Shown here one piece after another: positions 1 through 64,000 of a stretch of 64,000 nucleotides of DNA. Source of the DNA: Ophelia neglecta (Eukaryota). Location of the stretch: assembly GCA_965285935.1 (NCBI GenBank), contig OZ260665.1, positions 49,786,001 to 49,850,000 of the forward strand, given 5' to 3'. The notes below the pieces were generated by a model that searched no databases, was not told where the DNA came from, and saw nothing but the letters and a program-made list of their open reading frames with translations. How positions within the stretch are numbered: the stretch's first letter is position 1; each line of letters opens with the position of its first letter. The translations under genes and the position numbers were made by a program.

Positions 1-380
1 TGCTGTTTTATTCTCTACTGCTGTTTTATTCTCTACTCTATTTGATTCTCTACTGCTGTTTTAATCTTTACTGCTGTTTTATTCATTACCGCTGTTCGAT
101 TCTCTACTGTTGTTTGATTTTATATTCTACTGCTGTTTGATTCTCTTCTCCAAATGCTATTTTATTCTATTTTCCAACTGCTCTTGGAATCTCTTCACCA
201 ACTGCTACTCCAGCAACTCGTCCCAAAATCCTCTTTCATACTCTTCTCTTGCTCTTTGATTCTCTTCTCCAATGCTGTTAGATTCTCATCTCCAAATGCT
301 AAATAATTCTCTTAATCACTGCTCTTGGATTATGTCCTCTACATTCTATTTCACCAAATCTTGTCTAACTGCTGTTAGAT
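1..380. repeat. Degenerate low-complexity tandem repeat (about 18-20 bp unit TGCTGTTTTATTCTCTAC)
   Basis: Unit is seen twice exactly at the window start and then in decaying copies (ctgctgtttgattctct, ctgttagattctca). Intronic to gene A. Confidence 0.75.
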
Positions 381-2269
381 TCACATGTGACAGTACCGCG
401 TCCCATCAATCACATTTTACTTACACAACTTCTCCTAGCACCCAATAAGTAAATTCCCCTTTATGAAATACGTAGACTGCTAATTAAATATAGTTGCATC
501 TGCCTTAACGAAGAAATGTCGAGCGGCCAGTGTCGATTATATCATCAACTTTTATCTTCTAACTTTTTAACCAACAAATAAATATTTGACAACAGCTGAA
601 CTATATGATTAGTATATGTAGGCCTATTAGCTGGCAAAGAAACTTGCCCCTGATAAAATAACATTAACAAGCATCGCTGCATCAACCTTTTGATTTTTTT
701 ACCCATGTGACGTAACATGTGATGGATTAACCCTGATTTATTGAGCTCAAACGTCAAAAAGATACTCAAAGCAATGTTTCATTTTGCAATATACTATTGC
801 CTGTAGCTGGCTCGATATACCTGTGCCATTCCCTTGGAGCAACTATTTAGAAAACTAAGATGAAGCTACCAAGAGATCTCTCATCTCCTGCGAAGGTATT
901 TAAGAAGCGAGCTGAATTTATTACAAATGCCAGCGGCCTACTCGCATTAATAGAATGCTACGAGGGAGCGGGATACTTCTCTGAGGCCGGGATGAAAACA
1001 ATGCAAGCAGACACATATATACCCAGTCTTCCGAGATAACAAATACTGTGAATGGTAGGCAACTCAAATAAAACTTTCTATAAACTTTTTTTCTGGACCA
1101 TCACATACACATACAATAGTAAATGTACGCGTCTTTAATTTAAGTGCAGGAAAGGCAAGCTCATACAACAGTACCCTAGTATCTAGATGAAGCTTGATCC
1201 ATTAATTTTTCAGTGTGCTTCGGGAAACTCGAGATTGTGGTTAAATGTGCAGGTGCAATGATTATATTGGGTAATGTGTGTTTCCTTGATTTAAAGAAAA
1301 CGGATATTTCCGTAGTTTTCGCAAATTATGGCTGCTCTCGGAGGAGTTCCTCTAGCGAGTGATATAACGATTCCGTATACATAAAGGGGATTACTTTTAA
1401 AAGCTAGGTCTACTGAAGAAAAGTGTTATATAATCACCCCGATTTGTGAATATTATGTGAAACTTGGATGAAACATTTCTCACAGTTAAGCAGTAAGTGG
1501 TCTGAATCGTAAGAAATGTACGGGATTTATTACACTGCCATAAATGCCAGTAAAGGGTAACGTGTTAGCAGTTTACAGACTAGATATTGCGCAGAACTAC
1601 TTCCATTTTTTTGGCAGAAGAACAGTCACTGTAGGGCACAGTGGTTCCATCTGGGGAAGACATGGCAAAACATTAGAAGTTGCAGCGCCAAAGGCTTAGG
1701 CCTACTGTTGCCAACAGATGTCGCCTTTACAAGTAGTACAAAAATGTCTATCATTCGTTTTATTTCGATGTGCTGCAGGTTTAACCTTATTTTGTTGGAT
1801 ACATGCCACCGGTAACCATTCAACATGGGGTATCTATGCCAGATATGTCCGCAATATATATTAGCAGACATGACCATTCCACCTCAAGCACCAATAATAA
1901 TATAGCCCATAAGTCGTTGCGGTTTAGTACAAATTCGACATATTGGTATATTTTTGTATCATGTTCGAGGACACCAATAGATACTAAACCCTACTTTATA
2001 ATAGGTACAGGATAACTACATGGTTGCCAAGATAAGTTTTTCATGTGTATTTATTCCTGTGAATATTTATTTTGGCTAATTTAATAACATATTGTCACGA
2101 TGGGTTGTTTCAATTAGCCAGCTTAACTTGTTCTCCTGCGTTGAAATTTTAACGAATTTTAACATCACAAAACAGTATTGTGTTCACCACTATCATTTTA
2201 TTAGGCGGGATTCTTAGAGTTGTAAAAGACAAACCGACATGAGTGAGTTTACAGTATATGGAGGCTTAC

Positions 2270-2418
2270 CTTTTTATCCTCAGAGAGACGGACCCGCCTG
2301 CGGATTTGATGATATCCATCGCCTCCTTGTGGAGCAGTTGTGCGCAATCATGGTTCTCCACGGCGACCAGCACGTCCCCTCGCTGTAAGGTGCCATCTGC
2401 CGGACTCCCCACAAATAC
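2270..2418 (-). CDS. Gene A (Zasp/PDLIM-like PDZ protein) coding exon 2: C-terminal half of the PDZ domain; gene continues beyond the left edge
   Basis: ttacag|GTATTT acceptor and AG|gtaagc donor; 149 nt, phase 0 to 2. Encodes VFVGSPADGTLQRGDVLVAVENHDCAQLLHKEAMDIIKSAGGSVSLRIKR (GSPA..L..GD, HxEA PDZ pattern). Confidence 0.93.
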
Positions 2419-2824
2419 CTGTAAACAGTATGAGAATCGTGTAGAGAGGGTATAGACCAATGAATATTGATACCAACGATTTTATTGCTAATGACATGTA
2501 CAGGTCATAACATCCATCCATTATATTACACCAGTCCCCGAATGCGTCTACTTATGTTGCCTCCCTAGAAATTAAACAGTTTTAAAAATACGGATTACTT
2601 GTTCCCTCTTAACTTAAGCGTTAAGAGGGAACAGGGTTGCGCGAAAAATTATATTTTTATTGCATATAGGTGTAGCTCACAAGCTCCCCAGCCGTATGGA
2701 CAATATTGATTTCCATGACCTGTACGGTTTAAAAAAAAGGTATTTCAGTAAGATCGTCTATAATTATCAAGTATCCAGGCACCAAGCCGGAGTAATCATG
2801 ACTTAAATGGTTCGATGGATTTTC

Positions 2825-3055
2825 GTTATTGGTGGGCCTTTGATTTGTGTTATTGGTGGGCCTTTGATTTGTGTTATTGGTGGACAGTTGATTTGTGTTA
2901 TTGGTGGGCCTATGATTTGTGTTATTGGTGGGCCTTTGATTTGTGTTATTGGTGGGCCTATGATTTGTGTTATTGGTGGGCCTTTGATTTGCGTGATTGG
3001 TGGGCCTTTGATTTGTGTTATTGGTGGGCCTTTGATTTGCGTTATTGGTGGGCCT
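2825..3055. repeat. 24-bp minisatellite GTTATTGGTGGGCCTTTGATTTGT, about 9.6 copies
   Basis: Head-to-tail units starting at 2825, 2849, 2873 ... 3041 with few substitutions and no spacers. Confidence 0.97.
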
Positions 3056-4674
3056 GAAATATGGGATATGGTTATATTGCCAGCTAGGTGACCAAACCCG
3101 GAAATATTTTCTCAAGTGAGGAAGCATGTACTTCACCACCTAAAGAGTTTCAGACTGCATAAATCATGGGTTAACCAAATCAGAAAACCCTGCGTTGCAT
3201 AAACATAGGGCATATCTTAATTACTATAAGTCTTGAATTTACGCCATCGGCTAAGATGGTGATTAAGTAAAACAGCTGCTGCTGCCGATGGACGTATTAA
3301 ACCGCAGCTCCCCAATGTTTTTGATAACAACACCCATTAGTTTAGTACAAGTTCTTACGCCGAATGCCTGCTTTTGTTTTTATTGCATCCAAGTTTTAAG
3401 TTTTTATCAGCGCACAACTTTATTGACATAAAACATGGACGTTCAGACAAAACAACCGTTGACTTACACCGCATTCCAACTGCGACTCGTATTACTTTTA
3501 CCACCATCATGAGTATTAGAAATCTAACTGCCATCCGCAGTTATTCTTACCACCCGTCAGGGCACATAGGGTAAAATATCTGTTCTGAGCCACGAGGCAT
3601 CAAGGCAACCAAATCGACTAAACGTACACTCCTGAAAAATGGCAGCTTGGATTATTTTGCCAGATATGATCGATGTTGGATAAATAAGTAAAGAAGTGGT
3701 CTGATATTTCAAAAGTCCTGTGTGAGGGGAGGGGTGTCTGTGTGTCTGAGTGTGTATGGCTGTGTGTGCGGGTGTGAGTGAATGAAACCACATAAACTGC
3801 CATACTGCCCGTGGGGTAGCAAATGAAGTCTTTTGAGTATTTGACCATATCATCATAGAAAAATTAATCCACTGCCAGCATTAATACTCCCATAATGCTT
3901 TATTCAGGATGTGGAGACCATCATTTAAGATGGGCTATAAGCGTTCAGTCGTATTTTAGTATAAAGGCCTACTTCTAAGAGACCTGCTCGTTGGCGCACG
4001 CGCAGCGCCGGAAGGATGTTTTCTTGGCACTTGAGGTACCATGACACCGCAAAACAATGTTAAAAAAGTAACAAGCTAAAACGAACTCCTTGTTACTTAT
4101 CATCACCATCCTAAAGCCCTGGAGCATTATGCCAGCAATACACTGTATACTACAGATGTTAAAACTCCTCGCGCCATATGGATCCAGGGAAGATTTATTT
4201 ATCAGCTTGGACCACATGTAACGATTTTAGAGAGCAATCAGTATTACAAATAGTGTAGACTATAAGCCGTGATCCAGCCAATGAAATATAGGCTATAGGA
4301 TCTGTCAGAATTAGCCTACATGCCAACAGGCGGTGATTATACTAATACATGTCCACGTTAGCCTGCTCTGGCCCGCTCCGGTATTAAAGTAATGTACTCA
4401 GTTACTTCACCGGCCTAGACATCAGCCAAAGAGAGTACCAGTTAAATAAAGGATGCTAGGGAATCCTCCGACATGATTTCCAATTACTAGACCTCCGGTA
4501 TTCCGAAAAAAAATACACCGAAAACAGACTGCCGACTGCAAGCAGCTGTCTAACCCTGCGATCGTCTCGTTTTATTGAAGAAGACGAAAATGCATAGGCC
4601 CATTCATGTAGAACCATTTGGTGTTGAAATCTTATGCAAATTATAGTTCGCATATTACATACCCTTATTGTAGG

Positions 4675-4800
4675 GTTAAGTCAGGTAATTTCGCGCATCG
4701 CGCAAAGTTCGGCGCAGTAAGTCGCCTTATTCCGCTCAGGTTGGGTTATAGCCATTTACTGTGCCGAATTAAACGATTTATTTAAATTGCTTGACTTAAC
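4675..4800. mobile_element. Palindromic MITE-like element (126 bp)
   Basis: Outer inverted repeat GTTAAGTCA (4675-4683) / TGACTTAAC (4792-4800), plus a symmetrically placed inner inverted repeat TTCGGCGCAGTAA (4708-4720) / TTACTGTGCCGAA (4756-4768). Confidence 0.55.
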
Positions 4801-7800
4801 ACTATGCGCGGAATAAATCAAGAAAATATTAAATTGGGTGTTACGATTGAGGTTTGTTAAGCACAGTGGGAGTGATCAAGTTATTGATCCATAGTAAGGC
4901 ATTGTTCCATAAAAACAAGGATGATATCATATGACTTGTCCAAAGAATCATTGTAATAGCCTGAAAGAGTCCTTTATCATCTTGTACTGATAGAACCCTG
5001 CTTCAGTAACTTAATCATTAACATCACTGCCATGCATGAGTAGATGCGAAAACGTGTAAAGTCCTGATAATAGATCGTCTATAATTCTCAAGTTTGCAGA
5101 CGCCAAGCCTGAGCAATCGTGAATTAAATGGTGGGTCGTGGTCAAAAACACGAAATAGTCATTTATCTGCGTAATTAGATGGCAAATTAGTTTGTAGGCC
5201 TGATAACGACAGGGACAACGCAACGAATGATAGCTGGAAGCAGCCTTCCAGTTATCTCCCTGCACGACCCCCAAATCTCTTTGAGTGTAACCCCACACGT
5301 TTGCGCATTAAGTATTGGCCAATGCATGACAGTGGGTATTCCTATAGTTTTCCACTTTTCAAACGTGTTGTTGTTTATAATTTATCATTAATGGATGCCA
5401 GCCTGACAAGAGTTTTCACCTGAGATGGATCACCACCAGCCCGAGATGTAGGTGTTAATACAAAGATCTACAGCCAGGAACTGATACTCGAGCATAAAAC
5501 CAGGTCAACCCCGGCCCGGCGTTCTTGTACTCGGAAAGAAATCTACGAGATTAAACTTAGGCCCACAAAATACGACGGATCGCGTTAAAACTCACTGTTT
5601 GATCATTCAATCAACTTGGTTCCTCATCGGAACAATGCATAATTAACATAAATGTATGCGGGGCCAATCAGTTTCAATGAAGTAAATAATATGATGCAAT
5701 ATTCGAGAATGGCAAAACCAGGTGTGAAAGACAAAAAGTAATAAGACAAATCAGAAATATGGACGATTTAGTACGTGCATCACAGTAACAGCATTTTTAC
5801 TATTGCTACACTAAGACAGCTCGGCTATAGACTACTGCGACTACGAAATAATTGTGGTTGAAATTTTGCTGGAAAGCAACCACTACTTCGTCTCTAATGT
5901 AGGCCTACAGGTAGGTAAGAAAGTATGATATTTAGCCTCCAGGTTGTACATTATACTCTGACACTAGGGTTCTATTTTAGGGAAACTATTTCTAACCAAA
6001 CAAGAAAAGGTTGGATTCTGATATCCATTGCCCAGAACCCAAGGCTGTATACTCTGATGTTCATCATAATTACTAACCAAGAACACATTTGAACATATAG
6101 GTCAGGGAGTCTGTATTGCAGCCAAATTTGTATAAATGTGATAAACCTCATGATAAGAATTGACATTTCACCTGACAAGGTAAAGGGAAAAACACCAATA
6201 AGCGTTAGAATTGACCGAATTGTGGTAGGAGACGCAGAGAATTGAATTCCACAGGAAGTAGCGAAAGGTACGAGAAATCATTCTCTAGGCGCTTTGTCAG
6301 CTCAACTCCTGGCAGGAAATGTAAACTGTCTGATGGTTCCCTTATTACATTCCAACAATGCCAGTTTAACGTGTTCAACGATTCTCCTGGCACTTGTTCA
6401 TAAGCATGTCTACCGCGTATCATTTCTTTCAAATGAGGTCAGATTTCTCTGAACGTCAGCAATAAGCAACCAACTGTCAATTAGTTTATTGCACAAAGGA
6501 AATAGATTAGCGCGATGACGTTAAAGCGTTTGAAACAAACTACATAGTATAATCAAAAGAAGAAAAGAAACGGCGAACAAATCCTGCACATTTGTTAGAC
6601 ATCTAAAACCCGCCGTCTGGGTTTAAACGCATTAAGCGTCGACAGACAACAGTCGAAACTGGCAAAGCTAGCTCCGGGCCCATTATTCCTTTCTTAAACT
6701 CCGCCAAAATACTAACTCTTAAACTGAGTCAGATTCCTGCCTGGATGCCAGCCAACACAGTTTTTTCTTGCCAAATGCATCTTATTGTTTATTCGAATTA
6801 TCGTACAGCTATTATAATAGGCCTACTGCTAACCTTTCTTCAATCCAACGGTCCTTTTTCAATGATACCAATGCTCTTATTATCTGGACATGATCCTAAC
6901 AGCAGGAAAAACAAGATGGAATTAGCAGTGGACCATGTTCTGCAAGGCCTCCGCACTGCTGTTGTTTTCCTACGCCCATTGCAGGCCAAAGTTGAGTAAT
7001 GAGGTCATGGTCATTTTTGGTGGTCATTTTCACAGCAAGGTTATCACCAAGTCTTTATTAATAACTCATTTGCAGTACACGCATAGGGATTTTTGCTTTG
7101 GTTTTGACCTAAAGTTATTAAAAATTAAGCCTACAACTTGGGAAGCTTTTTTTACAATTAGGAGCCGGGTTATAACCAGCAATTACCAGTCATCATGCTA
7201 TACGTGTAAAGACTAATCATGTACAGAAGGCGAGGCTTGTCATAGGGGAAAGGCCAGCCCTCAGAACTGATAAACCTTCCGGCGCCTCCACATTACACCC
7301 AGCTTCGCAAATAAACATTGCGGGCTTGACGGTAAATGGGGCAACAGTCCGCCTACTACGGCTCTCCGATAAACAAGAGGTGTTTGTGCTGTTGATTTGA
7401 GCAGCAAAGAAGAATTCAAAGATACCCGTAAGAATGGGTTTTAATTTACAACATTATTTGTGTGTAACATTATTACATAAAATGTATAGAAGCAAAAATG
7501 TTATCGAAAACACTTTTCTAGCTCGTTGAATTAGTTATCGTCTTTATCCTCCCTTCTAATTATTATTTTTTTAAATCCCCAGGTAATCATTTTTTTATCC
7601 AAATGGAAATACAAAACACATATAATGTTATTGTATAATACAAGTCCTGGCTGATGGTATAATGGTGTAACCGAGATCTTTATGTTCCAATATTTGAGAT
7701 CTTCCTAACAGGCTGGGACTTCCATGGCTCATCCCCTCTGTCTTTTATTGGCGTGAATAAATTAACAAGTTTAAATTTTTCCGCTTTTTACGACAACCCC

Positions 7801-9330
7801 GAGGTTTTTCGTGATATAAATTGCCAATATTTCCAAAAGGAATGGCCTTTACTTTCTTAATTTTAGCAACTGATAAATGATTAATAATATGGTCCTCCGT
7901 CGAGAAGAAATGATATAATGAAGTTAATTTATATGATATCATTTAAGTGTTCATTCCCAGTCCTGCACACTATTTTGTGCCCATGGTTGTTCGGCAATTT
8001 CATTTTGAACCGCGTGCACTATGCAATGGAATAGGTGTGCATTATTATTCTTTTCATTTAGAAAGTACAATAAATTTATTAACCGGCTCTCCATACATTG
8101 TCTTGTGTGAACTTGCTTGGATAAGGCAATGCACTCGAAGATCTTCTTTCAGAGATCGGCATCTTAACAGCTGGATTTTCGAGGTTCCCCCGGAATTCTT
8201 ACAAACCAGGTTACACCAGAACAAATATCACGGGGATAGGTTTGCGCCCCCATATTGGTTTATTATGGAACTTAACCTTCCCGATGTCAGTAACTGAAAG
8301 GCAATTGATTCGAAATCGAATGGATGGAAATTTGCCGGAATTTATTAAAAAAATCCAACGATATAATCTGGAGCTCGCATTTATTAGTTAAAAAAAAACG
8401 CTGCTTTTGTCACTGCGACAACTAAACCGATTTCGAGTATTTCATTTTATATGAATTGACCGTTTGTGTGCAACCTGCATGATTATATAACTTAGTCAAA
8501 TATTTTCCTTTTTTAGGTAAGCCTACTAGAGAGTGAACCTTGCTCATGGGGTCCACATTGTCCTTCTCGGGACATCCTTTGCTCTGGTACGTAATACCCT
8601 CAAAACACACTGTAATCACCCATGACCTTGCAGTGGCATCGACGAGAAAGCCGAGGACACAAAAAGTACACAAGCAGCGACTACAGGCGTGTTTTCATAG
8701 GCGGGATTCCTCGAAATTATATCTGTTGATATGATAAGAGACACGAGATGTCGTCTGGTCTTCATCACATGGCGGCAGACATCTGACCCAGAGTATATCA
8801 CAGAAACAGAGAAGGACCAACAGAAATAAGTCAACTGTCCTATGAAGAAATCACTGGTTATTAAGCTTTATAACGTCTTTTTATAATGCATTTGTGAACA
8901 GGCCAAAATGATTAATGGAAATAAATCACCGACCTACTAGTTATTTTGGCCTGTACACCCTAGACAGACCAGGGTCTCCAGAAATAGCTAACCATGATCC
9001 TAGGTACCTTGCAAACATTTGGAAACTCAGCTGAAGTTTGGATTCTTCGCTGTTGGCCAAAGTATTTTGCTAATGAAAAGTCCTGGAAGTGGCCTTGTAC
9101 ATCCAACTAATAGCACGTACCACATACAGCCTCCCATTTAACAAGATAAGCTTACTTAAACAAGGCATAGGGATTAATGATCAATGAGATACAATTGTTT
9201 TCTATTACAAAAGCACCTGTTTAAAATGGGATGTTTAGCAGTCATTTCCTGTAAGAAGTAATCTATATTTCTGCCAATGCCAGGCCTATAAAAATTTCGG
9301 TTCAAGTAAAGAAAAGTAACGTCGACCTAC

Positions 9331-9447
9331 CCTCTGAACGGTGAGGGGGAGTTTGAAGTCCTTGCCGCCCGTAAGACGGAAGCCCCAAGGGGTACTGAGG
9401 GCGTCCCTGTGTACCCGGACCTGGCGTTCGCTATATGGCCCTGTCAT
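9331..9447 (-). CDS. Gene A coding exon 1: N-terminal half of the PDZ domain (missed by the ORF track)
   Basis: gccATGa start; MTGPYSERQVRVHRDALSTPWGFRLTGGKDFKLPLTVQR (39 aa), then AGG|gtaggt donor in phase 0, in frame with exon 2418-2270. PWGFRL is the ALP/Enigma/Zasp PDZ signature. Confidence 0.94.
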
Positions 9448-9691
9448 GGCGGGACTGGCTCTCTCGACGAGATCTAGTCCTCCATTATTCGACTAGAGAG
9501 CAGTCTCGGCCATGCGTCCTTCCGCAGCTAGACCGACTCAAGGAAACATGAGTTGCTCCTACAACGAGGCTCCACGCCCGCTTGCCTCCCTCTCCCGACC
9601 CATCCAGGAACTTTACTTAGCTCTGTACACCGCCCGAAAAACGAGAGGGAATGCTGGCAGCCACACTCGGCATGCTGTATGCTATTCCAAG

Positions 9692-9748
9692 TTTATAAAT
9701 ATACCCACCTGTTACATTGAAGCACTTTGCAGTATTGCCTATTTTTAA
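9692..9748 (-). promoter_or_regulatory. Candidate muscle-type proximal promoter of gene A (TATA, E-box, MEF2 site)
   Basis: TATAAA on the minus strand at 9697-9692, E-box CACCTG at 9706-9711, and CTATTTTTAA (matches YTAW4TAR) at 9739-9748; about 250 bp upstream of the ATG. Confidence 0.5.
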
Positions 9749-12700
9749 ATTGTACATTACTCACATTTGCACACTTCATAGATCTATGTGCACACATGAA
9801 TATATAGTTGTTTTTCAAAAGGGTTTGTTTGCTTTGTTTGTATAGTGATCTTGGATTTTTTCCTTAAATTACTGTTTTACTTTGCTCTGATATATGTACC
9901 AAATCTTTCTGTTGCCAGGGTGCAGCTCGGGGTGCTGCTTTCGTCACGGATTCAATAAAACTGAAACCAACGTTATGTTTTTCATGACTTTTTGTTTTGA
10001 ACCTTTAGAAGTGCAACAAGTACAAGTTGATAAAAATGGCCCTAGCATCCCGGATTAGAGTAGCATACAATTCTGAGCCCAAGCCACAGAAACAGTTGGT
10101 TAGATAACACAGTCAATTTGTTTGCTGCTGCCATCTGGTGTGTAGTGTCGGTTCGTTTTCATTATAGGGTATATAACCTAAATCCCGGCTGCTCGTCCAG
10201 AGGTTGTCATGACATACTGTACATTTATAATCTAAACTGTTCAGCTGCACTTTATTTGCGCAAGTTCCCCGAGGACATGTATTCCCAGTAAGTCCCAGTA
10301 AAAAAGTACCGCAAGACGTTCTTGCCCCATCTCTCGGGGTCTCCTGACTTGTGTATCGCGAAAATATATATGTCGGTAAAATTTAATCTGGCGTCTTTTC
10401 CGAATTATCGACGTCGCGGTAAGTTTTTATATGCCTATCTAACATGTGACTGGCCCATAGGCCAGCAGGCAAAGCATCTCAGCTGAATGTTAATGATAAC
10501 ATGTACATGGTGTCCCATTATTAAGGAATGATTCATACACCAACCATCCAAAATATTAGTATAGCAAAACTTGATAATGTTTTTGCAACATTGAAGCGCA
10601 ACCAACGCAATTTGTAAATCGAAATTAACTTCTTTTCACGTTTTCTGAAATATATGCTATAGTCCTAAGGTTTTTGTTGTTTATTTTACGCACATTCGCA
10701 AGTACACTTTTAATCATAATCTGACACCAGTTTCTATGTTCCTATCCCCAGCGGAGTCGTATTGGAATATCTTTGGACCGATTTCATAAATGTGACATCA
10801 ATTGTTTGCATTTTCAAGATTCCACTTGTTGAAAATGAAATTGCTGTCAATGATCATACTTTTTCTATGTTAAAGTGTGCCGTCGGAACGGAATTATTTA
10901 ACACGTGGGGGCCCTACTGCATTATGCAGACGCACCACGATTTCACATTTGAGGCAGTCAAAGTTGAATATTAAAAATGTTCATTTGACTGCCCTAATTT
11001 CAGTACAGATTTTATACTGTTGTTTATAATTATGTTCTTGTCTATAACCTCGTTTAAGAAAACCTTGCAAGGAAATTCCATGTTTAACACATTCATAGAA
11101 CAAGTTATTTCAGGAATCAATCTGAGAATAAAGTTTCCAAGGAATGGCCATGGGACTAGGTGGTCTATAATACTGTTTCCTCTATATGTGCAGGTTGTTT
11201 TAAGACTAAGACAAGTCAATCCATACAAATGACATGACCTGTTCATTTCGAAAAGTTATTTTAGAAAAGAGCCATTTCTACTTACCTTAAGGGGCGGAAT
11301 ATTTCGCAAGTATGCCTTTGGTTTTCTGTGTCACAGTGTCATATCAGTGGAGCTTGTGTTGTTTTCTCTGCAATTCATAGAAGTAATTGTTTAATATCAT
11401 TACCTGACAATGCAAGTTAAAAGATTTGATTCTTTTGTTATGATATTCATATCTCTTTGCATCAAACTAAGTGACCCTAGAAACAAACGTGTTTGCAAAA
11501 TATCATGGGGCCAACAACTAACTTTGATCTCAAAGCGCCTAAAAATATTGGATATTAATTAATCCGACCTGACCCATGCCATTCCATAGCCACCAATCGA
11601 CCCTTATTGTTTCTTTTAAGCCAGTTTTATGAAAGACAGGCCAGTTTGGATTGAGGATTTTGTGATACGTTGCGATGATAATACCATTATCCTTTCACGG
11701 AGTTTGTTTGCAACATAGACATATAGAGGCCTCAATAATTAGATAGATTTATGCGTCGAGGCCAACACAATGTTCAAATATAGGATTCGATACTTCTGCC
11801 CTAACAGGCTTGTGGTGGCAACTTTGGGTTAAATGGGCAGTGAACATACAAGGAGAAAACTTGGAATTTGCTACAATTTGAAACAAAAACTGCCCCGATG
11901 TAGTCTCACATTCTTCCAAGGTTAGCCGAACAAGTGTTTACAGAGGAGTTAGATTTCATGGGCATTGTCATGGATCAAGGTCGCCAATTTTGGTTAAATG
12001 CGCGTAAGACAATATTTGACTTCACATGCAGTTCCTTTGCAACAATAGGCCTGACTGTAAATTGGTAGAACGTTTTTATATATCTGGTCTGGAACTGTGT
12101 GGAAAGATTTTTTTGGTGGTTCGGTGGAACAATCACTATAAATGTCTAAAGTGACTTCGCTCTTTTCTCGTGGATGTTCATTTTATCATAATTATAACCT
12201 TAAAGTTATCCGCTTGCAAGACAATTTTGTTCTCCCTCACTAATGTATTGTTTTTATGACGTTATCGTTCCTGCCTACGTTCGGATTTACGCGCGGGAAC
12301 CTGGTCTACATGTCTGGTAGGTCCATCCATGTGATGCTTGATCGAAACTCCATGTTTAATATAGAGGAGTATTTTTTCCATACTGCATCGGAGTTCACTT
12401 CATAAACAGATGTCACCATTTTAGAAAACACGAAGCTATCTCATCAGGAAATACATTAGCTAGAGTTGACTTGTTTAAAGATAAAGCCATCGATACAAAT
12501 GAATTAACCTTACATAATCATTTACTTCGAAAAATTATTATAAACGATCCCCTGTAAAAAACACTGTTATAATTTTCAACCGTCTATAACATTCACGCAC
12601 GATATACATTTCAAATGTGGGATTTTCGGGACGCCGGAAAACTGTTGTTCTCACTATACAGGTTCTCTGTCAACAGATGTGCTAGGTCGCATCGCACCCT

Positions 12701-14368
12701 TATTGTAAAGAAAGCAATTCTCTACTTAACGAAATGTTATACTGCACCCTAGGCATGTAGAGTTCACCAGGCAACAAACCATATATCATCAGGGTTACAT
12801 GAAGTAAGAAGATCCCTCAAAGAAAACTTCTCTGTATAAAGCAGTATTATTAGATTTTATTTCTCCTTTATTATACGTCAATTTGTTGTTTCTTCCAATC
12901 ATTAATGCTATTCTTATTGAATGAAATTTAATGTGAAAAAATGCAACAAACTTATTTGAAAAAGCCTGCCTTCAATACTAACATTGGGCTAAAAGAACCC
13001 CGGGGGCACAGCCTCCCCCCCCCCACCCCCACCCCCACCCCACCCGACACGCACACAATTCATATGCCAATACATCATTTTTAGCCTAGTTCGAATGGCA
13101 AATCTGAAAAGGTAAATAAAGTGGTTTACGCAACTGTTATAGGTGGGAATGGAAGTTTTTTTGAAATACCGACTACAGAAAGCACACAAATGCGCTCTGG
13201 GACAAAATGGTTCCTGGCAAAATAGGCAAAATATGTGACAAAATGGTTCCATGTTTTACTCTTATGATACGTTTCTAACAAGAAATAAACTTAAATCGCA
13301 AGCCCTCGATAAAAGAAAGTGACAAAAAAGCAAGTGATCTTCAATTGACTTCCAAACTCTGTCCACGTTATCAAATTATCAGTTCGATAAACATTATCCT
13401 GACTGTGATGTAAGAGGCCACCTAGCTGTATGGGGTAGCCTTAGGAGCCCCCGTTGTGGCGAAGAGGCCCCCGGGGCCTTTTCCCTAAATACTATGTCAA
13501 ATGTGAATGACACAAGATTTTTTACATCGAATAAGATACATAGGGCCATGACCCTTTTGGCACCATTAGTTTGTGACAAATCATCGTTTGCTCATTTCGA
13601 GGCAGGGATTATATAGTTTTCAGCACTTGTAATATCGCCTATATCATTGTGACATATATTGTCATTTTCATAAATTAAATCCATATCTAAAAATCATATT
13701 AAATCATATTCTAAATCCAATGAAAAAGTGTTTTCTTTCCCACTTCCGATCAGATTTCTGGCCTTGAGGTTTACCAGAGGTGACTAATCCTGAAACGGGG
13801 ACACATTCACCCGAGTCAGAAGTCAGGAGTGGGGGCGTCTGTGCCAACGACGCCGCATCAAAACAGTACAAGACTGAGTCTAAGCAGGACTCGTGGGCTG
13901 GAGCTAGGAAATAACTGTGTACAACTTCTCTCAGCAGCCTCCATCTTAGCCAAGTAACGTTAAACTTGCGGCAGGCAATCGAGGATCGCCTTACCGATCA
14001 GCTGGTAAACTGCGTATACTTGGGATTTATTTTTGGCCCGACTTCGAAAAGTTGTGCAGTGAGTTTTAGTGTTGTGCACTGACATCTACAAGCAGTAATC
14101 AGTGCAGTGAGCCAGCAGTCAGGAGTGCTTGATACCCAAGGCCTATACGTCAACTTCTGGTCGATCCACACCTTTCTTCGCGGAACCACCATTTTGCTTT
14201 CTGTGGGGAGCGAAATCGCCGGTCATAAGCCGGCCATCCCTACGTGATCTATTTGTCCTGGTTGTATACAGAGGATTTCAAGTTTCTTTAATGACCACCG
14301 GAGGAACCTGTGGGATATTCTGACCAGATATTAAGTTTTTTAGGACATTCTAGGATTAGTACCACACG

Positions 14369-14470
14369 ATGACGGAAACGATCTGGCTACAGCGTCCTAG
14401 CGGGGATGTGCCGTGGGGGTTTCGACTGACCGGCGGCAGGGACTACCAGCAGCCCCTAACAGTACAGCGG
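14369..14470 (+). CDS. Gene B (Zasp-like PDZ+ZM protein, no LIM) exon 1: PDZ N-half
   Basis: MTETIWLQRPSGDVPWGFRLTGGRDYQQPLTVQR, then CGG|gtaggc donor, phase 0. Confidence 0.95.
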
Positions 14471-16849
14471 GTAGGCTCATTAAAACTCCTTATTATAACT
14501 ATGGTCACTTGCTTGTTGAAGGGTAAAATTAACCTTCCTGGCACCGAGCTGGTTTGATTTCTGTATGCATGACATGTGCATGTTAGCCCAACGTTTCAAT
14601 AGGTATAATCTGCTCCAAATTTAACCCTCTGTAATAATTGTAATAAATCAAATTAAGTTGATGAAAGACGGCTTTTGATTACACAAGCCGTGCATTTATA
14701 GAACTTGTTTTTATTCATCACATCATCCCTGGAAGACCGCGTTTAGACTATAATATTTGCCAAGACCATTTGACCTCCATAAGGAACAAATAGCAGGAGG
14801 TTTATATCGTAACATATTTGTTGTTGATTTGTTCCTTGGTCACTGCTTACTTAGATAATGCATTAATTCAATGTAAACATTGGTCAGATTTGAGGTACTC
14901 TAGTCTTTTTCTGTCCCTCCAATACCTCCACGACCATGGAGCAGAAGACTGTTGAGTTTTAGGTGAATTCTAGGCGAGGCTAGACCTATTTTTAATCCAG
15001 CTGGCTGAATCATTGCGTGGCTGTCAGATTCCATCTCAGTACAGTCTGATTCAGGTCGTGATGGTTTATAAATCTTCTGTTTAAAAACTATCTCTGATTC
15101 ATCGCCCAGATAGGGAACAGTTGCTGTCATATTAGTCAGTATGCATTGAATGAAATACCGACATTATATTTATAGCCGATAGGATATGAATTTGATAAAC
15201 ATGAGATAGATTTGACCAAAGACATGCTCGTCTAGTGTGATATATCAGCTATAAAATTAACCTCTAGTGCTTCGAGGCTTTTGAAATTTCAAGACAAAAG
15301 GTACCTCAGCAAACAACATTTCCCCAAAATGTCTAATCTTTCATTCACTCATCGCGCCCCTATTCTGTCTGATCTTCCCACCACTTTTAATAGATTTTTT
15401 TACATAGTTTGGGGATTAAGCTTCGCCCCGTAGCCGCACTAAATTGTCTGGTGATGAGCGCGTGATACAGATTAATGTGTTATGATGTCAAGATAGACAT
15501 ATTTTTCTAACTTTTCTGCTATGATCATGTGAACACGGCCTATATTGTGGTTGAACAGAAAATGTTCTATATGAATCGACCCAATGGAGAAATCATCCAC
15601 ACGTGGTACAAGCAGGCTCGTCTCATTGTGTAGGCCTGTAGATGGCTTTAATTTGCCCTTGTCCCAAAGATTCCCAGAATAAGTGTAAATAGGTTAAAAG
15701 TATTATTTCAGTGATGAACGAAATGGAATGAGTTAATCGAAACGATCAATCAACAAAAACCGGCATTATCATGGTTGATATTTCTTTTGCTAATTGAAAA
15801 TGCGTAATACCATCCTTCAAGATAAAAATACCTATAATGATGAAACTTTCTAAGACATAAGTAATCAGATTTTTTAAGTGGCACAAATGTGACTGTTGTA
15901 CCTTTGGCAGCACAAACTCTCCACCAGCACATGTACTCTTAGAGTTCTTACTCTTGCAAACCAGACAATTTCTGGATGCATATACATGCAACTGTTGACG
16001 CCAGTCTCCACCTTTACAGGTTTTGATATGTATCCGATTTACTTATTATAATTACTGTTATTATCATCAAGCCGGTTTTGTTGTGCTTGATCATACGATT
16101 TAACAAGGGCGTTTTAAACGGATTGTAAATGCGACGTCAAGAATGAGGATCATCGAGTGTTACAAGTTCCTTTACAGAAGGTTAACATTATTTCAATATT
16201 TTATTTTATTTTAATACATTTGCCAATGCCATTTTTATGCCAATCTCCGGCTTTTCCCACCGTCTTCTGCAAAAACTAGCTATCTGTGTCGCTTGGTTTT
16301 GTGCCTATCAGGGGATATAGTGCGTGATGTAATGACTTGGTTAACCATACTGCCGCATATAATAGGGAGTATAAAAAATTTCACAACCATTAATGTATAA
16401 AACACAGAGGAGCAAATGTAGTAGCACACTGAAATCATGCCAAGAGGCAAGTTATTTCTTGTTGACTGTTTTTAAAGTGTTTGTGGTAAACGGATCTCAA
16501 TCCTTTGATCATTATCAGTTAATTTGTAACAATTCTCGTGTGCTCATGCTGGCTTTTGATTAAAAGTGACAAACTGCATACACACAGCATGAGAATTTCT
16601 CCTTGCCTCTACTGTCAATTGGAATGATTCTGAATTGTCAAACCTGTTCTCCGTTTGGAAGTCCTAAATGATCCTAACGCTCATACAATAGGGATTAAAA
16701 TTCTCAGTTTGACAAGGGACATGAACATCAGTAGAATCATATATTGGCATTAGAAGCAATGTCTGTGCTAATCATGTCTTATAGTCTTAAAATGACCTGA
16801 CTGGAATCTTAAAAAATAAACTCTAGATATAGATGTTTTTATTTAAGAG

Positions 16850-17150
16850 AAACATAAGAAACAACTTGATCAACATAAGAAACGACCAACTATAACACGA
16901 TAGGAAACAACCAAATATATCAACATAGGAAACAACCAAATATTTTAACATAGGAAACAATCGAATATATCAACACAAGAAACAACCAACTATGTCAACC
17001 TAGGAAAAAACCAAATATATCAATACAAAAAACAATGATATCCAAATAAGAAATAACAAGATCAACCAGAGATGTATATTCCGGTATATACTTCTCTGAA
17101 TAAACTTACGAAACAATTATATCACCATAAGAAACGACAAGACCAATTAT
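16850..17150. repeat. Degenerate 25-bp tandem repeat CAACATAGGAAACAACCAAATATAT, 7 or more copies
   Basis: Units at about 16871, 16896, 16921, 16946, 16971, 16996 and 17021, with decayed flanks. Confidence 0.85.
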
Positions 17151-20100
17151 TCACTGTGAGATACGAAATAACCTCTTCGTATAGACATCATTCTCTGGGT
17201 ATTTTCCAACACAAACTGAGATAGTCGTGAAAACTTCCAACAATCATACTTATTAAAATCATACATGATGCTTATAATGAATTCGATATTGAGTGAAACC
17301 CGTACGTGGGCGCTCTATGCCAATGTGGTTAGCCAAGGGTGGATGACACATGAAAGTCATAAAGGTCGTTCAGTATAGAAGAAACGTATTTTTTCTTGGA
17401 AGATGGTGTTCTCAGCAAGACCATATATCAGCAAGATAAACAAATTGAAAGGCTGCGTGTCTACTGTAGATAAAAGGCATATATCACCTGAAACCATGCA
17501 GGAATCAGTTTGTGAGCGTCCACTGCACGGACAATAAGCAAATTGGTGAACCATTAAAAACAATTACCTATACAGGTAATTTTCAGTAACGTTACTGTTT
17601 TATTGTTCATTTTTGCTAAACATTTATTTTGGCTTAATGTACGTAACTGCACAGCCGCACATTGTACACCGACTCCCATACTGTGGCATTTGTAGCGGCA
17701 AAAATAACCTAATCTTGGATACATTAATAGTTCAGAGAGCTGCGTAATTGTTTATCTGTAAATGTACTTCCTACGCAAAACATACAATTATCCTGGATTC
17801 GTCCCTCTGCTCTATTTTGGTCCACGTACATGTACAAGTTCACATTATCTAGTAGTGCGGTAAAGACAGCTATCAAAGACCACATGTTAGTACCGTGCGC
17901 CCGTCGATAAAAATAGGCTTGATTGGCTCTTTAAAAAACGTATCTCTGTTTCTTTTAAAAAGTGTCTCTGCCCTAAATACAATTGACCCAGACAAAATGC
18001 TTGTATTGTTTACGTACCGGAAGTAATTATTAAGTGCGTTAAACGACAAGAATGGCCAAAAACGACTGAACGTGTTAAAACGCGCTGTCGACGAGTTTCA
18101 GAAGACATGTGGACCTAAGTTTAAAGATGGAGATTTTTGTTGTTTTATTTCACTTGAGTTATATAAGGATACTATGATATTCTTTCAGTCTGAGATGCCT
18201 TGGTGAGAGACATGACGTGTGTTTTCTTGTCATCTTGTACTGCTAGCTATTGCCGCAATTATTTGAGTGACTCAATTGCCAAGAATGTCAAACATACCAT
18301 TTAAACATTCGACACATTCCTTCTTTGTACAATCATAATCCTTACAATTGTACCTTTTGTCCAAGTCGAATTCAACAAATACATTTCTAATTCAGACCAG
18401 AACAATATATATTTTCTCAAATCACTTTGTTGAAACATTAAGAGTACAGAACAGTAAACACTTTGCACATACATATGACTAGACTCCTTTGTTTATTAGT
18501 TCTTCTTTAGGCCACATGCCTACTTATCAGACATTTATATGGAATGTCATTCAGCTAAGTATAGTTGGAATAATTAAACTTGTTTTCTGCTACTTTCTTA
18601 TTAAATTTGACCCAATTGAAATCGGATATTTCTATACGTTCTTAAAGTCTTCTTATAACTTTCTCATGCATAAGATTTCCACTTAAGTGTAGAAATCTTA
18701 AAATTATGACTTCTTTACCTCTTGAAAGGTTAATTTTACATTGCAACAAAGTATTTTTATATGCAATAATATCAGTTATAAGACCTAATCACAGTAACTT
18801 TGAACATGCCGGATGCATGATTGGCAAAGGCTTTGCCAGGGTATAATCGTTTTAACCACAGGGACCATTTATAGTGTCTGTAATGTTTGAAATTTAATTT
18901 CAGGTTTTCAAATCCTTTTTTGCACATATATGCACGATAACTACTTTATAATATGCCTTCTTTTAAATATCAGCAGAGTTTTGGTAATTGAACTCTCCAG
19001 CAGTAGCATTGTTGATTCTGAAATTATTTGATGCAAGTTCAATTGGCCGTGATTAGTTAAGCAAAATGATTTCAATAAACAAAGTCCTGGTGATGGAAGA
19101 AATCAGTCAGGCCCAAAGAAGGGGTGGATAAATGTGTTCGGGTGACCGACTCTAACTAATCTAACTAATTCCAATATCCACCCATTTTACTAGAATTAAT
19201 ATTTTGAAGAAATAATCACCCACTTGTGTTTAGTAAAGTTGTTAATAATAAGAATCCTAACCTATAGATATTATTTAATTTCTTCTAAAAGAGAGTTCAG
19301 ATTATGTAAATTTTGGTTGTACATGACAACAACGCTTTTAGAAATAATCAACATCAACGATTAAGATCGAGCCACTATCATGATTTAATTAACTGACAGT
19401 TACTTTGTATGCGCATTGCTGAAGAAACATATGCAAAAGCCTCATCACTCAAAACTACTGTAGGCAGACGGTATTCTGACGGTTCCTGCCACTGTTTTTT
19501 GTCATATTATGCTTTAAGAAGATTAAAGAAATAGAGAAAATGAAGTTTGTTTCCAATCCATTCATCTAATAAGAATATAGATACTATTTCCTGATATACT
19601 AATTTCCTAAATAATTTGGTGTTAGAGAGACATGAGAAGTCAAAATACACATCAGGAATTCTGCAATAATCACAAATATAAGGTACTATTAATTAAAGTT
19701 ATTATTTACTACTATGCTAAACAATAGAAGTCTAACAAAGTCTGTTAGAAAAGCCGTTGTCAGATTGTGTAGTGTGTATACTACACGATATCTGATTGAA
19801 GCAGGAACGTTTTACATACACTAGTTACTGTTCCCCTCGACCACAAAGGCCGAAGGTTACACATTTATATAGTGTGTTGACGTTTGATACCATTTTTAGC
19901 CAGAACAGAAAGCCTATGACTAATCTACTACTATATCAAATACATCCTGATTAGTTCAAATGGTGTAACAAGTATAATATAAGAAACTTGTATTTTCAAG
20001 TAGTTTTGATATTTACTGACCCGAATATGTAGTGCTATTATTTCGTATGTGACTTTAATAATGACCAGCCAAATAATATGCCAGTGACACTGATTATGCT

Positions 20101-21054
20101 GACTGGTAAAGATTAGATATTCAACAAGAACCTGTTTTATATCATTTGGCTGATTCCCATATACGGAAAATCCTTGCTAATTAAGAATTTGATTTTGTCA
20201 AAAATTGGTGAACTACAATCACTACAAACATTGTGTTGAAATCCACCATATTCCTTATGCTATATATATCACTGGTTTATTTTTCATACCGCCCAAGTTG
20301 CATATAATACTTATACATATATATAGTATGAAGGTGCTTGGCAACAATAGACATGCAAATAACAATTACCTTTGCGTACACAAGACACTTTTGATTACTT
20401 TCATTCACAAGAAAATGGTTTTGGCACATTGGCAACAGGTTTTTGACTAAAGGAAATTAATGACACATTTAACATCCGGTACGGTGATAAACTCGATTGC
20501 CAACTGCCAACAAAAGAAATGCCCCATTTTGAAACGCCAATGTGTGGCAGATTGGTAAAACCGGTTGTGGATGCCCGGCAGACAAAGCAACATCATTACA
20601 TAAAGATAGTCCATTAGATCGGCCCGAATTATCAGGAGCTTTGTGTCAGAGGCCTACACACGCCTATACATTAACGCAATCTCCTTAACAGTGAATACAC
20701 TTGTAGTGCAAAACGTAAAGTTGAAAAGGAAGGCTATGTGAGCCTTGTCAATATAGGTCTTCTCGTCCTATTTTTCAATAAGGATTATCTCGTACGTATT
20801 CTTCCAGCTTGACTTTTCATTTTAATTTCACAATTTTATAATTCAAACATTTATTAAGTCTTTCAAAGCCAACTATTATAATTTGAAAGCTGTCCATCAA
20901 CAATCTTCAGCGGCTGGTTTAAGAACGCCCTTGTAAACTGACATACGGAGAAATAAAAAACATGCGTGTTCATGACATTTTAACGATACAAATGTCATTG
21001 TTATCATTTGATTTCTTCGAAAATGAAATGACATGATATGAATCGTATTTACAG

Positions 21055-21203
21055 GTAACGCCCGGAAGTGTAGCAGCCACAGGATTAACACAGGATGACG
21101 TCATACTGCGGATCGGAGACTCGGACACTAACGCGCTTACGTATGCACAAGCTATGGAAGTCATCAAAGAATACGGCAACACGCTACAGCTTTGCATATA
21201 CAA
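21055..21203 (+). CDS. Gene B exon 2: PDZ C-half (missed by the ORF track)
   Basis: tttacag|GTAACG ... AA|gtaagt; 149 nt, the same length and phase as gene A exon 2. VTPGSVAATGLTQDDVILRIGDSDTNALTYAQAMEVIKEYGNTLQLCIYK. Confidence 0.93.
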
Positions 21204-24124
21204 GTAAGTAGTTTTTCCGCGTATCAGTGTTATTATATAACGATGTCAGTAAAGTTTTGCTTTGTTTCAAATGTGTCTTGAAATGTACAATCGGATTTTT
21301 CATTTCTTTGGTCTGTTGGTTTGGATAAAGAGGTGCAATTGTTAAACTATTTTTAAGAAGATGGAAATTTCACTTCAACTTTTTTCGTTTGTTTTCGACT
21401 CCTTGCTCAGAGTGAGCTGGTTCATAATGTCTCAGTATTTAAAAAAACCTTTTTGAAATGCCAAATTATAAATAGTCACACCTGTTGCGTACAGGATTTT
21501 ACCAAATTGCATCTTTTTCCGTCCAAAATGACCTTACCAGCAGTAAAGTATCTTGTTTACTATAACTTTTATCAAGGCCAGCTGTCGTAAGCCCGGTTTG
21601 GTCATGTATATGACTTTAGGAGTAGTTGGCTTGGTGTCAATTCCAAGGTTATTCGTCTTCTGAGTAGTGACGTACTGTAGTGTATATGATGGAGTAAGTG
21701 ATGGGTAATCCACTTTCTATAGGTCAGGTCTCTGTCAGGGTCTGCCAGCAAACGAGTTTTATTGTCGTGTGCATGCAAACCAAGATAAATATGTGTGGGT
21801 ATAAACTCGGTTTGTTTTTCAGTTGTTGAACTATACGGACAAATTGGTAGAATCTGTATTTACATATTTTGCGAGATTCTTTAATTTAAAGTGATAAGAT
21901 AGTAGTAAATTCCATGTAACACGCTCGAGCCCTGATTATGGTAGTAGTTTATTTTTCTCATCGTGTAACATTGCGTTGCCATTGTGCTGTTATTCGTGTA
22001 CATCTGGTGATACATAACAGTGATCTTTATAGAAAAGTTGAGATGATTACGAAGAAGAACAGGAAAACTCGGTTTTTTTTACTAAGACACGGATGAGCAA
22101 TCGATAGATTTCTTTATATGTATATTATAGGCACTAAAATTGAAACGCATCGATTTCTTCGCTACAGGTTAAAGTTCTTTTAACATTTACAGTTCGGAGC
22201 GACATTCTAAGGATTCTACTGCGCAACACGTTACGCGTTTAATGCTGGTTTAATGCCCTATTGATAGTAGTTGCTGGGCGTTCCGGCACGAAACTTTGTA
22301 CTACTTTGATAAGTAGTATCCACCAATAGGCTGAGTTTGGAACCATTGTAGGGTTACAAGGCCAGTGTGCGAGACGTATTGCTACTCGCTTGCCCCCTAC
22401 CTTCGGTATGCCAATAATGATGTACACATAACTGATGGTTGGTATTCCGCACAGAGAAACTAGATGTGGCGTAAACCGACGAGCAGCTCTCTGCCAGGAA
22501 TTCTAACAAGGAACACATGCTAGCGCTCCAAATATTAAACAGCAAGATGCTGAGTCAGCAATAAATTTTTGGCATAAACTTTCATGAATTGGTTATAAAG
22601 TATCGGTAGTAGTTATGCCGTTATTTAGCGATATTTGGGCCAGTTTTTATCTGTCGATACTTTTTCGGTGGGTTAGTGATTAGCTAGGTACCCCATACGA
22701 TTAAGGAGCTTGGGTATAGAAATAAAAAGTAAGATCAGTTATTCGCTTTCACTTCATCACACAATATGAGGTGCTTATTATTAAAATCCGCGTTTGTAGC
22801 CTTCGTGGATGGTTGAAGCTGATTAAACTTTATTGCTTCCCACTTCCCCTTTAACTCGGAACTATATCTTGCCCCCACCATTCATGCCTGCCTACCCCCC
22901 TTCCCACAAAGACAAAGTCATACTATATAGTGGGCCACAACAACACTTGAGAAGACGCATGAATAAGCAAGTACTGTTTATAGGTGTGGAATGGGAAGTT
23001 GACTATTAAAAAGACGAATTCATCGCTTGTCATTAAGACGTGAAACTAAAGGGCTATTAAACGAAAATAAAAGTTATCAAACGTAAATAAATCACCTACA
23101 TATCTAAATCAGGAAGAAAATTTCCCGACTTTGTGCAAGTTCCCACTCTTCAGAAAATTAATAATAAAATCGTATTTATGAGTGAATAGATTCAAAGCGC
23201 AGTTGGTCTCCATTGGAATTCCAATAGTTTGGTAAATACCTCACTGCCCACTTGGACAAAAATGTTTTCAAAGAGAAAATGAAGTACCTCGACATGTTCG
23301 GGGGCACTCCATATGTGGTAACCTCAACATTCAGTATGTGAAAAGAAAACTTTTCTTTTTACATTATCATAACGTTTCCTGTTTTGGAAATGTGCTTCCA
23401 TCAGCATTATTCCGATTTCTACAACATACAGGGCGTTTACCACGAAAGGTGAATTATATATCTTTGCAAAATCATGTACTTTTTCCACGATTTTAATAAA
23501 AAAAAACACGAAGCCCTTGGGTCCAACTAACGGGCCATGTAACTAACGGGACACTACAGATTAAAAAATATTTTCAAAATTCACAGATGAATATTACACC
23601 AATAAATCAAAATACAACACGCGCCTTAAAGGCTAAGAGAGTCTCGATGACTCTCTTTTATACTGTCCAGGCGTGGATTTTAGTTCCCATTGTTTCAAAA
23701 ACTACATAGTAGAAAAATGCAAATGGCTTTGAGTGATCTCTTTGCTTTTCCTAGAGGGAAGGGGCATGTGCATCTGGCTCATCGAGGAGATATAACCTTT
23801 TTCTCTTTAGTATGTACGGACCTTTTACGTCCCTACACGGTTTTGTGTATTTCAGATAGTTCTATAGGCTTACATTTAAGAGAGAGTCCATCTTACACTC
23901 TCTTAGAGCATATTTCGGCTTATTTGCAGTAAGGGTACATGCAGTTAACGGTTCATCCTAATATATGTGATATCTGAACTAAGAAGTGTCTAATCTTGAT
24001 GAATATTTATGCTTTGTCTGCCGGGTATCAACTCCCGTTGCTGAAGCCGAATTTCTCTGTCATGGCAACTTTGTTTTCACCATAACCACTGATAGCTACT
24101 GAAAATGCGTTTTATACCTGCCAG

Positions 24125-25120
24125 ATAGGGGCAGTGGATGGAGCATTGTGCTCTTATCCGGTGTTACATACAGCACCAGGCAAAGAAAGGTAGAAGATGC
24201 TGTCTCTTTATACTCTCACCCGTGTTATAGACAGTGCCTAGGAGATAAAGGTAGGGGAGGGAGTCTGCTTTACTCTTACCCAATGTAACATACTGTGCAT
24301 GATAGGGGGAGGTAGGGGCTTAAGTTTGCTTTACTTTCACCCATTGTTACATGCAGTTCCTGGGAGATAGGCCTATAGGTAGGGGATTGAGTTTATTTTA
24401 CTCTCACCCAGTGTTACATGCAGTTTCTGGGAGAGATGGGTAGGGGATTAAGTTTGATTAACTCTGTCCCAGTGATACATACAGTAACAGGAAGATACAT
24501 GATAGGGATTGAGTTTGTTTTACTCTTTCAGTGTTACATAAAGTACACTGTAGAGATAGGTAAGGTAACGAATTGAGTCAGTTTTACTCTCACCCGAGTT
24601 ATATACAGTACCTGAGAGAGAAAGTTAGGGATGGAGTCTGTTTTACTCTTACCCATGTTATATACAGTACCTGAGAGAGAAACTTAGGGATGGAGTATGC
24701 TTTACCCTTACCCATGTTATATACAGTAGCTGGGAGAGAAAGTTAAGAATGGAGTCTGTTTTACTCTCACCCGTGTTATATACAGTACCTTGGAGAGAGA
24801 GAGTTAGAGTATGCAGTTTGTTTCACTTTCACCTGTGCTATATACAGTACCAGGGAGAGATAGATAGGGGATCGAGTCTTAGTATTACCCGTCTTATATA
24901 CAGTACCTATGAGAGAGACATAGAGGATGAAGTCTGTTTGACTCTCCTTCAATATAACATACAGTGCCTTGGAAAGGGGTAGAGGATGGAGTTCGTTTTT
25001 ACTGCCACCCTTGTTACATTAAGTACCTTATCAAGATACGTAAGGGATTAAGTACTTCTGACCCTTGTTGCTTGCCCCAGCTGAGACAAACAAGTTAAGC
25101 ATGGAGTCTGGTTCACTCTA
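24125..25120. repeat. About 59-62 bp minisatellite, roughly 16 diverged copies
   Basis: Recurrent core GGATGGAGTCTGTTTTACTCTCACCCGTGTTATATACAGTACC...GAGAGA; the central copies have a 59-bp period (24631, 24690, 24749). Confidence 0.92.
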
Positions 25121-26118
25121 ACAAATAATTACCACAGCTTGTTAAGAATAATTTACAGGAAATGGTATTATGTCGTTGACAGCATATATATGATTGAATA
25201 TCATCAGCAGCATAGCCAAGCTACAACTCATATCTTGCGCTAACTCCCGTCTTCCAACTTTCACGTACCTATATGTAAATACAGCTGGTATCAACACGTT
25301 TATACTGATATGTGTGCAATTAAGATATTTATATGTGTACAGTGTATGGACAAGGAAATACAGCTTTCCTATACTAACTTGTTCACAACACAGGTGCAGG
25401 TTTATTTCTGGGAATGTACACACCTCACCTGGAAACAATATAACTCCAATATAGAGATCGACCTTTATCATTTAATTGGTCTAGGATCAGCAGAGTGGGC
25501 TTTGCAATGCTAAATTTATTATGATAAACCCATGATGTAGCTCAGTTCTACGGGTTGGCCGAGTGTATTTTGGTGTACCAGACAGACTACTGATGATGGT
25601 GTAGGTAAATGTTTGAACGGATAATTGTTTCGGGTGCTAATATAAGGCGGATTATTCTGCAAACGGCACTAAAATATATTCTTCCCATGGTCAAGATTAC
25701 TTATCTCAAAACAGCATTATTTTCTTAAAAGGTGGAAAATTAAGAAAAGTTTAATATTTCTCCCAGAAAAACTCTTTGTTAGAGAGTTTAAGAAAAGCTT
25801 TCTCGCTAACTTTTCTTCTGGCAAAAAGAAAGCCATTTTTTCTCCAAAAATTTTACACTTCTTTAAAATATCGTTTTACGAAAATTATCTCGTCTTGAGT
25901 TGAATAATCTGTACCGTGAAAACAAAAGGATATATATATTTTTTTATGAATATGTCACTTGAAATAGGATTTTTTTATTATTAACCAATATGTGTGATAT
26001 CGTGTTTAGTCTGATTTCATTGAATCGGCATTGCCCTAAAATCTAGCAATGTTGTGTGCTATCAGGATAAAGACAGAAATGATTTCAAAAATTCAGATTT
26101 GAGGGATTCCACTGTTAG

Positions 26119-26287
26119 TGACGTCATTGGGCGATGTACTATTTGCCTCTGGCATTTGATTCGTCAAGGTCGACTGTCTAAGTCGAAAGATGAAGGAGGC
26201 ACAGGTAAACAACCGATATACCGGCTCCCCTTTTTACCTCCAAATTTCTCTGAGGTGTATGGCCCTTGGCTTTCTCAATATTATAAA
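26119..26287 (+). promoter_or_regulatory. Candidate internal promoter of gene B (CRE, inverted CCAAT, TATA)
   Basis: Perfect TGACGTCA at 26119-26126, ATTGG at 26126-26130 and TATAAA at 26282-26287, upstream of a Kozak ATG and an in-frame donor. Confidence 0.55.
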
Positions 26288-26414
26288 TCAGCAGCAGAAG
26301 GCCGTAGGCATGTGTTTCAAGCTGCACTCCACTTACGCATAGCTCAGGTATGCCATCAATGCAAATACGAACCGTCGTACGTAGGCAGTAGACTGCTCCA
26401 GTTGCAGACGAGCC

Positions 26415-26434
26415 ATGGCTTTCGTGGTGGTAAG
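26415..26434 (+). CDS. Gene B candidate alternative first coding exon (MAFVVVR), giving a PDZ-less isoform
   Basis: GCCATGG Kozak context; ATG GCT TTC GTG GTG GTA AG|gtaggt is phase 2, matching the exon 3 acceptor at 27738. Confidence 0.55.
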
Positions 26435-26920
26435 GTAGGTAACTTTAGGACTACAAGAAACTTTGGTTAATTATTGGATAATTCGGTTATTTCCTATTTC
26501 TTTTGGCAGCAGAATTTTATGGTGATAATTATTGACATTGTCAATGAAGCTCAAGGCAGATTATTCGGGTTTTATTCGAGAGAATTTCTTTTCAGGAGTG
26601 CAGGTTTCTGTATTTCACAGGTTTATTTTGTGCCAGGTGATTAGACAGACTGATAGTTTAACTGTTCTTCTTTAATCTTTTTGTGAGCAATACCACTTGC
26701 CGATTATGCCTTTTTCCGAAACCATCTTTATGACTGGGTCAAACAGGCATAAAATTATAATGCAAGATTAATTGGCTGATCTCCAATTTATAGACAAGAA
26801 CAGAGCACATCCGGCTCATGGCGCCACGATGCCTGTTTCCATGTCACACTAATGAGCAACTGCAGCTTTTCTCTCATTTAAGCAAGCGTTGAAATATCAT
26901 TTGCTGGAGAAGTATCTTGA

Positions 26921-26958
26921 ATAAACTATCTTCCTATATATAAACTATCTTCCTATAT
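26921..26958. repeat. Exact 19-bp tandem duplication ATAAACTATCTTCCTATAT x2
   Basis: Directly visible in the sequence. Confidence 0.9.
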
Positions 26959-27737
26959 ATTTAGCAAACTATTAATAATTACATCATTTGGAAGACAAAC
27001 GCTAGAAAAGATGGTTATGTTCGTCTACTTAAATGTTTTACATTGGGCCGCGACTGCTGTCTACACGAAGGTATAAATATAAGTCGGCCTCCAATTGTCT
27101 AATGGCAGTCTTTTAGTTGGCGAGGAGACGTAGTTGAATGTTGAAAAACTATGGTCTTTGACACCATGGTTATTGCCAATGTTCAATCTCATTTTTATAA
27201 AAGACAATCAGCATTCGATGATATAATTAAACATGGAACTATGACTCCATTTAATACATGTCCCTAATATCTAATGAGTTTCTACTTGTTTTTTACCGAT
27301 AATTGATGAACTTTCATAGAAGTTTTCTTTGCTGTTGAGTTAGTTGCGAGCTAAAGTGTAAAGACATAGAAAGAGGCAGTCTGACAAACTCTCTTAGAAG
27401 TTCCCTGTTAACATCTGGAATGCGTAGATAGTGGTGCTCGAGAATACTATATGGGTTGTGCTTAGCAGTTAATGCTCTAAGTTTTCAAACTATGTCAGAC
27501 TGTGCTCCAGTTCAAATGTTCTATGAAACTGCTAACAATCTTACGAGGACAAAGCTTTCTTAACAACATATAGTAGGCATATAAGGCTTACAGGTCCTAT
27601 GTGGTATATTTGTTTCTATTTTCCACGTAAACCTGAATCTACATAGCAAAGTAAACCTTTTTGAAACAACTTTAGGAATAGTACCAATTAACAAGTTTTC
27701 AAAATTTCCCTCTGACGTTATCTCTTCTTGTTTTCAG

Positions 27738-30099
27738 GCGGGGTGGCGGACAAGGGTCTCCGGCACAACAGGTAGCGGGGGCACGTCCCTCTAACCAAAC
27801 TTCTGGCACGCATGGTTTGTTCGAAAACATGTACAGAAGTTCGGAGGCCGTGTCACGCAGTTCGCCTGACCAGCAGCAGGGGATGTCCGCAGGCTCGGCT
27901 CACCCCCAATACCAGACCCAGCGATCAATTGACCCCTACAAGCCCAGTGCACCTAAGCCTTTTATGTCACAGTTCTCCCATGATGGTTACAATGTTAGTA
28001 ATGTTAACTCTTCTGATTCTCGGCCGATCAATACTCACTCCTACCTGGGATCTACCCCTGATTCTTCCTATCCCATCCACCCCCAATCTTCTCTCAACTC
28101 TTCGCAGTTCTCTCAGTCTCCTTACGGAAGCACAGTAGGCTACTCCGACGATTATAATGCACCCCAATGTGACATTCAGCCACCATCTTACAAAGATGTA
28201 AACTCAAATAGAGATGAGGTTGCTTACTCGGTAGGTGAAAGTAAGTCCAAAGAAATACCCGTACAGTATGATGGCTCTGGGTTTTATCAGCGCGCACAGC
28301 CTGCCCCATCTAGTACCATCTTACCCACAAATCAACCTCCTAGGGGAGCCATTGTTGACCAGCAGCAAATGTACGATAATAGCCAACTGAATGAGCAAGA
28401 TAATCACAGAATGGAACAAGAGTATGCAAAAGATCAAAATAACTATGAACAAGATCATGTCCGTGAACAGACAACAGAGGGTAATTATCGTATTTCTCAG
28501 CAAGGACAAGGTTACAGCCAGCAAAATATACCAAATCAACGGGAACCTGATCATTTTAGTGGATTGTATAATCAAGGAGGACAGCAAAGCTACAGACAAC
28601 CTGGGGACGGGTTAGCAACACAATACCAGAATATGCAGCCAGAGCAGAAAGAGGTCGAATATCATGCCTACAGGCAGCCCGAACAGGGCAGGCCTCAATA
28701 TCATGTTCGACAAGAACAGGATAACCCACAATATCGTGGCTACTTGCCACCGGAAGCATCGCAGCAATATCATGCTTCCCAGACCCCATTATCACATGGG
28801 TCAGATTCCGGTTACCCTTGTACCCCGTCAATGTCTTCATCAGTAAGCGAGCTATCTGATCACTCTTCTGGCCACTCCGAGAGCCGCCAAGGGCCACAGC
28901 AAGCCACAATTACTGGCAGCTACTCATTTGCTCCTACCGATGAAACAATTGAATTTCATCCTGTCATGGCACATCAACAGGCCAAAGAGCCTGACATGTT
29001 TCAGCCTGTTCCAATAGTTGGGAGCCCAGGTGGTCAGAGTCATCAAGCTAGTTATGGCCTGCAAAGGGGTATTCAAAACCGAGGTGACCCAATTCCCCAT
29101 ACCCAAAATAGTTACGAATCGGCCAATGAGTCTTCTCCTGTAGAAGTATATGGAACAGCTATATCTCACTCTCCAGTAGAACCAAGAACACCCGATGAGA
29201 CATTAGAACAGTTTGGGCCTCCAGTAAGCCATGAACCTTCAACTCCCAAGTCTAGTGAGTGTCCACTCCCTCCTCCTCCTCCTCAGCCATATCCAGTCGG
29301 TGAAAGTCAAGCTCAGCAAGAGGCATTTTCTGGTTTGCAAAGACAACAATCACTTCCCCTTCCGCCACAACCACCACCGCTACAAACTCAACAAAGTTAT
29401 CATGGGTATCACAACCAAGATTTTCCACCACCGCCAACACCTGATTCTCCCAGCGTTCCCTCGGCCCCGATGATGCGAGGTGCACCTCCACCGGCTCCAC
29501 CTCTGCCTGACTCCCAGCCCCCCGATTATTCTCCCAACTTAAGCTCGTCCTCTCTAAGCAGTCCCAACCCACCGTCCGCAGATACATGGGCTCCTCCAGC
29601 ACATCACCCCTTAGAACCAAGGAAACAAGAACTAACACTTAATTCGGCATCACCATATGTGCCCTATAGCCACCAACAGCCAGCAGTTCCCCATTCTGCC
29701 AATACACACCAGCCTGCCAGTGCCTATATGACTAACGTACATGATCCTACTTCAGGACAAGCTGCTGGTGTTCCCCCTAGTCCCGGACAAAGTTTTTCGC
29801 CAACTCTTCCCTGGATAAAGTCGGCTTCTACCCAGGACCCTAGTTTAGGCATCCCTGAAGTGTCCGCCCCTACTCTTTTGGAGGAGAATAGAGCAGACCC
29901 GGCCACTGCTGGGCCTTTTGATAAGGCTCCAGCGGATGACGCCCAAACTAAACACGGGCCTCCTCCATCGGCGCCACCCCCGCCGCCGCCGCCACCTCCC
30001 CCACCCCCTCCATTACCACCGAATATATTGTCTGCACCAACAAAATCGTGGAAAGACAAAAACAAACAAGCTGAAAGCCCCAGCTACGAGCCAGTCAAG
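27738..30099 (+). CDS. Gene B exon 3: giant 2362-nt Gln/Ser/Pro-rich low-complexity exon (possible short form 27738-27771)
   Basis: tcttcttgttttcag|G acceptor in phase 2, open through the 784-aa ORF to AAG|gtaatg (phase 0). An internal CAG|gtagcg at 27771 is in the same phase. Confidence 0.88.
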
Positions 30100-30193
30100 G
30101 TAATGATAATGCACGCCTTTCGGTATTGCAGGTCGATTACTTCTAGAATAGACACATTAGCTATATTGTAACAATTGTGTGCAACAGTTGAGC

Positions 30194-30209
30194 TGTCCAT
30201 ATATGGACA
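30194..30209. promoter_or_regulatory. CArG (SRF) box in a 16-bp palindrome, next to E-boxes
   Basis: TGTCCATATATGGACA contains CC(A/T)6GG at 30197-30206; CAGTTG at 30185-30190. Confidence 0.35.
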
Positions 30210-31275
30210 ATAGTCAACTTACAATACCGAGCTTGCAAATAGCATTCACATCCGATTGTTGCACATCTGTCTTGATTGAAAAAACAACTTTTTGGAAAAT
30301 CAAGCACGCCAAAAAATAAGCCAACAACTGACTCCGGAATGCTAATTATATTGTCGTAATTTCTAAGATTTACTTGATATTGTGTGAAATTGTCTAACAA
30401 TCTAAATCTTGTGTTAAAAGCTGCTTTTTTATCGAAATGGAAATCTTCCGGCGTTAAAGATTAGCTGATAAGCCAGGCAGGCTGACTGCGACAGGCCACT
30501 GCTAATCCTCTGTAGACGTTGTAGGGGTCGTTTCTATCTAGAAGTGATATCCATAATTGCACATAGCAAGTTACTTTGTCTCAATAACCGCTACTGAAAC
30601 TAGCATGGTTCTTCGCACTCGTCATCTCTTCTAACCAACTCATGGATCTAACCAACGGTAAAGTTATATGCAATGTTTGTCAGCTCGCAATAAGTTGCTT
30701 CTTCACACACTACATCTGATGAATGTGCTCATTTCTAGTTTGTTCAGAGTACCAGACAACTAGAAATAATACGTGGATTTCTTCATCTACGATTGTGTGG
30801 CTGTACTAGAAACCGCACCGTTAGAATAGTGCACAATAAAAGAGTCGACTAAACACTTGTTACTATACTAGAGATGGTTCAATAGAAAACGTTCGGACAG
30901 TAGCTATTAGTGCTTCTTCTTTCTCTTTTCGCACCAATTTTCCATTTTATTCACCTATCTTTTCCCGAAAAAATACTTGAAAAATATGTGTTTAAGATTA
31001 TTTAAACAACATTTGTCTTCTTCACTTTATTCAATATACTTTTTACTTTTCACCTACTTTGTATTATTATTTAACTATTTCTCCCGACCCTTGCCTTATC
31101 GGCCGCATAGGGGAATAATAAACATACAAATGGTAGTCATGGGCAATTCTTAATAAGCTGCCGATTTTGAACTTAATTTTAAAACTATTTTAAACTGATT
31201 TAACATTTCAAATTATTTTGTTTGTGGGACATTTCAAAAACATTTTAACTCATAATGCGGCTTCATATTTGATAG

Positions 31276-31787
31276 CATCAGCCCTACCAGCAGGTCCAAC
31301 AGCCAACCAGCCCAGGAGGAACAAGGCTGCAACAACAGCTCTCTAACATGGAGATAAACGGACCCCCGAGCTACAACAAAGCTTCCTCTAGTCCCCAACC
31401 TTATGGGGGCGGGGCACCGAGCTACCCTGGCCCCGGGCAGACCCAATACGGAGGGGGAGCCCCAAGCTACCCAAGCCCGGTGCAGGCCCATTACGGTGGA
31501 GGCCAACAGAGCCCTCACAGCCCCTATGGTGGGCCCCAGACCCCGGAGGCTCCAAGTTATGTGGGTAGCCAAGGCCCACAGTATGGGTCTCCTCAGTCAC
31601 CGCAGAGACAGGGTCCACCTTCTCCTAAGAGACTTGGCCCTCAGAGGCATGGACCTCCTGAGCCGACAGAACATCAGGTACCGGACGCCGTCGTGAACGC
31701 ATTTGCAAAGAACCCCGAAAAGAAGCCATTTGCTTACGCTCCCGATATGAGTAGTATTCAAGCACAGAGGGAAAAGGTCAGACGGAG
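31276..31787 (+). CDS. Gene B exon 4: G/P/Y-rich repeats and a KKPFAYAP motif
   Basis: ttgatag|CAT (phase 0), in frame with the 147-aa ORF; ends AG|gtaagc (phase 2). Confidence 0.9.
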
Positions 31788-31898
31788 GTAAGCATCTTTA
31801 TCGTATAGAAGGTGGCCATATATGACTGATCGTTCTCTATCACGGGATTTTCAAAATTGCGTTATAAAGCAATTATCGTTTGCCTCACTTCCTTACAG

Positions 31899-32126
31899 AC
31901 CGCCCAATGCGCATATGCCTCGGTACCAGGAAGCTTTGAACCTTCCTTCTTTTGATGACCGCCCAGTCCACAAACCAAAGGGTGCTACTCAGACGCCGGA
32001 GCAACCCCAAGATAATGCCTCGATGGTGTCCAATATGCAGTACAATACCCCCTTGAATATGTACTCAGAAGACGCTGTTGTTGAAGCATTTGAAGGACAG
32101 ACTGGGGCAAATGTCACTGGTGTCGG
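31899..32126 (+). CDS. Gene B exon 5: ZM (Zasp-like) motif
   Basis: ccttacag|A ... GG|gtaggt; contains VSNMQYNTPLNMYSEDAV, matching the QYNxPxxxYS ZM pattern. Confidence 0.92.
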
Positions 32127-32382
32127 GTAGGTAATAAAGAGCATACACAACACCGAGTTTTGATGATGGAGTGGGCATACTTCAAGTGGTAGATAGATGG
32201 ATGAGGACATAGATAATGTGGCAGACATGTAAAGCAAAATGTCCCATTGTTATATAAGCCCTCTTTGTCACAGATATATTGCAAGTTCCATGCTGCGCTT
32301 TAAAACCTACTACCAAGAAATGTAGCAAATTGGGGATTTTTCTTTTTGTTATTGTAAAGAGGTCAACTTCTATTCATTGCAG

Positions 32383-32486
32383 ACAGAAGAAAGGAGAGCC
32401 AGATGTGACACAATCGGCGACTTATAGAATGATTCACGGCCTCGACAAGCACAAACCACGCCCTAAAATTGGCCTGCCTGACGAAT
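32383..32486 (+). CDS. Gene B exon 6
   Basis: cattgcag|A ... T|gtaagt (phase 2 to 1). QKKGEPDVTQSATYRMIHGLDKHKPRPKIGLPDE; SATYRMI resembles the ALP-family SxVYxML linker motif. Confidence 0.9.
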
Positions 32487-33283
32487 GTAAGTGGCAATGT
32501 AGCAGTAAATTAAGCACTATATTGAAAAATGGGTTTTGGAAATTTTTAGGGACAAGACAGTTATAAAATCGATACCACGCTTTCGTCTGCGAGCATGCCG
32601 CTTAGTTAGTGAAGTTAGCTTGGGGCTTTTTTGAACTTCGTTCATAGCCTTTAGTTTAACGAAATTTGCATGGTAGACAATTTTTCATTCATCACCAAGG
32701 CATCAATAACAAAACGGACGTTAGACCAAATATTTTCCCAATCAGTATTCTATTGATTTATTACTTAATAGCAACGGGTTCTCCTCAGAACATTGATATC
32801 CCGATAACACCTGGATAACGCCCGATAACACACAACTTCTAACATTAATTTTGCCATCATATATTCGATTTTATTTTATATGGTGCTAAGGAGACGCGGG
32901 TATCATTTCGTGTTCTGTATTATAAATTACTTTAGTGGCTGCTGGTAGCTTTAATAGGGGAAGGTCATCCATACATCCACACTGCACGATACCAAATCGA
33001 TGGTAATTCAAATTCGCATATAAAAAAACTAAGCTTCACTTTTCGTTGCGTAATTTCAACCAGAATAAAGAGTTATTCGGCTTTTGAGATATGAAACCCC
33101 TCCGAAAATATTCACATGTTTGTTATCCCATAAATTTATCCGCACATGATAACCAAGTATATTTTAAAATCCAGCACTTCTTCTAATATGATGCACCAAA
33201 CATAACCATCACTCCATCCTATTCACCTAAACATCTCCTGCATATTAACCACCGCTTTGATTTGTTTTGCGCTTTGCAATTAG

Positions 33284-33445
33284 CCTATGAACGGGCGCCA
33301 AGAGGACCAACGTCAGACGACGAGCTCAAATTTACTGGTGTCAACCGACAAAGCACCATACCATCTAGGTCCTTCCAGATGGTACAGCAAATGACGAAAA
33401 ACACGCCAGAAGATTCTGGCGTGGACACGACCTCCCTATATCCAG
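33284..33445 (+). CDS. Gene B exon 7: type-A repeat 1
   Basis: 162 nt, phase 1-1; LKFTGVNRQSTIPSRSFQMVQQMT; G|gtgaga donor. Confidence 0.9.
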
Positions 33446-33632
33446 GTGAGATGGTGGCCATTGCAGACAGGTCAACCTTGCAGAGTCCGAAGTTCAACCG
33501 TACCCACGTCGCATGAAACCAATCGTTTTTATAAGCTAAAAACATCAGGCATAATTATAACAAAGAAGTTGAAGGGTCTCTAAAAATGTCTCTAGCAGGC
33601 TCTTGGGATCATAAGAGATGATTACTTTGCAG

Positions 33633-33776
33633 GTGGTCATGCAGAAAGTGGGGTAGACACGCAACCCATTGGCGACTATGACCAGAAGTCTATCAGATAC
33701 GTAGGGAAGAACATCCCCTCAAAGTCGTTTAGAATGCTCCAGAACCTCACAGGTGGAGAGCCGGAGCCTCTTAATG
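33633..33776 (+). CDS. Gene B exon 8: type-A repeat 2 (missed by the ORF track)
   Basis: 144 nt, phase 1-1; IRYVGKNIPSKSFRMLQNLT; tttgcag| acceptor and |gtagga donor. Confidence 0.92.
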
Positions 33777-33900
33777 GTAGGACCTCCTCTAGTTTGAATG
33801 ATAAAAGGTTCACACGGATTAATCATGTTTTCTTATCATGAAGCATTATATAATCTGGTTCTTTGATGTCAGTATAACGGTATGTTTATGAAATTTGCAG

Positions 33901-34095
33901 AAAGTGCACCTAATCAACAACAACAGAAGTCCAGAAGAAGAAGACCACCGAACCAACCCCAGAACCCTAACTATTATTCAGATGATGCACAAGATTCAGA
34001 CGGTGGCATAGACAAACTTAGTTATGTTGGTGGCAACATCCCGTCCCGATCTTTCAAGTTACTGCAACACGGTCTGGGAGATGATCAACATAATG
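33901..34095 (+). CDS. Gene B exon 9: type-A repeat 3
   Basis: 195 nt, phase 1-1; LSYVGGNIPSRSFKLLQHGL. Confidence 0.92.
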
Positions 34096-34810
34096 GTTGG
34101 TATCCATAAAATTATAGTCATTTTACAGGTTGATTACTTTTGAAATAGAAGGTTAAGCTTGTTCTTTTAAAAATTAAGTAGTGGTATGCATTAATTTTGA
34201 GTGTCTTAACCCTATTAAATCATGTTATAAGTTTTGATATTTTGGAATTTTTGAAATAAACTTTATTGCTGCTAACATAGTAGATGAATGTCACCAAATT
34301 CCAATGTGATTAAGCGCACATTTAAATTTTACTAGTTACGCTCAGTTTATTTTCGTTGCCCTAACAGTTTCCCCAATATGTGTCTTGTATTTTTGCAATC
34401 CTCATTGTAACACAACAAAAGCAATGTTATCTCCGCACACTTCTGAACAACCTAACTTCAAAATCTGAAGCAACTTATGCATTTAAGTCACGATTTGTCA
34501 CAATATATGTTTTGTTCTGCATTGCTTTTGTTATGTTCTCATTGGCAAGTCATCTATCTTTTTTGTCAACCCTTGCTTTCATATCATGTCCAGTTCAAGG
34601 TTTTATGCTTTCAAAATTTGGTATATTACAAACAAGGCATGCATGTTGAAACATTTGCCTTTAAATATTGGGCAACGCGATATTTCATCTAAATAAATGT
34701 CCAAATTATTTCGAAATGAATTCTGCTGTAAAACCATAAAGCCTGTTGTTCGATAAGTCCCGATTGGCTGATTCCCCGATCTGAGTACGCCTATTCTTTT
34801 TCTCACACAG

Positions 34811-34929
34811 CACCCTCTCCTCCACCTAATGGGAACGCCCCCGGCCAAGGACGCACTGTAAAGGTCGTTCGTTTACGTGCCCAAAATCAACCGCAAGCGC
34901 CGGATGACGATGGCTGCACAGACTTCTAG
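34811..34929 (+). CDS. Gene B alternative last exon 10a (short isoform; missed by the ORF track)
   Basis: Strong acceptor ttctttttctcacacag|; APSPPPNGNAPGQGRTVKVVRLRAQNQPQAPDDDGCTDF*. AATAAA at 35521, 35802 and 35933. Confidence 0.88.
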
Positions 34930-35520
34930 TTTGCGCATTTCACGTGTTACGTCAGCCACCACGTGATCAGCGTTGAACCAATGAATAGTCCATTGTGTTT
35001 TCAGAAGCTCAGAAGCTTTTGTATACCTTTCTTTTGACGGAATAGCTTACTGGTTTCATGGTGCAAATTACAACATGATATGTGCAAAAGTCATGTCACA
35101 TATTCAATTTAAACAAGGATACATCCATAGTTTCTGTGCATGGCCCATATGGAGAATAGGATTATGTTTATAAATTGTGCCAAGCCATACGAAATGGACT
35201 AAAGAAAATGGATACCATCAAAGGGATTCTTTTCCTGCAGTATTCTTTGTAAAAATGATATAGCGTATGGATTGCCACATAACTGCATGACTATCTGTGA
35301 ATGATGTGCATTGTATGTGCTTGAGTGCTGTGAATTCTTATATGAGTCACCCTTGATGTCACTTCTCACTTGATGACGTTACTTTGGTATTTGACCTACT
35401 GAAATAGTTTATTCAATTTGATTGAGACAAGTTTCAATCACTTTGAATGAATGCCAATTTACCATAATTTATTGTACTGTTAAATATGCACCACTCTTTC
35501 TTCGAGTGGTTTTTTATCAA

Positions 35521-35938
35521 AATAAAACAAGAAACTTCCCATGAATTTAGGTGCGAAACTGCGTGGTCAATAGTTAATGACACAAATTATTTATTTGTTT
35601 TTTTTTCATATGAAAAAAAGTAGGCAAATTTTATAACCATATGAGTAACTTGTTAGATGTAGGATTGTTTGCTTGCCGACATCATTTGATGTCGTTTTAA
35701 CATTGTTGATGTATTATGGACAACTTTTACAATTTGAAATTTTCACTCCACTCTCTTCAATTGTACCTTCATAATCTGCTGTAAAATTGCCTTTATGCAA
35801 AAATAAACTTCAGTTTTGTTTTCAAGAAATCTGGTTTTTCGCATATTACCCAAATAGGCATCTGGTGGCTTTGAAGCAATTTATGTTATAGATTGTGTTT
35901 TACTTAAGTAATTTATGTTAACTTGAAATTACAATAAA
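35521..35938 (+). terminator. Candidate polyadenylation signals of the short isoform
   Basis: AATAAA at 35521-35526, 35802-35807 and 35933-35938, downstream of the 34929 stop; which one is used is unknown. Confidence 0.45.
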
Positions 35939-36696
35939 GAAAATACATTGGGTAGATTTAAGTTAGAATGTTTAGATTTGTGAAATAGACTTAAACATAA
36001 CGAAACGTACATTGACTGTACAAGTCACGACTTAACATGACATTATATGTAATATTATTTTAGGGGTAGGAAAATTGAATTATGAAAAGTATTTTAGGGG
36101 TAGGCAAATTGAAATATTAGAATTAGTTTTAATACCAAAGTAAAATGGCGGCTTAACGCTACGGACAAAGGACGACGCCCTTCCACCCCGCCAGATCACA
36201 TCTCCCTATGAACCTTTAAAATATATACAAGTTTTAACTGCATTCACAGTAAAGTCTTTGCAAAAAATAAATAAAAATTGTCACATTAGAGTAATTTTGT
36301 TTTGAATAAATGCTTTCTGAGTGTGAACACATAAAACCTCATAAAACAATAAGGACAATTTCGTGTAAGTTATATGGCTAGCATCAAATTACATGTCCCA
36401 AATCCATAACTATGCTCTCTTTGGACTGATATCACTGAGGAAACATCAATAGTTTTTCATTGTTCCCTAAAACAAATGACACTGTCCTTGTGCTACAAAA
36501 TAGGTCCCTCCCTTTAGAGAATGCATCACTGAAATGACCTGTTTCAAACAACGCGGCCAGCGTCACCATCTGAAAGGGTATTCGCATTGCAAAGTTAAAT
36601 AAGTGATACTATTTGAAGAGAACATAAAAACAACCAATCATTGCAGTAAAGTGAGAAGAACAGTATAGGTAAATATTTAGTCATTTTCTTATCCAG

Positions 36697-36843
36697 AAGC
36701 AAAGTTGGGTACTGGCGAGTACAGCGATGACGAAGACACTGGTTATCCCATGGACAAGATGTGCTATTTGGGTAAAGACGTTCCTTCTAAGGCCTTTCAA
36801 TTAATACAAGGGGTATATGCTCCAGACTCCTCGGATGCTAAAG
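36697..36843 (+). CDS. Gene B exon 10b: type-A repeat 4 (long isoform)
   Basis: 147 nt, phase 1-1; DKMCYLGKDVPSKAFQLIQGV. Confidence 0.88.
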
Positions 36844-36961
36844 GTAATTGTTCATACATCCTTCCACTTTTTAATAAAGTAATAATTCATAGCGCGTTAA
36901 TATCCATGTAGTATGCAAATATACAAACTGGTTGCCACTACATCCGCTGGGTTGTTTCTAG

Positions 36962-37117
36962 TTGTGGCCAGCGAGAGAAGACTTCGTCGTCGACGTCAGA
37001 AGTCACATGATGCCGAAAAAGATGAGGATGATGAGACTAGCGCCTTCGACGAGCAGGCATATCTGTCTGGCCAAGTGCCTATTGTCAGTGGGGAGGCCAA
37101 ACCAAGACCTCTAAGAG
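36962..37117 (+). CDS. Gene B exon 11: type-B repeat
   Basis: 156 nt, phase 1-1; FDEQAYLSGQVPIVSG; G|gtaaga donor. Confidence 0.87.
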
Positions 37118-38503
37118 GTAAGAGAGCATGCCTCCTGTTGTAAATAGCATCTTCAGAATGGATACGTTAATTAAATACAACTCTACACATCTGCCTACGA
37201 AAAAGTGGCAGCGGATTCGCATAAGACAAAGAGAAATCACCAATCAAGTAAAAACCGTTGAATAGGCAGATGCAGGAGGCGTCAGACGCGAGGTACCAAT
37301 TCCTTATTTCAAAATTGTAAATATGTATGTTAAGAAACATTTGGAGGAACTTGCATATTTTGCATCGTATTATTGTCCATCCCTATATACGGCTCGCATG
37401 ACACCTAAAAGACATTTTGCATACGGGCTGTGTGAAAACAACGGGAATTGGTACCCGCGAGACAAAACAAAAAGATTAACCATGAAACGTCCATTAAATT
37501 GGTCGAAATTCACTAGGAACAACCGGCCACAGCCACAGAAAACTTGACCCCACTTTCTGGAGAGCACATAATACAATGAAACACTCGGGTTTTTTTAAAG
37601 TCATATACAAACAACCAATTGCTATCATAATTATAAGCGGTGTTTTAATTTATGCATTCTGTCGATAAAAAAAGGTCCTTACATTATATGTTTTGTATTC
37701 AAACATTATTTATTTTTTCTTTGATGATCACATAGTGTCATTATACATTGCCGCAATGTGCAACAGTTTTTCATGCGGTGATCACATAAAAACGGGTCAG
37801 TGGCTAAGGCAGAACAATTATGAAATATTCCATAAGAGGGAGTATATTACGGATTTAGCTCATTCACAAATTTGAGACTTAGGATGGATGAGTCTAAGAA
37901 ACACAACACAACAGATTGATGTATATAGACATCGCATCCTCAAGAGAATATACAAATCCTCAATTATGTAAAAAAAAAAGTGATGTAATAACTGATAAAT
38001 CAACAAAGTCAACCTATCACAACTGCATCTGAAACATATGATGCTGCTTCAGTATGAATGCATATTGGCTTTAGCCCTAGGACGAGCGGAATATATTTTA
38101 CTTAAAGGCATTGCAGTCTTTTACTGCGAATGTTTTAAAACAAGGGCAACTAGAAACCATACAAGTGCAACCTATAACAGTGACCTTGAATATTTACTGA
38201 CTCTCTTACGTCTGATAAAATCATTTATAGTATAACATATGCATGGATATAGTACTATATGCATCGTGAGGATGGATTTAAGACTAGCATAAAAACAGCA
38301 CCCCACCAGCCACATCCTTTAAAAAGATTAATTTTTAACACAAATCTGCGCAAGTTCTCATGTAACATATAATTAGCTTTAAGTGGAACATGTTCAAGAC
38401 TGCAGTGAGTGCCTTGTAGTAGATAACAAGCTTCATTAGTTATTATTGCGTCTTTGTTTTACAGCAGGCTAATAAGACATAATTAGTTGTTATCTTTTGA
38501 CAG

Positions 38504-38650
38504 AGGCGCTTATCGATGAACAAGAACACCAGGATGAGGAGGAGGGGGAGGCGGACAAATACAAACAACCTTTCGACGAAAACGAGTATTTGTCTGGGAA
38601 GGTCAGTTTCCTAGGTAATGAACCAAAAGGATTTGACAGAGCAAAAAGTG
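38504..38650 (+). CDS. Gene B exon 12: type-B repeat
   Basis: 147 nt, phase 1-1; KQPFDENEYLSGKVSFLG. Confidence 0.87.
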
Positions 38651-38754
38651 GTACGTTTAGTTTACTCCTCGCAATTTGAACTATCCTAAATCGTTTAATT
38701 GATTTATTAAACTCGTAATCTGACACTAGCTTATCATTCACTGATACTTCACAG

Positions 38755-38841
38755 AACCAGATGAAAAGCCCGAGTGGGTAAACAAATCTTCCAAGATGAA
38801 GAACATCGATGAAAACACTTTTCCCAGAAGCAATAGGGAAG
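38755..38841 (+). CDS. Gene B exon 13: short type-B variant (missed by the ORF track)
   Basis: 87 nt, phase 1-1; EPDEKPEWVNKSSKMKNIDENTFPRSNRE. Confidence 0.82.
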
Positions 38842-39017
38842 GTATAGACTCACTTGTTTCACAGGAAATGTTGACTAGTTAAATGCCCCATTTGAGTTTT
38901 GTGTCGGTACATGATCACTTAGTAGAAACTTAGTTTTCCTCGTTAATAGCCTAAGCATCAAACAAAACCTGCACATAAATATGTCTGCATCAAGCTGTCT
39001 TTGACAATTTATAACAG

Positions 39018-39110
39018 AGCACGATGAGCAACCCGATTGGGTCAAGAAAACAACGCAAATGAAATCACAACAATTTGATGAAAGCACATTTGTGAAAACG
39101 GCCCATGAAA
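39018..39110 (+). CDS. Gene B exon 14: short type-B variant (missed by the ORF track)
   Basis: 93 nt, phase 1-1; EHDEQPDWVKKTTQMKSQQFDESTFVKTAHE. Confidence 0.85.
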
Positions 39111-39295
39111 GTATGTTAAAATTAAAAAGGTGTGATTAGATTAGCTGCACTGTTTTAATTCATTCGAGCTGTTTGGAGTGTGAGTATACGTACTGTGTGT
39201 GGATAGCTTGTTTGTCGGACACGTTTGTTTTGTTTTCTACCTTCTTAAAGATATAATACGAATTTCACAAGGGTTCTTATTGAAATCCATAACAG

Positions 39296-39388
39296 AAGCA
39301 GGGGACCAGCCGGACTGGATTAAGAAAACGGAGCTAATAAAGTCTAAACCCTTTGACGAAAGTGCCTTTGTTAGAAGTGACACTGAAC
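39296..39388 (+). CDS. Gene B exon 15: short type-B variant
   Basis: 93 nt, phase 1-1; AGDQPDWIKKTELIKSKPFDESAFVRSDTE. Confidence 0.85.
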
Positions 39389-39724
39389 GTATGTACATTT
39401 ATTATTACTTAGAATTTATCAAGAAAGATAATTATGCAAAGTACTTTTATAAGTGCAAGAGGAAAGGTCCAGAAGGCATTATAGTGGTGAAGTGGATAAG
39501 ACTGAAGACAACTGGTGAAGAACAAACAAGTTTGCAAGCATGATGACGACTTTATTGAAATTAAACTCAAGAATGAAAACGTGCATAGCACACGCTCTCG
39601 GAGCCGCGCAAAATTAGTGAAACAGGAACATAATGAAAATAGATGGTTTATTTTAAACCATCTATTTTCAACAGTGTTGACCAATTAGTATAACAAACTT
39701 TATTTTGCTGTTTTCCACATTTAG

Positions 39725-39844
39725 CGGAGAGGGAGGAAAGTCCTGGTCCTCGCATGAAGGAGGAGGAATACGACGAGAACGCCTACCTGTCAGGACAGAT
39801 AGGGGTTGTCAGCGGAGTACCTCCTAAACCAATGCCAGTTCATA
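39725..39844 (+). CDS. Gene B exon 16: type-B repeat (missed by the ORF track)
   Basis: 120 nt, phase 1-1; EEEYDENAYLSGQIGVVSGVPPKP. Confidence 0.86.
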
Positions 39845-40198
39845 GTAGGTTCCGTTTAGAAGAGCAAATACGTTAATATTGTATTCATTTGAACGCCATA
39901 CCAATTGTCACAGTATAAGAGAGTATATTGTGTGCGGGCAATAACGAAAATAACTGGTTACCACTTGAAACAATTACCCGTACTGGTAATCTTCAGTCAT
40001 TTGACTGGGTTATTATCGTGTGATTGCTCAACATGTATTTTGACTTTCGTAATTGGTTCGTAATTGCACTGTACGCCACTGAACACCCGCTTCCATATTG
40101 TGATCGTTTCACAGATAAAGGAGCAGACTCTATGATATAAGGCAAAAGTGCGATAAAGCTGCTTTAAAAATTATTTCAGTTCGTTAATATTATTTCAG

Positions 40199-40498
40199 TA
40201 CGGTCGACTGTTAAACCCCCCGGTAAAAACTTAGAGACTGAACTGCCAGACTGGGCCAAAAAAAGGCGCCAACAAAAGAGACGCCGGCGCGAGCAGCAAC
40301 CGGAAGCTATCGTGCAGAACGGGACTGCAGGACCCGAACAAAAAGCAGAGGATGATGCTAGCTTGAAACTTCGCCAGCAACAGGAACAAGAGGAGGAGGA
40401 ACGACATAAACAGCCATTCAACGAGGACGCTTTTCTGGCCGGGAAAATCAATATTCTCCGAGGATCTGTTGATAGGGAACAAGTTCCCAGAGCAGTTG
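40199..40498 (+). CDS. Gene B exon 17: type-B repeat with basic and acidic insert
   Basis: 300 nt, phase 1-1; LPDWAKKRRQQKRRR...KQPFNEDAFLAGKINILRGSVDRE. Confidence 0.87.
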
Positions 40499-43400
40499 GT
40501 AAGACTTTATACTTGCATTGCCCTACTGAAGCGACAAAAAGTATCTTTGTTGCCCTCAAGGATATATGTATATGTTTATATGTGTATAATTATAGTATAC
40601 ATATACATAAAATTATTTGCATGTTACAAGGTGATTTAATATCTAGATGACATTTGAAGTACTTTAATAAGTTGCCTTATTCATAATTAATTCATACTCT
40701 TAATTAATTCCTAGCTCTGGCCACACATTCGATATTTTAGGAGTTACTAGAGCCTTCGTTATGAAAAACAAAATTTCCTTTACTAAGTTTATTTAGATTC
40801 AACTTCTACCCAAACGTCGAAATATTTGTCTTTTTCGGAACAGATCATATGCCATTCTTTTGGTTCAAACGGAAGATGTTTGACCATTTTATTGGCTATC
40901 CGTGTTAGGTAAACATTTCGTTTAGAATGTGCCTTCATGGCAATCCGTATTTGCCACTATCTTTTCAGCTCAGCTATTAATTTATATGTGTTCCGTAGGA
41001 AACCCGTCCGTTTGAATAAGAAAAACAGAGACTTTCAGTTTTAGAAGTGGGAAAAATACAAAATAGCATAATTCATTTAAGTAGTACGCCTATCTGGCAC
41101 ATTGGCATGCAAGTCCTAACACAGTTAAGCGTGTAGTGCAGAGCTACAATTGCCTGTTCTATTCACTCGGTTAACCAATTGAGTGTTTTCAAAAAGTGGT
41201 TAGCTGAATGTTATATTGTGACAAAACGATCGCTTTAGCCCTTCTTTATAATTATTAAAGATAACACCTCAATCTGATGAAATGTTTGATTTTCGTATTA
41301 TTATTCCAACAGTGTGTAAATGCTTATGCGAAATGACAGTGGCAGAGACTTGGAACATAGATGTATTGCGGTTCCACGAATTAAAATTAAAACCTCCCAT
41401 ATAAAATACGCCTATAATTGATGTCCTGTATCAAATACATGTACATGTATAGCAGATAAATACTTTATAAATACATAGCCTGTGGAATAAATTATTAATG
41501 TAACTCGCTGAAAACAATGCTCGTCACCCTCGCCTCTCCTGTCCCCCTCGTCATGCCCATGGCCACCCTCTTCAGGCCGTTCATGAGAATCTTTGATGTG
41601 AGCACCATAACACTTTTGTTGTCAAAAGCGACCAATTTGGTGATGCATCACCATTGAAATAATAGTTATTTGTAATAGCCCTTAGACGCAAAACTACTAC
41701 TTTTTCCTCTACAAGCCCACACGAATACTAGTAATAAACGTCACATATTCCCTTTGGCAAAGGCCCCGCAGCCACTAATGAAAATAAAAACATCATTGGT
41801 AAGACTAACAAAATATCAATAGAATATACAATATGTATATAGCTAACCCATATTATCATGTCTTCCTGTCTACCGAGATTATTCGAGATATGAGTAATCT
41901 TTGCCAGTTTTATATTTGGTTCTTACGTTTCAAAGTCTCGGAACTTTTATTTCGCTCGGAGTCGTTTTCCAAAGACAATTAACCGCGGTGCAAGAAATTA
42001 GACCTTAAAGAGCCATGTAGAATATATTACCGAACATAACAAATAATTAAATCGCTGCATCCACGCACAATTCAGTGGCTTGGAATCTTTGGTTCAATGG
42101 CATTGTGTTTGACTGCCCTCGCGTTCTTGTGTAGTCGGCCGAATGACATGTCACGTCAACATTATTCATTAAATGACGATAACCTGGAGATGCGATTTCA
42201 CAGTCCATGTAAGCGAGGCTCGCACGAGATAGTAACTGTTGTGAGAATCAGATTGTCGTCTGTTGTATGTACACCTGTTTAGGCAATTGGCTGGCAGCCA
42301 TCCTCCACCCCGAGGCACCTTCGGCCTCATTCTACATGCATGAGGCGAACTAAACCACCTCCGAGGCACAGATATTTCAGTTTCACATCGTCAAGTCAAA
42401 GGACATCATCGACTGTGTTTGGTGAAGAGCACCATGTAAATTTTCTATAAAAAAAACTCATGTGAGAAAGTGCGGATATTAATCGTTGCATTAGAAGGGG
42501 TTTAAGGATTACATATTACTCCAAAGTATAGGTTTGCTTTAAAATAAGGACAAACCTTCTAGCAGAGGGCATGGCACTAGTAAGGGACCTTAATCACAAT
42601 ACTATGAAGATACAGACAGCCATTGGACTGAGGAAATACCGCAACACTAGATCACTGAGTGCCGAGTTTGCCGACTTTTATAAACAGTGTACGGCCAGAC
42701 ATGCGCGCACCTCCCTGGCCGACTTGATTATCTCCAACTCAGGTATGGACCTCCCAGTGACGTAGTCAGTCTCCCTAAAACACCTTGTGTGGGATCGTCG
42801 GGAGGTTTTTTTTAAATTGAAACTGGTACATATTCAATTCCCTCATATCATTGGAGTTATAAATACACAATTTGTTCATAGCAGAAATGTGGTATAAAAA
42901 GTGTTTTCAGTCTAAATTGCTAGGGGCATTGGACAGCTTTCGCCGAAAGCGACCACTAATACAGGATGTCCTAATATATTTTTGACTGAAATTACCTCAA
43001 CAGCAATCGGTAGTCCTTTTAATTAATACATCGTAAAGGCAGACTAATGATGACATAACGATTAAGGGCATTATAAGTTAATAGATGTTTTATTAGTCAA
43101 TCGGTGAATTTGCACTATGGTTCACTTATGAGGATCCTTGACTTTTTTCGTTTGTTCTCAACCTTTTTGTAAATAGAAATAGCAATAACTAGAAATGGAG
43201 ATACATTTAGCCCAACTTGGAGGAATGTATCGAACACACAATTATATTGAACAGATCGTTCTCCTTGGCCTAAGACCAACAATAAGAAAAAGTCACTGCC
43301 TGTAGACAAAAGAGTTAACTGTGCAAATAATAAATCATTATTATAAAAGTTTCGGTATCGCACGGTATATATTAGGAATGGCTCCCATGACCAAGGTTTG

Positions 43401-43954
43401 TTGTCAAGGTTTGTGAACATTCTCATACTTAAAAATATTCCATTTAATTGTAATTCAAAGTTCTTGCAGTGTTATAGGAAGTTGTCAGTATTCATTCTTT
43501 CAAATGTATGTTAAAACTCTTGCGTGGAAAGTCAATAACATATTCCAATTCACTAAGAAGAATATATTAAATTTAGGCTACGTTTTACTTCAATTAATAT
43601 CTCAAATTCGCCATTTGAGACTAAAACAAATTGATTTGTCAATAGGAAGTCGCTGATCAATTACAGGTGATATTTGATGTTCATTCAATGTGCCTGGGTT
43701 ATTTTTTTCCATGGTTTGACACTTTTTAATGACTATGTAACTATAAGACGATACTTTGTAACACTCAACGCCATACTGTTAGTATAATTGACCAGATACG
43801 GCCATTAGGGTAGGAGAAGGACAAGTCCATTGGGACATCAGGAGGAATCTCGGTATGTTGAAACTCTCACCTCGACCTAACTCAGACGTGATGGGTCAGC
43901 TACTGTAATCATACTCTAGCACCTCTTTTTAAAAAAAGCTCATTAATAACTTTA

Positions 43955-44156
43955 ATGGCGGATGTAGGGTATTTCAAAGAGGTTGCGCTATCAGTGTCTA
44001 TGATTGCCTCCGTCCTGAGGGGTAGTTGACTTCAGCCCCCCACCCCCCTCCCCGCCCACTTCCATCCCCACCCCAAACCCCTCTAGAGGCTTCCTAGAAT
44101 AACTTGTGCAGGGGAGGGGTCCTAATATTCCCGTGCTGCCCCTCTAGAACAGCCAT
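43955..44156. mobile_element. Degenerate GC-rich MITE-like relic
   Basis: Imperfect terminal inverted repeats ATGGCGGATGTAG / CTAGAACAGCCAT around C-rich and G-rich internal tracts. Confidence 0.35.
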
Positions 44157-45673
44157 GGCTAATTACCTTTGTAGGTACATGTAACGAAGTCACTGGAAAT
44201 GTGCCAAACACACCCTAATGCCAGTATAATATATCCTTTGATCTACGAAACTAGAACGAAAACTGCCAATTATTTCTCAATATATACAAACCAAACCAGA
44301 TGGTGATCGACAAGGTCCGTCACCATACTAGTCAGCCTACTTGTGCATAACATAGGGGCCTGTATATACCGGCTTATTGGGCCCGCATTAAAGATAATTT
44401 AATTAAATACTTTTCAATGAAACCATAAATGCTAATACGTTATAGAAATTATGATATTTGCAATTAAAACAAATTCGAGATACATTAACTTCTATGTGGA
44501 ATTCAAACGCAATCCATTGTGTTTTGTCTTTTGGTCAAATAAATGTGGTGAATGAGATGGAATTGTCCCAACAACTGTAAATCGACATTATTTCTCATGC
44601 ATTGATACAAAATGCATGTATAAGGTCTATATATATACCAATGTGACAGTAATAAATGTCGACGCTAGTGAAATAAGTTCCCACGCTTCATCAAACAAAA
44701 TTTCAAAGCAATAAAATATCCACAACTAGATTTCATGACATTTCAGCTGCGATCCTTATAGGTGTAATCTGCCATCGAAGTAATAACAACTTCTGCAATA
44801 ACAGGCTTCGTGTATAACAAAATTATGCCTAAATAACAAAGCATTATAATCAGGCCCGGGGGCAAATAACATTCGCGGAAGGGACTGTAAAACAACCGAC
44901 TCGGTGTAATACTAACTTTGTCAGCTAAATAATTGTTGTTTTATTGCACTATAATTGAGGCGTTTTGTTTTGTGTGCTAGTGACAATTGAATAACAGACC
45001 ATGATACACATGTACATGTCATGTTCTGTCAGTAGCGATGTGCATACTAATTATTCAATCAAGAAGAATTTATGCAGGAATAAGCCGTTATGCTGTTGTG
45101 GTATGTTAACATCATGTTTTCCTACCAAAGCGCACTTTTCTAGCCTGACTATGCATAGACATGCACGATATTTTATTTCCACATGCACAGCAAATTGAGA
45201 TGAAGCATTATAACTTCAAATCAACCATCATTGGCTACCGGTAGGCTACCGGACAAATGTCCAGAACGAAAGAATCAAATGAATTTTCACTCCCCGGGGA
45301 TGATCTAGAACCGACCTGGGCCATGACGTTCACAAAATATCCTTCCTGCATTGTCTTCTTCGCACAAGTATTCAATTAAAAGTGGGTCGAAATCGGTACA
45401 AAACAATGAATTGCATCATATTTTATAGAGTGTTGGGTATTTCTGCCGTTTAATGTGTCGTGGTTTTTATTAAATTAATATAAACATGTAAGGCATATTT
45501 TACATTCATAATGTTACAGATTAAAGGCAAATTGTCAAAGCCAAACTTGTAAAATCAATCATGTGAAGATGGCAATGCACAAGTTGGAGGTTGAAACCAG
45601 CATGTTTCAGTGACACGGATGTCATCCTAGAGAGACCAGTTAGCTATCACTCAGTTTAATGTCATGTTTTCAG

Positions 45674-45823
45674 AAACCACCACTGACGACAACCTTGCCC
45701 CATGGCAGAAAGAAGAACCAGAAGAGAAAAAGGAAGAGGTTTTTGATGAGGACGCCTATCTCAGGGGCAACATACCCCTTTTGCGCCAATCTGTGGAACG
45801 AGACAGTAGCCTTCCACCAAGAG
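45674..45823 (+). CDS. Gene B exon 18: type-B repeat
   Basis: 150 nt, phase 1-1; APWQKEE...FDEDAYLRGNIPLLRQSVERD. Confidence 0.88.
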
Positions 45824-45947
45824 GTACTTTGAATAGGCTCTGTTATTGGCAGACAAGGGCGTAAATAGAAAAATAGTAACAGATTAAAGCTAAAAGCAAC
45901 TGAGCAAGATGTTTTGATAACATTTCCCTTTGCTATCTATCTGTCAG

Positions 45948-46115
45948 AGCCTCGACGACAGCAAAAGCGCCAGCGGGCGCCTTGGGAACGTGATGACCCG
46001 GATAGGGAGGAAGGCGCATGCTCAGACGCCGAATTTGATGAGAATGCCTTTCTTGCCGGGAGGATTCCTGTTGTCAGAAATAGTGTAGAAAGAGAGACCC
46101 CTCCTGCAACAAACG
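45948..46115 (+). CDS. Gene B exon 19: type-B repeat
   Basis: 168 nt, phase 1-1; APWERDD...FDENAFLAGRIPVVRNSVERE. Confidence 0.88.
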
Positions 46116-46373
46116 GTTAGCAATAACTTTAAAGGTTTCCAATTACACGACTTGCCTGGTTTTAAATTATTAAAAGACCGTTTACTGTGAGCTGTATGAA
46201 CACATGCTTATGTAAATAATGCAACGAAGCTGTTAAATAATCTTTATCAGTCCTATAAATTAATTAGTTAAAAGTTGGGTTATAATACAATGTTCCATTT
46301 CTCTATCCAAACTCAATGAGACTAGCCGTTCTCGATAACGATCTGATAAGTATATGCTACAACATTTTTGCAG

Positions 46374-46451
46374 GTGCAACCCAATTTGCTGTTATACCAT
46401 CGAGGAAGTTCAACATTTTGCGCCGTTCAGTGAGCCGCGATAGATCAATGG
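46374..46451 (+). CDS. Gene B exon 20: A/B hybrid repeat
   Basis: 78 nt, phase 1-1; ATQFAVIPSRKFNILRRSVSRDRSM; tttttgcag| acceptor and |gtaaga donor. Confidence 0.84.
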
Positions 46452-47986
46452 GTAAGAAATTCAATGGCATGCTTTTTGCCATGGTGGTTTTGGTCACGAA
46501 ACACGTGTTTCGAAAATCCCCTTCGTAATCTTGTTAATATGGTGGTTGCCTAGAAAAGGTACTTACTTTTTCTGTTATTAGCCCACGAGATTCCCATGCA
46601 CTATCAGTTATGAAGATACAATTATAATTTTGCTTCGTAACGGTACCCAAACTGTTGAATTTTATAACTAGACATTTTAACATGTCTCGTTTTGGGCCGT
46701 GTTAAACATGTTTTTAATTCAAGTGGATCGGGCATATTTAGTACACGTTCAGTGTGGCCTTCAGAAAATGGCTACGAAAAACTTCAAATTGAAAATATCA
46801 ATATATTTAAAATATTTTATTTCAGAATTATTATAATGTAAATGAAAAAAAGGGCAAATCTGATTGTTTGCACACATCTCCTTTACCAGATTAAAAGCAT
46901 GTGAATACCACCCAATTTTAACATTTGAAGCATACAAATATAACGTAAAATAAAACATATCTCCTTGGTATGTGAAATACGCCCACTCTATGCGTTGACG
47001 ATATTTCCATATTATGTATGTTTAAGTTTATGCCATGTTTGGTGAAAGCCCAACGTGATCTAGGGTTATATAAGAAATGTAGTACGATACGAAGATCATT
47101 TGGAATGAAAACTTCGTTTAAAACTCGCCATAAAAACATGGCCCAAGCACGAATTAAGCAGCATACATGAATGCTGCTTAATTTGTGGCAAGTTCACCCT
47201 TGACCTGGAGGTCCTTTGCCCGAAACCTCGACCTTTGGTTTCATTGAAATTCAGGATATGCCACTCTTGAGGAGCCACTCTTGAGGAGGAACCACTCGTA
47301 AGGCGCGACGGTAAACAATGCGGATTAACCAACTTGGTTTATTTGCGGAACCATTATATGGGCAGGCCTACAGCCATGATTCTGTAACTAGCCGTCATAA
47401 GAATCAGTAACACTTACGGCTAGTACTGCTCCCAATAAACCAAAAAAAAGCCCATTGGAGTAAGACAAAGGCTGGTGGGAAAGTAACTACGTGTATTGCA
47501 TATAACATACCATTCACAATGGTTGGAATCAATAACGCTCTAACTCACGTTCAGCCATTTTGCAGGAGGAGGAAAGCAAACTAAAAGATAAAGTTCTAAC
47601 TCAATCCCAATGACATATTTTTACGTGCAACAAAGGTCTTAATAAAGCCATTTAACTGATAAATGAAATGAATAAAATTTAGTCAGTTGGCTTCAGTCAA
47701 ATAAGTATTCAGTGTGTTACAATAATAGAATATTGCATTAGTACCAACCTAAGCGATAAAGAATATTTGGATAATGAAAGTTTCAACTTCAATTAAATTG
47801 GCAGCATTAGGAACGGGCCATTTGTGTAATTTCTTGATCGGTGTTTTGGCTGTGATTGGTACCATTTGGCGAAATCTGAGCATTGGACAACAATAACCAC
47901 GTCATAGAAAAGCAGAGAAAAGAAAGTTATATACCGGAAGCTATGGTCGTTAAAAGTCCATGGTGGAACCACTAGCCTAGTATATA

Positions 47987-48148
47987 CAGTGAAACCTGTC
48001 TAATCAGGTCAGTCAAAGGACTGGAAAAACCTAACCACATCATGTAGGTGACCTTAACACAGGCATTATAGAGATTGGGCTGTTTTTAAGTGAACATAGT
48101 GGGCAGGTGACCTTATTACAAAGGTGACCACAAACACATGTTTCACTG
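47987..48148. mobile_element. Tc1/mariner-pogo-type MITE, copy 1 (162 bp)
   Basis: TA|CAGTGAAAC ... GTTTCACTG terminal inverted repeats, internal AGGTGACC repeats, and homology to the copy at 50785. Confidence 0.8.
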
Positions 48149-48209
48149 TGGTGTATCCGCCGTACTATATCGCCTTGTACAGTGTTCTACGAATAGCATG
48201 TAAAGAAAG

Positions 48210-48233
48210 ATATATATATATATATATATATAT
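48210..48233. repeat. (AT)n microsatellite
   Basis: About 12 AT units. Confidence 0.9.
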
Positions 48234-48608
48234 GAACAATTTACAAATTCCGACTAATCAGCAAACATATTATTCAGACCACATAAAATAAGAGTATTGC
48301 CCAGTAGTCTACGACAAAATCACATATCTTTAATCTGGTATAGCCTGCTTTCGTGTGGAAGGATGTTATGATATCAGAAATCGTTCGTAGTTACAGATTG
48401 CCAGATGCAATTGATAAACCTTTGTAAATTCCTTGGTTTTGACCCGTATCTTACATGTCATTGTTGATTGTGTTTGGTTTAATTAATGCCCTGTTGACTT
48501 TCAATACATTTAAACACTTGCGTTTATTGCACATCGTCCCAATCTGCATGCCATTTCCCACCTTTTTGCATGGCATATTGGTCTATATATTCAACCCTTG
48601 GCATGCAG

Positions 48609-48767
48609 ACTCAGACGCTTGTGAGGAGGAGAAGAAAGAAAACGAATCTGACAAAGTCATCGATCACATGGCTTATTCTGGATCGAAAATACCATCAAAG
48701 ACGTTCCTCAAACTAAAGAAAAATGTTACCAGACAAACTAGTCTAGAACGGAGTCAGGTTCCTCAAG
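48609..48767 (+). CDS. Gene B exon 21: type-A repeat
   Basis: 159 nt, phase 1-1; IDHMAYSGSKIPSKTFLKLKKNV. Confidence 0.86.
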
Positions 48768-49464
48768 GTATCCATACGGAGCTATATAGACGTGGTGTGC
48801 AAATATATATAACGCGTATTGACCACTGTCCAGTCTAGAGTATAACATGTATTTTCATGCTCTACATTTTCAAAACAAACCATTTGTTTAAACCAATTGA
48901 AAAATATATTCTAAATATATTTTTTGCGAAGATAATCTCAAGAAAGTTGGTCTGTTTGGATTTTATTATCCTCTATGATGAAGCCCAAAACGAACATCTT
49001 CAGCCAATATACAGTGTCAGGGTCACGACACAAACAACACTTGATAACTCAGACATGAAAAATTCGGTTTCCAACTCCCCTAACAACTCTGAACTCAAAT
49101 ATTAATTGGAAAAATGATGTTTAAAACTTAGGCTATTTGCATCCGGTCAATTTGTATAGAACAAGATACATACGGTTAAAACAATGGTTTGCTATGAAAA
49201 AAGGGTAAAGTTGAAAAACAAAACAATAAGACAGGACTTCGTTTGCTGTTTTATGTTACTGACACGCATAAGACAAACAGCTGGGTCGGATTAGAATACA
49301 ATGAGGTAAATATTCGGGTTTGGCAGTGTACGTGGTGTAAGTCTAATTATATTACTGATAACGGTAGCAAGACAAAAAATAAAATGTTAGTTCACACTAT
49401 TTGAAAAATGTTTGCAGAAGCTTTAGCACCATTATAATATTAACGATAATTAATTTAAACACAG

Positions 49465-49622
49465 ATCCTATGGCGCGCATACGTCAAAAGGCTGTGCCGG
49501 AAGCTGGAAACATACCCCCCGTGGATAGCGCCATTGACAAGATGACCATTGACAAGCATGACCCGGAAAAATACATGGAATTTCTCAAACAAACTGTTGG
49601 GGAATCGAATGGACCAGTCAAA
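49465..49622 (+). CDS. Gene B exon 22 (penultimate exon, long isoform)
   Basis: acacag|AT ... GTC AAA|gtaatg (phase 1 to 0); DPMARIRQKAVPEAGNIPPVDSAIDKMTIDKHDPEKYMEFLKQTVGESNGPVK. Confidence 0.8.
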
Positions 49623-49744
49623 GTAATGTATCAAAACTGAGAGCACAGTTATTCAATTATATATCTTAATGGTCCTCTTTTGCCCCCGATTTCACCTCAT
49701 AATATTGCACATAATGTTTACAAAAATGGTTGACATTTTTATAG

Positions 49745-49777
49745 GTGGAAGCAGAAGAAGAAGTGACAGATTTTTAG
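49745..49777 (+). CDS. Gene B last exon 23 (long isoform): VEAEEEVTDF* (missed by the ORF track)
   Basis: tgacatttttatag|GTG in phase 0; ends with the same TDF* as exon 10a. AATAAA candidates at 51582 and 52398. Confidence 0.83.
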   Translation: MEAEEEVTDF

Positions 49778-50784
49778 ACAATGTCACCACACAAATCCTT
49801 GATTTGAAGCCGTGGATTTTACACCCTTTCATTTCAACAGTAATACATATACCTGAACATAAAAACTAGACTGGCAGAAAACAACAAACAACGCACTTCC
49901 ATTTTTATTCTACTACTTCGTAATAGTGGATCTAGTTTTTGGGTGTGCGGATGTGAGTCATTACTCAATGCAAGCATTTGTTTGTCATATTTTATTACGA
50001 GATTATAAGTGAATGGATGACAGGTATCAGTGGTTGTGTCCTAGATTCATGACTACATGATTATATATATTATGTCGATATTTGCTATATTTTAGATTAT
50101 TCTATAGACTCAGACACAGACTATTTTATTCATATTCAAAAGCAAATTCGGTTTATATATTGCAATAATATATAGTCCAGGCGATTCCCGCTGAGTTCTA
50201 TAAAAAGGCGCTCTCACGGGAGCTACCGTTTTATAATACTAGTTTTAAAAAACAAATCGTACGTTTAAAAAAAAAATGATTTGTTGTCTGTATGTTGTAA
50301 ATGGACAAATATAAAGAATTATAGGTGACATTTATTGTTAATACCGAATAATTTTTTTTTAATTCCGATTTAGGATTGGTGGCATATGAAAGAAAACCAT
50401 TTGGTAAGCAGTAATAGTATATTACATAGGGCATTTCCCAGCCACACCATCATTCTAAAGATGACTTGCAGTTAGGCATAAAGAAAAAGAAAGGGAAAAA
50501 TATATTGATAGGTTGTACGTCTATTAATGGTCATTGTATTATTTGGTGGTCCTATAGTGAGCTTCACCTAGTGTGCGATTGAGGTTAGAGTTAATACAGA
50601 AGACAGAAAATTAAATACGTAAAATAAAAATCTACAACTTAGAGTCGACCCTGATAAGAAATAATACAGGCCTACCAAACAGTACCATTTCAATAGAAGT
50701 CTCATAATATGAAACAATGGACAATCTATACCTAGAAATACCTTGGCTCCGTTAATGGTGTTCAAAAACACCGGGATTATAGTA

Positions 50785-50968
50785 CAGTGAAACCTGACTA
50801 ATCAGGTCAGTCAAGGGACTGAAATTAAGTGCCCATATTTTGCAGGTGACCTTAACATTAATAGAGAGGTCTCTTAATACAGGCACTGATGGGGAGGAGG
50901 CTATAATTTTGTGACAATATTGGACAGATGCCCTGGTTACACAGGTGACCACAAACACGTGTTTTCTG
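50785..50968. mobile_element. Tc1/mariner-pogo-type MITE, copy 2 (184 bp) with TA target-site duplication
   Basis: TA|CAGTGAAACCTGACTAATCAGGTCAGTCAAGGGACTG ... AGGTGACCACAAACACGTGTTTTCTG|TA; both ends match copy 1. Confidence 0.82.
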
Positions 50969-53102
50969 TAATCATAAGATACACATGTATGTTCATATAC
51001 AATAATCTAAAATCTAGCAAAAAAAATGACATTCTTAGATATATAAATTTAAAACGAGGGATGTTGATTACGAAATATAGTTTCCAAAATAATATAAATC
51101 GATTCAATTCGGCTTATCTTGTTAGTTCATTTCTTGCCTGACTAGAAATAACCACCGTGATTGGGAACATGCGGGACAAAATTCTACCACGAATAGGCCT
51201 TTTAGTGTCGTTTTCGTAAATTAATATTAAACGAGATACAGTTCTTTACGGAAATTGGACTTGCGCATGTTAGGTTAGTCAATCATTATGACAAACAAAT
51301 GTTAGCATTCATAATAATAATTAGCTCACTGTCACGCTAATTTACTTAAAATAACTATTTCATATTTGTAATATTCTGTAATCGAAGAACGTAAGAAAAA
51401 CCTTATAACTTTCTGCGGTAATTTAGTAAATTATGCTCAAACAAATCACGTATACCAATCAATGAAAGACGGACTAATTGCTCGGGTCATGCAGAATAGT
51501 TTAACCTGAGTTAACTGTGGTAATACTTTTTCTGTAAACATGTTGGTTCGATAGACGTATAATGATATCTTGCACTGACACAATAAAAAAGTTCGATCGA
51601 ACTCTTTGTGATAACTAAATTAAATACCTGCAAATTTACAGCACAATAAGGTTTTTATGCTAAATGCAATGAAAATACTAACCATACCCGTTTATATATC
51701 CTATATTTGCTTGATATATGTACTAAATTAATATAGGCTAATCATAATTCAAACTGTGTTAAATGTGATTTTTGTCCTTTGTCAGACACTTGTGAGAGAA
51801 CCTTTGACAGTTGCTAACATGAAGCACTCTAGAAATTCATTTCATTGCATAGGTTTCGCTGAATCAACATGATTGTGCAAATCGAAACGTGCTATGAAAT
51901 TTCGGACTCACTTATACATAATATTTTTATCTATACCGGAAATTGTACTTTCTCTGGTAACAAATAATATATGTGTGCTGTTCATAGATTTATAGCTACA
52001 TGTTCATGCTTGTTCCCCAACAAAGTTTAACAATAATAATAATGTCTATACCAATAATTATACTTATGTGAATGAAAGTGATGTGTTTATATTTATGTAA
52101 CTATTCTTAAATTGGACTTATTTATTGTCAATACTATTAATTCCAGATAGTTAAGCTTTTGCTGGATTATATGGCCAAATACCCTTTACAAATACGCTAA
52201 TGTGCAGTTAAGGTATATGTGTTTCCACTTCAATAAGTGTATCACAATGGTATGAAGTTTGCGGTGGTACGTGAATTTAAAGATTCCCTTTTTGTCCTTA
52301 TTTATTTTACAAATATTCTGATATTTTCCATTCTGATGTGTCATCGCATGGAACGGAATTGATCCTTATCTTATCTCATTGAAGATGCAATAATTTGAAT
52401 AAAGTTTGGCCAATTTTCATGGCTGTTGTAATCCTTGGTTTTGTTTTAAAACAATTCAATGAAAATATTTACATGGCATGAATGTGAAGATGATGATTCT
52501 TCTATGAAGTAGGCCTATAGTTAAAGTTCCTAATGCTTCCCATCATTTACAGTTGTCAACATATGGGCTTCATTATTTTGAATGGGTCAACCAGAGCCCA
52601 TATAAAATTGACATATCTCAGTTATACTTTTGTAATGCGCAGGAGATCAATATGTTATTGGAGGGCAAACTTTTTGCTATAATCAAGTGTGCAAGAACAT
52701 AAGTGTCCAACTTTGGGCAAGTCCCAATCACTTATTTATTGCAAACTACTTCAAATGAAAGTTATTATATTTTTAGCCAAAAATAAAACCCGCCGCTCTG
52801 CACCATGAAACTGGAACGTACCCCTCTAATACTGATACGGCGGGGGTTCCCCATACTGTTTTTTTTTTATTAAATTTAACATCTGATGACATACTGAAAA
52901 GATCAATTTCAAAGTATTATATTTACGAATGTCCTTTAAATGCTTTTTAAAGTTTAGATTTTTGAAACTTCAGTAGATCGTAGGCCTATGTTCTTAATCA
53001 GGAACTATGTCATGTTGGGGTCATTGCTTCCGTGTCGCCTAGCCTAGGACATTGACTTCAAGCAATTTGGTTAATACCCTGACCAGAAGGCGGACAAATA
53101 CA

Positions 53103-53290
53103 TACTGTACAACCCTTATCGTATATCGTGTCCCTTAATATTCGCGGTTTTGACAAATATTTTACTGTTCTTTAATATTAATTTTACGTTTTCATTCAAT
53201 AGTTTCGCACATGCCATTAATTTTCGCGAGCCCTTTACTTTTGCGTTTTTTCCCTTCTCGCAAAATTTGCGAAATAAAGGGCTCGAATAA
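53103..53290. mobile_element. Possible degenerate non-autonomous DNA transposon
   Basis: Starts TACTGTA and has repeated TTTCGCG/TTCGC and opposing CGCAAAA/GCGAAA motifs; the right end is not clearly found. Confidence 0.3.
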
Positions 53291-55871
53291 AAGAAAATGA
53301 AGTCTAGCTAGATTTTATTGTATGTTTTATGATAAAGGGGTTCCATACATATGCGTTTATATGTGAATAATATTGCCTCTTTTCTACAAAGAAGTTTCAG
53401 CATGTTGTGCCCCATGAAAGCATCAAGGTCCGCATTTTCATCTCCTTTTAAACTTTGGCTCTAAATTTTTTCTGTGTTCAATGTTCACATCCAGATAAGA
53501 GGGAGGTACCCACAATTCAATCAAGTAAAGTCTCAATCTTTTTCCAATAAAAGAACAATAAAGAACACGTAGAGGTTGATGGATATTCTATCTGGGGTTG
53601 TTGCTGGTAGGCCTATTCATTTCATTTAATATTCATAATACGCCGAAATGGTATGGTTATGCTGAAGAGAAAATAAAGCATGATTAAGCACAGAAAAATA
53701 ACACATTGAACACAATTAAGATCATTTAAATTGCCTTGTTAAATTCTGAAACCGGCATAATAAAAAGAAAACGTTTTTCAATTCATAATATTATGCTATT
53801 CTAAAAATACAAATCTACGCGAAAGTATAAACTTGTACAAATATATATTATAGCAAAAACGTTGAAGCTCAATTTTTAAAAAGTACATCTAGACGTAATT
53901 AACAATTTGATACTCATGGTATTAAAAGAAAAGTAAATAGAGTGTGGACACCTGCAGGCAACAAGATGTCAATCAGCCTGCAGTATCTGGTAGGGACAAT
54001 CAAAAGATCATATATATATATACATTTTAAATTTTATGATATTACAAGATCATTGAATTGAACAAAAAGTGTAAGTTAGAATGACAGTAAAATACAATAT
54101 AGGATGAAATGACACATTTATAAACTTGGGATGGTACAAGAACAGTATCAACAGTGTTGGGGCCATGGACAATGACCAAATGCTAATGATTTAATGACTA
54201 ACCAAATGCTAATGATTTTGTTAGAAGGCCTCCTTTTTTCTCTACAGGTAATGGGCGCGGGCCGTTTTCAAATTTTGCCTTTCTTATTATTACTATATTC
54301 CCATTTTGACCGTAAAATACTGGGGAATAAAATCGTTATTCGTATAATTCAGGACATTCTTGGCGACTCCGGAGTGATATACAGTACGAGGTGGATATAA
54401 AACGAAATAAAATTTAAATGCTGTTCATGCAAGGATCTCTTCCCCGATGCGGGCGGCACCGCTCTGTAAAGTAAAGATAAAGATATTGCCGCGCTGACTG
54501 GAACCCAAAACTCTTTTTTTAGACCTAAACTGGAAAACCAATCAGTAGAACAAGAATGCTATAATCTAGATTAGTAAAGATTGTACCCACTTCGAGACAG
54601 ACATAAAGACATAAATGCATACAGACATGGTAAAAACTCGATCAAAGCAAACCCAACCAAAATGCATATGAAATGACTATGCAGCCTAGTATATTATAAA
54701 AAGTTGTTGGAAACAATAAATTTACAAATAATTAGGTATGTATCCAGGAGTCAATTAACTATTAACTTAACAATTACCTTAATTGTGTATGTAAAATTCT
54801 GGATAAAGGAAAAGAATAAGCCTGCAAAGAAAATAAAAACAGCACGACAAAGATGAAGGCTTATCAAAATCTGGTCATTGAAATTGAGAAGTTCGTCGTC
54901 TGAGGAGTGGTTTCTGTAGAAGATTCCTCAACTGGGGCAGGAATTGCTGTGCAATGCATTGCCTAGAGCAAAGAAGGAAATTGAATTCAATATAGTAGTA
55001 TAATTGTATTGCGAGTTGTATTCTAATTTAGATGAAACATTTTGAAAAACAAATCATAACAACAATTGAAGCGACAACATGATTAGGAAGTTCTGATTTT
55101 ATTGTTCATATGACATACATAGTTTTGCGTAATTATAACCATGAAAAGACAAGTAATTGATTTTTTTTCTGTGTAAGCAGTCTGCATAAATTTAGTTCAG
55201 TGAATTTTGGGCTGCTTGAAAACAGAAATAGTGGAACTTATCTATACAACCAATGGGGGATGAACATAAGATTGACAATGGACGGGTGTTGTGCTGGCGG
55301 ACTTTCAAAAGAGTGGAATACATTGTGTATACTTTAATTTTAAAGAGGACGGAAAGAGGTCTGTGGAAGAGCAATAGAGAGTACAGCAGACGGGAGGACG
55401 GACGCTACTATAGACGGACTAGGGCGCTATTAAACTGTGATGCAAAGGTCTCCAGTGTTTAAACCAAAGCATTGGAAGGGTGCTTATTCACACCAATTTT
55501 AGAACTAAATGGAGAGATATGGAAAGTCACATGCGGTCAATATTTGAGTGTCAAAAGCGCAAGTTCGAGATGAAAAATAAAAAGACTATGTTATTTAGGA
55601 AAGGTTCCAGATCGCCCCCCCCCCCCCCCCCCCGGTGTGTTATTAAATCTATAAAACAGCAATTATCTAGGACTCTTCGCACAGCCGAAGCCGCTCCAAA
55701 ACCCAACTGTTGAGTAAGCGAAGCATACTTGCTAACCCGAAATCAAAATATCATCAGTCACTCTCATTTATTTAGTCATTTACTACTGTCGAACTGCAAA
55801 GGCCGCGGTCGAGCATATTCCTGGTCGAAGATACAATTTCCTGGCGAATGATCCGACCCTGGATGTTTGGG

Positions 55872-56435
55872 TTATGAGGAAGGCAAAGACAAGCCCAGAC
55901 GATTAGTGTCCTTGGCATACAGTATGAGTTGCCGTATGAATCCCTCGTTGGTCAATATGCGACCACGAGTATTAGCTGTCAACAGCACAGCTGTTAAAAT
56001 GTCCATATTTTGGCTCTCCATCAGATACGCAACACACAAGGTGGCGCTGCGATTGACTCCCTTGGCACAGTAGACAAGAACCCGACCATTCTGGGCTTTG
56101 GCGTGGTCAATAAATTCCATTGCACGAGGAAAATGTTTCAGGATACGGTAATTAGAGTTATCGTCTGCTTCCAACTGCAAATAAAACTTTACACCAGTGT
56201 TGTGGTCATAGGGACACGCGTTTGTTTGGAGATTTCCGCCTGCACAATTCAGCACATGCGTAATGCCTATTTCCTTCAACATGCCGTGACTATCTGCATC
56301 TGAGTAATCACCTAGATAGAGATGATTCAATAACCGTGCCGGCCCGCTGGTGAAATAATAATCCTCAGTTGGGCGATTCGTTCTCTGGAGAATATCTCTT
56401 ACTTTCCTATAACATTCCTCTTCGTTGTCTTCCAT
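55872..56435 (-). CDS. Atypical dual-specificity protein phosphatase (DUSP3/13/26-like, catalytic domain only); 187 aa from ATG 56435
   Basis: LYLGD, GITHVLNCA, general-acid loop EADD, P-loop VLVYCAKGVNRSAT, AYLM and R..I..NEGF..QL. ACCATGG Kozak; acceptor ctattttcag| opens the exon at 56448. Confidence 0.95.
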   Translation of the reverse strand: MEDNEEECYRKVRDILQRTNRPTEDYYFTSGPARLLNHLYLGDYSDADSHGMLKEIGITHVLNCAGGNLQTNACPYDHNTGVKFYLQLEADDNSNYRILKHFPRAMEFIDHAKAQNGRVLVYCAKGVNRSATLCVAYLMESQNMDILTAVLLTANTRGRILTNEGFIRQLILYAKDTNRLGLSLPSS

Positions 56436-58676
56436 GGTCACGCTCCTTCTGAAAATAGACAGGAGCGTCTGAACAACAGTAGCGCAAGGCTCATATCACA
56501 TAGGCCAATATTGTTTTACAATGTGCAATATCGTATTTCACCCACAGGGCTTTGAGCTGACAGAGTTCTTGGAAGGGTGCTTTTTATACGACTGGAAACA
56601 GTTATCAAAATCAAACATAGAATGTATTTTAGGCCTGCAGGTGCGCCTGTCTGTGCAGCATGAAGTCGAAGAGGCGAAAAAAATATTACAACGGAGATAT
56701 TTTTCAGACGTTTAAGTCATATTTTATTACCCATTATCGAGGCCAAACCTCTTGCCTAGTCATTAAACGACCGGTCGGGAATGTATAAACATGTACTTCA
56801 AAGTAATAGGCTAAATGTAATTATATTCTTACTCAGTTGCCAAATAAAACCAGAGTTTGGGTTTCTGCAATCAAAAAGGGATATAGGCCTACAGAAAAAA
56901 AGGAACTCTTCATTTAGTATTTAAAAGTATTGTATCAACTAAAGATAAAACATAATTATAATATATGCACTTGGACATTCATATTTCAAGATCTTGGTGT
57001 GTTTGTGAATGTTTGTGACGCACGTGTAAGTGGGTTAATAGGCCTACACAATTCATGTAGCGGTATAGTTTTATGAAATCCGCGGGTCTGCAAAAAGCAT
57101 ATCGTAATCCTATATATATCTGAACGTGACAAAAATTAAACATATCATCGGTGATTATCGTCCACGAACAGAATGCCCTGCCATGCGATATAAACTAAAA
57201 GAGCTCAACAGATCTGAAAAGAGCTCAACAGATCGGACACATTTAAATAAACCTGAAGCAACATTTTCATTCTTACCAATTAGTACCTGTTGCAACAAAA
57301 TTTTGGAAAAGAGGTCACATTTTTTTCATAATATTTAAATAGGTCGTTGACGGATTTAACTTTTTCACTACACGTATATATCATAAAACATGTCTGAAAT
57401 TGAAAAATAACGACAAGAAGCTAGTTAGTTCCCATGATTTTAAATAATGGTCGAATAAAAAGCCGTCTTACAAACAGTTTGTTACGTATACCTGTGTGTG
57501 TGTTTTTCCTCCAATAACTATAACTTGAGGCCTAATGGTATACAAATCAGTCTACTGGGGAACTGTTCACACAGACGTCTCGCGCCGCCTGGGGAAAGCT
57601 GTATTATATTGCTTTGTGATAGTCGCCCAGGATTACCAGGGAACATTTCCAGGGCATGCTACAGATATGCAGCTCATTAGGGGCGATATACTGACGGCCT
57701 ATGGAGCTGCAGTGCCTACAGGCATATTTCCTTCGATATAAGTAGCAGATAGGTCGTTCAAATCTGAACGACAACGATCACTGTAATATGACATGGTGAT
57801 AAAAATAAAAAATGATTTGATGAAATGTTCCTTCTGTCTTGTTGTCTCAATGAGTCAATGCTTCAATTGGGACAAATTTCGCAATTACATTCAGTCTGAT
57901 TCAATTTTGCTAATTTGGCTTAGAATGAAGGAAATGTTTGGGTAGGAAATGCAGCTAATTGGGCAGTGACCACATACACATAGTTTAGGATTTCTGCCCA
58001 CTTTTGCTCCAATCCTGTAGCTTTTCCAGGGCTTTTGGTACTCTCGGCGTGCAATCCACACGAACCTTGTTTTTTAAAGAGGGCACAGCCACATCTGCTC
58101 ACTCTCTTCACTAAGAGTATTGCTCTTTCAGTGGCCTGACCCTGTTAATCCTGAACTAGGGCCAGGTTTTTGGTCGTACTCACTCGTTTTGCCCCGGAAG
58201 AATTGTTAAATTTGACTAAACTTTTATTTTGGCGTTTTAACTGATCGTGCATATGACTTTTGATTGTTCTCTTATTATGTATACATAAGCATAATAAATC
58301 AATGAAAAAAATGTGTGATCACATCATGAGACACACACACACCAGCCATCTAAAAATGGAATCTTTACTATGTTTATTTGTCGAGACATGAAGGTAAATA
58401 GATCATTTCTCACCTTCATTATATGCCTATGTGAACAACACCGTTTGATAAAAAATATAGAAGTTTTGCTTGCTATTAAGAATGAATCATTTCAAGATAG
58501 TAAAGCATACAGGTAATAATATCTTGACCCTCTTAAAAAAACTGTGTGTCTCGGGGAAATTTGGAAGACTACGGTTTATGAGTGAAATTGCATAGCTGTT
58601 TACTACCATTCTGTTTGAAGATTAGGTGCCCTATGAAATGTTTAATTAGATAGTAAATTAGTAAATCACCACTCAC

Positions 58677-58720
58677 CGAGTAGCCACTATGCCGCCTTCC
58701 TCTTTAGACTCCACCAACAT
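58677..58720 (-). CDS. Candidate upstream coding exon of the DUSP (MLVESKEEGGIVATR)
   Basis: Consensus donor CG|gtgagt in phase 2 joins in frame to the 56448 acceptor (R-RSVT-MEDN). The frame is open up to 58795; the exon start is uncertain. Confidence 0.45.
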
Positions 58721-58980
58721 AAACACTGTGGGACTCTTGGACAGTAAAATCTCTTCTCGGTCAACATGGTCATTTATTTTGGACTGTGTCCTGATTCAAA
58801 CCACTTCATAAGTGGACCCCAGCCATCGTGGTGGCTTCCCTCCTCCCTAGGGTGACATTTACACCAGACCTAGGTCTCTTCACGTCCAAGTAAACCCGAG
58901 TTTACTAAAACACCCAACTTTACAATAGAAAAGCTTATTTATGTTTGAACTTAATGACTCACCCAAAAAAATACTTATGA

Positions 58981-59165
58981 AGTCGCCCACCTAAAACTGG
59001 AGAAAAAAAAATTTTAATCAAAGGCCCGCCTGGAACTGGAGAAAACTAGTTGTTAGAACGTCCACCGGAAACTGAAGAAAGAGTTGTTTAAACGTCCCCC
59101 TGGAAGGTGAGAAATGAGGGGTTGTTAATATGTCGTCAACCAGAAACTGGAGTAAAGGTTGCTTA
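58981..59165. repeat. Degenerate tandem repeat of about 35-40 bp, about 5 copies
   Basis: Recurrent CGTCCACC(G/T)GAAACTGGAGAAA..GTTGTT core. Confidence 0.65.
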
Positions 59166-59273
59166 TAGAACGACCTAAGCATCTGACTTTGGTGGCCGAT
59201 TTGAGTTCCATCCTAGATCCATATCAAATCTGTATGTGGGTCAAGTCCATGGGCACGTCCTTCCTGCAACTGA

Positions 59274-59303
59274 TGACGTCGGTCCAATCAGCCATTACGT
59301 GAC
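59274..59303. promoter_or_regulatory. Cluster of CRE-like and CCAAT motifs, a possible DUSP promoter element
   Basis: TGACGTC, CCAATCA and TTACGTGAC within 30 bp, about 500 bp upstream of the candidate exon. Confidence 0.3.
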
Positions 59304-62300
59304 GACCTCATTAACTCTTTATATTAATATTCGATATAGATCTAGTGATTAAATAGTAAATTATACCGACCTGTGAATATCCACTAAAAGTTGGTCTTCC
59401 TATCTCGACAGCACATTTCTTGTATCGGATAGCCCCCCTCTTATCCCGGGCAGCCATCATCTTCCATCTGGTTGTTCATCTGAAGCTCAGTTAACAATAA
59501 AGGTTTGAGCAGTAATAGTTGATAGCAGGACTTAAAATAAAGCTAATCAATAAATAGAGATTCAGATATGCTATTTGAAAATCAAACTGTACCTTCAGAA
59601 AATTCCGAAATTGACGACAAATGCTCATATAAGGAATTGCCGAAAACTGCAGAATTGACAAAATACGCCCGACATATTCGCGCAGTAATCAACACTTGAT
59701 TTGTAAAAACGAAAATCGGTGTATAATCTAGCTTTAAAATGTACATGTATATCTCTACACCATACAAACACACCTGTATGTGTATATGTATGTATACCCC
59801 ACTTACGTATGCACTGTGATTTTTAATGCGTTTTTAATGCGTTTTTTTTTAATTCTTGCATGGAACATGTCTGCCGAGAGCTATACAATGTCCCACTTTG
59901 GGATAAAGGTGAGAACATTCCCTTTAATTTCACCACTGGTCTGATACCCTCATCCGCTACATGCACTGTGATCGTCTCATAACAAAATTGCCAGTTGTGG
60001 CACTATTATTCATTATCATTTGTCGTAGTAGGCCTATAAAAAGAAACTTTTATTCTTCTTCGACGTTGCTTTAAAGGCAGAGATAGATGAGTACATACAC
60101 TAACAAATAGTACTCAGCATTCAGTATTCATAGCAAAATGGAGAAGGAGAGCGGTTGGTGCTATTTGCCCCATCCCATTGCTCCTCTCCCAATACAAAAA
60201 GTTGAAGAAACCTTGATTAAACATGTATTATCAAGGTTTCAAGCTATACTTTATACTGTTTCATGCTGTAACTCATCAAACAACATAAGCAGTTCAAATT
60301 CCATACACTATAATGGAGACTTGCCTTTAGAGACCAATATAAAACTGCAATTTCTACTGGCACATGTTCGCCTGGTTGGAATGCATTGTACCTCCTCCTA
60401 TCAATTTGAATCGGGAGCGAGTAGCCGGGGTCACCGGCGGGTCACGCCGTAAAAAGGGACTGAACTAAGATTTTGCCCGTCATCTGCTTTCCATTAAAGT
60501 CACAACCTTATGCGATCAATGGTTTCCAAAAAGGGCCACGCATAAAAGCCGAACATTTTTCACATCTGCATATTTGTTTCTTTTATTCATTTCATTTTCG
60601 GGAAATAACTGGCACTTGATCATATGGGCATGCAGGGGAAACTCATTCCGATATTAAAGATGATATATTCGTGCCTGTTAAGGCCACCTGGCCAATGGTG
60701 TGGATCATTTTGTAAACAGGAAAAAAACGGCCTAGCTGTTTCAAGAATCACAGTTTATATGCCGATATATCTCTACTTTGCTGTTACAGTTTACAGGGAC
60801 AAACTCTTTAAATTATTATATGTCAATGTCCTGAACTATACCACAGCAATACATTAAACTACCATTACCTTATGGCCCAAACTTAGAGGTGACAAGCTCG
60901 ATAATATAAACAATGTAATTTCATTTGACCTTTTCGTCGATATTATTTTCTAAGAATATCGCAACTAGTTTCTTGTTTTCTGAAGTTATATAAACGTACA
61001 AAGTCTAAGGGAGCTAAGTGAGCTAAGAGGTTAACACTTCCTACCGAGGTCCCTATACAGAACTTATCGAGGGAAACGATGCCTCACTTTCTGCGTATAT
61101 ATTATATTAATATTATATATATATGCATAGAAGAAGGTAATTTTGTAATGGTGGCCTCAATCACGTATACAGCTAGTTACATTTGAGAAGTTTCTATCAT
61201 CTGAGTGTTTTTGCGCAACTGTAAGATGTCCGGGAAGCCAGTAACTAGGATACGACCTGCCAGATTCAAATAAGTGCACGGTTTTACGTATCTCATTTTT
61301 CAAACATTTTTGCCAATCTTAAAACCAAATGTCAGACAGTAAGGAAGATAACTATCAAGAGTTTGGCAAGATAGGCCGATAATATGCTACCATCGATGTA
61401 CAGCCAAGTTTTTAACAGACATCTTAATTTCAGAGTTGACGAGAGGCTGATAGATTCCTTGGCAGACTGACAAGTACCTGTAGAAACTCATGGTTTACAG
61501 AGCTATTGATATTGGCGAACAACTGTACAAAAACAGTATCTGACATTTGCTTCTATTTATACCAAGCAAATATATAATCATATTATTATATTATATATTA
61601 TGGGTTGTGTAAACATGAGGGCGGTGTCATGCAATGGTCTAGAATATTAGAAAAATAACAGACAACAATGAAATTTTTTCATTGTATACAAACATCACAT
61701 AGTTGAAATTGGTATAACCGTATTGTACGAAACTTGAGACATAGACGGCGCCAGAAGCACATATATAAAAATGTGTATTATTCTATAATGAAAATGGTGT
61801 TTTCTTCTTTTTAAATGCACAATATTTTGACTAATTATTCCAAATGCAGAGGCATTATGACATGAAAATTTATACGGAAAATACCTTCTAACTTCTCACA
61901 CCATAGCTTTTTGCTTTTCTTGGTGAACAATTTGAATTAAAGTAGAGAAATAATAATATAAATAGATCTATACCCGATAGGACAAAGAAGCGAGACAATT
62001 GATATCATACTGATCATATAACATTTGATCGCCTGAATTAGACTGTTGTTCAATCTTGCACCTTCCCGACTAAACCTATACATGACTCCGTTTGGGAGGA
62101 CCTCCTATTTGAGCTAGCGCTAGTCGCCCATCCAGCCTCTGAAAGGACTGCGTTCACACCATTCATTGCTGCGTGGAAACGGGCAGATGATGTTCATTCT
62201 TTTTGGTTTCATTTTTATTTGGGGCCGATAAACAACAATCACTTATCTATTTAGCCCACGTTCATATTCAAGAATTGCTTTCATTTTTCAATTTCAAGCG

Positions 62301-64000
62301 CAAATATTTCTCCAAATGAAAGTCTTCGTTTCAAGGAGGATAGTCCGAAGTATAGGAGCCGACTTCAGTTACTTGGCCTTAATACATAGTTTACCATTAC
62401 GACAGTTTTTCATTACAATGTTTGTGAAAAATCGCACGGTAAATGATGTCAAGAATAGAATTGAAACTCTTTCGAGAACGTGCAAAGAAAACAAGCAGTC
62501 GTAGACTCCGGTGTAAGCACCCAGGCGCTGGATTATAGAGGAAAAATGGAAAAGATGGGATAAAGATGTGAGAATAAATTCTCCGATTTTACCACTACTA
62601 GTCACCTACTACTTCCCGATGGGACTGTTACGGCTGACAAAGTTCAGTGGCGCCATCAGGCGAATCGGCTAGTAAGTACGAAGCCTAATCAATAATGATC
62701 AAAGATAAAGAGGAATTAGAAATGTCGTTAATTTCTATAAAATTAGTACGTGGATTAATTCGTCCAGGATGTTCTCGGAGCAAAGACGGCCCAAGATGAG
62801 AGGAAGAGTTTAAAACGAACCGTGACTCTCTATTTCCTTTGCTAACGGCTGGAGAAGCATTGAAAGATTTGTTGATTATGTTTCAGCTTGAGCAACAAAA
62901 AATGTTAAATTAAATCAAATCAAAGGACAGATACGCAGTAGGATAATTGTTTTAAGGGGCCATCGCACCAAATCGTTACACTGTTGCTGTTTTTGTTGTT
63001 GTTTATTTTTGTAATTGTTTTATAAATAATACATGGTTTCATCAGTTTATAAAGTCATGCTATGCGAAAGGAAATTTCCTACAAATTCCTTGGAAGCTTT
63101 TCTCTACATGTAGTACATCATTAGTAAGTTAGAAATCTGTGTATTGAATACTTGTCCATTATGGAAAATACACACAGAAATATACTACCTTCATGAGTCT
63201 ATCTGAAGGAGCAGGACTTTGATCAATTTGGGTTACACTGGTTTAATTTTTGCCTTTTTACAGCGTTGAGCAGGTTCTCATTTCTCTTGCATTTTTTTAA
63301 TGCTCTGGTATAGTATTAGCATCTTGTTTTTCATTTTAATGCATATTATTGTGTAATTTACTGTTATAAATGGATCTGATTTAAAACTATGTATGTTTGG
63401 GTCGAATTGCTGTAAAGGTAATCCTACATCGAAATTAAACTAGCTATTTATTTTTTTTAACTAAAATGAAATATTAATACCCCCCCCCCCCCCTCCCACC
63501 AATGAGGTTCTTCCTCATAGGAAACCTTAGCTCACAATATGATATAAATCAGGAACAAAAATTTATTAGACAAAGCAATGTGTTCGTCAGACCTGTTCTA
63601 ATATCAAGACATGTTTAAACATGGTTCATTGTAGTACAGCACAAATACGTACCCTTCAAAATGGGTTAAAGGTAAGTCGAAATGACATGGGGATGTTCGT
63701 TGTTGGCATTTCATTCTGAAAAAAAGGGTCAAACTTTAGTACGTGTTATTCCTCCCACTGTCCAGTATGATACATCAAATCATATTTGAATACATCAATA
63801 AGGCAATTAGTTCAATACTTGAAAATAAAAAGAAGTTACCCCAAGAAGTTACCCCATTAATTAAGATCATATCAGCTTAGCTTACATTTTACAGATTATA
63901 TGTAGACAATTCAAGAGAGGCAGCAGTGGGTAATTGCCCCCCAGCCCCCACCCTCTCCCCTCTCAAAATGAGCAACAACACCCCATACCCATCCCAATTC

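Follow-up and report, generated by a model that had tools for sequence, protein, structure and literature searches.

Short 'ZASP-like' genes encoding a PDZ domain together with a ZM motif have been known since 2007 in C. elegans, Drosophila and Ciona, and the human ALP and Enigma genes are paired in inverse orientation on chromosomes (PMC1781342). The Drosophila genes Zasp66 and Zasp67 have been termed insect-specific (PMC6910826). In Mytilus coruscus, PDCP-1 is an actin-binding protein of about 70 kDa with PDZ and ZM regions; it is abundant in adductor muscle, foot and mantle and groups with Mizuhopecten PDLIM3 (PMC7573561). Drosophila CG43897 accumulates at the Z-disc (PMC12898291). Among the C-terminal ligands bound by PDLIM PDZ domains, that of alpha-actinin belongs to class I and those of myotilin and SNX17 to class III (PMC10754285).

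Two genes of this kind, called here A and B, lie head-to-head in the stretch of Ophelia neglecta DNA that was analysed (the window, 64,000 nucleotides). Their start codons face in opposite directions, as the initial annotation had described, and the predicted features are the following.

9448..14368, no strand: interval between A and B, 4,921 nt between the start codons; candidate shared control region; contains the 5' ends of both genes
9331..9447, minus strand: gene A exon 1, 117 nt; ATG at 9447; encodes the PDZ domain's first half, PWGFRLTGG; phase-0 donor
2270..2418, minus strand: 149-nt exon 2 of gene A; encodes the PDZ domain's second half; GSPADGTL loop; His at alphaB1
1..2269, minus strand: gene A intron 2; the gene continues left of the window
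G000:C8:49783196-49783130, minus strand: gene A exon left of the window, predicted model
G000:C8:49779635-49779311, minus strand: gene A exon left of the window, predicted model
G000:C8:49773785-49773152, minus strand: gene A exon left of the window, ZM motif, predicted model
G000:C8:49772851-49772569, minus strand: gene A last exon, AM-like stretch, stop after GTSDF, predicted model
14369..14470, plus strand: gene B exon 1, 102 nt; ATG at 14369; encodes the PDZ domain's first half
21055..21203, plus strand: 149-nt exon 2 of gene B; encodes the PDZ domain's second half; Tyr in place of His at alphaB1
27738..30099, plus strand: gene B exon 3, 2,362 nt; Pro/Gln/Ser-rich, low complexity, in frame
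31276..31787, plus strand: gene B exon 4, closing with the family motif VPDAV..KKPFAY..I..QREKVR
31899..32126, plus strand: gene B exon 5, ZM motif, QYNTPLNMYS
32383..32486, plus strand: gene B exon 6 with SATYRMIHG, an AM-like stretch
33284..34095, plus strand: gene B exons 7-9, all three of phase 1-1 and with one IPS[RK]SF motif each
34811..34929, plus strand: gene B last exon of the short form, ending GCTDF-stop (1,358 aa form)
36697..48767, plus strand: gene B exons 10-21, twelve more phase 1-1 exons, each of a length divisible by three
49465-49622 and 49745-49777, plus strand: gene B last exons of the long form, ending EVTDF-stop (1,948 aa form)

The first exon of gene A ends in PWGFRLTGGKDFKLPLTVQR followed by the donor gtaggt, and that of gene B in PWGFRLTGGRDYQQPLTVQR followed by gtaggc. 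The phase-0 position of this intron in both genes, its length (6,912 nt in A, 6,584 nt in B) and the 149-nt second exons ending in phase 2 were all recovered as originally described; the second exons are flanked by AG/GT and match the PDZ profile with 28.8 (A) and 30.2 (B) bits, the Pfam cut-off being 23.2. Contigs from three sequencing runs cover 30/30 bins of positions 2000-21500, with no listed piece across the whole stretch. All three runs behave as genomic DNA from a single sample, which may be the one that was assembled, so that their coverage is not independent. For positions 27700-34200 no RNA data set was among those listed as containing the sequence.

Both gene models are open, canonically spliced predictions. 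The frame of gene A is open throughout, with GT-AG at every joint, and encodes a predicted protein of 524 aa with PDZ and ZM and without LIM domains. Its ZM motif scores 38.2 bits, above the cut-off of 28.7 (DUF4749/PF15936), and two extra optional exons match P0001. Gene B is predicted in two forms (1,358 or 1,948 aa) that contain the PDZ domain, the KKPF motif, ZM and a series of repeats with one motif per exon. Its ZM (26.7-27.1 bits) is slightly below the same cut-off, its orthologs scoring above it, and a Pfam scan of exon 3 gave no match. The repeat exons 10-21 mostly carry a single motif apiece, either IPS+.F or F[DN]E..[FY]L.G, and these motifs recur in the same order in P0113 and P0026. 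The end of the short form is matched by those of P0010-P0013 and P0016, and the EVTDF end of the long form is common to P0113. The repeat profile retrieved homologs where the ZM exon alone, used as query, had scored 0/45 candidates.

Both genes carry an N-terminal PDZ domain with PWGFRLxGG, the mark of the Zasp PDZ domain group (PMC3591300). The 16 best PDB matches of the B ortholog P0011 are all PDLIM/ZASP PDZ domains; the ESM Atlas offered generic PDZ+DUF4749 clusters and nothing more specific. Class I binding uses a His that is replaced by Tyr in the PDZ domain of B, a point against the explanation preferred below. The models end in stops after TSDF (A) and TDF (B) and neither has the one to four C-terminal LIM domains of a canonical PDLIM/Zasp52 gene. 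These are present in a Zasp52-type paralog at C8:42.0M. A LIM pattern was found in 0/82 A-type and 0/25 B-type proteins versus 12/18 Zasp52/PDLIM rows, whereas an [ST][DE][FYLM] end occurs in 50/82, 14/25 and 0/18, respectively. As read from their residues, the S/T-D-F ends of both genes would likely be PDZ ligands. The betaC-alphaA loop is short, by a one-residue deletion, in 19/20 A rows and 8/9 B rows but in 0/10 Zasp52/PDLIM rows.

This genome contains at least nine PWGF-type genes, seven of nine on C8, and they include a second head-to-head pair at C8:76.66M and a tandem pair. The phase-0 intron is at the same place in 9/9. Exon 2 measures 149 nt in three of the nine, namely A, B and one located on C9; in four others, plus a fifth read by eye, it measures 152 nt. 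First introns range from 0.5 to 58 kb. Among the 36 possible pairs of lengths A/B ranks only third, B being nearer to a gene at C8:76.66M (6,584 versus 6,580 nt), and the first introns of A and B show no meaningful similarity when compared (best match 31 nt, E 0.04). Intron phase, the 149-nt exon and intron size, which had been offered as evidence of an inverted duplication, are thus family-wide or attributable to chance among nine genes and 36 length pairs. A block duplication linking A and B to the C8:76.66M pair is not rejected by the AU test (p 0.20 and 0.16); it is not favoured because those genes have the longer loop and the 152-nt exon.

Trees were built on 88-116 columns, with 44 and 39 rows chosen from the hits, versus 139 in the full PDZ set; they contain only two vertebrate-like rows, and the large tree was obtained by a quick method only. 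A and B fall into two separate clades. The rows of the A group (95/89 in one tree, 99/90 in the PDZ+ZM tree) are of annelid, brachiopod, chiton, gastropod, bivalve and arthropod origin. Those of the B group, supported at 81/84 and 97/93, are from annelid, bivalve, gastropod, nemertean and chelicerate sources, joined in the first tree by aphid and leafhopper rows. Gene A is identical to Lamellibrachia P0007 at 61/86 positions and to Lingula P0141 at 49/86, and gene B to Mya P0033 at 50/80, while A and B share 33/76 and match each other with a lower score than either matches the C9 paralog. Within the A group is a LIM-less PDZ-ZM protein of Drosophila nasuta/albomicans, P0225, named 'uncharacterized protein' in the database; gene A groups with this and other arthropod rows, and we read the LIM-less insect proteins among them as putative Zasp66. 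Zasp67 was not identified in the set. Placing the arthropod A-type proteins with arthropod Zasp52 was rejected (p 0.0135). The protein named Mizuhopecten PDLIM3 (P0167) is A-type in this analysis. Gene B belongs to a separate, protostome-wide family without a name. Insect proteins carry its KKPF.Y and Y.G..IPSRSF motifs together with S-D-L/F ends, and the fly member is presumably CG43897; the dipteran matches P0121 and P0124 have no PDZ and no F[DN]E repeats. The two lineages are likely to have split before annelids, molluscs and arthropods parted.

The proposal of Zasp-type (ALP/Enigma-like) paralogs with an old split is supported, but the two genes are not a local sister pair (AU p 5.45e-68; 0/300 bootstrap trees). 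A recent inverted duplication within this lineage would explain the equal second exons, the same phases, the similar first introns and the identical words PWGFRLTGG and PLTVQR; it is nevertheless rejected with near certainty, since DNA similarity is confined to exon 1 and each gene has orthologs in other phyla. A far older event deserves more weight, although we put it somewhat below an even chance: a LIM-less ancestor would have undergone one inverted duplication from which A and B, with the C9 gene, arose as sister families, and the head-to-head arrangement would be the original footprint of this event. This concerns origin and is compatible with the explanation preferred below. The short loop, the missing LIM domains and the tail that A and B have in common speak for it, as does the restriction of the 149-nt exon to A, B and C9. 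A direct inverted duplication requires the A and B families to be sisters, and their sisterhood is not rejected (p 0.40, 0.24 and 0.13) by trees that only 89-116 columns inform. A clade of A, B and C9 is not rejected (AU p 0.40) but appears in only 89/300 bootstrap trees, A and B alone form a group in 6/300, and C9 stands beside A in 244/300. Moreover, the PDZ+ZM tree, rooted on the two vertebrate-like PDLIM rows, places A with protostome Zasp52 (94/86; p 0.13 for A+B). It is very improbable that B is instead a protostome synaptopodin-like gene of the fly CG1674 type, the pair then being Zasp plus synaptopodin. Synaptopodin-2 type proteins do have a Zasp PDZ and no LIM (PMC3591300, in excerpt), and the middle of gene B is Pro-rich. 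But B has the ZM motif, which the same excerpt gives as absent from myopodin/CHAP, and a Calsarcin match was found in 0/14 A- and B-type proteins in a scan at E up to 1. It is another paralog, at C8:45.0M, that carries a KGVELF..Q..R stretch, presumably the synaptopodin/calsarcin motif.

The head-to-head layout was found in a second animal. L081, a metagenome contig of another animal, probably an annelid, has an A-type exon 1 on the minus strand and a B-type exon 1 on the plus strand, separated by 4,500 nt versus 4,921 nt in the window. The DNA of these exons is 78% (A-type) and 71% (B-type) identical to that of Ophelia, and the non-coding parts are unalignable. Because the same back-to-back layout exists in a distant animal, the pairing is likely old and kept, and probably goes back to an early annelid at least. 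Seven of ten contigs are too short upstream of the B exon to inform; among the three with more than 6 kb there, one has A head-to-head, and A is absent from the 7.1 kb of L077 and the 10 kb of L080, both bivalve-like. In the sea slug Plakobranchus, B (GFN81968.1) and A (GFN81970.1) are two accession numbers apart on records both 2,821,013 long. Adjacency is here inferred from accession numbers; the A model is a 386-aa N-terminal piece, and if GFN81969 were the rest of A, these genes would not be head-to-head. In the bivalves Mya and Pinctada, A and B are on one chromosome each, as judged by equal record length, and apparently not adjacent, with accession gaps of about 970 and 710. In all, A and B lie on records of one length in 3/3 species with both genes named.

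The explanation to which we incline, with slightly better than even confidence, is that these are two LIM-less Zasp-family genes of lineages with a likely ancient split, whose head-to-head pairing is likely inherited and has likely been kept because both use the intervening DNA in muscle. A different cause, possible but clearly less probable, is inertia: old neighbours from an ancient local Zasp expansion, never separated in slowly rearranging annelids and without shared control. The concentration of the family on C8, with its other head-to-head and tandem pairs, would suit it, as would the two bivalve-like contigs without A within 7-10 kb upstream of B and the non-adjacent genes of Mya and Pinctada. 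The interval, too, lacks conserved non-coding DNA: nothing is alignable between the window and L081 (best E 0.5), and a comparison of the window interval with L081 and seven other upstream stretches gave a best E of 0.036 outside exons. Against inertia, the spacing has remained steady (4.5 versus 4.9 kb) though the interval has fully turned over, in a family whose first introns differ so widely, and the genes are probable neighbours in a gastropod too. Muscle-factor sites in the window are at chance level, which weighs against the preferred explanation: observed counts are near those expected from shuffling (MEF2 1 versus 1.08, CArG 1 versus 0.56, E-box 4 versus 2.73). L081 has one MEF2-like site where 0.02 would be expected, with p 0.017 in one of six tests.

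Both products are likely to be muscle Z-disc scaffold proteins. By analogy with the fly and vertebrate families, the PDZ domain of each (PWGFRLxGG) would bind alpha-actinin at the Z-disc, and each ZM motif would be brought in by LIM domains of the Zasp52-type product of C8:42.0M. Devoid of LIM domains themselves, the A and B proteins could cap Z-disc growth as 'blocking' forms. The S/T-D-F ends may act as class I PDZ ligands docking on Zasp PDZ domains, and gene B may, by choice of last exon, switch its repeat tail from short to long or back (for Zasp PDZ, ZM and LIM and for PDZ ligands, see PMC6910826, PMC3591300 and PMC10754285, in excerpt). A bolder version, which we regard as improbable as a whole, would make the two genes a muscle module that predates the separation of annelids and molluscs. 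Under a single bidirectional control region, two LIM-less Zasp proteins would be made; both would limit Z-disc growth as caps and would link up with Zasp PDZ domains by alpha-actinin-like S/T-D-F tails of their own, which would add to ZM-LIM another route of Zasp oligomerisation. Whether the repeat tail of B is short or long would set the reach of that link in different muscle types.

In the fly model of how myofibril diameter is set, LIM-less 'blocking' genes count as something that arose with the insects. If gene A is orthologous to them, genes dedicated to blocking date to the protostome ancestor and B represents a second such family, still nameless. The pair, steady in its spacing although the intervening DNA has turned over, also offers a small system of 4.9 kb in which to test whether Z-disc genes of annelid muscle are jointly controlled. 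The tail common to both genes allows a cheap and direct binding test.

With respect to the systems described so far, Drosophila Zasp66 and Zasp67, LIM-less Alp/Enigma members, likewise have PDZ and ZM and no LIM (PMC3591300, PMC6910826, in excerpt), but the A lineage includes annelid, brachiopod and mollusc members and is not confined to insects. The core of A and B has the same two-domain PDZ+ZM architecture as the short 'ZASP-like' genes of C. elegans, Drosophila and Ciona. PDCP-1 is also alike in PDZ and ZM, a likeness by description and not by sequence. The S/T-D-F ends resemble the alpha-actinin and myotilin ligands in the hydrophobic last residue, the acidic residue at -1 and the Ser/Thr at -2; unlike in alpha-actinin, myotilin and SNX17, this putative ligand, seen in sequence only, is on the PDZ proteins themselves. 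In the excerpts of the literature consulted we met no description of a head-to-head pair, 4-5 kb apart, from two distinct LIM-less protostome lineages: the inverse ALP/Enigma pairs of humans join LIM-bearing genes and are given in megabases, whereas A and B are LIM-less and separated by 4-5 kb.

The two Zasp-type PDZ genes of the window (G000:C8:49,786,001-49,850,000, in a genome of 762 Mb) lie head to head and come from separate LIM-less Zasp lineages; from the sequence comparisons described here, the pairing is real, conserved and likely old. Their predicted models are:

gene A, ATG at 9447, (-), extending past the left window edge: six exons, open frame, GT-AG spliced
gene B, 14369-49777, (+): predicted model with two alternative ends

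The coordinates of the initial annotation are all right: the genes are divergent, PWGFRLTGG is present in both first exons, the donors are in phase 0, both second exons have 149 nt and end in phase 2, and the first introns measure 6,912 nt (A) and 6,584 nt (B). Both second exons pass the Pfam PDZ cut-off. The predicted gene A product (524 aa) consists of the PDZ, a low-complexity middle, a ZM motif and GTSDF followed by the stop, without LIM; among its nine close homologs the sole named match is from the annelid Lamellibrachia, which points to an annelid source for the window. In predicted gene B, a Pro-rich exon of 2.4 kb, a KKPFAY motif and a ZM motif precede 15 phase 1-1 exons, all with lengths divisible by three and most with a single IPS[RK]SF or F[DN]E..[FY]L.G motif. 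Its short form (1,358 aa) would end in GCTDF and its long form (1,948 aa) in EVTDF; the motif order of the short-form end is matched by the database proteins P0010-P0013 and P0016, and that of the long-form end by P0113 and Dimorphilus P0026.

Tandem repeats are present in intron 1 (window 2818-3055, units of 24 nt) and intron 2 (window 1-313, 18-24 nt) of gene A, and in intron 1 (window 16856-17060, 25 nt) and intron 2 (window 24159-25045, 59-61 nt) of gene B. Tail to tail with gene B lies a single-exon dual-specificity phosphatase ORF (window 56435-55872, (-); Pfam DSPc, E 1e-32) with the active-site motif VYCAKGVNRS. Past the 3' end of gene A, G000:C8:49,757,778-49,771,374 (L010-L012) contains a gene with ankyrin repeats and an end resembling a SOCS box, plus two ORFs of ~250 codons that resemble each other and carry repeated 'LYH....G.W..G' units. 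Sequences labelled by eye as homeobox and receptor guanylate cyclase follow on the left.

The genome contains at least nine PWGF-type genes (eight from one search and one from another, both lower bounds), seven of the nine on C8. Besides A and B, they include:

G000:C8:41,989,000-42,007,700 (L039-L041): Zasp52-type gene that combines a PDZ and two ZM motifs with LIM exons
G000:C8:44,996,700-44,929,000 (L058-L063, L048-L050): PWGF-PDZ gene whose first intron spans 58 kb
G000:C8:76,599,000-76,679,000 (L023-L028, L032-L038): cluster of three PWGF-PDZ genes, a tandem pair on - and a single gene on +
G000:C9:40,780,100-40,785,600 (L046): PWGF-PDZ gene (the C9 gene) with a short loop, the third with a 149-nt exon 2

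The 58-kb intron holds a retrotransposon-like ORF of 1,738 codons. This gene, whose KGVELF..Q..R stretch is presumably the synaptopodin/calsarcin motif, is likely the synaptopodin-2-like gene of the animal. In the cluster (C8:76.66M), the last two genes form a second head-to-head pair, ~11.4 kb apart; one gene has a low-complexity exon of 1,130 codons, one has a ZM motif, and two have long PDZ branches. The C9 gene may encode a small PDZ-only protein, since neither ZM nor tail was found across 50 kb downstream and other genes begin within 10 kb.

Intron phase, the 149-nt exon and intron size had been taken as evidence for the pair itself. All three recur among other PWGF-type genes, so that they lose this value: the phase-0 intron is present in 9/9 and the 149-nt exon 2 in 3/9, and the first intron of B is nearer in length to that of another paralog (6,580 nt) than to that of A. 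The PDZ domains of A and B are identical at 33/76 positions; for both of them the C9 paralog is the higher-scoring match.

Phylogenies were built from PDZ (44 rows) and from PDZ+ZM (39 rows). In the PDZ tree, gene A falls in a clade (95/89) of annelid, brachiopod, chiton, gastropod, bivalve and arthropod rows, including the LIM-less Drosophila protein P0225, which we take to be Zasp66. Gene B belongs to a separate clade (81/84) of annelid, mollusc, nemertean, chelicerate and hemipteran rows. The corresponding supports in the PDZ+ZM tree are 99/90 and 97/93. A local sister pair is rejected (p 5.45e-68). An origin of arthropod A-type genes next to the Zasp52 of arthropods can be rejected too, at the weaker level of p 0.0135; this result is at odds with PMC6910826, which describes Zasp66 and Zasp67 as specific to insects.

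As whole families, A and B may be sisters. In favour, both lack LIM, a loop is shorter by one residue in 19/20 A rows and 8/9 B rows (0/10 others), and a [ST][DE][FYLM] end occurs in 50/82 A rows, 14/25 B rows and 0/18 others, with groups assigned by hand from a large tree and many rows partial or other isoforms. Against it, bootstrap trees recover A+B in 6/300 and A+B+C9 in 89/300, and the PDZ+ZM tree unites A with Zasp52 (94/86).

The head-to-head arrangement recurs outside the window. A scan of metagenome contigs for the first exon of B gave ten loci, three of them with >6 kb upstream. In one, L081, an A-type first exon lies on the opposite strand to the B-type exon, with 4,500 nt between the ATGs and the same donor positions. 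L081 comes from a distant animal, because its two first exons share 78% and 71% DNA identity with those of the window and nothing else aligns; its A exon is closest to P0136 and Lamellibrachia. L077 and L080 carry B exons with 94% identity to Mya and Dreissena; no A exon was found in the 7.1 kb and 10 kb, respectively, upstream of them. Among named proteins, three species have both genes. Those of Plakobranchus (GFN81968.1 and GFN81970.1) both have a record length of 2,821,013, and within Mya and within Pinctada the two genes likewise share a record length, with accession numbers far apart; neighbourhood, irrespective of orientation, was read here from accession numbers, assuming that gene order follows them. 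On these comparisons, the pair is head to head in two animals, and A and B are probably neighbours in a gastropod and are on the same chromosome, probably apart, in bivalves.

Shared control of A and B, also part of the initial annotation, is the weakest step of the proposal. The little-changed spacing speaks for it; comparison of the window interval with those of L081 and other upstream stretches revealed no conserved element, and muscle-factor sites in the window are at chance level.

With respect to function, PWGFRLxGG PDZ domains are of the alpha-actinin-binding type (PMC3591300, in part), and those of A and B would, by analogy, bind alpha-actinin. Excerpted text of PMC6910826 describes that fly ZM motifs bind Zasp52 LIM domains and that LIM-less forms halt Z-disc growth. 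A and B would likewise act as blocking partners, because the genome carries the LIM-bearing Zasp52-type gene at C8:42.0M. PDLIM PDZ domains bind a class I ligand pattern in alpha-actinin (PMC10754285, in part), and the S/T-D-F ends of A and B match this pattern and would be class I ligands for such domains. The PDZ of A retains the His used in class I binding, and that of B has Tyr there (window 21055-21203). Ligand choice may have shifted in the B family, since P0113 shares this Tyr, most lophotrochozoan B rows have His (alphaB1; 13/18 of the other B-type rows overall) and arthropod rows vary.

The Zasp/ZM literature searched (molluscs, annelids, synteny, head-to-head pairs and bidirectional promoters) gave no description of the A/B pair or of the B family. 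The family and its LIM-less architecture are already known: PDZ+ZM genes were reported earlier in worm, fly and Ciona (PMC1781342), and a mussel PDZ+ZM protein is an actin binder abundant in muscle (PMC7573561).

Follow-up and report, generated by a model that had tools for sequence, protein, structure and literature searches.

Genes A and B of this locus are old paralogues within the Zasp PDZ family, both of them PDZ-ZM genes that lack LIM domains. Two features of these family members seem to be new, namely conserved C-terminal tails that resemble the end of alpha-actinin and a derived Tyr at position alphaB1 of the gene B PDZ domain. We tentatively propose that [ST]-D-F tails are general ligands of His-type Zasp PDZ domains and that the Tyr of gene B detunes that protein's own reading of such tails. 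We regard this proposal, which draws on conserved sequences and structure models, as quite possible but somewhat short of probable.

Within the window (the whole stretch of DNA analyzed here, 64,000 nt at G000:C8:49786001-49850000 in the 762 Mb genome of the eukaryote Ophelia neglecta), gene A on the minus strand and gene B on the plus strand stand head to head and are read in opposite directions from start codons 4.9 kb apart (Table 1). In each gene, the PDZ domain is split by an intron of 6.5-7 kb. The transcript-derived protein P0070 (597 aa) of a related species maps collinearly on the minus strand from position 9447 to a point 13.4 kb outside the window start. The last exon of gene A, which closes with ...SRQSRSMQALEAHMQAEGEGTSDF and a stop codon, is collinear with P0070 and with a second transcript-derived protein, P0044. 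The layout of gene B agrees with that of the transcript-derived protein P0005 and of an annotated Plakobranchus protein, P0032, and the ZM-like motif types of its short-exon array recur in both. The second PDZ exon of gene B is bounded by an AG acceptor at 21053-21054 and a GT donor at 21204-21205, and the exon preceding its alternative last exon 2 ends in ...NGPVK at position 49622.

Table 1. Features of genes A and B and of the spacer between them. Positions are those of the window unless a contig is named.
Feature	Position	Strand	Description
Gene A PDZ exon 1, from ATG	9331-9447	-	MTGPYSERQVRVHRDALSTPWGFRLTGGKDFKLPLTVQR; in the ORF list; carries STPWGFRLTGGKDF (PWGFRL motif)
Gene A PDZ exon 2, 149 nt	2270-2418	-	VFVGSPADGTLQRGDVLVAVENHDCAQLLHKEAMDIIKSAGGSVSLRIK plus 2 nt; Pfam PDZ match; matches residues 40-106 of P0070 in order
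Gene A alphaB1 His codon	2329-2331	-	From the translation; opposite the alphaB1 His of PSD-95 PDZ3; invariant in 12 A-type proteins
Gene A DUF4749 match	G000:C8:49773166-49773261		PF15936, 38.2 bits, above cut-off
Gene A last exon, ...EGEGTSDF then stop	L003:6572-6910	-	13.4 kb before the window start
Intergenic spacer between start codons	9448-14368	.	4.9 kb; 2.66 kb in a related species (L015)
Gene B PDZ exon 1, from ATG	14369-14470	+	MTETIWLQRPSGDVPWGFRLTGGRDYQQPLTVQR; in the ORF list; carboxylate-binding loop PWGFRLTGG; carries DVPWGFRLTGGRDY
Gene B PDZ exon 2, 149 nt	21055-21203	+	VTPGSVAATGLTQDDVILRIGDSDTNALTYAQAMEVIKEYGNTLQLCIY plus 2 nt; Pfam PDZ, 30.1 bits
Gene B alphaB1 Tyr codon TAT	21142-21144	+	Direct reading; opposite the alphaB1 His of solved PDZ domains
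Gene B large low-complexity proline-rich exon, open frame	27682-30168	+	829 codons
Gene B DUF4749/ZM-type motif	32026-32112	+	NMQYNTPLNMYSEDAVVEAFEGQTG; PF15936, 26.7 bits, slightly below cut-off; matches P0005
Gene B short-exon array with ZM-like motifs	33187-48835	+	Y.G..IPS[RK].F..LQ and FDE.AYL.G types
Gene B alternative last exon 1	34810-34929	+	APSPPPNGNAPGQGRTVKVVRLRAQNQPQAPDDDGCTDF then stop; ends ...DDDGCTDF; TDF at 34918-34926, stop at 34927-34929
Gene B alternative last exon 2	49745-49777	+	VEAEEEVTDF at 49745-49774, stop at 49775-49777

Some further features of the two genes were noted along the way. Two exons of gene A that lie 6.3-8.3 kb before the window start share an acidic motif (L005:1686-1811, EEEYQPASVHDLKKSF, and L005:3267-3698, EDEDYEQISVRDIRKRF, both on the minus strand), and P0070 covers the two regions consecutively with its residues 104-219 and then 217-247. 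The first intron of gene A holds a tandem repeat with several open frames (for example, PTNNTNQR units) at window positions 2732-3139, which looks like a minisatellite with a unit of ~24 nt. The large proline-rich exon of gene B is highly disordered and has a C-terminal run of ~15 prolines. A word search with its 829 residues matched a single ORF, and its identity to the same exon of a related species (P0001) was about 35-37%. Because the exon is missing from P0005, it may be alternatively spliced or lineage-specific.

The assignment to the Zasp PDZ family draws on the architecture of the two proteins. Both begin with a PDZ domain that carries a PWGFRL motif, and both contain a DUF4749/ZM motif and long disordered regions. 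“Zasp PDZ domain proteins” are recognized by a PDZ domain with this motif (Liao et al. 2016, PMC5081203), and A and B each have it at the N-terminus. The ZM motif (PF15936) scored above the cut-off in A and slightly below it in B, but the orthologous ORF of gene B is annotated with PF15936. The one or three C-terminal LIM domains of ALP/Enigma (PDZ-LIM) proteins in the strict sense are found in neither A nor B. A whole-genome search for LIM domains (PF00412) gave no match between C8:49.7 and 49.85 Mb, none appeared on A's strand when the next 50 kb downstream was scanned for LIM patterns, and A-type transcripts terminate in SDF without a LIM domain.

Elsewhere in the genome, LIM matches stood beside Zasp-type PDZ and ZM matches only at C8:41.99-42.01 Mb, 7.8 Mb away. 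This LIM-bearing family member (G000:C8:41989473-42007610, minus strand) combines a PWGFRM-type PDZ domain (LKHKDAQ, with His at the relevant position) with two DUF4749 matches and several LIM exons. Further Zasp-type PDZ paralogues lie at G000:C9:40780104-40785636 and G000:C7:69131158-69138951 (both minus strand), with alphaB1 His in LTHQQAS and MTHVQVK. A second divergent pair of Zasp-type PDZ first exons was seen at G000:C8:76656367-76656444 (minus) and 76667871-76667963 (plus), 11.4 kb apart, together with a matching second exon at 76649634-76649777 (MTHKDAQ, again His) and a weak DUF4749 match at 76598850. Head-to-head pairs may recur across the family. All four other Zasp-type paralogues in the Ophelia neglecta genome have His at alphaB1.

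The preliminary description had pointed to a residue contrast between the PDZ domains of A and B, and reading the sequence confirmed it in every part. Residue 30 of the second exon is His in A and Tyr in B, and GSPA and GD in A are replaced by GSVA and DD in B. The two second exons are equal in length (both 149 nt), share identical intron phases, and align without gaps, as expected for paralogues, and both exceed the Pfam cut-off for PDZ domains. In phmmer comparisons with solved structures, the Tyr of gene B aligned to the His of Dlg1 PDZ1 (VTHSKAVEALK), and the His of gene A aligned to the His of ASHEQAAIALK in PSD-95 PDZ3, which we take to be alphaB1 His372. AlphaFold2 modeled the PDZ domain of the A-type relative P0070 with pLDDT >90, and helix alphaB of this model begins exactly at the equivalent His69. 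These alignments and this model place the Tyr at alphaB1, as first described, rather than outside it. DNA contigs from three runs laid over 20950-21350 showed an identical Tyr codon, although they come from one sample that is probably the source of the assembly and are therefore not independent support. The His/Tyr difference is not a chance oddity: the His is invariant in 12 of 12 full-length A-type proteins and present in four other paralogues, and the Tyr recurs in the two nearest relatives of B.

The rule that had been invoked to interpret this contrast is also documented. In class I PDZ domains, the alphaB1 His bonds Ser or Thr at ligand position -2, and in class III domains an alphaB1 Tyr contacts Asp or Glu at that position (PMC7138185). 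The same source includes Phe among the residues accepted at ligand position 0, and states that a single residue seldom sets PDZ specificity on its own. With its His, the domain of A falls into class I. The domain of B has instead the alphaB1 Tyr common to nNOS-type class III domains, but it is otherwise of the Zasp type.

The C-terminal tails extend the contrast in a different direction. Both predicted C-termini of gene B read T-D-F in the DNA, in each case directly followed by a stop codon, and so form class I motifs (Ser or Thr at -2, a hydrophobic residue at 0, and a free C-terminus), as the preliminary description had stated. However, gene A itself ends in a motif of this class (SDF), as do all 20 A-type sequences including the window's gene, and His is present in every one of these whose PDZ domain is present. 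These 20 are mostly spliced transcripts of other species, together with a protein of the annelid Paralvinella palmiformis. The idea of a private, asymmetric A/B pair is therefore not supported. When 12 full-length A-type proteins were aligned, the columns without variation included those of the PDZ core, His69, and the ZM motif, as well as G593, S595, D596, and F597 at the extreme C-terminus of a disordered region that shows little conservation elsewhere. The presence of a class I PDZ domain and a class I tail in one protein is thus conserved in the A family and ancestral in the B family. Because the A family makes this pairing, the combination is evidently not one that is avoided, and the Tyr of B was not needed for such a design.

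The tails read G-x-S-D-F in the A family and acidic-x-T-D-F, twice, in B. Alternative last exon 1 of gene B shows 75% identity in a related species with DDDGCTDF unchanged, and the orthologue of alternative last exon 2 reads VEVEDEVTDF after the same ...NGPVK junction. Zasp PDZ domains have alpha-actinin as their classic partner. In Ophelia neglecta, the last alpha-actinin exon (G000:C1:136035997-136036143, minus strand) ends in ...FSTALYGESDL, a canonical PDZ-binding end. Given this GESDL ending, the G-T-S-D-F of gene A looks like a copy of the classic ligand. Moreover, the tail of B-type proteins is TDF irrespective of whether the PDZ domain of the same protein carries His or Tyr, which suggests that a reader other than B's own PDZ domain holds it constant. 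A His-type Zasp PDZ domain such as that of A would be a reasonable candidate for this reader. In the literature searched, we found no description of conserved alpha-actinin-like tails or of a derived alphaB1 Tyr in Zasp-type PDZ proteins.

To place these features in time, we drew on a 44.5 kb contig of a related species, found through the large exon of gene B (P0001), which keeps the head-to-head pair, an LTYAQSM motif containing the Tyr, and both tails. The first PDZ exon of gene B is 94% identical to its L008 orthologue and the second 72% identical to the orthologous exon, with LTYAQSM kept; over the PDZ domain, dN was ~0.11 and dS ~1.6 (saturated). The tails and the Tyr-type PDZ domain of gene B are under purifying selection, because they are conserved while the large exon has only ~37% identity and the synonymous sites of the PDZ domain are saturated. 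In a full-library search with the second exon of gene B, the only sequences that combined Tyr with DD were the nearest ones, those of the window, L008, and P0002. By contrast, alphaB1 is His in the B-type proteins P0003 (from the annelid Owenia fusiformis), P0005, and P0032 (from the gastropod Plakobranchus ocellatus), the last of which combines its His-type PDZ domain with an ...ESATDF tail. Other B-like second-exon fragments carry Tyr, Phe, or Gln. In a tree of exon 2 based on 50 columns, the A clade was well supported and the window's B grouped with L008 and P0002, with the remainder unresolved; on a tree of this size, the Phe and Gln sequences were not treated as established orthologues of B.

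From the His of P0003, P0005, and P0032 and of the four other paralogues, it follows that His is ancestral at alphaB1 and that Tyr is a derived, lineage-specific state. This is at odds with the view of the Tyr as part of an original design, since Owenia, Plakobranchus, and one B-type transcript keep His and the Plakobranchus protein does so beside a TDF tail. The A/B duplication itself is older than the split between annelids and molluscs, and a recent inverted duplication is therefore not its source. We had considered such an origin for the pair and rejected it, as both types are already present in annelids.

One related species shares the head-to-head arrangement of the two genes, but in Paralvinella the 10 kb upstream of the A-type gene contained no B-type first exon, and in Plakobranchus a search over the same distance upstream of the B-type gene gave no A-type first exon. 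Over this distance, an old, fixed gene neighborhood is thus not supported. A blastn comparison of the spacer with that of the related species (L015) showed two conserved non-coding blocks, one at 9448-9634 (75% over 192 nt) and one at 13961-14039 (71% over 85 nt), which lie immediately upstream of the start codons of A and B, respectively. They probably represent 5' UTRs or core promoters. No shared central conserved block was seen in this comparison.

We used structure models to evaluate contact between the PDZ domain of A and the tail of B. A complex model of an A-type PDZ domain (P0070 residues 1-95) with the B tail encoded at 34810-34926 scored 0.43 compared to 0.15 for the best control, which lends weak support. 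In this range, most passes are wrong unless the proposed contact was likely from the start, and the score does not distinguish which family member binds. At least 82% of contacts were common to the runs, with a partner pLDDT of at least 47. The PDZ domain in this model is that of a related species, with a second PDZ exon 67% identical to the window's A, and in the exon-2 tree no sequence was closer to the window's A than P0070. Together with the conserved class I tails of B, the model is consistent with the part of the preliminary description in which A's PDZ domain binds B's tail. In the full-length AlphaFold2 model of P0070, which was built from a 12-sequence alignment, tail residues 591-597 had pLDDT <50, formed no strand, and were not docked. 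Because ~500 disordered residues intervene between the PDZ domain and the tail, this may be taken as weak negative evidence on intramolecular docking.

In the reading that we tentatively favor, the tails would be read by His-type Zasp PDZ domains generally, that is, by those of A, of the Zasp gene with LIM domains that lies 7.8 Mb away, and of the other paralogues. Binding of tail to PDZ domain could occur within one molecule or between molecules. As a result, the LIM-less A and B proteins might chain head to tail, or they might rival alpha-actinin for PDZ grooves. In B, the change from His to Tyr, with that from GD to DD, would probably weaken the PDZ domain for tails with Ser or Thr at -2, whether these belong to B itself, to A, or to alpha-actinin. 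The main role of B would then be to donate tails and to carry ZM repeats. Contact between the PDZ domain of A and the tail of B would be one plausible edge of this network and not the mark of an exclusive pair, and the wiring of PDZ domains to tails would sit beside the known ZM-LIM mechanism.

Other explanations need to be weighed against this general reading of tails. In Drosophila, Zasp52 has been described as binding alpha-actinin in a non-canonical way that needs both the PWGFRL motif and an extension C-terminal to it (PMC5081203), so the canonical PDZ groove may matter less in the Zasp family. If so, the change from His to Tyr could be near-neutral, with the Zasp PDZ domain working through its PWGFRL surface and extension and the tails being read by non-Zasp PDZ domains or by a phospho-dependent reader such as 14-3-3. 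We consider this rather unlikely, though it deserves to be taken seriously. Drift of this kind would agree with the mixture of Tyr, Phe, Gln, and His among B-like second exons of other assemblies, but the B orthology of the Phe and Gln sequences is unsettled by the 50-column tree, and the invariance of alphaB1 His in the A clade and four other paralogues indicates that the position is constrained in most of the family. Likewise, the PWGFRL motif needed for alpha-actinin binding in Drosophila (PMC5081203) is intact in B, and the tail is undocked in the full-length P0070 model, yet Tyr and DD are kept together in three related sequences despite saturated synonymous divergence, and the tails closely resemble GESDL.

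The Tyr could also mark a gain rather than a loss, in that the PDZ domain of B may have acquired a class III-like specificity for Asp, Glu, or phosphorylated Ser or Thr at -2 and may read acidic or phosphorylated SDF or TDF tails. Class III domains do use an alphaB1 Tyr to contact Asp or Glu at this position (PMC7138185), the carboxylate-binding loop of B is intact in a domain that is under purifying selection, and the Tyr is conserved among near relatives. Still, this gain is without a candidate ligand, and specificity is seldom set by one residue alone (PMC7138185), so we judge it improbable. Slightly more doubtful is the dedicated two-part scaffold of the preliminary description, in which the His-type PDZ domain of A receives the TDF tails of B, the Tyr of B avoids B's own tail, and the divergent pair is co-regulated. 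The location of the Tyr at alphaB1, B tails that are conserved and unchanged by B's own alphaB1 residue, the gene order kept in one related species, and the weak support of the complex model (0.43 vs. 0.15) would all suit such a scaffold. These points are offset by the invariant SDF tail that A carries beside its own invariant His-type PDZ domain, by the B-type protein P0032 with a His-type PDZ domain and a TDF tail, and by the lack of a partner gene within 10 kb in Paralvinella or Plakobranchus. Co-regulation is not favored by conserved non-coding blocks that adjoin each start codon separately, with no shared center.

Among known systems, the closest in architecture are Zasp66 and Zasp67 of Drosophila (PMC3591300, PMC6910826), which, like A and B, have an N-terminal PWGFRL PDZ domain and a ZM motif, lack LIM domains, and occur in a genome with a LIM-bearing Zasp paralogue. 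However, the two fly genes are reportedly restricted to insects, whereas A and B occur in annelids and molluscs, so these are probably independent LIM-less lineages. In the literature searched, neither fly protein was described as having a conserved [ST]-D-F tail or an alphaB1 residue other than His. LIM-less Zasp isoforms block the growth of fly Z-discs, with ZM-LIM binding limiting growth (PMC6910826). In a bivalve, the Mytilus coruscus protein PDCP-1 (AKS48171.1) has, by the parts of its description that we draw on, an A-like layout: it is ~70 kDa, LIM-less, and Gln-rich, with a PDZ domain at 20-92 and a ZM motif near 500 (PMC7573561). From the same parts of that source, it is a protein of muscle and myostracum with the highest expression in adductor muscle, foot, and mantle. 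It is treated there as a shell-matrix, actin-binding protein, and its C-terminal tail and alphaB1 are not discussed in those parts (PMC7573561).

The proposed reading of tails by Zasp PDZ domains has a parallel in the PDLIM/ZASP-alpha-actinin system, which shares with A and B a His-type Zasp PDZ domain (that of A) and acidic ligands ending in S-D-hydrophobic (GESDL vs. the GTSDF of A). PDLIM/ZASP PDZ domains reportedly bind the C-terminus of alpha-actinin (...ESDL) and the E-[ST]-[DE]-[DE]-L tails of myotilin and FATZ. The difference is that in A and B the ligand-like tail stands on the PDZ proteins themselves and ends in Phe, not Leu. Binding of these domains to C-terminal tails is attributed to von Nandelstadh 2009, as cited in PMC9751615. 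A PDZ domain and a matching C-terminal motif within one polypeptide, as in A, permit autoinhibition or head-to-tail assembly, and PDZ proteins that bind their own C-terminal tails include X11alpha and tamalin (PMC2891790). By contrast with such proteins, the full-length model of the A-type P0070 leaves the tail free. NHERF1 is another PDZ protein that binds its own tail and, like A, has a PDZ domain and a matching C-terminal motif in one polypeptide.

Zasp/PDLIM proteins organize Z-discs, and their mutations cause human myopathies. A more ambitious version of our proposal would be that annelids and molluscs have an undescribed muscle PDZ-tail network, in which tails that mimic alpha-actinin chain the proteins or compete, and in which B has, in one lineage, switched to a class III-like Tyr, becoming a reader of phosphorylated or acidic tails or a non-reader, and a multivalent donor of tails and ZM motifs. 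We consider this a long shot. As a hypothesis built from sequence, the wiring of PDZ domains to tails is placed in a setting, the muscle scaffolds of annelids and molluscs, that has barely been studied. The contrast of His and Tyr between similar PDZ domains, with candidate ligands in the same genes, offers a ready system for weighing the share of alphaB1 in PDZ class. If the proposal is true, the conserved tail of the LIM-less members would add to this family a second, testable wiring principle, from PDZ domain to tail.

Follow-up and report, generated by a model that had tools for sequence, protein, structure and literature searches.

Gene identity and upstream exons

The window, the whole 64-kb stretch of DNA analyzed, contains an annelid gene that, from its domain content, is a paralog within the ALP/Enigma (Zasp/PDLIM) family, of PDZ-ZM (DUF4749) type and lacking LIM domains. 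Upstream of an array of short motif-bearing exons, tblastn, Pfam, and a PF15936 genome search identified exons encoding a PDZ domain and the N-terminal part of DUF4749.

14366–14473, + strand: exon for the first half of the PDZ domain (…WLQRPSGDVPWGFRLTGGRDYQQPLTVQR), borders approximate; tblastn of annelid transcript protein P0016, 75% identity
21052–21204, + strand: exon for the second half of the PDZ domain, donor leaves phase 2; Pfam PDZ 30.9 bits (above the cut-off), tblastn, phase from sequence
27738–30099, + strand: large Pro/Gln-rich exon, phase 2 to 0; 829-codon open frame, borders
31276–31787, + strand: exon with the KKPFAYAPD…REKVRR box, phase 0 to 2; tblastn of P0016 and P0128, borders
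31899–32126, + strand: ZM exon (QYNTPLNMYSEDAVVEAFEGQ), N-terminal part of DUF4749, phase 2 to 2; Pfam DUF4749 28.2 bits at profile positions 2–29, PF15936 genome search
32383–32486, + strand: exon with SATYRMIHGL (middle of DUF4749), ends in phase 1; tblastn, borders

The last of these exons ends in phase 1 and, therefore, feeds the phase-1 array. The Pro/Gln-rich exon is probably optional; a counterpart was sought in transcript P0016 and none was found. A search for LIM domains in the 64-kb window returned zero matches, which agrees with the original remark that the array occupies the usual place of the LIM domains in Zasp/PDLIM proteins. The canonical ZM and four-LIM gene of this genome lies 7.8 Mb away on the same chromosome.

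The array exons

The array was predicted to consist of 15 exons with lengths that are multiples of 3 and with phase 1-1. When the sequence was scanned for AG|exon|GT intervals with these lengths and an open phase 1-1 frame, all 15 were recovered on the + strand at exactly the implied coordinates. Exon borders were inferred from the sequence together with cross-species transcripts. Each exon below was recovered by the scan and, unless noted, by both motif profiles described in the next section.

33284–33445, + strand: exon 1, 162 nt, type A (IPSRSFQMVQQMT)
33633–33776, + strand: exon 2, 144 nt, type A (YVGKNIPSKSFRMLQNLTGGE); near-identical unit in transcript L001
33901–34095, + strand: exon 3, 195 nt, type A (YVGGNIPSRSFKLLQ); junction with the terminal exon mirrored in transcript L003/P0003
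36697–36843, + strand: exon 4, 147 nt, type A (YLGKDVPSKAFQLIQ); ortholog L014:1276-1377
36962–37117, + strand: exon 5, 156 nt, type B (FDEQAYLSGQVPIVSG); ortholog L014:1488-1646, phase 1-1, 66% identity
38504–38650, + strand: exon 6, 147 nt, type B (FDENEYLSGKVSFLG); L014 ortholog
38755–38841, + strand: exon 7, 87 nt, type C (PEWVNKSSKMKNIDENTF); array-derived profile, missed by the independent profile
39018–39110, + strand: exon 8, 93 nt, type C (PDWVKKTTQMKSQQFDESTF); array-derived profile, marginal with the independent profile; similar P.W.QKK units in L014 and Capitella P0127
39296–39388, + strand: exon 9, 93 nt, type C (PDWIKKTELIKSKPFDESAF); array-derived profile
39725–39844, + strand: exon 10, 120 nt, type B (YDENAYLSGQIGVVSG); L014 ortholog
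40199–40498, + strand: exon 11, 300 nt, PDW box, degenerate unit, and intact type B (FNEDAFLAGKINILRGSVDRE); L014:3595-3930
45674–45823, + strand: exon 12, 150 nt, PW box and type B (FDEDAYLRGNIPLLRQSVERD); L014:9767-9913, 72% identity; aligned across five annelid sequences
45948–46115, + strand: exon 13, 168 nt, PW box and type B (FDENAFLAGRIPVVRNSVERE); L014 ortholog, annelid alignment
46374–46451, + strand: exon 14, 78 nt, short type A, A/B intermediate (IPSRKFNILRRSVSRD); 92% identity to L014
48609–48767, + strand: exon 15, 159 nt, type A (AYSGSKIPSKTFLKLKKNV); L014 ortholog, annelid alignment

All 15 exons have a pyrimidine-rich acceptor ending in AG, a GT donor, an open frame, and a length divisible by 3, and as far as their sequence tells they are genuine coding exons. 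The donors of exons 3 (GTTGGT), 12 (GTACTT), 13 (GTTAGC), and 15 (GTATCC) are off consensus. Chance can be ruled out for the phase pattern because the non-array exons of the gene are mixed in phase (2, 0, 2, 2, and 1) and the orthologous exons of a related species keep 1-1. Since all junctions are in phase 1, any exon can be omitted in frame, and since none of the 15 exons ends in T, joining any two of them cannot produce a stop codon. The claim that any subset of exons is skippable in frame was therefore upheld.

Motif units and classes

A profile built from the array exons placed a single unit in every one of the 15 and had no further hit (E < 8, six frames, 64-kb window). An independent profile, built from 305 units of other species only, found 12 of the 15 exons and had no other match in the window; it missed exon 7, and exons 8 and 9 were marginal. 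Units outside the array were found neither elsewhere in the window nor in the 762-Mb genome.

The motif comprises three related classes: A (exons 1–4, 14, and 15), B (exons 5, 6, and 10–13), and C (exons 7–9). Type A follows the pattern Y.G..IPS[KR]SF..LQ..T and, by alignment, is the C-terminal box of DUF4749, i.e. the ‘QSRSFRILAQMTGTE’ box; type-A units of homologs align to about positions 50–90 of the DUF4749 profile. The ZM motif proper was rejected as the identity of the units since they map to this C-terminal box, apart from ZM. Type B (FDE.AYL.G.IP…) has lost five residues (S-K/R-x-F-x) relative to type A, and type C, PDW…FDE..F, is truncated. Exon 14 links type A with type B (IP-----LLRQSVERD) in the alignment. 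The prediction of one motif copy per exon thus held as one profile unit in 15 of 15 exons, but it did not anticipate the three classes or the second, degenerate unit in exon 11, which is intact in the L014 ortholog.

The array residues are 35% charged and 72% disorder-promoting. An AF2 model of the orthologous tail had a mean pLDDT of 51, with a helix of 5–7 residues on each FDExAYL. These values match the charged, probably disordered context that had been proposed, and the model supports the units as short helical motifs within a disordered charged tail.

Two modules and their 3' ends

Three further coding exons close the gene, one of them within the array.

34811–34929, + strand: alternative terminal exon between exons 3 and 4, phase-1 acceptor, ends …DDDGCTDF* and closes the short isoform; L003 tail
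49465–49622, + strand: penultimate exon, phase 1 to 0, DPMARIRQK…DKHDPEKYMEFLKQ, conserved helical tail; tblastn, L014, annelid alignment, helices in the AF2 model of the ortholog
49745–49777, + strand: last coding exon, VEAEEEVTDF*; L014, like ends in annelid sequences

The tail of L003 orthologous to the 34811–34929 exon reads …RRVKVTRLRSQ…GATEF*. An …EVTDF* end is common to L001, L002, P0128, and P0043, and P0127 ends in …ITDF*. The exon at 34811–34929 appears to divide the array into a short-isoform module (exons 1–3) and a long-isoform module (exons 4–15). Use of this exon after exons 1–3 would give a short isoform, PDZ-ZM-A×3-TDF*, and skipping it would add exons 4–15 with a second …VTDF* end. 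With two modules split by a terminal exon and three motif classes, the array is not the uniform series that was originally described.

Conservation

The profile was matched by 109 proteins. The arrangement of two to four type-A units and an [ST][DE]F tail is widespread among protostomes, occurring in annelids, molluscs, arthropods (chelicerates, myriapods, crustaceans, and insects), rotifers, and a tardigrade. The motif is old. The short-isoform architecture is common across protostomes; the long tail was found in annelids only, as was type B (Capitella, Paralvinella, Ridgeia, and further annelid transcripts).

In L014, the syntenic locus of a related species, exons 4, 5, 6, and 10–15 are retained one-to-one in phase 1-1. 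Its counterpart of exon 11 (L014:3595-3930) is a single exon with two intact B units. Conservation with L014 at the DNA level is confined to exons, and the flanking introns are unconserved except for ~30 nt adjoining exon 15 and the penultimate exon. No clear L014 orthologs of exons 7–9 were found by tblastn; their loose counterparts are two P.W.QKK units in the same interval. The proposed origin by exon duplication was supported, as the units align from A to B to C and the positional orthologs in L014 are closer than the paralogs.

Interpretation of the array

We consider it likely that these are real exons of a LIM-less Zasp-family paralog, arranged in two modules, with skippable motif exons that serve as a docking array. 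Behind the PDZ domain, ZM, and the mid-DUF4749 segment, the protein would run on as a charged disordered tail of duplicated phase 1-1 exons, each array exon contributing one short helix-forming unit. Each unit would be a putative site at which a protein of the Z-disc or dense body docks. We infer the partners by analogy from ZM-LIM binding in Drosophila and from ALP-actinin binding, which makes the LIM domains of canonical Zasp or the rod of alpha-actinin the candidates. In the published work on LIM and actinin binding, it is the ZM region that was studied, not the type-A box (PMC6910826, PMC2670261). How many exons are included could set the valency of a scaffold that otherwise acts as a LIM-less ‘blocking’ isoform.

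Uniform phase 1-1 is not evidence of regulated skipping since tandem duplication of one symmetric exon yields the same pattern. A constitutive array, in which phase is a by-product of duplication and the sole regulated choice lies between the 34811 terminal exon and read-on with all of exons 4–15, is the strongest competitor, and we judge it somewhat less probable than not. Annelid transcripts confirm the exon 3-terminal exon, type A-type B, exon 15-penultimate, and PDZ-B array junctions. B units are included back to back in transcripts of four other annelids and in one Capitella gene model, which points to inclusion as the default, and annelid B and C exons appear to be included by default. 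The same unit set in two related species (L002 and P0128) also favors a constitutive array, and the exon-by-exon L014 orthology shows that selection keeps every exon. However, assembled contigs reveal the dominant isoform only, and entry into the array varies: L001 runs straight from a unit like exon 2 into one like exon 5, whereas the entry point in L002 and P0128 is a unit like exon 4, with ZM and A1-3 left out of P0128. Homologous type-A exons are, moreover, cassettes in four RefSeq gene models. In these computational models, from three insects and one snail, isoforms skip type-A units one at a time: Bemisia X1-X6 show all four combinations of two type-A cassettes, Onthophagus X3-X5 show three of four, and single-unit skips occur in Agrilus X4 and Physella X5. 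By analogy, combinatorial splicing in this gene is plausible, and we infer alternative splicing in this animal.

Whether such splicing goes so far as to use many or all of the possible subsets of the 15 exons, and so yields a large set of motif valencies tuned by tissue, is doubtful. The frame and junction properties, the Bemisia and Onthophagus combinations, and the off-consensus donors are in keeping with it, but isoform variation of the B and C exons was not found in any annelid, the flanking introns are largely unconserved with L014, and the terminal exon parts exons 1–3 from exons 4–15. It is improbable that part of the array, chiefly the type C exons, is chance-open or recently dead and lies outside the mature protein. 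The poor detection of exons 7–9 by the independent profile and in L014 would fit decay, but PW…FDE..F units occur in the Capitella gene model and the L001 transcript, and the corresponding L014 interval has two P.W.QKK units. Moreover, all three exons retain open frames, AG/GT borders, and phase 1-1 despite divergence too great for alignment beyond the exon, which marks them as old. Least probable is that exons 4–15 are a transcription unit apart from the PDZ gene, driven by a promoter of their own downstream of the 34811 exon: Capitella model P0127 does begin at an exon-4-like unit and a polyadenylated short isoform probably ends at ~34930, but P0128, a single 2.4-kb transcript contig, connects the PDZ half with the B array and the …EVTDF end, the B array is also joined to upstream exons or to type-A units in P0129 and L001, and exon 4 begins in phase 1 without an ATG context.

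Comparison with known systems

Close parallels to this gene are Drosophila Zasp66 and Zasp67, the LIM-less ‘blocking isoforms’ of the ALP/Enigma family, which likewise have an N-terminal Zasp-type PDZ domain and ZM/DUF4749 and no LIM domain. Alternative splicing of Zasp66 is extensive and yields at least 13 transcripts (PMC3591300), and the Zasp family has been proposed to work by ZM-LIM binding at the Z-disc (PMC6910826). Published descriptions of Zasp66 and Zasp67 mention none of the repeated DUF4749-tail boxes, the type B and C units, and the [ST][DE]F tail, all of which are present here. They are also reported to be insect-specific, whereas the architecture here spans annelids to a tardigrade.

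The ‘QSRSFRILAQMTGTE’ stretch was noted in vertebrate ZASP in 1999, where it was described as occurring once, in an exon that the ZASP isoforms shown have in common (PMC3206570). This box, present in vertebrate ZASP, ENH, and Enigma, is the C-terminal end of Pfam DUF4749 (PF15936), and type A, e.g. PSKSFRMLQNLTGGE in exon 2, shares S-x-S-F-R-x-L-x-x-x-T-G-x-E with it. The single box described for those ZASP isoforms contrasts with the six copies in their own symmetric exons and nine derived units found here. The 26-residue ZM motif of ALP corresponds to residues 184–209 (PMC2670261); ZM here is QYNTPLNMYS (32026–32112), distinct from the type-A box.

The PEVK region of titin is a disordered, alternatively spliced repeat region of a sarcomere protein. 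The Zasp52 IDR is a long disordered segment of a sarcomere scaffold with many small exons, and their inclusion can vary between muscles (PMC13521563, PMC9751615). The array resembles both as a long disordered sarcomere-scaffold segment assembled from many small exons. Unlike their low-complexity spring sequence, each exon here bears a conserved linear motif derived from a family-specific box, and the disordered region replaces the LIM domains instead of sitting between them.

Array exons and gene layout

The + strand was scanned for AG/exon/GT intervals of the predicted lengths that were open in phase 1-1. All 15 array exons were recovered at the implied coordinates (33284-48767), with lengths of 162, 144, 195, 147, 156, 147, 87, 93, 93, 120, 300, 150, 168, 78 and 159 nt. 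Every acceptor is pyrimidine-rich with a terminal AG, and every donor is GT. Phase 1-1 was found in 15 of the 15 exons, and phase 1 is also offered by the flanking exons. The array exons end in G, A or C only and, thus, no stop codon is possible at any exon-exon pairing. The original prediction that these are symmetric exons, any subset of which can be skipped in frame, was therefore borne out. The same scan returned many spurious open AG/GT intervals in the introns, so borders and an open frame carry little weight by themselves. The 15 exons are set apart by their motif content.

Features of the array gene and its neighbors
9328-9420, and positions 49773166-49773261 of the same chromosome (G000:C8), minus strand: sites of a head-to-head paralog
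14366-14473, + strand: first half of a Zasp-type PDZ (75% identity to the PDZ of P0016, an annelid transcript protein)
21052-21204, + strand: second half of the PDZ (Pfam PDZ, 30.9 bits; cut-off 23.2)
27738-30099, + strand: Pro/Gln/Ser-rich single exon of 2.36 kb with a run of 13 prolines (phase 2 in, 0 out)
Upstream of the ZM exon, + strand: KKPFAY…REKVRR exon
32026-32109, + strand: match of the ZM exon, QYNTPLNMYSEDAVVEAFEGQ, to DUF4749 profile positions 2-29
32383-32486, + strand: SATYRMIHGL exon, directly after the ZM exon; ends in phase 1 and feeds the array
34811-34929, + strand: second terminal exon, between array exons 3 and 4; phase-1 acceptor, ends …DDDGCTDF*
49465-49622, + strand: penultimate exon, after exon 15 (phase 1 to 0)
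49745-49777, + strand: last exon, ends VEAEEEVTDF*
55875-56495, minus strand: intronless dual-specificity phosphatase gene (Pfam DSPc, 112.7 bits), syntenic in the related locus L014

Simple motif patterns were confined to the 15 array exons and the + strand. Run over the whole window in six frames, a profile built from the array exons gave exactly one unit in each exon and no other match under an E of 8. This agrees with the claim of one motif per exon; exon 11 also holds a degenerate unit. A second, non-circular profile, built from 305 units from proteins of other species, matched only exons 1-6 and exons 10-15 (E 4e-12 to 5e-3), with exons 8 and 9 marginal and exon 7 missed. In the whole 762-Mb assembly, the repeat profile matched the array locus only. 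Searches used single exons or natural transcripts of other species as queries. The non-array upstream exons have phases 2, 0, 2, 2 and 1. The sequence of the 27738-30099 exon finds no match in the orthologous short transcript P0016 and, thus, this exon is probably optional; its simple skipping is disallowed because the next exon starts in phase 0.

Motif classes

The exon-peptide alignment revealed three related classes of unit. Type A (Y.G..IPS[KR].F..LQ..T) is found in exons 1-4 and 15, with a short form in exon 14. Type B (FDE.AYL.G.IP, with the tail directly after) is found in exons 5, 6, 10, 11, 12 and 13, and is type A minus five residues (S-K/R-x-F-x). This relation is plainest when exon 14 (IPSRKFNILRRSVSRD) is set against exon 12 (IP-----LLRQSVERD). 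Type C, in exons 7-9, consists of a PDW.KK box and FDE..F without the tail. A PW box also occurs in exons 12 and 13, and exon 11 contains a PW box, one degenerate unit and one intact B unit. In a related species, the single exon orthologous to exon 11 holds two B units, both intact. The alignment shows the units to be related, but in three classes and not as a single motif. Origin by exon duplication is supported. A DNA-level repeat search over exons 7-9 found nothing, and the lack of alignment between the introns dates the duplications as old.

No Pfam family was obtained from any array exon searched alone. In homologs, type A aligns with the C-terminal third of DUF4749 (PF15936): residues 334-365 of P0004 fall on profile positions 62-86 and residues 727-766 of P0014 on positions 50-90. 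The ZM motif proper is a 26-residue stretch in the QFNTPMQLYS region of ALP (PMC2670261). Its equivalent in the window is the QYNTP…YS stretch at 32026-32112 and, therefore, type A is not the ZM; the idea that the repeated motif is the ZM motif was rejected. Faulkner et al. (1999) noted a 'QSRSFRILAQMTGTE' stretch in ZASP, hLIM and Enigma (PMC3206570). Type A corresponds to this stretch, the C-terminal box of DUF4749, and matches its pattern; exon 2, for comparison, reads PSKSFRMLQNLTGGE. The 'QSRSFRILAQ' box, present in ZASP and its relatives, has been on record since 1999 and is not known to have been assigned a function.

Family identity

The hallmarks of the ALP/Enigma family are an N-terminal Zasp-type PDZ, a ZM/DUF4749 region after it and 1-4 C-terminal LIM domains. 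The window gene has the first two. DUF4749 on the ZM exon scored 28.2 bits against a whole-domain cut-off of 28.7, just below it because one exon alone was scored, and the feature was counted as present; for P0003, P0009 and P0018, which are full-length homologs, the score is 53-66 bits. Of the 60 PF00412 (LIM) matches of the genome, none falls in or near the window, and the orthologous transcripts end at …TDF* without LIM. The array thus occupies the place after PDZ-ZM where LIM domains would be, as was predicted. On this feature, the window gene is a LIM-less relative and not a PDZ-LIM protein.

A canonical ALP/Enigma gene is found at a separate locus of the same chromosome (41.989-41.997 Mb; L016, G000:C8:41989000-41997200, minus strand). 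Two ZM-type exons, NKQYNTPINMYS… and NNQYNSPLGLYA…, are present in it as separate exons, a parallel to the alternative ZM exons in vertebrate ZASP; the four LIM matches that follow are all interrupted by introns. With no LIM in or near the window and this canonical gene elsewhere, the window gene is therefore a LIM-less ALP/Enigma paralog. In domain architecture it resembles the Zasp66/Zasp67 class of LIM-less Zasp paralogs, which also have PDZ and ZM without LIM. No Drosophila sequence was among the matches listed in the repeat-profile protein searches.

Relatives in other animals

The repeat profile gave 109 matches in 1.84 billion proteins. Two to four type-A units with a C-terminal [ST][DE][FYLM] were found in molluscs (Octopus, Pinctada, Candidula, Physella and Elysia), arthropods (chelicerates, a millipede, a centipede, a barnacle and many insects), rotifers, a tardigrade and annelids. 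The ends of these homologs include GTDF, STDF, VSDF, ISEF, GESEY and KSDL. Where the N-terminus is present, PDZ and DUF4749 are found and no LIM. Type B units occurred in annelid sequences only, namely Capitella teleta CAPTEDRAFT_224947, Paralvinella palmiformis, Ridgeia piscesae and unnamed transcript contigs. Within the known ALP/Enigma family, the group is an unrecognized pan-protostome LIM-less Zasp-like architecture, in which an annelid expansion created a derived motif class. A word search with the open frame of the annelid transcript L001 returned only four proteins because low-complexity words filled the candidate list, and no usable match came from the ESM Atlas when its features were searched with the P0001 B array (P0001 is the orthologous tail protein).

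Nearly all homologs are named 'uncharacterized' or carry misleading automatic names. Misleading RefSeq names of family members (P0011/P0123-P0126, P0037, P0007 and P0026) include 'nucleolar and coiled-body phosphoprotein 1-like', 'YLP motif-containing protein 1-like', 'trichohyalin-like', 'translation initiation factor IF-2-like' and 'WAS/WASL-interacting protein family member'.

Conservation in annelids

The related-species locus, L014, covers 20 kb of a 44.5-kb contig. It is syntenic with the window: in both, a dual-specificity phosphatase gene follows downstream, on the other strand. Exons 4, 5, 6 and 10-15, the penultimate exon and the last exon each have their best L014 match at the corresponding position. 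Identity between positional counterparts is 45-92%, which is above the identity to most paralogous units, and the phase-1 acceptors and donors of L014 are at the expected places or within a few codons. L014 carries an additional B exon and, in the interval of exons 7-9, two looser P.W.QKK units. The comparison of exon counts proposed in the original prediction shows positions kept for most exons, with the extra B exon in L014 and loose counterparts of exons 7-9. The number of units thus drifts from lineage to lineage, with the frame rule preserved.

Exons 12, 13, 14 and 15 and the penultimate exon could be aligned one-to-one, fragment-wise, over five annelid sequences, with conservation concentrated on the motif cores. 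Two consecutive near-identical B units (DENKKPFDERAYLAGRIPLV…) are found in L002 and P0128, from two related annelids, and one is found in P0129. This pair points to a recent duplication in that lineage, and the number of units is labile in evolution.

DNA-level conservation between the window and L014 is restricted to exons, apart from two short stretches at the ends of the intron between exon 15 and the penultimate exon. These are 48768-48799, a run of about 30 nt that follows the exon 15 donor, and 49441-49464, a run of about 24 nt that precedes the acceptor of the penultimate exon. An alternative donor or an element of splicing control could lie here.

Splicing

A search of sequencing runs found the locus in three runs, all from one study, and in no RNA run. 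The three hold 93-98% of a mostly intronic query and, therefore, are DNA. Indirect evidence from annotated homologs and annelid transcripts points in both directions. Between RefSeq isoforms of the homologs in Bemisia, Onthophagus, Agrilus and Physella, the difference is exactly one type-A unit (29-44 residues) at a time. Bemisia tabaci X1-X6 retain both units (of 41-43 and 44 residues), lose either one or lose both. In Onthophagus taurus, units of 29 and 38 residues are missing singly or together from X3, X4 and X5. Agrilus planipennis X4 is without a 44-residue unit, and Physella acuta X5 is without a 42-residue unit. This comparison supports combinatorial splicing for homologous type-A exons in other phyla. 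Alternative inclusion of type B or C exons was not seen. The annelid transcripts compared all carry these exons consecutively, which speaks against extending cassette behavior to them. Uniform phase 1-1 is also the expected product of tandem duplication of one symmetric exon.

The two terminal exons at the locus imply a choice between a short tail (exons 1-3 and the 34811-34929 exon) and a long one (exons 4-15 and the second TDF end). Several junctions are confirmed by transcript contigs from other annelids. L003 (protein P0003) reads ZM, four type-A units and …RRVKVTRLRSQ…GATEF*, the counterpart of a junction from exon 3 to the terminal exon at 34811. L001 proceeds from an exon-2-like type-A unit to the B array and …EVTDF*. 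P0128 has the PDZ, a KKPWAY exon, an exon-4-like unit, the B array and …EVTDF*, with the ZM and the first three A units skipped. Entry into the long tail, thus, varies, from the exon-2-like unit in L001 to a junction of the upstream linker with an exon-4-like unit in L002 and P0128. These differences across species suggest module-level alternative splicing.

Disorder and proposed function

Counted in whole codons, the 15 exons give 718 residues, of which 35% are charged, 21% hydrophobic and 72% disorder-promoting. The tail of P0001 was modeled with AlphaFold2 from a 7-sequence alignment. Mean pLDDT was 51, and 303 of 501 residues were below 50. In the array part, the only structure is a 5-7-residue helix on each FDExAYL (pLDDT 70-79), and a helical C-terminal piece comprises the last type-A unit and the penultimate exon. 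Composition and the low pLDDT of this model support the predicted setting of the motifs in charged, probably disordered sequence.

The best-supported reading is that the array forms a disordered tail of short helices that would act as docking sites. Helix number would be set first by the choice of terminal exon and possibly also by skipping of single exons. In Drosophila, the ZM region of LIM-less Zasp isoforms binds Zasp52 LIM domains and caps Z-disc growth (PMC6910826), and the rod of alpha-actinin is bound by the region around the ZM of ALP (PMC2670261). The type-A box may share a LIM or alpha-actinin partner, and any partner of type B would likewise be conjectural.

Both alternative last exons (34811-34929 and 49745-49777) end in an acidic …TDF*. 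The conserved [ST][DE]F end resembles a class I PDZ ligand, and the …TDF* ends recall the C-terminus of alpha-actinin, which is bound by Zasp PDZ domains. Such an end could close a head-to-tail link with a Zasp-type PDZ.

A bolder proposal, which we regard as unlikely, is that annelid type B (FDExAYLxGxIP) is a new linear motif with a different partner, derived from the ancient DUF4749 tail box by loss of the SRSF core. The long isoform would then be a splice-tunable cross-linker of mixed valency, through which a LIM-less 'blocking' Zasp acts as a 'growing' scaffold. If so, its sites would be the A sites, the B sites, the PDZ and the PDZ-ligand-like TDF end, and the array would offer a lineage-specific way to set the size of Z-bodies or dense bodies in obliquely striated muscle.

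A LIM-less Zasp-like gene with a multiplied box, one copy per symmetric exon, is maintained in protostomes. The annotated insect and snail isoforms include or omit single copies and, thus, form a natural dose series in which box binding, and copy number against scaffold valency, can be asked. Box copy number bears on the ZM-LIM oligomerization model of Z-disc size control. The annelid 15-exon array, with its derived motif class, is the longest copy series among the sequences compared and a clean case of linear-motif evolution through exon duplication and core deletion. Recognition of the LIM-less Zasp-like family would improve the annotation of many invertebrate genomes.

Neighboring features

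The head-to-head paralog lies upstream on the opposite strand and has its own Zasp-type PDZ (PWGFRLTGGKDFKLPLTVQR) and ZM exon. The repeat profile found no type A, B or C unit in it. Occurrence of the motif elsewhere in the genome, this PDZ paralog included, was rejected since the profile search of the assembly gave no match. Two tandem-repeat tracts have long open frames on both strands: 2732-3139, with a unit of about 24 nt (…PTNNTNQR…), and 24100-25100, with repeats of about 70-120 nt (…FTLTHVIYS…). Both are probably minisatellites and not genes.

What the first reader, a model, noticed from the sequence alone, without database searches (positions are those of the whole stretch)
34811..49777. 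Two alternative last exons 15 kb apart end in the same acidic-TDF* tail
Seen: exon 10a ends DDDGCTDF* and exon 23 ends AEEEVTDF*; both were missed by the ORF track and each has downstream AATAAA. Choosing the distal end adds about 590 aa of repeats (1358 vs 1948 aa with all exons) while keeping the terminal motif. Known: vertebrate myotilin and FATZ bind Enigma-family PDZs through acidic C-terminal motifs. Inference: the tail is an obligatory binding signal and isoform choice changes the spacer length and valency, like a molecular ruler.
Basis: partly seen in the sequence, partly recalled or inferred. Interest (0 to 1): 0.78.

Follow-up and report, generated by a model that had tools for sequence, protein, structure and literature searches.

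The report
Two gene ends, same TDF tail
A muscle-scaffold-type gene (PDZ domain plus Zasp motif, no LIM domains) in what is probably an annelid genome can end at either of two last exons 15 kb apart. Both end in the same conserved Thr-Asp-Phe tail, which looks like a docking signal for PDZ domains and turns out to be shared by this protein family across protostome animals.

Summary
Exon 10a (34811-34929, ...DDDGCTDF*) and exon 23 (49745-49777, VEAEEEVTDF*) are in the sequence and fit the reading phase of their upstream donors (34095 and 49622).

- **Conservation.** Both exons are kept, in the same order and position, in an unnamed relative (35% identity in the big exon) and in Capitella teleta. 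For exon 10a, dN is 0.16 against dS 0.85.
- **Transcripts.** Spliced cDNA contigs from relatives show both forms. One joins the exon-10-type motif to a 10a-type tail. Two run from type A motifs, and in one case from the PDZ domain, through the B repeats to ...EVTDF*. No RNA run exists for this genome, so its own junctions stay untested.
- **Family.** Mollusc orthologues end with the 10a-type segment, so the proximal end looks like the ancestral one and the distal repeat module looks added in the lineage that includes Capitella. A [ST]-[DE]-[F/Y/L/M] end is a family signature: 37 of 78 long proteins that carry the type A motif have it, including the neighbouring paralogue (...GTSDF*).
- **Likely role.** The tail's register matches alpha-actinin's ...GESDL* in this genome (class I PDZ ligand), not the myotilin/FATZ motif. 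PDZ binding and the "ruler" idea are plausible but untested, and one AlphaFold2 run did not dock the tail in cis.

The parts
14369..14470 (+). First coding exon: start codon and the first half of the PDZ domain, with the PWGFRL motif
   Evidence: Translation. It is 73% identical to the orthologous contig and 87.5% identical to Lineus P0092.
21055..21203 (+). PDZ exon 2, with Tyr at the first position of helix alpha-B (LTYAQAMEVIK)
   Evidence: Pfam PF00595, E 6.6e-07. PDB hits include DLG, ALP and ZASP PDZ domains. Sequence.
27738..30099 (+). Large Pro/Gln-rich exon; the boundaries are approximate
   Evidence: ORF 27817-30171. It is 35% identical to P0001 from the orthologous contig. Splice candidates.
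32026..32109 (+). Zasp-like motif (ZM), QYNTPLNMYS...
   Evidence: Pfam DUF4749 at 27.6 bits, against a cut-off of 28.7, covering profile positions 2-29.
33901..34095 (+). Exon 10, the last exon shared by both forms. It carries a type A motif (YVGGNIPSRSFKLLQ), and its donor at 34095|GT leaves one base.
   Evidence: It is 67% identical to L001 16770-16940.
34736..34810 (+). Conserved stretch of intron just upstream of the 10a acceptor. It contains GATTGGCTGAT and an identical 19-base pyrimidine tract plus AG.
   Evidence: Alignment A1. Identity is 78% here against about 60% further out. It is not conserved in Capitella.
34811..34929 (+). Exon 10a, coding part with its stop: the proximal alternative last exon, ending DDDGCTDF*
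   Evidence: dN 0.16, dS 0.85. Counterparts are the Capitella ORF at L014 8278-8517, cDNA contig L012 and the mollusc C-termini.
34930..35527 (+). Putative 3' untranslated region of the short form, up to the first AATAAA at 35521. It includes a conserved CACCACGTGAT just after the stop.
36697..36843 (+). Exon 11, the first exon of the distal part. It has a phase 1 acceptor and a type A motif (YLGKDVPSKAFQLIQ).
36962..46451 (+). Run of short phase-1 exons, most of them carrying the type B motif (FDExAYLxG...)
   Evidence: Collinear conserved blocks and splice phases. The same repeats occur in cDNAs L013, P0216 and P0217 and in Capitella P0215.
48609..48767 (+). Exon 21, the last type A motif (YSGSKIPSKTFLKLK)
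49465..49622 (+). Exon 22, with the conserved segment AIDKMTIDKHDPEKYMEFLKQTV; donor at 49622|GT in phase 0
   Evidence: It is 67% identical to the orthologous contig.
49745..49777 (+). Exon 23, coding part with its stop: the distal last exon, VEAEEEVTDF*
   Evidence: L002 18805-18837, VEVEDEVTDF*; Capitella VEAESEITDF*; cDNA ends.
50623..50628 (+). First AATAAA downstream of the distal stop (an ATTAAA lies 13 bases before it, at 50610)

Best explanation
One gene on the + strand encodes a Zasp-type scaffold protein: an N-terminal PDZ domain with PWGFRL, a ZM motif, repeated short linear motifs and no LIM domain. It has two alternative last exons.

- **Short form.** The donor of exon 10 splices to exon 10a and the transcript is cut and polyadenylated soon after.
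- **Long form.** The same donor skips 10a and splices to exon 11. That adds a dozen phase-1 repeat exons, about 600 aa, before the protein ends in exons 22-23.
- **Shared tail.** Both forms end in x-Thr-Asp-Phe-COOH. I read this as a class I PDZ-binding motif in the same register as alpha-actinin's ESDL. Its likely receptor is a Zasp/ALP-Enigma-type PDZ domain with His at helix alpha-B position 1, as in the neighbouring paralogue and in most orthologues.
- **Consequence.** If so, the choice of end changes the number of internal motifs and the distance between the PDZ head and the tail, but never removes the tail.

Shown: the two ends, their conservation, their coding constraint, both transcript forms in relatives, and the family-wide tail. 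Inferred: use of both ends in this species, PDZ binding, and any effect on Z-disc assembly.
For: - **Reading and phase** of both ends.
- **Chance:** TDF* expected 0.35 times per strand, seen twice, both at conserved sites.
- **Orthologous contig L001/L002:** it keeps 10a between the exon 10 and exon 11 counterparts, and keeps an 11-codon exon 23.
- **Coding constraint:** 10a has 14.5 synonymous against 12.5 non-synonymous differences (dS 0.85, dN 0.16). The blocks GQGRTVKVVRLRAQ and DDDGCTDF have none of the non-synonymous ones.
- **Read-through:** reading past the exon 22 donor gives unrelated ends in the two species, whereas the spliced end is conserved.
- **Capitella teleta:** the locus has the same order (PDZ, ZM, type A...GGVTDF*, type A, B repeats, type A...SEITDF*) and the same DSPc neighbour on the opposite strand.
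- **cDNA contigs:** L012 joins an exon-10-type motif to ...GRRVKVTRLRSQ...GATEF*. L013 joins a type A exon to the B repeats and ends ...EDEVTDF*. P0216 carries PDZ exon 2, with the same Tyr, together with the distal end ...NEVTDF* in a single ORF.
- **Mollusc orthologues** end in the 10a-type segment.
- **Family tails:** 37 of 78 profile hits of 250 aa or more, and 11 of 16 hits that start with the PDZ, end [ST][DE][FLYMIV]. Rough amino-acid frequencies (my estimate, not a tool result) would give about 0.5%.
- **Context in this genome:** the paralogue ends ...GEGTSDF* and alpha-actinin ends YGESDL*.
- **Literature:** Zasp-type PDZ domains bind alpha-actinin through PWGFRL (PMC5081203). PDLIM PDZ domains accept type I and type III C-terminal motifs (PMC10754285).
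Against: - No RNA run holds this stretch, so neither junction is seen in this species and the ratio of the two forms is unknown.
- This gene's own PDZ has Tyr, not His, at the position that normally reads Ser/Thr at -2. Self-binding in this lineage is therefore doubtful.
- AlphaFold2 on a natural orthologue with both PDZ and tail (Tubulanus P0154, 15-sequence alignment) left the tail disordered (pLDDT about 39) and undocked.
- Capitella's public annotation splits the locus into two gene models.
- I found no paper that reports binding of such a tail.
Confidence: 0.6

Rival explanations
1. There are two transcription units. The PDZ gene always ends at 10a, and exons 11-23 form a separate downstream gene with its own promoter that happens to carry the same family tail.
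For: - Capitella's annotation has two models, of 708 and 777 aa.
- CCAAT-like and CACGTG elements sit around 10a and are conserved in the closest relative.
- No RNA data exist for this species.
Against: - Exon 11 starts in phase 1, exactly matching the exon 10 donor, and has no conserved start codon.
- cDNA P0216 contains PDZ exon 2 and the distal tail in one ORF. cDNA L013 runs from a proximal type A exon into the B repeats with the ORF open from the contig start.
- The Capitella distal model begins with what looks like translated intron.
- The noncoding elements are not conserved in Capitella.
Confidence: 0.12
2. The tail is conserved for a reason other than PDZ binding. It could be a phospho-dependent C-terminal 14-3-3 (mode III) site, a C-terminal degron, or a contact for another Z-disc partner.
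For: - No binding data exist.
- AlphaFold2 did not dock the tail on the PDZ in cis.
- The gene's own PDZ lacks the His that reads Thr at -2.
- The residues before the tail (Gly/Pro/acidic) are also conserved, so recognition may extend beyond a four-residue PDZ motif.
Against: - Ser/Thr at -2, acid at -1 and an aromatic or Leu at 0 with a free carboxylate is the textbook class I form, and it matches alpha-actinin's ESDL in the same genome.
- The tail co-occurs with Zasp-type PDZ domains in the same proteins and in the neighbouring paralogue.
- The residues upstream are acidic, not the basic context usual for 14-3-3 sites (my knowledge).
Confidence: 0.2
3. Only one of the two ends is used to any real extent in this species, and the other is a relic.
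For: No expression data exist for this genome.
Against: Both ends are under purifying selection between two species whose introns are unalignable. Both are kept in Capitella, and both occur in cDNAs of relatives.
Confidence: 0.08

Closest known systems
Drosophila Zasp66 / Zasp67 (LIM-less members of the Zasp PDZ family, the 'blocking isoforms')
   Same: An N-terminal Zasp-type PDZ, a ZM motif, no LIM domains and many splice forms. Isoform choice changes valency in Z-disc growth (PMC9751615, PMC5081203).
   Different: No C-terminal PDZ-ligand tail is mentioned in the papers I could read. This gene is much longer, with a large Pro/Gln exon and arrays of type A and type B motifs. Orthology to Zasp66/67 was not tested.
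Alpha-actinin C-terminus (ESDL) binding to ZASP/ALP-Enigma PDZ domains
   Same: The same register: Ser/Thr at -2, Asp at -1, hydrophobic residue at 0. This genome's alpha-actinin ends YGESDL*.
   Different: Phe instead of Leu at 0 and Thr instead of Ser at -2. The carrier is itself a PDZ protein, and binding is untested.
Myotilin / FATZ / palladin motif E-[ST]-[DE]-[DE]-L that binds Enigma-family PDZ domains (von Nandelstadh 2009, seen only as a reference in PMC9751615)
   Same: An acidic C-terminal tail on a Z-disc protein, aimed at the same PDZ family.
   Different: The register differs: that motif has Ser/Thr at -3 and acids at -2 and -1, with Leu at 0. The tail here does not fit it.
Vertebrate ZASP/Cypher (LDB3) and myopodin/SYNPO2 isoforms made by alternative 3' exons
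   Same: A PDZ head that is kept while alternative 3' exons change the C-terminal part. Some myopodin and CHAP isoforms have only the PDZ domain (PMC5081203). The rest is from my own knowledge.
   Different: There the alternative ends differ in content (LIM domains present or absent). Here both ends restore the same terminal motif.

Membership tests
Zasp PDZ domain family (ALP/Enigma, myopodin, CHAP, Zasp66/67) | N-terminal PDZ domain with the PWGFRL motif | tested here: met
   MTETIWLQRPSGDVPWGFRLTGG.... PF00595 on exon 2. The motif is as defined in PMC5081203.
Zasp PDZ domain family (ALP/Enigma, myopodin, CHAP, Zasp66/67) | Zasp-like (ZM) motif, Pfam DUF4749 | tested here: inconclusive
   27.6 bits against a curated cut-off of 28.7, E 5.4e-06, on the exon alone. 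Orthologous cDNA L012 carries an unmarked precomputed PF15936 hit, E-value at most 1e-5.
ALP/Enigma (PDZ-LIM) proper | [quoted passage not shown] | tested here: not met
   No full LIM zinc-finger pattern in any frame of the window, and none in the 150 family proteins. Both ends stop without one.
Class I PDZ-binding motif | Free C-terminus with Ser/Thr at -2 and a hydrophobic residue at 0 | tested here: met
   T-D-F followed by a stop at both ends. The family logo gives T49/S32 at -2, D71/E10 at -1, and F43/Y22/L12/M4 at 0.
Class I PDZ-binding motif | Binds a PDZ domain | not testable with these tools
   The only proxy was a single-chain AlphaFold2 run on P0154, which left the tail undocked at low confidence.
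Myotilin/FATZ-type motif E-[ST]-[DE]-[DE]-L | Ser/Thr at -3, acidic residues at -2 and -1, Leu at 0 | tested here: not met
   The tails are G-C-T-D-F and E-V-T-D-F.
Alternative last exons (splicing-coupled alternative polyadenylation) | One upstream donor and two phase-compatible acceptors, each followed by its own stop and poly(A) signal | tested here: met
Alternative last exons (splicing-coupled alternative polyadenylation) | Both transcript forms observed | tested here: inconclusive
   Both are seen in cDNA contigs of relatives. They are not testable in this species, because no RNA run holds the stretch.

The most novel reading that the evidence does not exclude
The [ST]-D-[F/Y/L] tail is a built-in ligand for Zasp-type PDZ domains. 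LIM-less Zasp-like scaffolds would then link head to tail, or compete with alpha-actinin's ESDL for those PDZ domains. This would be a second oligomerisation mode at the Z-disc beside the known LIM-ZM one. The annelid gene would keep this tail on both alternative ends so that only the spacing and the number of internal motifs change between isoforms.
Probability: 0.3. Interest if true: 0.75.

Novelty: new variant of a known kind. Interest (0 to 1): 0.55.

Why it matters
Zasp/ALP-Enigma proteins set Z-disc size by oligomerising, and mutations in them cause myopathies. A conserved PDZ-ligand-like tail on the LIM-less members, kept even when the gene switches to a different last exon, points to an interaction that the papers I could read do not mention.

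It can be tested directly in model animals. Drosophila species have a family member ending ...GPGQSDL. A published cloning primer implies that CG1674 ends ...YSDF.

It also shows that public annotation splits this locus (Capitella) or misnames it ("titin-like", "YLP motif-containing") in many invertebrates.

Tried and rejected
1. **RNA evidence.** The one run search found only three runs of unstated kind that hold 93-97% of the words, introns included, so they are almost certainly DNA. I therefore did not spend read laying, which could not have shown splicing.
2. **A longer 10a.** The 21 codons upstream of the acceptor are open and partly conserved. However, the only shared upstream AG is out of frame in the relative because of a 7-base indel, and Capitella does not keep the stretch. 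I treat it as conserved intron.
3. **The distal tail as a duplicate of the proximal one.** After the type A motif and before the last four residues, proximal and distal linkers are no more alike than shuffled sequences. This idea is unsupported.
4. **Intramolecular PDZ-tail docking by AlphaFold2.** Not predicted, but the test is weak: 15 sequences and a 460-residue disordered linker.
5. **Pfam on 10a, exon 22 and the repeat exons.** Nothing found.
6. **Another copy of 10a in this genome.** None.
7. **Literature.** Papers on Zasp66/67, the ALP/Enigma review, and a synaptopodin plus PDLIM search. None of the papers I read mentions such a tail. von Nandelstadh 2009 and the CG1674 paper are not held.
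8. **The joined spliced protein.** All searches were run exon by exon or with natural cDNA or protein records.
Full report
**What is in the window**

The window has no N. Its + strand carries a long, many-exon gene.
- The gene starts at 14369 with a PDZ domain split over two exons (14369-14470 and 21055-21203). The domain contains the PWGFRL motif and matches Pfam PDZ.
- A Pro/Gln-rich exon of about 2.4 kb follows (ORF 27817-30171).
- Next is a Zasp-like motif at about 32026-32109 (DUF4749, 27.6 bits against a cut-off of 28.7).
- Then come short exons that each carry one linear motif. Type A is YxGxxIPS[KR]xFxxLQ. Type B is FDExAYLxG.
- No LIM zinc-finger pattern exists in any frame.

By PDZ type and ZM motif this is a LIM-less member of the "Zasp PDZ domain" group as defined in PMC5081203.

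**The observation**

- Exon 10 ends at 34095 and leaves one base.
- Exon 10a begins at 34811 after a strong pyrimidine tract and AG. Read in that phase, it gives 39 residues ending DDDGCTDF and a stop at 34927-34929.
- Exon 11 begins at 36697 in the same phase.
- Exon 22 ends at 49622 in phase 0. Exon 23 (49745-49777) reads VEAEEEVTDF and a stop.
- AATAAA follows at 35521 and 50623.
- TDF-stop is expected 0.35 times per strand in shuffled sequence. It occurs twice on this strand, at these two places only.

**Are the two ends real? Genomic comparison**

The big exon found one relative, P0001, at 35% identity on a 44.5 kb contig of an ENA assembly. I walked along that contig as L001 and L002.
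- A translated comparison shows about two dozen collinear conserved blocks, which are the exons, with unalignable introns between them.
- Exon 10a is the best conserved block at 78%. It lies between the counterparts of exons 10 and 11 and ends QSQDDDGCTDF-stop.
- An 11-codon open frame, VEVEDEVTDF-stop, lies after the exon 22 counterpart.
- In 10a the differences are 14.5 synonymous and 12.5 non-synonymous (dS 0.85, dN 0.16). None of the non-synonymous changes falls in GQGRTVKVVRLRAQ or DDDGCTDF.
- Reading through the exon 22 donor gives unrelated short ends in the two species, whereas the spliced end is conserved.

Capitella teleta provides a third genome (L014).
- Its order is PDZ exon, ZM, type A exons and a 10a-type frame ending ...NVKVIKLRSS...SGGVTDF-stop. 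Then come an exon-11-type motif, B repeats, a last type A motif and VEAESEITDF-stop.
- A dual-specificity phosphatase gene lies on the opposite strand just beyond. The window has the same neighbour at 55872-56441.
- The acceptor of 10a is at the same codon position in all three genomes.
- Capitella's public annotation cuts the locus into two models, of 708 and 777 aa.

**Transcripts**

No RNA run holds this stretch. The three holders carry intron words too, so they are almost certainly DNA. The junctions therefore cannot be checked in this animal, and I did not use read laying.

The protein searches did return short JGI contigs with long uninterrupted frames. These frames cover what is split into many exons in three genomes, so I infer that they are spliced cDNAs of relatives.
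- **L012:** it runs from the ZM motif through type A repeats. An exon-10-type motif is joined directly to ...GRRVKVTRLRSQTSTEDTGATEF-stop. This is the short form.
- **L013:** its frame is open from the contig start. It runs from an exon-9-type motif into the B repeats, the last type A motif and the exon-22-type segment, and ends YEDEVTDF-stop.
- **P0216:** it begins inside PDZ exon 2, with the same unusual Tyr as here, and ends ...EPDNEVTDF-stop.

PDZ head and distal tail therefore sit on one transcript in a relative. That argues against a separate distal gene.

**Which end is older**

A profile of ten type A exons was searched against 1.84 billion proteins and gave 266 hits.
- The named hits are uncharacterised or misnamed proteins of molluscs, nemerteans, a rotifer, a horseshoe crab, crustaceans and insects.
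- Mollusc orthologues of about 900-1,060 aa start with the same PDZ. They end, shortly after the last type A motif, in a segment like 10a. Mytilus has ...GGGRTLKIITRS...EDAPSTDF and Octopus has ...EDSGCTDF.
- The proximal end therefore looks like the ancestral C-terminus.
- The B-repeat module with its own tail was found only in Capitella and in unnamed relatives.
- The linkers of the two terminal modules are not detectably similar. I cannot say that the distal tail arose by duplication.

**The tail as a family signature**

- Of the 78 profile hits of 250 aa or more, 37 end [ST][DE][FLYMIV]. Of the 16 that start with the PDZ, 11 do. Rough amino-acid frequencies (my estimate, not a tool result) would give about 0.5%.
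- The logo from 81 distinct tails is T/S at -2, D (rarely E) at -1, and F, Y, L or M at 0. Gly, Pro and acidic residues come before.
- A second search, seeded with a wasp family member, again gave mostly TDY, SDL and TDF ends. These include Drosophila proteins ending ...SRSFKILQAMTTPENAGPGQSDL.
- The head-to-head paralogue to the left of the window ends ...QSRSMQALEAHMQAEGEGTSDF-stop.
- This genome's alpha-actinin ends YGESDL-stop.
- The 10a peptide has no second copy in the genome.

**How it probably works**

The tail has the class I register and the acidic -1 residue of alpha-actinin's ESDL. Alpha-actinin is the classical partner of ZASP-type PDZ domains. PMC5081203 shows the dependence on PWGFRL, and PMC10754285 states that PDLIM PDZ domains take type I and type III motifs.

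Most orthologues combine a His-type PDZ with the tail in one protein. Head-to-tail contacts, or competition with alpha-actinin, are therefore attractive ideas. In this lineage the gene's own PDZ has Tyr instead of that His, while the paralogue keeps His. The paralogue is thus the more likely receptor here.

All of this is inference. AlphaFold2 on a natural nemertean orthologue folded the PDZ well but left the tail disordered and undocked. That is a weak negative.

The "ruler" idea rests only on the fact that the long form adds about 600 residues of repeats between head and tail.

**Novelty**

Alternative last exons, PDZ ligands and Zasp isoform switching are all known. The new points are these:
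- a conserved PDZ-ligand-like tail on LIM-less Zasp-type proteins across protostomes, which the papers I read do not mention;
- the restoration of that tail on both alternative ends.

My tests agree with it.

**Limits**

- The 190 N in L014 were left as they are.

Noticed in passing
window 34736-34810 and 34962-34972: About 75 bases of intron before the 10a acceptor (GATTGGCTGAT, a UG-rich stretch and an identical 19-base pyrimidine tract) and a CACCACGTGAT just after the stop are conserved with the closest relative, but not with Capitella. They could be elements that regulate the choice of end, or promoter-like CCAAT and E-box sites.
   Followed up: partly
G000:C8:49772569-49772910 (window coordinates -13431 to -13090), minus strand: The head-to-head paralogue has a terminal open frame ending ...QSRSMQALEAHMQAEGEGTSDF-stop, just downstream on its own strand of its ZM exon (window coordinates -12852 to -12097).
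   Followed up: partly
L003 (G000:C1:136034497-136037643), minus strand: The last exon of this genome's alpha-actinin ends ...STALYGESDL-stop, the canonical ligand of ZASP-type PDZ domains.
   Followed up: yes
window 55872-56441, minus strand: A single-exon dual-specificity phosphatase gene (Pfam DSPc, E 1e-32). The same neighbour, in the same orientation, follows the orthologous locus in Capitella (L014 17597-18025). This conserved synteny suggests that the genome is an annelid's.
   Followed up: partly
L014 2859-16556 (Capitella teleta KB309929.1): Public annotation splits what looks like one locus into two gene models, of 708 aa ending GGVTDF and 777 aa ending SEITDF. The second model starts with what looks like translated intron.
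   Followed up: partly
window 21142-21144; L001 about 4940; P0216 residue 30: Tyr replaces the usual His at the first position of PDZ helix alpha-B in this gene, in the closest relative and in cDNA P0216. Capitella, molluscs and nemerteans keep His.
   Followed up: partly
window 49510-49600 (exon 22): The segment D-x-A-I/M-E/D-K-L/M-x-I-x-x-H-x-P-D/E-x-Y-L/M-E-x-L-K is the best conserved part of the distal module in all relatives. It has no Pfam match, so it may be a binding helix of its own.
   Followed up: no
PMC11753949, primer table: The reverse cloning primer for Drosophila CG1674 (a synaptopodin-2-like Z-disc protein) implies a C-terminus ...NLPYSDF-stop, the same kind of tail. This is my reading of the primer and was not checked against the protein record.
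   Followed up: no
window 2818-3055 and 24161-24946: Two tandem arrays: a 24-base unit in 9.9 copies at 92% identity, and a 59-61-base unit in about 10-12 copies within the long intron between PDZ exon 2 and the big exon.
   Followed up: no
model m9d612480cea7, residues 468-477 of P0154: AlphaFold2 gives the type A motif a short helix with raised confidence (pLDDT 60-68) in an otherwise disordered chain.
   Followed up: no
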